34,378 nucleotides of DNA from NCBI GenBank assembly GCA_038137385.1, contig JAYQBP010000004.1, positions 1-34,378 of the forward strand, read 5' to 3'. The notes below the pieces were generated by a model that worked only from the letters and a program-made list of their open reading frames with translations, was not told where the DNA came from and ran no database searches. Positions 1-34,378 of the stretch are shown piece after piece. The translations under genes were made by a program, and so were the position numbers. Source of the DNA: Opitutales bacterium. GTDB taxonomy: Bacteria; Verrucomicrobiota; Verrucomicrobiia; Opitutales; Seribacteraceae. Each line of letters starts with the position of its first letter. Within the stretch, counting starts at the first letter, position 1.

Positions 1-1428
1 AAGCGTGTTAGCTCCCATCCAGTCCTGAGACATGACAAAGTCGGCCCCAGCTCGGTGCAGGGGTTCAACATTTCGGTGTAGAAAGGCACGGCTGACAATT
101 TGAATATCAGGACGTAACTTTCGGCAATATATTGTGAGGTACATATTGCTCTCATCATTGTGACTGGTAATAACCACGGCGGGAGCCTTATTAATACCAG
201 CTCGTTCGAGAACGGTTTTTTCGGAGGCATCTCCCAAAATCGAATTGTCCACCATTTTGGCTTTTTTCTGGTCGGTTTCGATCACTCGATAGGGCACATT
301 CATTTCATGGAGGGTCTTGGCCGTTTCTCTTCCCACTCGTCCTGCCCCAATGATGATGACAGGAGCCGAGTTGCTCGAAAAGTTCCTAAAGTCATGGTCG
401 TACTTGTCAAAACTGGTTTGAGTGCCAGCGAGTAAAAGTACGGTGTGGTTATTGAGCATAGTCGAAGGCTCTGGAGTTTCAAAATTTCCCCGCTCCCAAA
501 TGCCAACCACATTGACACCGTATTCTTCACGCAGGGTGGTTTCCTGAAGTTGTTTGCCAACCAGAGGAGTGCCGTGGACAGTTGCTTCTGCGATCAATAC
601 TTCGCCAAAGGATCCAATGACATGGGTGTTGTTATCAGTACATGAAATGCGTCGGGCGAGGAAACTTCCCATTTGTTTGGCAAAACGAATCACATGGTTG
701 GCTCCGGCCAATTCAATGATGTCCTCAGAACTTGGGTTATTACAGGTACCCACAATGGGCAGTTTAGGGTCTAGGTCGCGGGCTCGAAAAGCCACGTTTA
801 CATTACGGATATCATCATCGGTAGCTACCACCATTGCGGCATTCTTGATGCCTGCTGCGTGAAAGGTTTCCTGATCCTCGATCGATCCAAACATCACCGG
901 TATGCCCATATCATGATATTTTTGGGCTTCTTTAATTTTATCGACCACTAAAACAAAGGGATAACCAAAATGAGTCAGTTTTTCCATCAAAGCATGACTG
1001 ATGGAGTCGTAATGAGTGAGAATAACATGTTTTTGCTCACCTGGTTCATACTTTTTCGGTACCCGGGCACCCGATTGGTACTCAACAAATGGTTTGTAGA
1101 GAAATTCCATGAAAGCAAATGGCAGAACGATAAAGAGATAAAAGACTCCGGTAAACATCACTGCCATAGAAAATAACCGTCCAGTATCACCCGCGAATGT
1201 GATATCTCCGTAGCCTAAGGTAGACATGGTGGTTAAGACCCAGTAAAAAGATTCGACCCAACCAATCTCTTCGCCATTTCGTTCGGCTCCCATGAAGGAG
1301 CGGTAAAGATTCATGTAGATCAGCACGAAAAGAGCGAGAACCATAAAAAACCGAAGAAGACGCGTGGCATTCTTGCGCCGATTACGTTCCCTGAAGATCG
1401 AGGGCATGAAATGGATCGAATCTTTCAT
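1..1428 (-). CDS. Potassium channel with 2 TM helices plus pore and tandem RCK (TrkA-N/TrkA-C) domains, GsuK/MthK-like; 3' end runs off the window
   Basis: Not in the ORF track; translated by hand from ATG 1428 (MKDSIHFMPSIFRERN...). The frame is open to position 1. It has a K+ selectivity filter (FYWVLTTMSTLGYGDITF) flanked by hydrophobic helices, a first RCK with a degenerate nucleotide loop (HVILTHYDSISHAL), a TrkA-C segment (GTPLVGKQLQETTLREEYGVNVVGIW) and a second RCK with IIGAGRVG. Confidence 0.93.
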   Translation of the reverse strand, partial: MKDSIHFMPSIFRERNRRKNATRLLRFFMVLALFVLIYMNLYRSFMGAERNGEEIGWVESFYWVLTTMSTLGYGDITFAGDTGRLFSMAVMFTGVFYLFIVLPFAFMEFLYKPFVEYQSGARVPKKYEPGEQKHVILTHYDSISHALMEKLTHFGYPFVLVVDKIKEAQKYHDMGIPVMFGSIEDQETFHAAGIKNAAMVVATDDDIRNVNVAFRARDLDPKLPIVGTCNNPSSEDIIELAGANHVIRFAKQMGSFLARRISCTDNNTHVIGSFGEVLIAEATVHGTPLVGKQLQETTLREEYGVNVVGIWERGNFETPEPSTMLNNHTVLLLAGTQTSFDKYDHDFRNFSSNSAPVIIIGAGRVGRETAKTLHEMNVPYRVIETDQKKAKMVDNSILGDASEKTVLERAGINKAPAVVITSHNDESNMYLTIYCRKLRPDIQIVSRAFLHRNVEPLHRAGADFVMSQDWMGANTL

Positions 1429-1434
1429 GACTAT

Positions 1435-1440
1435 CTCCTT
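1435..1440 (-). promoter_or_regulatory. Shine-Dalgarno site of the K+ channel gene
   Basis: The minus strand reads AAGGAG-atagtc-ATG, a 6-nt spacer to the ATG at 1428. Confidence 0.7.
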
Positions 1441-1519
1441 CTTCATAGATACATTAATGCCTAGGAGCGAGAATGTTTTGCGCCCAATTCTTGAAGAATA
1501 AGAATAAGTTGCTTTCGAG

Positions 1520-2944
1520 TTGAAGAGTGGGCTCGAATCGAAGAAAGCTTGTTGTGTGCCTATCTTCTCTTCAGTTATCCTTTTCCTTTGTTTGATCCCA
1601 AGCTGTTGGTCTGCTGAAAGATGGTTGAATTTTGGGAAAGTCAGTGAGTTGAGCAAGCAGGCGTCCTCATCCGACTGGCCAAGATTTAACGGGCCTTCGG
1701 ATGATGCCAAGTCCCCAGAGTCTTTCTTGATTGATTCTTGGCCTGAAAATGGGCCCCGTTTACTTTGGTCTTTGAAAAAGGGTTTTGGGTATGCCTCTCC
1801 CGCAGTGGTGGGAAACACTCTTTTGTTATTTCATTTGGAGGATGGTCAAGAGAGGGTCGAAGCGGTGAATGCAGAAACGGGTGAACCCATTTGGGAATTT
1901 TCATATCCAGTACTCTATAAGGACCGGTATGGATATTCTGCAGGTCCAAGGGCGAGTCCGGTGGTCTATGATGGATTGGTTTATGTTCATGGGGTAACCG
2001 CCTGGTTGACCTGTCTTGATTTAAAAACGGGACAACTAGTTTGGCAGAGAGATTTGACCAAGGAATATCAAGTGCCCCGTTATTTCTTTGGAAAAGGATC
2101 CAACCCGATTGTTGCAGATAATATATTGGTCCTAAATTTAGGGGGAGAAAAGAGAGAGTGCATGGTGGGAATGGACCGGAAAACAGGAAAAACAAAGTGG
2201 GTATTAAAAGATGACTGGGGTGCAAGCTACTCTTCTCCAATCTTGGCCAAAATTCATGGTCGCAAGGTTGGTCTGGCATTAACCGGGGGAGAAAGTAAGC
2301 CGGCCAAGGGTGGTCTTTTGATCTTTAATCCTCAAAATGGGGAGAGGTTGGTCCGGTTTCCTTGGCGTTCCAGCAAATATGAATCCGCCACAGCATGTCC
2401 GCCCATTTATCTTGGGGATGGATATGTTTTTCTATCCGAATGTTATGACCTAGGTTCTGTGGTATTGAAAGTCTCACCTGACTTTTCAGTGGAGGTGGTC
2501 TGGAAAAATTCCAAACTTGGTATTCATTGGATGACACCCATTGAAAAAGATGGCTATTTATATGGAGTATCTGGCAGGCATCAGCAAGGAGCGGAGGTTT
2601 TTTGCCTGGCGTGGAAAGAAGGGAGAGTTTTGTGGAAGGAAGCGATTAGCTGGAAGGAAACCATCTTGGGGAGAGAACTAAATTTACAGCTGTTTAGGGC
2701 CAGTTTTCTCTTGGTCGAACAGAAATTTTTATGCCTTTCTGAATTGGGCTCTTTGCTTTGGGCAGATTTTTCACCGGATGGATGGAAGGTGGAACAGTCT
2801 GCACAGCTTTTTTTCGCTCCCGAAAGTTGGACTCTACCAGCCCTGAGCCGAGGGCTACTCTATGTTATGCAAAACGATACGGACCGTGTAAGTGGTGAGG
2901 GAAGCCGTTTACTATGCTATGATTTCCGGGGTGGGTTGAAATGA
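1520..2944 (+). CDS. Exported PQQ-like beta-propeller repeat protein (BamB/PQQ_2-like family expanded in PVC bacteria); start codon uncertain (TTG 1520)
   Basis: N-terminal hydrophobic signal-like stretch (SVILFLCLIPSCWSA), DWPRFNGP motif, GYASPAV, GPRASPVV, and repeated tryptophan-docking motifs (NAETGEPIW, DLKTGQLVW, DRKTGKTKW). Confidence 0.85.
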   Translation: MKSGLESKKACCVPIFSSVILFLCLIPSCWSAERWLNFGKVSELSKQASSSDWPRFNGPSDDAKSPESFLIDSWPENGPRLLWSLKKGFGYASPAVVGNTLLLFHLEDGQERVEAVNAETGEPIWEFSYPVLYKDRYGYSAGPRASPVVYDGLVYVHGVTAWLTCLDLKTGQLVWQRDLTKEYQVPRYFFGKGSNPIVADNILVLNLGGEKRECMVGMDRKTGKTKWVLKDDWGASYSSPILAKIHGRKVGLALTGGESKPAKGGLLIFNPQNGERLVRFPWRSSKYESATACPPIYLGDGYVFLSECYDLGSVVLKVSPDFSVEVVWKNSKLGIHWMTPIEKDGYLYGVSGRHQQGAEVFCLAWKEGRVLWKEAISWKETILGRELNLQLFRASFLLVEQKFLCLSELGSLLWADFSPDGWKVEQSAQLFFAPESWTLPALSRGLLYVMQNDTDRVSGEGSRLLCYDFRGGLK

Positions 2945-5205
2945 CGGCTTCTTCTAAGGGAACTCCATCTATGGTTGAGGTTCTTCCTCTAGGTGGCTAT
3001 GACTTACCCCTTACATACGCAGTGAAAGCATCCTTGTTTGAAACCTTAAAGATTGGTTCATTGGTGAGGGTTCCTTTGGGTGTTCGCCGAGTAATTGGGG
3101 TGGTTTCTTCGACAACTCCGACGCACAATCCCGTGCCAGAGACACTGCGTTTTGTTTATTCCCTGGTTCAGCCAGAGCCCGTACTCAGTAAAGAATTGGT
3201 GAAGCTGGCTAAGTGGGTTTCTGCTTATTATGCGTGTTCTCTGGAAAGCACATTAGGGGCAATGATTCCTGCATCGGTGCGGGACGGTATGGTCGCCAAG
3301 AAAAGAAGAATGATCGAGGCGGTTGAAACTCCTGGTGATCAAGTGAGTCAGCTTCTTTCCCGTTCACCCAAGCAAATGCTTGCCTATGAAAGGCTGCTCG
3401 GGCTGGGAGCTCAAAAAGTGGATGCATTGAATTGGGCAAAAGAATCTAAGATTTCTCCGGGCATTCTAGCCGGCTTGATCGAAAAGGGTCTGGTGAAAGA
3501 ATCGATGAATGAGGTGAGTCGAGAAGCTTATGGGGATGATTGGAGTGAGTTAGCAACCGAGGAGGTTGAATCTTTGCGGGAGCTAACAGAGGAGCAACGA
3601 AAAGCAAGCTATGAGATTTTAGATGACTTGAAATCTGGCAAATTTAAGGCCCGTTTATTGCAGGGAGTGACCGGTTCCGGGAAGACTGAGGTATATTGTC
3701 AGGCAATGGAAAAGGTTCTTTCCGAAGGCGGGGGAGTTTTATTTCTTGTTCCAGAAGTGGCCCTAGCTCCTCAAACTGTCGATCGATTGCGGTCAAGATT
3801 TGGCAAATTGGGAGAGAAGGTAGTGGTTTGGCACAGTCAATTATCTGGTGGGGAACGCGTGGATGCTTGGCGTAATTTGGTAAACGCAAAGGCGAAGATT
3901 GTGGTGGGGGCACGCTCCGCAGTGTTTGCTCCGGTTCGAAATTTAAGACTGGTCGTGGTCGATGAAGAACACGAACAAGCTTATAAACAAGAAGATGCGC
4001 CGAGGTATCATGGGCGCGATGTGGCCGTTTACCGTTCCTTTTTAAATCAGGCAGTTTGTTTGCTTGGTTCAGCCACTCCTTCTCTGGAAACCGTCAGGAA
4101 TGTCGAATGTGGAAAGTATGAAAAATCGACTTTAACCAAACGGATTGATGGTCGAGAAATGCCTTTGGTTCACTTAGTCGATATGCGCAGGGAAGCTCTC
4201 AAACAAAAAACCGCTCCCGTGCTTTCCCAGCAACTCATTGAAGCCTTGAGGAGAAGATATGAGGGGCGTGAGCAGAGTATTCTATTTTTAAATCGTCGTG
4301 GATTTAATACCACCATGTTTTGCACCGAGTGTGGAGATGTAGAGCAGTGCCGGGATTGTAGCATTGCGATGACTTACCATCGAACGGATCATTCGTTACA
4401 TTGCCACCTGTGTGGATACCGTAAGCCTGCACCACAAATTTGTGGAAATTGTCAATCTTTGGATATACGTAAAAAAGGGCACGGGACGCAAAGGATTGAG
4501 GATTTGGTTGAGTCGGTTATGCCTCAAAAAGCCAAAGTGGTTCGGGTGGATGCGGATGTTATGACTAAAAAAAACCTTTTTCGTCAAATCCTGAGTGATT
4601 TCCGAAAGGGTAAGATTGATGTATTAGTAGGTACACAAATGATTGCCAAGGGATTAGACTTTCCCCGGGTCACCCTAGTCGGGGTGATCGATGCAGACCT
4701 TCCTTTACGTATGGAAGATTTTCGGGCCTCGGAACGAGCTTTTCAAATTTTAGTACAAGTAGCTGGACGGGCGGGTAGGGGAGACCGGGCTGGCGAAGTT
4801 TATGTTCAGACCTATGCCCCGCATGAAAGTTGTATTCAATTTGCCAGAAGAGCCCAGTTGGATGAATTCTTACAAGAAGAGTTAGCCATGAGGAAAGAGT
4901 TTAAATATCCGCCTTTTCGCCATCTTATTAGGCATGTATTTCGTGGTAGAAACGAAGATAAAACAAGGTTTTATGCTGAACAATGGCGTAGGAAACTGGA
5001 TGACACCAAACTTACTGATTTGGATGTAAAAGGACCGTCCGCTACCCCCCTGGCCAAGATGAAGGGATATTATCGGTATCATTTATTTTATCTTACCTCA
5101 TCGGTGAAGCATTCGTTGGACCAGATCCAAAAGCTAAGAAGTCAGTTTCCATTGGATAAAGAAATATTTGATCTTCTTGATGTAGACGCACATCAAGTTT
5201 CCTAA
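2941..5205 (+). CDS. priA: Primosomal protein N' (replication restart helicase PriA)
   Basis: Walker A GVTGSGKT, LVPEVALAPQ, VVGARSAVFAP, DEEH..YKQE, LGSATPSLE, NRRGF, four CxxC zinc pairs, GTQMIAKGLDFP and QVAGRAGR. It overlaps the upstream gene by ATGA (2941-2944). Confidence 0.97.
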   Translation: MTASSKGTPSMVEVLPLGGYDLPLTYAVKASLFETLKIGSLVRVPLGVRRVIGVVSSTTPTHNPVPETLRFVYSLVQPEPVLSKELVKLAKWVSAYYACSLESTLGAMIPASVRDGMVAKKRRMIEAVETPGDQVSQLLSRSPKQMLAYERLLGLGAQKVDALNWAKESKISPGILAGLIEKGLVKESMNEVSREAYGDDWSELATEEVESLRELTEEQRKASYEILDDLKSGKFKARLLQGVTGSGKTEVYCQAMEKVLSEGGGVLFLVPEVALAPQTVDRLRSRFGKLGEKVVVWHSQLSGGERVDAWRNLVNAKAKIVVGARSAVFAPVRNLRLVVVDEEHEQAYKQEDAPRYHGRDVAVYRSFLNQAVCLLGSATPSLETVRNVECGKYEKSTLTKRIDGREMPLVHLVDMRREALKQKTAPVLSQQLIEALRRRYEGREQSILFLNRRGFNTTMFCTECGDVEQCRDCSIAMTYHRTDHSLHCHLCGYRKPAPQICGNCQSLDIRKKGHGTQRIEDLVESVMPQKAKVVRVDADVMTKKNLFRQILSDFRKGKIDVLVGTQMIAKGLDFPRVTLVGVIDADLPLRMEDFRASERAFQILVQVAGRAGRGDRAGEVYVQTYAPHESCIQFARRAQLDEFLQEELAMRKEFKYPPFRHLIRHVFRGRNEDKTRFYAEQWRRKLDDTKLTDLDVKGPSATPLAKMKGYYRYHLFYLTSSVKHSLDQIQKLRSQFPLDKEIFDLLDVDAHQVS

Positions 5206-5220
5206 TTCATTAGATCCCTA

Positions 5221-7110
5221 TCAATACAAGGAACTGATTGGGACTTTCGCTCGGATGCCAAAAGGGTGCTTTCGGAGGATTAAAACTCCTGAACCTGCAG
5301 GCACCGTAAGGTCATTGAGGGGTCTATTGCCATTTTCCAACATTCTCCATCCTCCAGGATGAACCAAGACTTCGGGAATGAGGTGATAGAAGAAGCCACC
5401 TTCAAGAAGAGAGATTCTGACAATCTTACCGTCTTCAACAATGCCGACTGCTTTGGCCCCTTGTCCCCCACCTCCGATAATGGATAATCGAACATTGGTA
5501 TCATATCCTTCGCCAGGAGTCCCGGTCGACCAGTTGGCTTCTCCATTGTGGATGTAGTCGGAGTTGGATTGACAGTCCTTAAGCTCAAAAGAGTTAGAAC
5601 TTGCATTCATTACCTCCCAAGTTCCATTGACGGAGGATTCGACCACTAGACCTTCTCCCTGATTGACTGGATCTCCCGAAGCATTGACTTGAATTTTCTC
5701 TTCATTGGTTAATCTCCCAACTACAGAAGATATGGAAACCATGAATCCATTGGAAAGTCCATGGTTTGAAGAGATAACCAAAACATTGCCATTGGATGGG
5801 TTGGAGATGGATTCGATCTGCCCTGAAGTCATCGAAAAATCGTTTACGGTTAAAGCACCTCCAATCCCACTTCCGGATCGAGCAGAAATGCGGGCAGGAG
5901 TTGAAATGTTTAAATTAGTCCCATCGTGCCAGTAGGTCGACCAGATGGAAGATTTGAGAACCTGTAAATTGTCGGCTTTGTCTTGGTCTTTATGGGCTAG
6001 GAATAAATGACCAGAGATGGAGGAGTTATCCTCTGTTATCGATTGACTGGGAACTAGGTCGGATAGTTGAATGCTTGATGAATGGGGGTTGCAAACGAGT
6101 TTCTTTTTTCCTGTCTCAGGCAGTTCCCAATAGCTTGATTGGGTTGAAGCATAGCCCGAAATTGCTAGGTTTAATGCCCCCTCTGTCCTGCGGGCAACAA
6201 TGAGAGATTGATCGGGTTCGATAATCAAATGGGAGGAGATATTTTGGGGAGGATAAACTTCTTTCCAGTGATCTCCGTCGTGAAAGTAGGGTATGTAATC
6301 ACTGGAGTTGCCTTCTTGCTGACTGAATTCTTTGACCACATAAACCCAGTCTGCCAGAGATTCGTTTTGATCCGAATATAACTGGGTACTTCCGTAACCC
6401 AACAGAGAACCTAAAGTCCAACCATTAAAAACTTCCACTTCAGTTCCTGATGGACAAATCGTAGTCAGATCAAAGCCGGATGAATTGTCGAGTTCGAGAG
6501 CGTCCTCCGAGTTGGATAAAATACGGAAAAACAGCCCAGAGTAGTTCGATTCATTATCCATGATACGAATGAAATACGGACCCCCATCGATGCTTACTTG
6601 TGGTAAATTCTGATAACCAAGTCCACGATTGACGATATGGATTGATGAAACCTGTTGAGTGGATGAGTCAGTTTCCGTTTCAGCATATGCGGGGAAAATT
6701 TCAGATGCAGTCCCGTTTCCATCCATTGGCGGAGAGATGTCAATCGTGGGTGTTCCTAGATAGTTGGCTCCTGCATCCACCAGGGTGATCGAATCAATCG
6801 ATCCATTTTCATCAAGCACTGCACTGGCACGAGCCTTCCGGCTTCCTAAAACTCCAGGAGTAAATGGCCCCTTGAGAACAGCAGGGTTTGAAATGTCAGG
6901 AATTTTTTCAAAGGTAACATTGTTTTCCTGAATAGAAAGGGTATTTCCCCGGAAAAGAGGTTCTCCATCAATTCCAGGAGAAAGAATGGAAAAGCTAGGT
7001 GATTGTGGCGTACCACTTTCTAATACAATATTTACGATCCCAGTAGGTGTGTTGGAAAATAAGCTTTTCACCAAAACAAGAAACCCGAAAGCAACTAGAT
7101 TCTTTGCCAT
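5221..7110 (-). CDS. Exported hypothetical protein resembling the verrucomicrobial TIGR02597 family, with inserted beta-rich domains
   Basis: The ORF runs 5221..7143; ATG 7110 (MAKNLVAFGFLVLVKSLFS) gives a signal-peptide-like start. Motifs TPTG, PYFIRI...FRILSNS, WTLGSLLG and the internal repeat AD-x-V-x-V...YFHDG...W...IEPDQSLIVARR / ADNLQV...YWHDG...GWR...VPAGSGVLILRK recall TIGR02597. The family call is from memory; no HMM was run. Confidence 0.6.
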   Translation of the reverse strand: MAKNLVAFGFLVLVKSLFSNTPTGIVNIVLESGTPQSPSFSILSPGIDGEPLFRGNTLSIQENNVTFEKIPDISNPAVLKGPFTPGVLGSRKARASAVLDENGSIDSITLVDAGANYLGTPTIDISPPMDGNGTASEIFPAYAETETDSSTQQVSSIHIVNRGLGYQNLPQVSIDGGPYFIRIMDNESNYSGLFFRILSNSEDALELDNSSGFDLTTICPSGTEVEVFNGWTLGSLLGYGSTQLYSDQNESLADWVYVVKEFSQQEGNSSDYIPYFHDGDHWKEVYPPQNISSHLIIEPDQSLIVARRTEGALNLAISGYASTQSSYWELPETGKKKLVCNPHSSSIQLSDLVPSQSITEDNSSISGHLFLAHKDQDKADNLQVLKSSIWSTYWHDGTNLNISTPARISARSGSGIGGALTVNDFSMTSGQIESISNPSNGNVLVISSNHGLSNGFMVSISSVVGRLTNEEKIQVNASGDPVNQGEGLVVESSVNGTWEVMNASSNSFELKDCQSNSDYIHNGEANWSTGTPGEGYDTNVRLSIIGGGGQGAKAVGIVEDGKIVRISLLEGGFFYHLIPEVLVHPGGWRMLENGNRPLNDLTVPAGSGVLILRKHPFGIRAKVPISSLY

Positions 7111-7149
7111 AAAATGAGTTTTTGTTTTCGGATTCAAAATCACTCGGAA

Positions 7150-7170
7150 GGGAAGGGTGATGGGATAGGG
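7150..7170 (+). other. Canonical G-quadruplex motif (C-rich on the mRNA strand) in an intergenic spacer
   Basis: GGG-AA-GGG-TGAT-GGG-ATA-GGG at 7150-7170, immediately after the rhodanese stop codon. Confidence 0.45.
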
Positions 7171-7172
7171 AT

Positions 7173-7553
7173 TTAAGGTTTGCTAATTGGTTTCCCCGCT
7201 TTTTTCCAACCTGAAATTCCGGCAGAAAGATGTCTCAGGTTATGATATCCCAGTTCGGATGCGGCTTTTATTCCTTTCATGTAAGCACCGCAGAGAGGGC
7301 CTCCACAATAAGCTACAATCAAGGTATCTTTTTGTTTAGGAAGTAATTGTTTTAAGTTATTTTTTTCTGAGGAATAGTGAATTGCACCAGGAATATGTCC
7401 TTTTTTATAGGAGTTTTCACCATTTACATCGAGAATGGCTACCTTGTTAGATTGGATAGCCTGTTCAAGTTCCTCGATGGATATCTCGGGCAATTTTTTA
7501 GCACAAAGAGAAGCGAAGGAAATAAAGAACAGAGTAAGAATCGATTTTTTCAT
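7173..7553 (-). CDS. Secreted single-domain rhodanese-like protein
   Basis: Signal peptide MKKSILTLFFISFASLCA, ILDVN...Y..GHIPGA, active-site loop VAYCGGPLC, and C-terminal LSAGISGW. Confidence 0.9.
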   Translation of the reverse strand: MKKSILTLFFISFASLCAKKLPEISIEELEQAIQSNKVAILDVNGENSYKKGHIPGAIHYSSEKNNLKQLLPKQKDTLIVAYCGGPLCGAYMKGIKAASELGYHNLRHLSAGISGWKKAGKPISKP

Positions 7554-7596
7554 GGTTTTTGTTATTAATTTAGAGAATTAGAGGGAGTGAAAAGGG

Positions 7597-10500
7597 TTAA
7601 GGACTTATGATCCTTAGCCGTAGGAAATTCGATGGTTGAATCGAAGAAGAAGTGGATTGATAGGTTACCTGCTCCATATCTTCTCCAATTTCAATGGTAC
7701 TTACCAGCCGTACATTTGCCGTTTTCCATACACGCAGGTTAGTACTTTCTTCGATTCTGTATTCAAAATCTTCTCCCGTAGATGCGATTGGGTCTTTGTA
7801 ACGAATAAAGGAAATGCTTGGCTTTCCATGAATTGTTTTAACTTGCTGGCTGCCTCCATGCCGATCAAAACCAAGTGAGTCCATGCCCAGGGCCCTTTCG
7901 TAGAGATTGCTATATCCATCTCCATCGGAGTCAGCCATACTCAGGTCAAATTCATACTCTGCCTGTTCTGATGTCCAAGAAGACATTTGACTTAATCTTT
8001 GCGAAATGAAGTTTTCTTTGACCTTGTTATACCTTGGATCATTTTTACGCATATTTATCCAGGCTTCTTTGGTTGGATTAACCACTTCAAGTGTTCGGGA
8101 TAAAGTGATCGCTTCAGCGTATTCAGAGGTGGCTGGAATATCAAAGTATAGGGTTACGGTTCCAGTTTTTTGGGCAATGATACGATTGCGATCAATTACT
8201 TTGACTATACTGGGGTCGGAACTTGTAATCACAATACGATCTCCATTACTCGCATAGGCCCCCGGTAGAATAATGGGCCGGGGTTGGGCAATGACTGGTG
8301 GCAGTGCTCCTGTGTTTTTGGAATCGGCAAAGAGAACGGAGGGCCTTGATTTAGAAGAGACCTCGATTTGGATAAACACTGTATCTGCTGCATGGACAAA
8401 GGCGTTTCCACTTTGGCTGGCTGAGATCACGATGAGCCCCTCGGTGCCATCAAGCGTAACGACTCCACGCGAATCGATTGTACCAGGACCTGATTCGATC
8501 CTCAGCGTAATGGGTAGGTTGTAAACATCATGCCTAATACCAGATGAGGTAGCCAATGCACGGATGGGGAAGGGGGGGTCTTCCCGAACTTTTAGAGGAA
8601 TCATATCATAAGAAATATTCTGATCATCCTTCTGAAATAACGGGTCTGAAAAATCGATAATTTGCAGTTCCACTGATTGGGGTTGTGCCGGTTGGTATCG
8701 AGAGTCTCCATTCTGATAAGCCGTGATCGTTACTGTACCGGGTGATAATATTTTTGCTTGGTCCCCGGCAATGGTAAGAACATTTCTGTCACTGGATTGG
8801 AATATTATAGGTAAGCCAGAAGAAGCGAGTGCAGATAGGGTAAAGTCATTATCGTCTGCTTTTTTAACGGGCAGTTTTTCCACTCCAGATGTTGTGTTCC
8901 CTTCAACTCCTAGCCAAGTAATGACTTGATTCCCTCCAAAACTTGGCGGAGATACTGCGTATGGATGGAACTCAGGAAGTAAGGGGACCAACTCCCATTT
9001 GTGGGCTAAGTACCCTTCCACTTTTTGTCTATTGAAGAAACTAACTGGCTTATCAAAAATCAATACTTCCCCAAGGGTTCCAGTCAGCCCATGACCTACT
9101 TGATTGAGAGGCTGCGGAGTCGAGTTACTGGATGTGGATCCGGCAAGGTCTCCGTTGATCCAGAGGTTTTGTGTTCCCGATGATATTCCAATGCTGAGAA
9201 GGGTGAGCGTATTGGTTGCGCGGTTCGATGGAATATGTGGATCCGAATTATTGTAACTGAGTTCAAAGTTCCCGCTATTCGAGGTTAGGTATAAATCGCC
9301 CCCGAAAAGATTGGAGCGGATCGCTTGGGTTTGCTTTAGGATCGCAAAGATTAAGGCGGGTTCAGCTAAGGCCAATTGAAGGTTGAGTGATTGATTGAAG
9401 TCCGCATTAAAATCAATGCTGGGACGGGTATTTGCATGTCCAGGATTCCAAATGGGCATCTGGCCGTAAGTTGCTTGTACAGGACTGTTGTTATTGCCTG
9501 ATTTGTCTGACCATAAGCTTACTTTGTTTAGGTCGACAAAATCATCCTGGGAGTCGGGCGAGTTATCGAAGTTGATATCCGTCGCATCCAGCCATAATCC
9601 AAGTCCTGGAATCGAGTCTGCAAAAAGATTTCCGTATGCAATTGAAAAAGTCTGCGATACCGGCTCAGCCGGATTATACAGTTGGTTTCCAGCTTGGGAT
9701 GCCGTGATTGTCAGCACTCCGGAATTTCTAATTTCTACAATATTTGAAGAGATCGAGGCTAAGGCGAGATCAGAAACAGAAAATTCAATGGGGAGTCCTG
9801 AAGTTGCAGTTGCCTCCAAGCTAAAGGGGAAATCACCTACTGAGCGATTGATTAGAGGATCAAATTCGATCTGCTGGTCGGCTTTTACGACGGTAAGGTA
9901 ATTGTAAACAGGTATAGCCTTTTCGTAGGTGAGGTTGCCATTTTGTCTAGCAGTGATTCGGGTGGTGCCGAATCCCGTTGGAAGGATGGTTTGATAGTCT
10001 CCCCCTCCTTGGTTAAAGATCTGACCAATTTCTTCAAGGTTTAGGGTGCTGTTGTAGTAGCGTAAATCATCGATCATTCCATCAAATGATGCGGAACTAC
10101 TACCCAATACTAAATTCGAGAACCTAAATCCAAAAGGAAGGGAATCGTTGGATTCAACGGCATTTTCAATTTCCAAAATGGCGGTTCCGTCCGCATAAAG
10201 GGACAACTCTTTTGCATCCGCGTCGTAAGTAACCGTCAAGAATGTCCAGTTTTCATCACTTAGGATTTCAGAATTACTTCTGTAAGTGGAGGGAGATGTG
10301 CCGCCATCAGGATAGTAATTAAATTGGATACTACCGTTTCCTTCCTCCTTCAATAATTGGAAATGGTTCATGGTTGGGATGCCAGACTTAGACAGTAAAA
10401 CCATGCTGCTATCAGAGGTAGTATTTAAATCTGGTTTGATCCAAAATGAGAAACTGTAGTTACCATCCAATTGAATTGGTCCAAAATTTACATATCCATC

Positions 10501-13500
10501 AACACCGTCAAACTTTAGGGAGTTGCCGAACTTTCCACCGGTCCATGCATTGTCATTCCCTACGGTATTTAAGTTAAAAACAGTGCCCGAGCTAAGACCC
10601 TTTTCGTCGAAAACTTCTATGTATTTGTCTTCGTCGAATTTCCAATGAGATTGAAGAGAATCTTCCCTGGTAACAATCAACTTGGCCACCCCTTCATCTT
10701 CGATTTCATAATAAAGAGGTAAATCGGTCGGGGTGTAGTTTTCGAATGGATCAATAATCCTTAATGGCTCAATCATTTCCTGGTGATTGATACAGAAATA
10801 AAAGATACTTGAGTTGAAGTCCTGAGGAATCGATAAAGTGATTTGACCACCATTTCCGTTAAGGGGACCGCCGGTTACCAAGGCCGAACTGGTATCTCCC
10901 CAAGACTCCCCAATCATAAATGGATGGCTGGAGTGGACTCCATTATCTTTAAACACATAGGTGGATCCCCGAAAGAATACTTGTTGGGATAAATCCATGG
11001 CTCCATTAGAACTATTGAAATCGTAATATGGAGATGTGGAACTGCCTCCATGAACGAACAAATCCCCTACATGATTTGGGTCTGCAAGATTGAGTGGTGC
11101 CATCATTGCTTCATGATTTGTACAGAAATAGTACAGCGAGCCATTAAAGTCTTGAGGGATCGATAGAGTGATTTGACCACCATTTCCGTTAAGCGGATCA
11201 CCGCTCACCAAGGCTGAAGTGGTATCTCCCCAAGATTCTCCAATCATAAATGGATGAGTTCCGAGAACTCCCAAATCCTTGAACACATAGGTCGCACCAC
11301 GAAAGAATGTCTGTTCGGAGAGATCGAGGGTTCCTTCCGAATTATTGAAATCGTAAAACGGAGATGTGGGGCTTCCCCCGAATACGAAGATATCTTCTGT
11401 AGCCACCATTGATTGAACCGAGAAACCATCCAGTTGAATGGGAGGCGATAAAGCAGAAATGCCGGATAAATTTTGATCGAAAATAAGTTCCTGTCTTAAT
11501 TTCTCACTTACGGTCAATATTCCATTTGCATAACTCAAAAAGTACAGTTCGGAAAAAGCACCTTCTGCTTGGATGATATACTCACCGGTTACAGAAGGAG
11601 AATCTATGGAACCATCCGTTACTCCGACAGAAATAGAAATATTTTGGTCAAGGATTGATTCATTATCATCGCCAATAAAGCCAAATAAGTCGTAGGTGAG
11701 AAGGGGGTTACTCTCGGTGGTTTTACGGTATTTGTCATGCACTCGTACCAAGAGCTCTCTCTTGGATACAATAAATTCGGTAATGATTTTTTCAGCTGGG
11801 GCATAAGTGCTGTTCCCATCGCCTGGTTGGGTGGCCTGTAATTTGACGATACCGGGTTTTAAAATACTCAAGGTACATGGCATTTGGGTATCGTTTAGAT
11901 CGATGGATTCATTCCCTTCCAGGATTTCCAGGTAAACAGGCAGTCCTGAAGTTGCCGTCCAGTTCAAGTCCACTGGAGGATCGCCATACCTCAGTAAGCC
12001 GATTTCAGAGGGAAGAATACTTTGTTGGCCTGGTAAAACATAGAGAGTCATGTTTTCCTCGTCTAGACCTGATGAGTTCCACGCTTGCAAGTTGACCTCG
12101 AATGTGCCGACTTCTTCAGATTGCCCGAAAATAATGCCTTTTTCAGTATCAATTTCTAACCCCGCAGGAAGACCCGTTGCATTGAAATCGGTAGGACCCC
12201 TGAGGGTCTCGATCTTCAGGAAGTAATCCTCTCCGAATGCGGTAACTAATGGAGAACCTATTCCAAGATAGCAATCGTCTCGTTCGGTGGGGGTAATCGC
12301 GTGAGCGTAGAATCGAAAATCATCGATTAGCCCATTATAAAGACCAGATCCTAGACCATCTTGCCCACCCATAAAAATAATATCATCCCCACTGAGCGAT
12401 CCCTTGGCATTGATCGAGTTGGTGACTTCCTGATTATTTAAGAAGAATTTTAATTTATTACCATCCCACCACAAAATTAGATGAACCCAAGATCCAAATG
12501 GAAAGAGCACAGGTTCAATCTCTTTCCACCTAGAACTTACATACACTTGGGCATTGAGATAGCCGTCTGAAATTCCTATTTGGAACCTGCCTGAATTTAC
12601 CAAGTCTGCGTTTCGGTCCTCGGTGTTGATCCAAAAAGCAACGCTAAATGCTGAGCGAGCGTTTAAAATTTCAGGACTGTTGGACAACTTTATGGTTAAG
12701 TTGCCATCAAAGTGTAGGGCGGAACCTCTCTTTCCTTCCTGTGAATTCTCAAGAAATAAATCATAATCTAGATCTTTATCTTCCGCCAATCCATGGTTTT
12801 CCAATCCAGAAGAATCATTTACCTGAGTGCCGTTAAGGTCGTCAAATTTCCAATGAGCAACGGCATCTTTGGGGAGAAGAATCTGCGGAATATTGTCAAA
12901 AACTGGCGGAAAATCTGAATAGGTATGAGTTCCAAAGTCACCGTTTCCATTTCCATAGATTTCAGATATCTCCGTGGAAGAAAGCGTCCGGTTGTAAACT
13001 CTGAAATCATCGAGGGAAGGAGCAAATCTCCCAAAGTTTGTGGACAGGTTTCCGAGAGAGATGATTCCCAAAGAACCCGCACTACTTCCAGAGTAACGGC
13101 TAACTTCAACCCCATCGATGTAAATAATATACTGATTGGAAGATGAGGTAAGTCCAATCTGATGCCAAACAGGATTGTTGGTGGTTCCGGAAAGATCGCC
13201 GGCAAAGACATCTGTACTGGGTGGATTTTTATCATTGAGAAAGAGCTGATTATTACTCGACTTATCAAAATATAAATAAGTGAGGCCGGCCGAATCCGTG
13301 AGGGCATAATCCGAAGCGACTTCATCATCTGGTTTGTCAATCGGACTGAGAAACCATGAGGATACCGTCCAGTTGAGTTGATTTAATTCCAACTCGTTGG
13401 CACCTAAATCAACTTTCGCAGTACTTGGAGAAATTCCATCCAATCCAATGCCGGATGAAAATTTTCCTGACGCTCCCAAGTCGGCATCCACCACAATACC

Positions 13501-16500
13501 ATGGCGCAACGCCAAAGAGTAGTCTTCTACTACAGACCCCCCCGTTTCATTAAAGGGATAATAAAGAATGAGCCCTTCGTGTACCGAGAATCCAGACTGA
13601 GCAAGATCATCAAGAATACCCCACTTGTGAGCTAGGTAGCCTTCGATCATTTCCCGTTCAGCTGGTTCGAGCATCCGGTCGAAAACTAAAATTTCGGCAA
13701 TTTTACCGGACAGCAATCCAAATCCAGTTCGAGGATCCAAGCCAAGAGTGATTTGCTGCAATGCATCATTTTCTCCCTTAAATGAATTGAGACGGTTTCC
13801 AGATCTTGCTTCTAAGGTCCATGATGAAGCCCCATCATCCGCACCGATAGTAACGCCTTCCCCTTCTGAGATGACAAATACGTTTATGGGGCCCGATAAA
13901 TTGGTAAGGGTACCAACAAACATGGAGTTGCCTGATTCAAATTGAACTGCGGGCATAGTCCCAAATCCATCTTTATCATAAATTGGCATTTTGCTGAGGA
14001 TAGATTGGGTGGCATGTCTTTCTGATCGTGATTTATCCAGCCAAAGAGGAATTTTAGCACCATCAACGAGAGTGTCTCTTTCTCGGTCGCCATCGATATC
14101 GGAAGCGTCCAGCCAAAGGAGTAAGCCATCGAGTGTGTCCTTGGTAAACTGAGTATCGATTGTTCTGAAAGTAAAAATATCATCAGCCCAAGTCTCTCCG
14201 GCTAAATTTTTGGCATAAGCCCGGAAATAATAATCAGTATTTTCGGTCAGATGATTAGTGAGTAACTGATCCAAAGTACCAATGTCTGATGATTCACTGA
14301 GTTGAATCTTATAATCCCAGGTTGCATTGTTATCCGGACTGGTGGCTGTGGAATTGGCTTCAATTTTTTCATCTCCCCAAAAGATGAACACTTCGGCTGG
14401 GTCTCCTCCTATGCTGGTGACTTCAGTTTCACTTGATTTACCTCCAAACGGGGCAACCGTCGAATAAGGATGATCAGTTGGTAGGATTTGTTCTTTTAAA
14501 TTCCACTTGTGGGCGAGATATCCTTCGATTTGATTTCTTTGAATCGCATTGAATTGTCCTTGGTAAATGAAAATCTCTGCAATCTCACAGGCTGATAACT
14601 CGCTGTCCGTCATCCATCCTCCAACCTGGAGGACGCCAGGACCAAAATTGGCGTTACTGGAACCGCGCGATTCGTTAATCAGTAAAACACCATCCTGCCA
14701 TAAGCTGGCCGCCGGGTCCCCCTTATTGCTTTCGATCGTACCAAGATGTATGTGCCAATCGCTATCCAATGAACCGGTTGTAGAGATCCACCCTTCCGCA
14801 TACCATTTGCCCACCTGAGAGCCATGAAAACCGAAGAGGAAATTTCGGGTTCTTGAGCTGATGATCCGCTGGTTTTTCAATCCGGTGTAACGAGCTAGGG
14901 AGACCATGGTGTATCCGCTATCGGTCAAGGTGTCAAAATTATGACCGGTCCAAAGTAAATCATCGCCATCAAAATTAAGCACGGGTTTTCCATTGAGCCC
15001 AAAAGTAAGTAATCGTGGATTCCCATCCACATTTTCAAAGTCACGTCCGTATCCAGACTTATCTTTCCAAGTACTCACACTGGCTCCATTGCTTGCGACA
15101 ATACTGTCGGTGGAATACCATGCCTGGATGCCAGGAATGCTTGTCTTGCTAAAACTGGCATCTGTAGAGAAAGTGTTTTCTACAACCTCCCCGCCTATTG
15201 AGGTAAGTTCCGCTCTTAATAAGACCGATTGAGGACGGGCATCCAAAGCGGATAGGGTGCGGATTTCTGGCTTTTCGATTGCACGATACTCAATAAAACC
15301 ACTGTTGTTTACATCGCCCTCAAATAATTGGTTAATTTCGGATCCACTAAGTCCGCGATCATAGACTCGCAAGTCGTCAACAAGTCCATTGAAGTTACCA
15401 AAATCACTAAAAGGAAAAGTTCCCTGAGGTTGACCTACAGCAGGAACTTCATCATGGGCGGGTATGGTCCCATTTCCTGGAACTGAAACAGGTCCGTCGA
15501 CTAATTGACCATCTAAGTAAAGTTTAAGTACTCCTGGATTTTCTCCATAACTTACGGCCACATGGTGCCAATCATCATCCACTTCATTGGCCTTTTTTAA
15601 AGTTGAGAGCCCGGGAGGAGGAGCGGAGAAGTGCGGATGTTCGAAGGAAAGATTTGAATTTAAGTTCCATTTGTGGGCAAGGTATCCTTCCATTGTGTCA
15701 ATTTCACTATCCTCTAAGGCTTTGTTAAAAATTAATATTTCAGATATTCTTCCGTGCCATTGATCTCCACCATTGCCCTTTCCACCAATAGAAACGGGGA
15801 TCGATGGCTCGGATTTTATCGGACCAGTTAGGTTCGCTTGTTTGTGAGTGGAACCGTTAATTCTGAAGATCAAATTATTACTTGAATAGTCGGATGAATA
15901 TCGAAGAGTGACGAAACTGGGACCTCCATTGAAGTTGGCATTGACTCCAGTAGACCAAATTGCATCGCTGCTTGTATGTAAGTATTTGTTACCTCCTGTA
16001 TTGGTGTTGAATGCAGGACCCCATATCCGGTGACCTCCATAATCAGCTCGATGAATATTAAGTGTCCAAGCAAACGGGTGTGAATTCGAGTTTGCCCACC
16101 CAGTATGGTTACTCTTTCCGAGAATGACACAGAAGTGATCAAAGTTGGTTTGGTAAAGAGTTAAAAATACAGTCATTTCTGACCAACCGTCAAAAACGGT
16201 TTCACTATCCTGAACGATCAATACATCATTGGTTATATCGATCGCTCCAAGACCATTAAATCCATCCGCCCGCCAAAGTGGATTATGGCCCGAGAATTTG
16301 GTGGCATGGTGCATGTTTCCACTCTTGTCTCTCCAAAAACCAACGGAACTGCCATCACTTGGAGGGCCCGATTCACCATAAGTTGTGCCTATGTCCATAT
16401 TTTCTCTATCGGATGCATCCAGCCAAAGTTTTAAATTTAAGGATGGGTCCTGCAAAGGGGAGAAAGGCAAATCATTACCCAAGTCTTCGATCAAACGAGT

Positions 16501-19500
16501 GGTACTTAATTCAGTGACTGAATTGTTCTCGATAATTTGGGTACGAAGACGGCCTTCGTCATTCACTAAGACCATGCCATTGGACGAGGAACCTTCATCA
16601 TAGATTGCTTGTTTGCGATATCCGGCAATCTCTCTGCCGGTTAAATCATCCTGAGCGATTTCGTACATGTCACCCTCACTCAAAACTGAATTGTAGATCC
16701 GTAGTTCATCTACTTTACCTGTGTAGAAATCCTGATCTAATGGGTGAACTCCGCCCATGATCCAATCTGGGTAATCATCCAAATTGATAGGTGCACCATC
16801 GGGTATGAAACCATCTCCAGTTTTTACACCATTCACAAAAAGGCTAATGGAAGACTGGTTTCGATCTACCGATAGTCCAATGTGAGTCCAGTTGGAATTG
16901 TTGATTGATTGATTGGATTCTACCAATGCAGTGCCTCCATCAGTAAAATGTCTGTAGAAGAGGCCACCGGCGCCATCAATTCCTATTTGCAAGGGCCCCC
17001 TGCGAAGGAGAGAAAAACGATTTTCTGTTGAGAAGATATCGGATTGCTTTTCATCCGATGGATAAAGAGTGGTTAAGCTTGGTGGGCCAGAAAAGCTGGA
17101 TGGCGTTGCAAATTTGACATCGAGGGACGCGGTTTCGGTGAGTTCCCCATGATAGACCGCAAAATTGTAGGTGCCTTCGCCAAGGTAAAGCAGGTTGTTC
17201 GCTTGATTAAACTCAGAATTTATATCCGAGTAGACAATTCTTTCGGAAGATTCAAAAGTATAATCCTGATCCAAGTCGATCCATACCGCAGCTTGATCGT
17301 CCACATTTAAAAGCTCCCAGATGTAGGTTCCCGATTCCTTCGCATGGAATCTTCCTTTAAACAAAGCCAAAGTATTGTGATAGGAGCCAGAGCCTAATTC
17401 AAGAGCAAGGAAGTCTGAATCGTTTGCCAGGGATAGTTTTTTGGCTCCCGCATCGTTGAACTGATTCAATAAGCCCCATTTATTACCAAGGTACGATTCC
17501 ACTTTGACCATTTCTTCCGCACTCAAGGCTTGGTTGTAAATTAAGATTTCTCCAAGGGACGCGTTGGCATACCTGCCATTGATATTTCTGTCGTTGGAAA
17601 AATTATTCGCCCGGACATTGCCCGAGGTAAGGAGCGAGTAAACCGAGAATTCATCCGGCCAACTCCCATATATATTGTAGGGTGCACGATTGATACGGAA
17701 AGTGGATCCTGATTTTATGTACCCACTGGTGTGTGTGGAATGGAAGATTGAACCGGACCCATTGGAGTGGAAATGGTAAGAACCAGAATCTCCCAGTAAA
17801 AACCAACCCCCACCATCGTAATCCAAAGCCCAAAATACCGTGCGGATATCTGAGATACGATTGAATGAATGGTAGTTCCCATTGGATCCATCATAGTTCA
17901 TCACTGCCAAACCATTTTGGGCATTTGACATGACCAAAGGATTTCCATTTTTTGATGCATGATTACCCACCCCGGAGAGATCATTCCAAGTCGATTCAGC
18001 TAAAGCAAGTTCACTGGCATCGAGCCATAAACTTAACCCGGGTATACTTGTGGGGCTGAAACTTTCAGGATTGAAATCACCGAGGTCTGCATCGCGAATC
18101 AAAGAGACATAGTCCGGGTTTAAATTTAAGAGGTTTTCAATGTTTTCATAATAATAATCACTCGCAGAAAGCTTAAAACCATATGCATGCAGTTGTCCGT
18201 TTTGTTCCTTTGATCCGCTCGATAGTTCCGGGTTAATCCAAAGGGATACGGAGAAAGACCCTTGGTGAATTTCGGCGAGGGAATCAGTTGCAGGAATGGA
18301 GACAAAATCTTCGTCCTTGGAAAACTCAATCGATTTACCATACTTACCCAAAGCCCAGCCATTGGGGTTAACCTCCGCTTCGAGTTGATCAAAGTTGGAG
18401 TCATACGCGATATTGCCATATCCAAAGTCAAATGGAAAGTAGGCGGACAACTCTTTGTATTTAGTGATTTCAGGTCCGACATAAACACGAGGGTCAACTT
18501 TAATCCATGCACTTATCGTTCGACCATCAAAGGGCTCTCCAAGATAACCCGTGTTTTCAGGGTCGAGATTGAGCCAATTTGTGGCACCATTTAATCGTAG
18601 GGCATTTCCTTCATGCCCGGGAAGGCGAGTATCATTGTTGTCTATATTTTCAATCCCTGCGTGTCTTAAAGGAATAACTGAATCCATAACCTCACTTCCG
18701 TTATTTTCATCCATTCTCCAAAAGCCCAGTAGTTCATCCTTGATGTCAGGTTCGCCACTTGACCAATCTGTACCATCTATACTTTGAGCAAAGGCTCGGA
18801 AAAAATATTTTTCTCCAGGAACTAATCCATTCACGGTCGCATTAAATTCACCGGCTGAAACTGGATCTCCATTGTTAACGGATAGGTTGCCATCCCATTG
18901 AGACGGGTCAAATCCATGATCTTTAGACCCGTAAAAAATCAGGATTGATGGGTTGTTTTGATCCAAGCTCGAAAGTTCGCCCAGAATGGTAACCGAGTTA
19001 TTGGACTCGGCTTTGTATCCGGTGAGTTCCACCACCGGAGGCTCTGCAGTTGATGATGTGTTAAACTTTACACTTCCATCCAAATAGAGCATAGCGATCT
19101 CGGCTGAAGATAATCCACGATTGTAGATTTTAATTTCATCCAGGGTACCACTGAATTTATTATTTGCTGAGACTCCACCTAATGTAACATCACGCTCAGA
19201 TGATGTATTAATAATCGTATTAGCAAGACTGCTTGAAGAATAAGGGTAGGAGGGTTCAAGTTGGTCGACTAGTCCCCATTTGTGAGAGAGATAACCTTCT
19301 ATGGATTGCCTGTCTATGCTTTCAAGGTCCAAACCAACGATGATCATCTCTCCAATTTCACCCCCAAGAAAATCAGCCGCTGCCGTGAAGTTTGCCCCAA
19401 TGCGTATACCATTGGAAAGATTGTAGCTTCCCGTATTCAGGCTGGAAACTTCTCTTCCATTTAAGCTGATGACTCCGTTTGATTCGTTAAATACTGCAGA

Positions 19501-22500
19501 AATGGTAAAGTAGCCACTCGGGGTGCTCATGAATGAGTCTGCCCAGTTTCCAGCCCATGATTTAACAGATCCTGATACATTGAGTGCAAGTAAACTCCGT
19601 TGCTGATTATTGATCACACCGTCAAAGAGATAGTCTCTTCCGGTTCCACCCGTAGTTTTGGCAACCATGAAGATAGAGTAAGGTTGATTTAAACTGAGGG
19701 AGGTGTTGGTCAGGTAGTCACTTGATCCGTCAAAAATGATGGTAGGCAACCCTTGTAAGCTTGCAGAGCTATGTGTAGGTTGGTTTTGAGTATTATCTTG
19801 AGTGGCATGTAAGTCATTGCCGCTCTTGTCTTTCCAAGTTGAGATTGGCTGGTTACTTGGAGTATCAGGTATGCCATTCGCATCTACATCGACTGCATCT
19901 AGCCACAGAATAGGTGCGTAAACCGAAGGTTCTTTGCGATAAATGGGTGAAGTTTCAACAGCTTCTCCATCGATGTAAATGGAAGTGTCGGCTAGGTACT
20001 TTGAGCCAGATGGAAAACATACAACCAAATTATGCCACAATGAATCATTGATTGTTTGGTCTGTCATCAAGGCTACATCGGTGTCAATTTGCAAAAGAAC
20101 TTTACCTTTATTCATGCCAACTGACCAAGATGTGCCGCTTTCATTACCTCCCCAACTTATGATTTCATTAGATTCATCCTGCGTCTGAACCCACAGAGAG
20201 AGGGTTCTGGCATAATTCCCGGAAATACCTTTGTAGCCAGAAATGACTAATTTTTCTGCCTCATTGCCGGTGAAGGGGAGGCCTAATCCCTTGAATGCAA
20301 AAGTTCTCGCTTCAGCCGATAAACCAATAAGGTCGCCATGATGATTTCCTGCAGAATCGATAACTTTATCTCCTTCAATTTCATCAAAACTCCACCAGGA
20401 AGAGAGTCCGTCCTTGGTGGGCTGACTCCATATTTGGTCCATAACTGAATTACTTCCCATCCACCTGTAATAGTAAGTTTGGTTCCCAGTTAAAGATTGT
20501 ATGTAGTGGGATACCCGACCATCGGTATGGGTGTGGTTTATTGTATCATTGTAATCCCATAAACCTGGGTTTTCTCCCCCATCGTTATCTCCCCAAAATA
20601 GAGTCATTTGCAGGGGTTCACCTCCGTCGGATATAATTTGGGAAAACGCTTGGGCATTCGATGAGCTAATGTTTTTGGGCTTAGCACTTTCGATTTCGGG
20701 CTTTGATTTTAAGATAATTAATCGAGCATTCTTTTTGGTAGAACCTGCTCGGTTAGTCGCAGTTATGTTTAAATCAAATGTGCCTATCTCTTGGGGCAAT
20801 CCCGTTACCTCAAGAGTATCTAAGTCTAAAGAGAGCCCTTGGGGTAACCCTGTAATCAGGAGTTCGTCAATGTCTTCACTGGTTTGAAAAGCAAACTGAA
20901 AATTCACAGTTTCCATAATCCAATCTTCTGCAGTGGAAATGGAGGCGATTTCATTGGCACTCAATGAATCATCATAAATTCTGAAATCATCCAGTTTTCC
21001 ACGAAGGTAGGAGTTAGTGTTGTTGGCACGCCCTAAAATTACTGGATCCTGATCACCGGTTGAGATAGTGGATCTCGTTTCTGAGGCCACTAGTTGCCCA
21101 TTGAGGTAGATCAAAATATTGGCACCATCGTAAGCGTGAGCTATATGATTCCAGTTATTCCTTAGTTCAACATCGTGAGAAACTTGAAAATTCCATCCAT
21201 AGTGGTCACTGACAAAAGAGGAAAAATTATCCTGTCCAATACTTCGAATACTCCAGTAGCGATCTGTTTGACCCAAATTAGCCAGTTCGCCAAAACCATA
21301 TGGACCTGCCTGTTCACTGGGCTGGAAAGTATCTAACCAGATCCAAAAAGAGAGGGTTCTGGGATTCTTGGCTCCGATTCCGAGAGCTTTTGCGGAGGCA
21401 TCGGTTCGGGCATGACCACTTTGGCCATCAAATTCAACCGCCCCATCAATTCTGCCTACCACTCTTTTGAATCCACCACTGAGGTTTGCATGGTGGTCGC
21501 CCTCTAAATCATAAAGGGTAAACCCTTGTTCTTCATCCATAGGCCAATAGCCCCTGAGGTTTTCCGGCCGGGTTAATACTTGTGTGCGAGTAAATTGTTC
21601 TTTTGCTTGGCGGATGGACAGGTAATGAATCGGATTGATCTCAATGGTCGGCGGACGGACTTCGATAATGTTTCCACCTCCAGACTCAATGTTGCCCTGT
21701 TCCACCTCGCCCGAAGAAGCAAAGAGGACTTGTCCGCCACCCGCCCCTTGGTTGCCCCCAACTACGCGAATCATGCCGCGGTTATAAATATTTTGTCCCA
21801 ACAGCTGTATGGCTCCGCCGGAACCTCCTCCACCAGCTAGATCAATATTCTGGTTGGTTCGACCATTTCCACCCGAAGCACTGATTAAAGAACCATTTGC
21901 AATGATGATATCCCCATCGGCCTCGATTCGCAGGGCTCCTCCACCAGCACCAGACCCTTGAAAAAGACGACCGCTGGAACCACTGCTTCCCGGCATCAGA
22001 TTCACGCCATCTTCATTATAATTGTAGCTGGCTCCAACGCCTGCTCCAGTATGAGAGGGGCCGCTCCCTGGGCCGTTGCCTTTTAAATTTTCTGCACTCA
22101 CTCCATGCCAGGGGTTGAGTGCCCCCATCCCTCCATACCCTGAAAGGGAGGAGGCGTCCCCACCATCGAGGATAAAGTCGGCCGCGGTATAAAAATTTCC
22201 CCCGGCAATTGTTTTTATAATAAGGGGTTTATCACCAATAAGGTTCACTTCAACATCCGCCCCAATTTTTACTGACCCGAAGGTAAAAGTACATACCGGT
22301 ATATTCCAGATATTGCCCATTCCATCAATGTAGGAAGGGGTTGTGATCACACCGGTTCCGTGAGCCCCTCCTTCGATCGAAAAATATCCTGTTTGGGTGT
22401 TAAAAGTAATCCTGCCTTCATCCAAATCGATTACTGACGCAAAGTAATTTCCTCCAATATAGACAGATCCCTCGCTACTGAGCCACTCGCCCGATACATC

Positions 22501-25500
22501 CACCTTGCCCATAGTGACTTTTTCGTTGGCGTGTAAAGCGACTCTTCCCCCTCCAGAACCCCGAGTTTGATTTGTCCCGTCAAGTTGAATGCCTTGCCCG
22601 GATTTAGCCTCGATGAATCCAAGGTTGAGGATGGTTTGCGCTTCTAACTTAATCGCCCCACCACTGCCAGAGGCTGAGGATCTTATTCCATCGCCTCCAT
22701 TGGCAGTGAGGTAAACATTTGGCTCGATTTGCATATGCCCGGCAGCTTTTAAATAAACCGCTCCTCCGCCTGCCCCTGATCCATCGTTGGTCGACGACCC
22801 CCCGGAACTACCCCCAATTAAGTCAAAAATCTGGGCACTTCCGTACAAACTGGATCCCTCTGAACCATGCCCTCCATAACTCGCACCGTGTCCATGTTCA
22901 GATATTTCTTTGGAACTACCCGGTCCTTTTCCTATAAGCATTCCAGGAAGGACTCCGTCATAGCCTCCTAAAATAGCTGAGCCTCCTCTACTCTGGATTA
23001 CATCAGGCGATCCACCATTGGCATGTAGGTCGGAACCAAGAGTGAAGTCACCGGAAGCGGCTTCAAGCCAAAGGGCACTATTCCCTTTAGTTTCAATGAC
23101 CAAACTTCCTCCCAATTGAATCTCTTCAAAGATAAATTTACAAACTGAATAAGACCAGAGGGTTCCATCATCATGTCGATAAGATTGATCTTCAATAATT
23201 CCGTAGTAGATATCACCGTTACTATGTTCGATGATTCCTTTGGAAGTATCTATGAGTAGAGTGCCGGAAAAATGAATCAAATCAGACTGAATAATTGGTT
23301 GGTCAAACCGAACACTACCATCAGTTCCAGAAGTGGTTCCTTCGCCCCCATCGGCAATTAAGTTGTCTTCTCCATGGTTCACGAAACTCTCGATGCCACT
23401 TAAAAAGATTCTACCGCCACCGCCACCGCTTCCTCCCCCCGAAACATCGAGGATACTGTTTTCAGAGAGAATTAAGGTGTTTGCAGACAATTTGATCGCA
23501 CCCCCTGATCCACCACCACTGCCAATGGCACCTGTTCCACCCACGGCTATTATTGGGGAGTCAACTTTGAGGGTGCCGGCTGCATCAACTGATAGGGCAC
23601 CTGCACCCGCACCCCCAGAAGAATCCACTAAGTAGCCACCGCCCCCACTTCCTCCAATGAGATTGGAAATTTTTCCGTCGCCGTATGGCTTGCCGGAATT
23701 GAGTGTGGAGCCAGCCCCGGCCCCACCATAGCCTCCACCTCCCGGAGAAACCCCGGAAAGTCCTCCTCCTGGCCCGAGACCGCGCTCATTTACTTTTCCT
23801 CCAGCAAATCCTCCAGGTCCGGCATTGCCAGGAGTTTCTCCGCCTCCGTTGGCCCCATTAAGGATTAAGGGAACCGCGATTAACGCATCCTTAGACACTT
23901 GGATATCCAAGGATGCTTGTCCGGTGATCACTACCTCCAAACTGCCGGCCAAACTTAATTGATCGAAGTTAAATGTACAAATTTTGTAAGGGTAAGCATT
24001 CCCCAATTCATCCATGTAAGTGCGATCGCTTACCTCACCAAATCGTTTGTCTCCGTTCGAGTGCTCCCAAGTAGCTAAGGAAGTATTGATGAACAATTTT
24101 CCCGAATCGTAAGCAACTTTATCTTCAGCGACAAAGACCTTGCTTTCCTCTGCCCAGACTCCTCCACCAGAGTTAGATGCAAAGGTGCGATAGAAATAAG
24201 TTTCATCGGAAGCTAAGCTCGAAATATCAGTTTGATATAAGCCATCATCATATACCCAGAATTCAACTTCTCCCCACTGGTGCCCCCATCCTTGAAACTT
24301 AGGGCTTAACCGAATGGCTTGGGTGCTAATACCTTCTAGGGAAAACTCTACAAACTTTCCTCGCTCAATAGGCCCAACAAAGTCAGCCACTGTTTCGTGA
24401 TGAAGGAAATTCATTTCATCGTCAGCGATGTAGACATCGATTTCTTTGAGCTCATCATCCCGAGCAAAAGGTTGATAGTAAACACGGATCTTACTTAAAG
24501 GCCATTCCCGACCCAGATTGAAAGTAAGTTGTGGGTTTACTCCGTACCATGCAGTCCAGGTAGATCGCCATCCGTCTTTTGGCAGTAGGCCATCGATCAG
24601 CTTGGAAGCCGGGTAAGTAGTGCCTTTATCATTGGGTTCGGGATCACTTTTAACCACCACTTCCGTACTTTTTAATTTTCTCAGGCCAACACTTACAGAT
24701 CCAATATCAACTTTATTTTCCCATAATTCTGAGTTGGTTTCCCCATCATTACTTCCCCAGTAAATGGTCAGGTTTGCAGATGGGTCACTCGGTACAGGGT
24801 CATTGTAACGATAAGGATGGGATAGGGTGAGGGTATCCTCAATTCCCCACTTATGAGCCAGGTAACCCTCGACCAACCTGACAAACTGAGTGGGTAATGG
24901 CTCATTGTAAATTAATAGTTCGGCAAAAGTTCCTCTCCAATAAGTTTCATTATTTCGATCTCTTGAAAAGTTAGATGCCCGAACCAAACCATTGCTGACG
25001 ATACTGGTAATGTTCATGGAACCGGTTCCGTAGTCTTGACCCAGTCCATCTCTCCAATTGCCATTCTCTCGAATGGTACCGTTGATATGGTTTGGGTCTG
25101 TCCAACTCTTATTCCATATCGTAGTAGGTCCAGTTTGAACGGCGTATCCATACTCATGCCCCAAAATAAAACCACGACTGCCGGGCTTTCTCTCAGCAAC
25201 CAAAAAGACCGACCGGATGGCGCTGATTGAAGTGTCAAAGTTCAATACATCGCTGTTACCATCAAATTGAAGGATGGGTAAATCGTTGAGTGCATTTTGC
25301 AAATATCCCGGCTGTCGGGTTGGATCACTCTGGGTTGCATGGTTGGCGTTGCCTGATTGGTCATCTAAACCAGTAAGTGGAACAGGTGGTGTGTAGGTAG
25401 CGTTGAAATCATTTTTGAATGGATGATCATCGGAAAGGGCACTGTTTAATCCCCATTTGTGGGCCAGATAGCCCTCTATTTTCTGTCGAATCTCGTCACT

Positions 25501-28500
25501 GGATCCATTGACTAAAATCAATTCACCTATACTGCCGGAGTAGGGAAGGATTCCCCCTCCAGAGTCAAAGCCTGCACCGATAAACATGGAGGCTCCAGTA
25601 TCACTTGGAATACCCAATTCATTTTCCTGATCCGATTGAATCTTTTCGTGACCATTCAAAAAGAATCTCGAAGAATTATAATCCGAGCCAGCTGTTCTTA
25701 CCCAAGTTTGAATGCTAGTTTGACTCTTGGGTGGTTCCTCAAAGTTAATCAAGCCGTCATTAAATCTCCAGCTTCCTCCTGCACCGGCTAAGATGCGATT
25801 CCGGCTTTTTGAGCCAAGTTGAAAGACCCGGTTTACACTGAGCCATTCATTCGATTCTGGAACACCGAGCAGTTCAATTTCAGCAATTTGCATTTCATCA
25901 GATGAATTGAAGTCCACCACCGAGGGGAAAGTGAGTTTATAAGTAAGATAACTTTCATTGTTTTCAATTGCGATTTGCTTCCGCTGCCCCCTGTCCGTGA
26001 ATGCTGGTACAGCCCCATCGGCAATAACCGTAAAACTGGCCCCATTATCATTGGAGCCCTCCAGTATGAAGCTGGCGGGGTCACGGGCGGGCATATCATT
26101 AGCGGATGTAAATGATAATCCGTTAACCACTCCGGAAACCTGAACATCGATGATCAGTCCAGAATTATTTACATCGTAATTTAAGTATTTGGTCGTTGGG
26201 TCGTTATCGATTGCTTTTTCCGCATTTTGAGTACCCGGAGACCCACCCGTAAAAGAGGAGACTTGATCTTGTGGGTGGCTAAGGTCGATCCCACTTAAGC
26301 CAGGCTCGGTGACAGCAAAAACCATCAGCTCAGGGTTTCTATTCAATCCGAACCGAGAGTCGATCTCCAAATAATGCTCAATGCCATCAAAGCGAACAGC
26401 AGGCAGACCATTAATCACATTTTCAATATTTTCTTGAACAAATATATTCCCATTCGCCGAATCTTTCCATTCCCTTACAAAATTAGAAATGATGGAGGAT
26501 GAATCATTGGCATCAAACCAAGCTTGTAGGGAGGATTCATTTTCAGGGGACCAATCCGTCGGGGGTGAATCCACATAGGTATGGCTACCCGGTAAGTTAT
26601 ATTCCATTCCCCACTTGTGAGCTAGGTACCCTTCCACTTTTTCCCTAACCGAATTGCTGAGCACTTGATTGAATCCAATGAACTCTCCAATCTCACCCGT
26701 GGTAAATTCACTCTTGGATTGCCAGCCTCCAAATTGCAGCTGCTTGGGCATGTAGTAATTTACATTATTGCTTGCCCCATTCGTATTCTGAGTATTCTCA
26801 ATGAAATCCAACCAGGAAGTGGCGGTATCCGAGGAATTGATACTCGCCGTTAGTATGTGGAAGTTTGTATCGGATGAAACACCAGAATTCTTGACCCATC
26901 CGTTAAAGTACTGCTTGCCCACTCCAGTCCAATGAAAACCAAAAAGCCAGTTATTATTGGTTCTATCCGAAATTAGTCGCATCTTTTTCCACCATTCATT
27001 GGCTGCATAGCGGGCCACAGCAATCATCGTGAACGACCCCGTAGATTTATCCCATCGCTTTTCAGAGTAAAGAGAGTCCCCGCCGTCATTACGATTGCCT
27101 TCAAAGCGAATCACTTTGAGAGTTGAGTCTTCGATGTATTCGACTCTTTTAGGATTTCCCTGGGCGATCATGTCATAACCATTTCCACTTTTATCGAACC
27201 AACCCGGTACATCCTCCTCACTCAAAAGAATCATTGATGAATCATTGGCATCAAGTTGCAGAACGACTTCCTGCAATACTTTCGGGCTCCATGGTTGTGC
27301 AGAGACCGAACTTTCCGAGTCGTAATGAGCCCCTTCAGAGGCATCTAACCAAAGCTGCAAACCGGGGTAGTCATTGGGCGAAAAAATTCCCCCAGTCAAA
27401 TTCCCGATGCCTGGGTTAACCAATTGACCGGTGAGAGTCGCGGAGTTTTGTCTTAAGTTTGCCGGTTCCCGGTTGATTGCAATCGGTGCATTGGTTCGTC
27501 CCGTCGTACCCACAGGCGTGACTCCTTGAGTTATAATTTCTCCAAAGCTTGGAGCCTGAGATGACCAAGGATGTATTGAAGGTAATTTTATGCCCCACTT
27601 ATGAGCCAGGTAACCTTCAATGAGTAAACGGTATTCCTCAGGGTTTTCGCCCAAAAAGAGCATGAATTCACCCACCTGACAGTCCGATTTTTCTCTTCCA
27701 TTTAACCATGCACCAAAAGAAATTTTTCGGGGTCCGGCTCCGTTATGGCTTGAGCCCTTGGGATTGCCCTGATAATAATTGCCCGCAACCCCATCATTCC
27801 AAACACGGGTGGTAGGGTCTGAACTTTCCGTGTATGCTTGGTGGGAAAGCTCAAAAATATGAAAATCAAGGTCCGCTTCAAAGCCTTTATCTACCCATCC
27901 ATGAAAGTAATAGGTTCCAAGTCGATTATTCCAGGCCCCCATTAACCAGTTGGACCATGGGCCTTCTCCGGAGGTGAATATTCTTCCATTTCGGCCACCG
28001 GTATAACGGCCGACAGCAAAGGCAGCATAACCTTTCTTGGTCCATTCGTTCGTATTTGTATTCCATCTGCCAGCTTTATCCCAAAAGTCATAGTCGTTGA
28101 CCAACCAGTCGTCTCCATCAAACTCCACCACCGGTCTGCCCTCATGCCCATCAAGGACAATTTGTGGAGTTCCACTTCCGCTGCCAACTGCTAGGTGTTT
28201 TTTCTGGGCATCGTCAGGATCATCCTCACGGGCTTTATTCTTCCAGAACTCTACTGGAGTTCCGTCGTTAGGTAGGGGAAGTTCATAGTCATTACTACCG
28301 GTATGATCGACTGCATCGTACCATAAGGTTAAGGTGTAGGGCAGATCATTCAAACTCGCTTGCCGGTTAATAAAAAACTCTTTTCCTGTCCAAGAACTAC
28401 CCACAATATTTTCAGCGTAAATTCTGACATAATAACGTTGATCAGCATCGAGACCTCCCAAAACGGTACTGCCAGGACCAAAACCCTGTTTGCCAAGACT

Positions 28501-31500
28501 CTTTCTGTATTTCCAAGCGTAGAGGTCCGTTCCATGATCCATTGTATCTGCAAGAATAAAAACTTCCGGATCATCCCCACCGGTGGCATTCACTTCATAC
28601 TCAATCCCCAAAGATGTGGTGTTGTCGCTAATTACATTGTTGAGAAGAACTTGGGGCAGACCAGGTTCGATATTGAGGGTAACGGTTTCCGTGGCAGTTG
28701 AATAATCCAAGTAAATTGCTCGGATCTCCGCTTGGTAAATTCCGGCTCGGACCGGTGTCCCAGAGAGGTTGCCATCGGTTGGGTCGATGGTTATGCCTCC
28801 GGGTAGACCATTGGCAAGAAAAGCCACCGGCGAACCAGTTGCAGTCATGATTTCCTCGAAATAAGTTTCAGCATTGAGAGTGAATTCCGATGCCGAGGTG
28901 AAAGCATTTTCCCCAGTCAATGATCCGACCTGAGGGAAAGAGTATTGACCGGATTGGTTTTGGTAGCATGCCTCAAACCAACCGGTGGATCTGATTTTGG
29001 AACTCAATCTTATTTCGTCGATGGAGAAGGGTACCGAGCTTAACCCAAACTTCCAGTCCGCGGCTAGAAGGTCGGAATTACTGGAAGGAGAGAATGATTG
29101 CTGGGCAATCGATTGCCCGTTAAGAAAGATTTCCTGGGTGCCAGCAGTGTGATTGATTTGAGAGGCAATCAAGGCCCACTCGTCGGATGGAAAGCTCGTG
29201 TCACCTTCCAGGGAGGTAGGGGTTGGGGATAGGCGATGCACTTGCAAAGGTTTCATGCTTTGCAGGTCTAACCTCTCCGTAGACCCAAACTGATAGAAAG
29301 TAAATGGACTGATACGGTCCGATAAGTTTCCATCAAATGTGAGGTGGAAATGTTTGAACTGACCAGGATCTTGCGGGTCTAGAGTCGTCCAGTCGTTCCA
29401 CCCACCATCTGGTGAGCGGGATTGAAAGTTTAATGATGAAGCAGATACCCCATCCGGAACACCGTGAGCCAACATTAAATTATAGGGAAGTTCAGCAACG
29501 AGTTGAACCGGGGATGATGTTTTTAAATCAGTCCGACAAATTCTTTCCCCGTTAGAAAAATTACCATCGCGATCTAGATCTATCCATATAGAAAGAAAAT
29601 CGTCGCTTCCCGTAAGGGCACGGAATTCGTAGTCTCCAGTTTCTGGGGGAGTGAAACGAGTCAATAAACCCGTGATAAATCCACTTGTCCGGCTAACTCC
29701 AAGGTTAAGCACTTTTAAATCATCAACAGAATTAAAAACAAAACCAGTCTCATAGGGGCCGGTTTTAAGAATGGCAGAACCGGTAGGGTCTAAGGAATTG
29801 AACCGGGAAGGATCATCAAAAATTGCATGAGTTGGACTTTCATCAAAGCCTAAAACAAAAACCGCATCATTGGTTCTCTCCTCAGGTAGACGGTCCAATC
29901 GAACCCAACTGGAAAAAGAATAAACCTGATCACTTAAGTTTTTCAGGGATTCAGTATCGGGTGCTCGAATGAGTTCGCCGGATTCTCCAAAGAATGATCT
30001 TCCTGATCCCAGTATAGAATGAGAAAGGTTTTTCCCAAAAGGATCCGTCAGGTGGTTCCGGTTTGCCGTCGAATCGGTTAATTTCGAAGATCCGATTACA
30101 GGTCTCAGGTGCCATACACCTTCAAATCCATCGGTCCAGACTTCACCATTGATGGAGTAACCTGCGGGGTATTGGGATAGTGCATGGTTGCCCCAGCAGG
30201 CAAAGAATGAAGTAGCGGTAGTAAGTTCAGGGATTTTTACCCACGCGACTAGTTGATTATTGGCAAGGTCAAAGGTTTCCAATTCATGAACCAGTTCTTT
30301 ACCGTTCACATCAAAAAATCGTAAATCGTATCCATGATCCGAGGAGAATAATCGAAGACTAAATCCATCAATGGATGAATTGAGTTCAACTTTGAGCGGG
30401 AAGTTATAAAGGGTCTCAGAACCCGCATAATTTTCGCAACTTATAAGGACTTGTTGTGCGAAATCACTTTTTTCGCTGATTTGAACCTGAATTGTTTCAA
30501 TCTTTTTACCAAAGTTATTTTCAGCTATTACGGTAATGGTGTATAAGCCACCCTTTACTGGTGTGCCGCTAATTTCACCGGATGCCCCGTTGATTGTAAG
30601 GCCAGCTGGTAAGCCGACTGCGGAATAAGTAACTTCACTTGGGTAGGTTTGAATAAAAAAGGAGAAATTTTGATCGGTAAAACCTTCGGCTCTTTGATTG
30701 GGGAAAAAGAAAGGTGGACCTTTGACTTGTGAGTGAGAGAAGAAGGGGGTAGCATCGGGTTTTAAGTTTTCATAAATGGTGGCAATTCTCTCCTCGGATT
30801 CGAGTTGAGCACTCATTCGAATCTCAACGACGATACCAGTCCATGCTTCTTCCCCCGTAGTTGTGGAACCTATTCTAAATGCCTCAACTGCCGCACCGAA
30901 GGGTCGACTTATCCCGTTTTGCGATAAAACAAGACTGCCATCCCGGAAGACTTTTGATTTTCCAGTTACATGATCCACTTGGAACACCCAATAGGTCCAT
31001 GTGTTATTAAAATTATTAATTGCAAGGGAGGCATCATCGAGAGACCCACTTCCAGTCATCCAATGAAATGCACCATCACTTCCTGGTAGCCTGAGTTGAA
31101 TGTGTGATCCCAGGTTTGATGTTGAATGAATTAAAGTAAGGTCTTTGAGATCTTCATTTTCATTGTAGGACCAAAAGGAGAAACTGGCTTGTTGGCTTCC
31201 AGTGGGTGGGTGAGCCGAAGTGGGTATTTCGATGAAATCATCTACCCCATCAAAGCGTTTGGCTAGGCCAGCCACACCGGGCACTGATAAATGTTCGAAG
31301 TTTTTGGGTTTAGCATGAAAACTGGCCGCTGAATCACGAATGAGATCAAGATCGTCATGGTCCAATCTCCAAACGGCTCGATAATCTTTCCATACCGATC
31401 CGTTTTTTGTGTAAGCAGGCGGGCTTGATACAGCTGGATTTCCCCATTTAGCGAGAATGGACATATTACTTTCCAATGCAGGTAACAGAATCCAAAAAGA

Positions 31501-32166
31501 AGAAGTTCCCTCACGATCCCAGTGAACAACCTCATAGGGCAGTTCGGTGGACCCAGAAGCATTGAGAAAGATTAAATCAGCCCCATCAACATTGGCAAAT
31601 TGATCATAATCAAATCCCGAGACCGATTCGTTCAGTTCCAGGTAAACTGGAAAGTTCTGCAAGGTTTCACTTCTGCTGTATCCGGAGGCATTAAGTTCGA
31701 GTTCGTAGGGCCAGGAGTCATAATCCGTAACAACAAATTCGTAGGATTTAGAAAGTGAACCTGCTTGGTTGAATGCGGTTAAGCTGACCGAGAAACTGCC
31801 TCTGGTTTCGGGGGTTCCCGATAGAATTCCGCTAAGAGAGTCGACTTCCATACCTGGTGGAAGATTCGATGCTTCGATTTTAGAAAAGGCACGGTTTGTC
31901 GGTATTTGAATGGACTGAGCCTGTCCAAAGCTGAGAAAGAATGGGTTAGGCAGAAGGATTTCTGGACGATTTTCAAATTGAGGCGGTAGATCATAGAATG
32001 GATGAGCCAGGGGAAGGTTGTCGTTTAATCCCCATTTGTGAGCAAGGTAGCCCTCCAGAGCCTCTATTCTTTGATCGGTTAATGCCTCGTCATAAAGTAA
32101 AATTTCGGCAGCGAAGAAAGAGGAGTATTTATTTACCCCGTCTTCGTCAATCCCTCCAATAAACAA
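7597..32166 (-). CDS. Giant multidomain surface protein, main 8189-aa segment: LamG/concanavalin A-like, DUF2341, PA14, discoidin/F5-8C-like, FN3-like, Ig (He_PIG-like), MBG, Gly-rich and cupredoxin-like domains
   Basis: A 24.6-kb uninterrupted frame with recognisable motifs: W-x-FDE...DD-x-RIY (LamG), GLPAGL-x-I...G-x-ISGTP (Ig), YYFRA-x-A-x-N-x-x-G-x-x-W (FN3-like), ATASSGLP...A-x-Q-x-GN (Ig-like). It begins mid-domain with no signal peptide, so TTG 32166 is probably not the original start. Confidence 0.9.
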   Translation of the reverse strand: MFIGGIDEDGVNKYSSFFAAEILLYDEALTDQRIEALEGYLAHKWGLNDNLPLAHPFYDLPPQFENRPEILLPNPFFLSFGQAQSIQIPTNRAFSKIEASNLPPGMEVDSLSGILSGTPETRGSFSVSLTAFNQAGSLSKSYEFVVTDYDSWPYELELNASGYSRSETLQNFPVYLELNESVSGFDYDQFANVDGADLIFLNASGSTELPYEVVHWDREGTSSFWILLPALESNMSILAKWGNPAVSSPPAYTKNGSVWKDYRAVWRLDHDDLDLIRDSAASFHAKPKNFEHLSVPGVAGLAKRFDGVDDFIEIPTSAHPPTGSQQASFSFWSYNENEDLKDLTLIHSTSNLGSHIQLRLPGSDGAFHWMTGSGSLDDASLAINNFNNTWTYWVFQVDHVTGKSKVFRDGSLVLSQNGISRPFGAAVEAFRIGSTTTGEEAWTGIVVEIRMSAQLESEERIATIYENLKPDATPFFSHSQVKGPPFFFPNQRAEGFTDQNFSFFIQTYPSEVTYSAVGLPAGLTINGASGEISGTPVKGGLYTITVIAENNFGKKIETIQVQISEKSDFAQQVLISCENYAGSETLYNFPLKVELNSSIDGFSLRLFSSDHGYDLRFFDVNGKELVHELETFDLANNQLVAWVKIPELTTATSFFACWGNHALSQYPAGYSINGEVWTDGFEGVWHLRPVIGSSKLTDSTANRNHLTDPFGKNLSHSILGSGRSFFGESGELIRAPDTESLKNLSDQVYSFSSWVRLDRLPEERTNDAVFVLGFDESPTHAIFDDPSRFNSLDPTGSAILKTGPYETGFVFNSVDDLKVLNLGVSRTSGFITGLLTRFTPPETGDYEFRALTGSDDFLSIWIDLDRDGNFSNGERICRTDLKTSSPVQLVAELPYNLMLAHGVPDGVSASSLNFQSRSPDGGWNDWTTLDPQDPGQFKHFHLTFDGNLSDRISPFTFYQFGSTERLDLQSMKPLQVHRLSPTPTSLEGDTSFPSDEWALIASQINHTAGTQEIFLNGQSIAQQSFSPSSNSDLLAADWKFGLSSVPFSIDEIRLSSKIRSTGWFEACYQNQSGQYSFPQVGSLTGENAFTSASEFTLNAETYFEEIMTATGSPVAFLANGLPGGITIDPTDGNLSGTPVRAGIYQAEIRAIYLDYSTATETVTLNIEPGLPQVLLNNVISDNTTSLGIEYEVNATGGDDPEVFILADTMDHGTDLYAWKYRKSLGKQGFGPGSTVLGGLDADQRYYVRIYAENIVGSSWTGKEFFINRQASLNDLPYTLTLWYDAVDHTGSNDYELPLPNDGTPVEFWKNKAREDDPDDAQKKHLAVGSGSGTPQIVLDGHEGRPVVEFDGDDWLVNDYDFWDKAGRWNTNTNEWTKKGYAAFAVGRYTGGRNGRIFTSGEGPWSNWLMGAWNNRLGTYYFHGWVDKGFEADLDFHIFELSHQAYTESSDPTTRVWNDGVAGNYYQGNPKGSSHNGAGPRKISFGAWLNGREKSDCQVGEFMLFLGENPEEYRLLIEGYLAHKWGIKLPSIHPWSSQAPSFGEIITQGVTPVGTTGRTNAPIAINREPANLRQNSATLTGQLVNPGIGNLTGGIFSPNDYPGLQLWLDASEGAHYDSESSVSAQPWSPKVLQEVVLQLDANDSSMILLSEEDVPGWFDKSGNGYDMIAQGNPKRVEYIEDSTLKVIRFEGNRNDGGDSLYSEKRWDKSTGSFTMIAVARYAANEWWKKMRLISDRTNNNWLFGFHWTGVGKQYFNGWVKNSGVSSDTNFHILTASINSSDTATSWLDFIENTQNTNGASNNVNYYMPKQLQFGGWQSKSEFTTGEIGEFIGFNQVLSNSVREKVEGYLAHKWGMEYNLPGSHTYVDSPPTDWSPENESSLQAWFDANDSSSIISNFVREWKDSANGNIFVQENIENVINGLPAVRFDGIEHYLEIDSRFGLNRNPELMVFAVTEPGLSGIDLSHPQDQVSSFTGGSPGTQNAEKAIDNDPTTKYLNYDVNNSGLIIDVQVSGVVNGLSFTSANDMPARDPASFILEGSNDNGASFTVIADGAVPAFTDRGQRKQIAIENNESYLTYKLTFPSVVDFNSSDEMQIAEIELLGVPESNEWLSVNRVFQLGSKSRNRILAGAGGSWRFNDGLINFEEPPKSQTSIQTWVRTAGSDYNSSRFFLNGHEKIQSDQENELGIPSDTGASMFIGAGFDSGGGILPYSGSIGELILVNGSSDEIRQKIEGYLAHKWGLNSALSDDHPFKNDFNATYTPPVPLTGLDDQSGNANHATQSDPTRQPGYLQNALNDLPILQFDGNSDVLNFDTSISAIRSVFLVAERKPGSRGFILGHEYGYAVQTGPTTIWNKSWTDPNHINGTIRENGNWRDGLGQDYGTGSMNITSIVSNGLVRASNFSRDRNNETYWRGTFAELLIYNEPLPTQFVRLVEGYLAHKWGIEDTLTLSHPYRYNDPVPSDPSANLTIYWGSNDGETNSELWENKVDIGSVSVGLRKLKSTEVVVKSDPEPNDKGTTYPASKLIDGLLPKDGWRSTWTAWYGVNPQLTFNLGREWPLSKIRVYYQPFARDDELKEIDVYIADDEMNFLHHETVADFVGPIERGKFVEFSLEGISTQAIRLSPKFQGWGHQWGEVEFWVYDDGLYQTDISSLASDETYFYRTFASNSGGGVWAEESKVFVAEDKVAYDSGKLFINTSLATWEHSNGDKRFGEVSDRTYMDELGNAYPYKICTFNFDQLSLAGSLEVVITGQASLDIQVSKDALIAVPLILNGANGGGETPGNAGPGGFAGGKVNERGLGPGGGLSGVSPGGGGYGGAGAGSTLNSGKPYGDGKISNLIGGSGGGGYLVDSSGGAGAGALSVDAAGTLKVDSPIIAVGGTGAIGSGGGSGGAIKLSANTLILSENSILDVSGGGSGGGGGRIFLSGIESFVNHGEDNLIADGGEGTTSGTDGSVRFDQPIIQSDLIHFSGTLLIDTSKGIIEHSNGDIYYGIIEDQSYRHDDGTLWSYSVCKFIFEEIQLGGSLVIETKGNSALWLEAASGDFTLGSDLHANGGSPDVIQSRGGSAILGGYDGVLPGMLIGKGPGSSKEISEHGHGASYGGHGSEGSSLYGSAQIFDLIGGSSGGSSTNDGSGAGGGAVYLKAAGHMQIEPNVYLTANGGDGIRSSASGSGGAIKLEAQTILNLGFIEAKSGQGIQLDGTNQTRGSGGGRVALHANEKVTMGKVDVSGEWLSSEGSVYIGGNYFASVIDLDEGRITFNTQTGYFSIEGGAHGTGVITTPSYIDGMGNIWNIPVCTFTFGSVKIGADVEVNLIGDKPLIIKTIAGGNFYTAADFILDGGDASSLSGYGGMGALNPWHGVSAENLKGNGPGSGPSHTGAGVGASYNYNEDGVNLMPGSSGSSGRLFQGSGAGGGALRIEADGDIIIANGSLISASGGNGRTNQNIDLAGGGGSGGAIQLLGQNIYNRGMIRVVGGNQGAGGGQVLFASSGEVEQGNIESGGGNIIEVRPPTIEINPIHYLSIRQAKEQFTRTQVLTRPENLRGYWPMDEEQGFTLYDLEGDHHANLSGGFKRVVGRIDGAVEFDGQSGHARTDASAKALGIGAKNPRTLSFWIWLDTFQPSEQAGPYGFGELANLGQTDRYWSIRSIGQDNFSSFVSDHYGWNFQVSHDVELRNNWNHIAHAYDGANILIYLNGQLVASETRSTISTGDQDPVILGRANNTNSYLRGKLDDFRIYDDSLSANEIASISTAEDWIMETVNFQFAFQTSEDIDELLITGLPQGLSLDLDTLEVTGLPQEIGTFDLNITATNRAGSTKKNARLIILKSKPEIESAKPKNISSSNAQAFSQIISDGGEPLQMTLFWGDNDGGENPGLWDYNDTINHTHTDGRVSHYIQSLTGNQTYYYRWMGSNSVMDQIWSQPTKDGLSSWWSFDEIEGDKVIDSAGNHHGDLIGLSAEARTFAFKGLGLPFTGNEAEKLVISGYKGISGNYARTLSLWVQTQDESNEIISWGGNESGTSWSVGMNKGKVLLQIDTDVALMTDQTINDSLWHNLVVCFPSGSKYLADTSIYIDGEAVETSPIYRKEPSVYAPILWLDAVDVDANGIPDTPSNQPISTWKDKSGNDLHATQDNTQNQPTHSSASLQGLPTIIFDGSSDYLTNTSLSLNQPYSIFMVAKTTGGTGRDYLFDGVINNQQRSLLALNVSGSVKSWAGNWADSFMSTPSGYFTISAVFNESNGVISLNGREVSSLNTGSYNLSNGIRIGANFTAAADFLGGEIGEMIIVGLDLESIDRQSIEGYLSHKWGLVDQLEPSYPYSSSSLANTIINTSSERDVTLGGVSANNKFSGTLDEIKIYNRGLSSAEIAMLYLDGSVKFNTSSTAEPPVVELTGYKAESNNSVTILGELSSLDQNNPSILIFYGSKDHGFDPSQWDGNLSVNNGDPVSAGEFNATVNGLVPGEKYFFRAFAQSIDGTDWSSGEPDIKDELLGFWRMDENNGSEVMDSVIPLRHAGIENIDNNDTRLPGHEGNALRLNGATNWLNLDPENTGYLGEPFDGRTISAWIKVDPRVYVGPEITKYKELSAYFPFDFGYGNIAYDSNFDQLEAEVNPNGWALGKYGKSIEFSKDEDFVSIPATDSLAEIHQGSFSVSLWINPELSSGSKEQNGQLHAYGFKLSASDYYYENIENLLNLNPDYVSLIRDADLGDFNPESFSPTSIPGLSLWLDASELALAESTWNDLSGVGNHASKNGNPLVMSNAQNGLAVMNYDGSNGNYHSFNRISDIRTVFWALDYDGGGWFLLGDSGSYHFHSNGSGSIFHSTHTSGYIKSGSTFRINRAPYNIYGSWPDEFSVYSLLTSGNVRANNFSNDRNINGRYANASLGEILIYNQALSAEEMVKVESYLGNKWGLLNQFNDAGAKKLSLANDSDFLALELGSGSYHNTLALFKGRFHAKESGTYIWELLNVDDQAAVWIDLDQDYTFESSERIVYSDINSEFNQANNLLYLGEGTYNFAVYHGELTETASLDVKFATPSSFSGPPSLTTLYPSDEKQSDIFSTENRFSLLRRGPLQIGIDGAGGLFYRHFTDGGTALVESNQSINNSNWTHIGLSVDRNQSSISLFVNGVKTGDGFIPDGAPINLDDYPDWIMGGVHPLDQDFYTGKVDELRIYNSVLSEGDMYEIAQDDLTGREIAGYRKQAIYDEGSSSNGMVLVNDEGRLRTQIIENNSVTELSTTRLIEDLGNDLPFSPLQDPSLNLKLWLDASDRENMDIGTTYGESGPPSDGSSVGFWRDKSGNMHHATKFSGHNPLWRADGFNGLGAIDITNDVLIVQDSETVFDGWSEMTVFLTLYQTNFDHFCVILGKSNHTGWANSNSHPFAWTLNIHRADYGGHRIWGPAFNTNTGGNKYLHTSSDAIWSTGVNANFNGGPSFVTLRYSSDYSSNNLIFRINGSTHKQANLTGPIKSEPSIPVSIGGKGNGGDQWHGRISEILIFNKALEDSEIDTMEGYLAHKWNLNSNLSFEHPHFSAPPPGLSTLKKANEVDDDWHHVAVSYGENPGVLKLYLDGQLVDGPVSVPGNGTIPAHDEVPAVGQPQGTFPFSDFGNFNGLVDDLRVYDRGLSGSEINQLFEGDVNNSGFIEYRAIEKPEIRTLSALDARPQSVLLRAELTSIGGEVVENTFSTDASFSKTSIPGIQAWYSTDSIVASNGASVSTWKDKSGYGRDFENVDGNPRLLTFGLNGKPVLNFDGDDLLWTGHNFDTLTDSGYTMVSLARYTGLKNQRIISSRTRNFLFGFHGSQVGKWYAEGWISTTGSLDSDWHIHLGTIESNKGDPAASLWQDGVLLINESRGSSNANFGPGVLQVGGWMTDSELSACEIAEIFIYQGQFNAIQRNQIEGYLAHKWNLKEQILPTDHPYSTVAPFGGKSSETEVTSIGGDPAEVFIFWGDEKIEANSTATSPDNNATWDYKIQLSESSDIGTLDQLLTNHLTENTDYYFRAYAKNLAGETWADDIFTFRTIDTQFTKDTLDGLLLWLDASDIDGDRERDTLVDGAKIPLWLDKSRSERHATQSILSKMPIYDKDGFGTMPAVQFESGNSMFVGTLTNLSGPINVFVISEGEGVTIGADDGASSWTLEARSGNRLNSFKGENDALQQITLGLDPRTGFGLLSGKIAEILVFDRMLEPAEREMIEGYLAHKWGILDDLAQSGFSVHEGLILYYPFNETGGSVVEDYSLALRHGIVVDADLGASGKFSSGIGLDGISPSTAKVDLGANELELNQLNWTVSSWFLSPIDKPDDEVASDYALTDSAGLTYLYFDKSSNNQLFLNDKNPPSTDVFAGDLSGTTNNPVWHQIGLTSSSNQYIIYIDGVEVSRYSGSSAGSLGIISLGNLSTNFGRFAPSLDDFRVYNRTLSSTEISEIYGNGNGDFGTHTYSDFPPVFDNIPQILLPKDAVAHWKFDDLNGTQVNDSSGLENHGLAEDKDLDYDLFLENSQEGKRGSALHFDGNLTIKLSNSPEILNARSAFSVAFWINTEDRNADLVNSGRFQIGISDGYLNAQVYVSSRWKEIEPVLFPFGSWVHLILWWDGNKLKFFLNNQEVTNSINAKGSLSGDDIIFMGGQDGLGSGLYNGLIDDFRFYAHAITPTERDDCYLGIGSPLVTAFGEDYFLKIETLRGPTDFNATGLPAGLEIDTEKGIIFGQSEEVGTFEVNLQAWNSSGLDEENMTLYVLPGQQSILPSEIGLLRYGDPPVDLNWTATSGLPVYLEILEGNESIDLNDTQMPCTLSILKPGIVKLQATQPGDGNSTYAPAEKIITEFIVSKRELLVRVHDKYRKTTESNPLLTYDLFGFIGDDNESILDQNISISVGVTDGSIDSPSVTGEYIIQAEGAFSELYFLSYANGILTVSEKLRQELIFDQNLSGISALSPPIQLDGFSVQSMVATEDIFVFGGSPTSPFYDFNNSEGTLDLSEQTFFRGATYVFKDLGVLGTHPFMIGESWGDTTSALVSGDPLNGNGGQITLSIPQDFNGSLYYFCTNHEAMMAPLNLADPNHVGDLFVHGGSSTSPYYDFNSSNGAMDLSQQVFFRGSTYVFKDNGVHSSHPFMIGESWGDTSSALVTGGPLNGNGGQITLSIPQDFNSSIFYFCINHQEMIEPLRIIDPFENYTPTDLPLYYEIEDEGVAKLIVTREDSLQSHWKFDEDKYIEVFDEKGLSSGTVFNLNTVGNDNAWTGGKFGNSLKFDGVDGYVNFGPIQLDGNYSFSFWIKPDLNTTSDSSMVLLSKSGIPTMNHFQLLKEEGNGSIQFNYYPDGGTSPSTYRSNSEILSDENWTFLTVTYDADAKELSLYADGTAILEIENAVESNDSLPFGFRFSNLVLGSSSASFDGMIDDLRYYNSTLNLEEIGQIFNQGGGDYQTILPTGFGTTRITARQNGNLTYEKAIPVYNYLTVVKADQQIEFDPLINRSVGDFPFSLEATATSGLPIEFSVSDLALASISSNIVEIRNSGVLTITASQAGNQLYNPAEPVSQTFSIAYGNLFADSIPGLGLWLDATDINFDNSPDSQDDFVDLNKVSLWSDKSGNNNSPVQATYGQMPIWNPGHANTRPSIDFNADFNQSLNLQLALAEPALIFAILKQTQAIRSNLFGGDLYLTSNSGNFELSYNNSDPHIPSNRATNTLTLLSIGISSGTQNLWINGDLAGSTSSNSTPQPLNQVGHGLTGTLGEVLIFDKPVSFFNRQKVEGYLAHKWELVPLLPEFHPYAVSPPSFGGNQVITWLGVEGNTTSGVEKLPVKKADDNDFTLSALASSGLPIIFQSSDRNVLTIAGDQAKILSPGTVTITAYQNGDSRYQPAQPQSVELQIIDFSDPLFQKDDQNISYDMIPLKVREDPPFPIRALATSSGIRHDVYNLPITLRIESGPGTIDSRGVVTLDGTEGLIVISASQSGNAFVHAADTVFIQIEVSSKSRPSVLFADSKNTGALPPVIAQPRPIILPGAYASNGDRIVITSSDPSIVKVIDRNRIIAQKTGTVTLYFDIPATSEYAEAITLSRTLEVVNPTKEAWINMRKNDPRYNKVKENFISQRLSQMSSWTSEQAEYEFDLSMADSDGDGYSNLYERALGMDSLGFDRHGGSQQVKTIHGKPSISFIRYKDPIASTGEDFEYRIEESTNLRVWKTANVRLVSTIEIGEDMEQVTYQSTSSSIQPSNFLRLRIISP
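7600..7940 (-). other. C-terminal domain of the giant protein with a DxDxDG loop and terminal FLRLRI strand
   Basis: DSDGDGYSNLYERALGMD...ISFIR...EYRIEESTNL-x-x-W...FLRLRIISP-stop. I recognise this terminus from exported verrucomicrobial proteins; its function is not established. Confidence 0.55.
10750..11395 (-). repeat. Tandem 330-bp duplication encoding two cupredoxin-like domains
   Basis: Identical blocks lie 330 bp apart, e.g. tacagaaata at 10791/11121, atttgaccaccatttccgttaag at 10841/11171 and caatcataaatggatg at 10911/11241. The protein copies carry HPFMIG...YYFCTNHEAM and HPFMIG...FYFCINHQEM. Confidence 0.9.
11510..11765 (-). other. MBG-like (mirror beta-grasp) stalk domain
   Basis: SKRELLVRVHDKYRKTTESNPLLTY...GF...D...GEY-x-I...Y-x-LSYANGILTV. 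Confidence 0.65.
21660..24120 (-). repeat. Three tandem ~270-280 aa glycine-rich repeats
   Basis: Each begins G-x-(L/I)-x-x-(N/D)T, has C-x-F-x-F (KICTFNFD, SVCKFIFE, PVCTFTFG), then GxG/GGS runs, G(G/S)S-x-G-x-x...GAG-x-GA, GGSGGAI-x-L-type and GGG(R/Q)(I/V) motifs. Confidence 0.8.
24250..26290 (-). other. Two discoidin/F5-8 type C (galactose-binding-like) domains, ~25865-26290 and ~24250-24670
   Basis: SPGTQNAEKAIDNDPTTKYL...TSAND-x-P-x-RDP-x-x-F-x-LEGSND...MQIAEIEL and YPASKLIDG...W...LTFNLG...WGEVEFW. Confidence 0.7.
29330..29875 (-). other. PA14-like domain inserted in a LamG domain; a second PA14-like copy at ~17035-18200 is itself interrupted
   Basis: FTPPETGDYEF...SDDFLSIWIDLDRDG and FHAKESGTYIW...VDDQAAVWIDLDQD carry the PA14 'G-x-Y-x-F...DD' signature. 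Confidence 0.7.
30185..31720 (-). other. Two DUF2341-like domains (~31440-31720 and ~30185-30460), each followed by a LamG-like domain
   Basis: ETLQNFPVYLEL...DGADLIF...ELPYEVVHWD...FWILLP...WGNP and ETLYNFPLKVEL...GYDLRFFD...ELVHELETFD...AWVKIP...WGN. Confidence 0.75.
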
Positions 32167-32169
32167 ACT

Positions 32170-34378
32170 TTATTCCTCAGAAGAGACGACCGAGCCGCTG
32201 TCAAGTAAATCGAAATTTAGGTTTGCATTGATTCTTAATAATCTTCGGATATCTGATTTCCTGAAGGTGAAGATATCGAAATCATTGGCCCATCCAGAAA
32301 GGATCGTGCTTTCATCCTGAGCGGATGTGCCCCTGAGACCCAATGTCGGAAGGTTTTGGTTGTTGGAGAAAAAGCTCCATCCAGTTGTCTCCCCCCAGCC
32401 TTTACTTAAGAGGTAGGAACCTGGGTCTGTACTTTCGGACTTGATCACCAGCAGAAGAGTGCCTTCCAATCCGATATCTAAGTCTCTGGAGTTTTGATCA
32501 TCGTAGTCAGGAACCCGCAGATAGTTACTGCTTCCGTTAAAACCAAGGACCGATCGGTTGTTGAGTGCTCCGTAGATTAAGTCAGGTCCCTGACCATGGG
32601 TCGCATGTCGGTTTCCACCGGATTTATCTCTCCATATATCGACCGTCCCAGCAAAGGGCTCATTGTCCAAGTTGCCATCACCGTTAATGTCTGCGGCATC
32701 GAGCCAAAGCAATAAGTTGGCATCCTGCCAGGTATCGGCGGCCAATGAAAAGGATCCACTGGAAAAAGATGAACTATTCGGAGACCACACCGAGCCTGCG
32801 TCATTTTCTGCAAGAAACCTGAAGTAGTAAGTCTTGCCAAACTCGAGTCCGGTAAGGGGGTGAGAAAAATCACCAATATCTTTGGTTCCCAGCTCCACTT
32901 TGGTATCCCAGGCAAGGGAAGAGGAGGCATTGACTTCCGGGTTGGTGCCCCCATCTTCATCTCCCCAGAACAAGACGAGTCTGGGCGCTTGTCCGCCAAT
33001 GTTTTGATTTTCACTAAGATCGCCGGCGTGGATTTGTCCAATTTCTCCGGCACTTAATGCCCGATCATAAATTCGTAAGTCATCCACCATTCCGTCAAAT
33101 AGTTGGAAGTCGGGTGGCGGAGTGATAGGGGGGGCATTTTTGAAACTGTGGATGTCAGGAAGCTTGTTTTCTAAATCCCATTTGTGAGCTAAATAACCCT
33201 CGATTTTTTCCATAACTAGGGAATCGGGAGCACCTTCAATAATGATCACTTCAGAAAACATAATCCCGGCATACTGGGCCGCACTTGTGCCCGAGGAGCG
33301 AAGTTTTCCGCCAATGGACACGGGAACACTTGAGGCACTCGCAATCGTTCCCCCGTCGGACTGGTAGGCAATTTGCGATCCATTTAGGCGACAGAGCCTA
33401 CCACCGTTTCCAAAGCTAAGGTAGAGCATGGCAGGTGCCCAGTGATCGTTGTTCCACATATCTGTCCACTCATTCCCGTTGGTGCCCTTAATTATAAAGT
33501 TGGCTGCTCCATTGCCAGGATTCCGTAACAGGACTTCCCAGCCAAAAGTAGAGTCATCTCGATGCCCTTTCGACATGTGGGACACCCAGCCATTCCCGTT
33601 GGTTCGGTCATGAACGGTAATAAGGGTGAGTTCTGACCAAGCATCAAACGCAATCCTGCTGTCCTGGATAATCATTAAATCGTTGCTGCCATCAAAAACA
33701 ATGGCCGGAGTTTTTTGTTGAAATGCATCCGTCTGATATAAGGGAGTACGCTCGGCACCTTCATCAAAAATAATTCCATCATGCCCATGTCCGCTTTTAT
33801 CTGTCCACCGACCAATTTGCTCTCCGGAACTGGCAAACTCAGTGCCATTAAAATCCTGAAACAAGGTGGAACCGTCGGATGCATCTAGCCAAAGTTTTAA
33901 TCCATCAAGGTCATCGGGACTGAACTGATCCATCCATAATCGATTCCCTCCAATCACATGGTAGTCTCGGGTGATGTTTTCTGGAGATTCCCCATTGAAA
34001 GATCCAAGGAACTGGCCGTCGGAATAAAATTTTGTCAACCCATCCTCAGCCACTGAAACCGCAATATGTTGCCACTGATTGAGGTTCCAAAGATCATCGA
34101 TCTCATCCGATGTAATATTGAGATTGAGCTCGGACTCGCGGTTGCTGAAAGCATACAAGTGCCAAGTTCCAGAACCTAACGGGTCGATGGTGAATTCCAC
34201 CTCCGTACCTTCGGCTATGTAGTGACACTGTACCAACAACCCATCCGGGGTTTGCCCATCGTATTGATCCTGGTTGATGGTAAGGGTTTCACTCAATTCG
34301 GAACAGGAAAGTACACAGGTGCGATCTCCTCCCCATGCTTGGCTGGATAGAGAGAACTAGTAGGCTTGGCCGGGGGAT
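32170..34378 (-). pseudogene. Upstream in-frame part of the same giant gene, separated by nonsense codons (real or sequencing error); 5' end lies outside the window
   Basis: Same frame as 7597..32166: ...GAG GAA TAA AGT TTG TTT... The domain starting LLLWLDAAD (~32700) ends only at EGYLAHKW (~32032-32055), beyond the stop. The frame continues upstream of 34296 as SPGQAY*FSLSSQAWGGDRTCVLSCSEL, with a TAG at 34357-34359. Confidence 0.75.

What the first reader, a model, noticed from the sequence alone, without database searches (positions are those of the whole stretch)
15320..18735. Four-level Russian-doll domain nesting: LamG > LamG > PA14 > WLDA-HKW module
Seen in translation. An outer LamG starts at LLGFWRMDE (~18720) and breaks after RTISAWIKV. 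An inner LamG starts (LSAYFPFD, ~18440) and breaks after FSVSLWINP. A PA14 starts (QLHAYGF, ~18190) and breaks after YVSLIRD. A complete module follows (FSPTSIPGLSLWLDAS...ESYLGNKW, ~18060-17470). The layers then close in reverse order: PA14 (KLSLANDSDF...VDDQAAVWID), inner LamG (NWTHIGLSV...KVDELRIY), outer LamG (QAIYDEG...). The outer LamG takes a second module (~16470-15600) before finishing at DDDWHHVAVSY...VDDLRVYDR. The intact PA14 at ~29330-29875 confirms the break point. Inference: the chain folds as a branched tree of lectin-like domains rather than the usual linear string of giant adhesins. I know of no described adhesin with this depth of recursive insertion.
Basis: partly seen in the sequence, partly recalled or inferred. 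Interest (0 to 1): 0.85.

Follow-up and report, generated by a model that had tools for sequence, protein, structure and literature searches.

The report
Four-deep nested lectins with swappable tips
A roughly 15,000-residue, likely surface-exposed protein of a marine Verrucomicrobiota bacterium has sugar-binding-type domains inserted one inside another four layers deep; relatives lack the innermost domains or carry different ones, so it likely forms a branched glycan-binding surface with exchangeable tips.

Summary
The nesting is real: LamG[LamG[PA14[module]], module], window 15313-18735 (-), inside one giant gene. Rejoined halves give single full-length LamG hits. In the AlphaFold2 model (pLDDT 83.7), the inner LamG (residues 93-697), outer LamG (46-1129) and PA14 (180-573) each superimpose on one solved domain at rmsd 2.5-2.8. 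Of 48 complete orthologous segments, 17 carry both modules and 31 lack both cleanly. The host is a marine Opitutales family; orthologues run 10,800-16,400 aa, are predicted to be secreted, and differ in inserts at many slots. New here: the slot-2 module is swapped between genomes (scaffold 97% identical, module 46%; AU p=0.0001). The principle is known: RTX adhesins have three-level split domains and swapped binding domains, and cyanobacterial RNA polymerase has six levels. I found no four-level adhesin in print, though this scan already noted nested LamG fibres in viruses. Glycan binding is inferred, not tested. Verdict: new variant of a known kind.

The parts
7597..34378 (-). C-terminal ~8,900 codons of one giant secreted-type gene. 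The in-frame TAA at 32170-32172 is particular to this assembly. The N-terminal ~6,400 aa with a signal-peptide-like start lie on contig C14.
   Evidence: (4 of 4 runs read a sense codon there)
18490..18735 (-). Outer LamG/ConA-like domain, N part (level 1 host), aa 4478-4559
   Evidence: model range 46..1129 vs 1qu0_A and 18..1127 vs 3pve_B
18211..18453 (-). Inner LamG, N part (level 2), aa 4572-4652
   Evidence: model range 93..697 vs 5hon
18085..18204 (-). PA14, N part (level 3), aa 4655-4694
   Evidence: model range 180..573 vs 6m8m_A
17449..18057 (-). WLDA-HKW module in slot 1 (level 4), aa 4704-4906; probable ConA-like beta-sandwich, no Pfam hit
   Evidence: absent in 31 of 48 orthologous segments
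17020..17439 (-). PA14, C part, with the Asp-Asp motif at 17296-17301
   Evidence: Pfam PA14 model 45-127, E 0.0016, below cut-off; D conserved in 37 of 48 and 32 of 48 rows
16639..17019 (-). Inner LamG, C part
   Evidence: Pfam Laminin_G_3 model 46-147, E 6e-14
16480..16617 (-). Outer LamG, middle part (aa 5184-5229)
   Evidence: HMM 82-115 (weak alone); contiguous with the C part in module-free orthologues
15607..16461 (-). WLDA-HKW module in slot 2 (second branch of the outer LamG), aa 5236-5520; core exchanged between genomes
   Evidence: (1wd3_A Z 17.2; 9vyh_q Z 17.4)
15313..15585 (-). Outer LamG, C part
   Evidence: Pfam Laminin_G_3 model 77-151, E 6.5e-13
28954..30093 (-). Another split LamG, hosting the uninterrupted PA14 at 29329-29874 in about the same loop
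24133..27489 (-). Second four-level nest in the same protein: FN3-like > module > (module; module > probable F5/8-type domain), plus an F5/8 domain
   Evidence: FN3-like host rejoined 59 bits over model 6-94; pieces 8, 28 and 29 bits
19075..20409 (-). LamG hosting a WLDA-HKW module; uninterrupted in G020, G026 and G027

Best explanation
This stretch is a four-level nest of beta-sandwich domains (LamG > LamG > PA14 > ConA-like module, with a second module on the outer LamG) in a ~15,000-residue protein that is likely secreted and surface-displayed, and that likely works as a branched, multivalent glycan-binding surface whose outermost modules are exchanged between genomes. Shown by sequence: the nesting, its presence or absence across orthologues, and replacement of the slot-2 module core. 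Predicted by AlphaFold2: each split domain refolds around its insert. Inferred: export by a Sec-type signal peptide, retention by a Verrucomicrobiota-type C-terminal domain, growth by in-frame insertion of whole domains into permissive loops, allelic exchange by homologous recombination through conserved module ends and flanks, and Ca2+-dependent sugar binding by the PA14 Asp-Asp site, probably to algal glycans.
For: Rejoined halves give full-length single domains. VIA-align on the model gives discontinuous ranges at single-domain rmsd: inner LamG 93..697, 189 of 206 residues, rmsd 2.7, Z 21.4; outer LamG 46..1129, 151 of 181, rmsd 2.5, Z 14.5; PA14 180..573, 150 of 177, rmsd 2.8, Z 14.4. The module-free orthologue from G023 models with the same pairing. 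17 of 48 segments have both modules and 31 have neither. Slot-2 incongruence: G012/G008 scaffold 97% vs module 46%; G006/G009 52% vs 68%; G000/G006 75% vs 37%. G012/G008 DNA runs 76-100% per 60 nt except 35-65% inside the module core. AU tests reject scaffold clades on the module tree (p 1.3e-4 and 2e-68). The closest PA14 and LamG folds include characterised sugar-binding domains (6m8m, 5a3l, 4ahw, 5hon, CBM40), and the Asp-Asp motif is largely kept (its role from PMC8092209, passages). Signal-peptide-like N-termini are seen by eye in G007, G027, G020 and C14. The C-terminal domain matches Verrucomicrobiota-only Atlas clusters.
Against: No binding or localisation was tested, and a shared fold shows no function. 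Cells of the probable family are reported as mostly single and not particle-attached (PMC8857213, passages), which argues against a classical adhesin. pTM is 0.58 and no PAE was available, so branch geometry is unknown. The model's alignment included the module-free orthologues, so model and orthologue evidence are not independent. No fold-search row covered the slot-1 module on its own. Codon identity at module ends among the 12 copies in the window equals codon-usage expectation (0.42 vs 0.43), so there is no sign of conversion between slots within the gene. The Asp-Asp motif is incomplete in 11-16 of 48 rows.
Confidence: 0.6

Rival explanations
1. Same architecture, but the protein is a protective coat. 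The variable tips are selected by phages or grazers (receptor masking, decoys, antigenic variation) rather than by food or surfaces.
For: Slot-2 cores are replaced between near-identical scaffolds. Related modules occur in phage virion proteins (phrog_10356, E 1.6e-19; cyanopodophage tailspike 9vyh; virus-rich Atlas clusters). Cells of the probable family are free-living (PMC8857213).
Against: No phage data were examined. Swapped binding domains in RTX adhesins go with target choice (10.1101/2025.09.30.679566, passages). The PA14 sugar-site motif is mostly conserved.
Confidence: 0.22
2. The nesting is real but largely neutral accretion: LamG, PA14 and FN3-like loops tolerate insertions, modules drift in and out, and the protein acts as a bulky structural spacer with no specific ligands at the tips.
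For: Inserts come and go at many slots and hosts. 29 genomes of three other genera lack both modules at this nest.
Against: The three-level core is found in 48 of 76 family genomes (23 of 26 near-complete ones), and all 17 module-bearing segments fill both slots. The slot-2 core is replaced rather than lost. The gene takes about 2.8% of a 1.6-Mb assembly.
Confidence: 0.13
3. The pieces are tandem degenerate domains, or the LamG halves pair crosswise (outer N with inner C), so there is no true nest.
For: The HMM scores crossed pairings as well as nested ones. The middle outer piece is weak alone.
Against: Both models pair 93..697 (93..486 in the short form) and 18/46..1127/1129 (10/46..614/615) as single domains. 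The pieces cover exactly complementary model positions, and the deletions in orthologues are clean.
Confidence: 0.05

Closest known systems
Split-domain / ligand-binding-domain units of RTX adhesins (Aeromonas AhLap, Bordetella Bp1, Marinomonas MpIBP; PMC12077191, 10.1101/2025.09.30.679566; passages read)
   Same: Whole binding-type domains bud from loops of host domains in a giant surface protein. Nests reach three levels (beta-roll > vWFA > insert or CBM). PA14-type sugar domains occur, and binding domains are swapped between otherwise near-identical adhesins.
   Different: Four levels with a branch point; the hosts are themselves lectin-type LamG/PA14 domains. No RTX beta-roll (0-1 nonapeptide matches per protein), a Sec-like N-terminus and a different C-terminal domain. 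Inserts are spread along the whole 11-16 kaa chain.
Recursive Si3 insertion of cyanobacterial RNA polymerase beta' (PMC13114784; passages and section 2.3 read)
   Same: Recursive A1-B1-C-B2-A2 nesting with bifurcating nodes; deeper there (six levels).
   Different: A cytoplasmic core enzyme built of small hybrid-motif domains; here ~200-aa beta-sandwiches of three kinds in a secreted protein, with inserts varying between species.
Fimbrial tip adhesins Mfa5, RrgA, GBS104 (PMC7835359; passages read)
   Same: A vWF domain inserted in a CnaA-like domain and itself carrying ARM subdomains projects a binding head.
   Different: Small proteins with a shallower nest, different folds and isopeptide bonds.
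PA14 lectins MpPA14/MhPA14 (6m8m), Flo5/Cea1; ConA-like AbnA domain 4 (5hon), CBM40; GH54 arabinofuranosidase domain (1wd3); cyanopodophage Pan3 tailspike (9vyh)
   Same: Fold of the individual layers (Z 14-21).
   Different: Only 10-24% identity; ligands unknown; here each is interrupted by or inserted in another domain.

Membership tests
Nested domain insertion (A1-B1-C-B2-A2, ECOD sense) | Host halves cover complementary parts of one domain | tested here: met
Nested domain insertion (A1-B1-C-B2-A2, ECOD sense) | Halves form one compact domain in 3D | tested here: met
   predicted model only:
Nested domain insertion (A1-B1-C-B2-A2, ECOD sense) | Insert-free homologues exist | tested here: met
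   31 of 48 segments lack both modules. No orthologue lacking the PA14 or the inner LamG was found, so those two levels rest on paralogous intact LamG.
Laminin_G_3 / ConA-like (two host domains) | Profile match and jelly-roll fold | tested here: met
   PF13385 above cut-off on both C parts
PA14 domain | Pfam PF07691 above gathering score | tested here: inconclusive
   18.7 bits vs cut-off 24 here; 15-24 bits in four module-free orthologues and 39 bits in the G020 copy
PA14 domain | PA14 beta-sandwich fold | tested here: met
   6m8m_A Z 14.4, 5a3l_A Z 16.6, 4ahw_A Z 14.6
PA14 lectin | DcisD Ca2+ site | tested here: inconclusive
   Asp-Asp present (D in 37 of 48 and 32 of 48 rows); cis geometry and Ca2+ not testable
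PA14 lectin | Sugar binding | not testable with these tools
   needs a glycan array or ITC
RTX adhesin | [quoted passage not shown] | tested here: not met
   0-1 GGxGxDx[LIF] matches in each of 7 proteins; no RTX family in the Pfam scan of this protein
RTX adhesin | Binding domains project from split domains | tested here: met
   works alike:
GH54 arabinofuranosidase (for the WLDA-HKW module) | Catalytic acids in register | not tested
   fold likeness only (1wd3_A Z 17.2; Atlas rank 25 with PF09206 on 44% of members); no sequence match to it in the PDB profile search

The most novel reading that the evidence does not exclude
A whole family of marine Opitutales builds one 11-16 kaa secreted protein as a growing tree of lectin-type domains by repeated insertion into the same permissive loops, and diversifies it by recombining cassette cores at the branch tips: a natural combinatorial glycan-recognition display at least four levels deep, in which the unnamed WLDA-HKW domain is a dedicated plug-in binding module shared with phage tail proteins.
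Probability: 0.4. Interest if true: 0.78.

Novelty: new variant of a known kind. Interest (0 to 1): 0.6.

Why it matters
It gives a cellular, family-wide series of recursive domain insertion (three levels in three genera, four in one), with natural insert-free and insert-swapped versions of the same slot. That makes two open questions testable: how hosts fold around very large inserts (the outer LamG spans ~920 inserted residues), and what the giant proteins of PVC bacteria do. It flags an unnamed ConA-like module with conserved ends and a variable core as a candidate glycan-binding family, and points to loops that tolerate whole-domain insertion. It also shows why linear Pfam annotation misreads such proteins.

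Tried and rejected
Pfam on the N-terminal halves and on the slot-1 module found nothing relevant. Rejoined sequences were scored only with in-house HMMs, not with Pfam. Foldseek gave rmsd above 17 for all listed rows but the tailspike, as it handles the long gaps poorly; I did not use it. Real stop, readthrough or recoding at 32170: rejected, 4 of 4 runs read a sense codon. Gene conversion between module ends within the gene: not supported. Contig joints that skip parts of the gene had at most 35 letters on the short side, several at conserved module motifs, so they were treated as paralogue noise. One metatranscriptome run has contigs on 26 of 30 bins, but contigs cannot show transcription. 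A fifth outer level was not found: complete FN3-like units flank the nest. Wider spread: a profile of the three-level core matched full length in 4 of 4 other family genomes and in none of 116 genomes of other families in the order; 3 genomes of one family matched only the PA14-centred part. LamG domains in 44 loci outside the family were nearly all uninterrupted, but those loci were found through an N-terminal LamG motif and fed the HMM, so this is biased. Neurotoxin receptor-binding and sialidase domains among fold hits reflect the shared ConA-like fold at 9-18% identity, not a toxin. The peel missed G020's nest and the FN3-like hosts of this protein at its thresholds, so its insert counts are lower bounds. 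Dropped before counting: 7 loci cut before the outer LamG end, 3 duplicate or near-identical loci (the window's own locus counted once), and 4 of 48 matching family genomes never fetched. bioRxiv supplements and the Proteins 2024 split-domain paper (PMID 38591850, seen only as a reference line) could not be read and may hold deeper adhesin nests.
Full report
Setting. The finding lies in an 8,189-codon frame at 7597-32166 on the minus strand. The frame continues upstream past one TAA at 32170-32172 in the middle of a module. Four of four public runs read a sense codon there, so the stop is particular to this assembly. Contig C14 carries the N-terminal part, beginning with a signal-peptide-like sequence (seen by eye). 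Adding the parts and a gap of about 250 aa gives about 15,600 aa, close to the 15,510-aa frame in G006. Named records with close relatives are titled Opitutales, Opitutia or Verrucomicrobia MAGs, one Candidatus Chordibacter forsetii (L120, 49% identical). That this genus belongs to the family formerly called MB11C04 is recalled, not from a call. Runs holding the DNA are estuary and salt-marsh metagenomes.

Observation. Pfam sees only the C parts: Laminin_G_3 model 46-147 for the inner and 77-151 for the outer domain, and PA14 45-127 below cut-off. An HMM from 91 uninterrupted LamG copies puts the five LamG pieces at complementary positions. Rejoined, they give one full-length domain each: 137 and 102 bits, against at most 68 for a piece. 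A model made only from the upstream PA14 slot scores the rejoined PA14 at 89.0 bits, against at most 80.3 in 200 shuffles of the N-half. The same control for the 46-aa middle piece of the outer LamG is weak: 137.2 against 129.3 +/- 2.9, maximum 140.0. An inside-out peel with 11 domain models returned LamG(4478-5618)[LamG(4572-5172)[PA14(4655-5049)[module(4704-4906)]], module(5241-5517)], and the same four levels in G006 and G007; its PA14 model included module-free orthologues. Independent contigs tile the region.

Structure. AlphaFold2 on the 1,147-aa segment with 48 sequences gave pLDDT 83.7 and pTM 0.58. VIA-align against 48,161 chains superimposed single solved domains on discontinuous ranges: 93..697 on AbnA domain 4 (5hon_B; 189 of 206 residues, rmsd 2.7, Z 21.4); 46..1129 on laminin LG5 (1qu0_A; 151 of 181, rmsd 2.5, Z 14.5); 18..1127 on agrin G2; and 180..573 on the PA14 domain of an RTX adhesin (6m8m_A; 150 of 177, rmsd 2.8, Z 14.4). 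The slot-2 module matched a GH54 arabinofuranosidase domain and a cyanopodophage tailspike at Z about 17. The pairing is nested, not crossed, which the HMM alone could not decide. The 633-aa module-free orthologue gave the same pairing. Caveats: these are predictions, no PAE was returned, and the alignment contained the module-free forms. The slot-1 module was not covered by a row of its own; its fold rests on homology to the other modules, Atlas look-alikes and a weak profile hit to PilC (E 0.006).

Orthologues. The first three pieces match in 48 of 76 family genomes, and in 23 of 26 near-complete ones. Of 58 loci with that match, 7 were cut short and 3 were duplicates or near-identical, leaving 48 complete segments. 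Seventeen are 1,095-1,170 aa with both modules (12 genomes of the window's genus, 5 metagenome contigs). Thirty-one are 596-637 aa with neither (29 genomes of three other genera, 2 contigs). None is intermediate, and the gaps fall at the module boundaries. No orthologue without the PA14 or the inner LamG was found. Gain in the window's genus is the simpler reading but was not tested on a rooted tree. In seven giant proteins parsed (three of them incomplete), 3 to 10 domains each are inserts (lower bounds), in LamG, PA14, FN3-like, He_PIG-like, DUF2341, Ig-like and module hosts, and slots differ between genomes. Both LamG hosts of the finding, and a third LamG upstream, are opened at about the same loop (model 74-86). 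A second four-level nest lies at 24133-27489. The nest was not found in 116 genomes of other families of the order.

Exchange of tips. Slot-2 modules do not follow the scaffold. G012 and G008 are 97% identical in scaffold and 93% in slot 1, but 46% in slot 2. G006 and G009 are 52% in scaffold and 68% in slot 2. The window's module is nearer G018 (57%; scaffold 48%) than G006 (37%; scaffold 75%). In DNA, G012 and G008 fall to 35-65% only between the conserved module start and the EGYLAHKW end. On the module tree, AU tests reject the G012+G008 clade (p 1.3e-4) and the five-member scaffold clade of the window (p 2e-68); both groups came from the scaffold tree, though I had already seen the module tree. 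Slot 1 follows the scaffold within subgroups but holds at least three dissimilar types (16-34% between types). Module ends inside one gene are no more alike in codons than codon usage predicts, so exchange between genomes at the same slot is more likely than conversion between slots.

How it most likely works. Shown: the architecture, its variation and the replacement. Predicted: refolding of hosts around inserts. Inferred: export through a signal peptide and retention through a C-terminal domain with Verrucomicrobiota look-alikes; a stalk of Ig-like, He_PIG and FN3-like units carrying branches of lectin-type domains; Ca2+-dependent sugar binding at the PA14 Asp-Asp motif (37 of 48 and 32 of 48 rows; motif role from PMC8092209, passages); and tip variation that tunes what is bound. 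I give 0.6 to multivalent glycan capture or adhesion, 0.22 to a protective, phage-driven coat, 0.13 to neutral accretion and 0.05 to no true nest. The architecture itself I hold at about 0.95. Against a classical adhesin, PMC8857213 (passages) reports MB11C04 cells as mostly single, unattached and flagellated.

What is known. PMC13114784 (passages, section 2.3): single-level insertions dominate and nesting is a minority, up to six levels in cyanobacterial RNA polymerase. PMC12077191 and 10.1101/2025.09.30.679566 (passages): RTX adhesins project binding domains from split domains, reach three levels (beta-roll > vWFA > insert or CBM) and swap binding domains. PMC7835359 (passages): vWF in CnaA with ARM subdomains. 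Passages of two giant-protein surveys (10.1101/2023.11.21.568195, PMC11573180) note giants in PVC phyla, and a term search found neither 'nested' nor 'inserted' in them. PMC2662426, PMC5536039 and PMC13721041 (passages) added little. Searches listed no four-level adhesin and no description of this protein; most subscription papers are not covered. This is not an RTX adhesin but works like its split-domain design. Unchecked notes of this scan report LamG-in-LamG nests three to five deep in viral fibres, so the theme recurs and the depth alone is less surprising.

Verdict. Observation confirmed, interpretation supported, novelty tempered: a new variant of a known kind, interest 0.6. Its added value is the cellular, family-wide series and the exchangeable tip.

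Noticed in passing
window 32170-32172 (-): In-frame TAA splits the giant gene in this assembly only; 4 of 4 runs read a sense codon.
   Followed up: yes
window 26424: All four runs laid carry 21 extra bases here (in frame), so the window has a private 7-codon deletion or an assembly slip.
   Followed up: no
window 24133-27489 (-): Second four-level nest (FN3-like > module > module > probable F5/8-type domain); simpler versions in G020, G026 and G027. Not folded.
   Followed up: partly
window 21670-24110 (-): Three tandem ~270-aa glycine-rich units with no Pfam hit, conserved in all seven giants parsed.
   Followed up: no
window 7600-8019 (-): C-terminal domain (DSDGDG...FLRLRI) with Verrucomicrobiota-only Atlas look-alikes and no Pfam or NCBIfam name; candidate secretion or anchoring signal.
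   Followed up: partly
window 10750-11400 (-): Two near-duplicate ~105-aa units with a YYFCxxHxxM motif, cupredoxin-like by recall, in a stretch unassigned by my models.
   Followed up: no
G000 contig C14:4365-23675 (+): N-terminal part of the same gene; frame shifts coincide with runs of N.
   Followed up: partly
L031:1500-2000 (G020): In G020 the nested PA14 is a shorter, classical type (Pfam 39 bits), suggesting that the level-3 domain was also replaced.
   Followed up: no
L016:1525-2112 and L017:1540-2127: A module 61-63% identical to the window's slot-1 module sits just upstream of the nest in two genomes that lack it in slot 1, so module types move between slots.
   Followed up: partly
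window 5221-7143 (-): 640-aa ORF downstream of the giant gene with no Pfam or NCBIfam hit. Neighbours are a rhodanese, PriA, a PQQ-repeat protein and a K+ channel.
   Followed up: no
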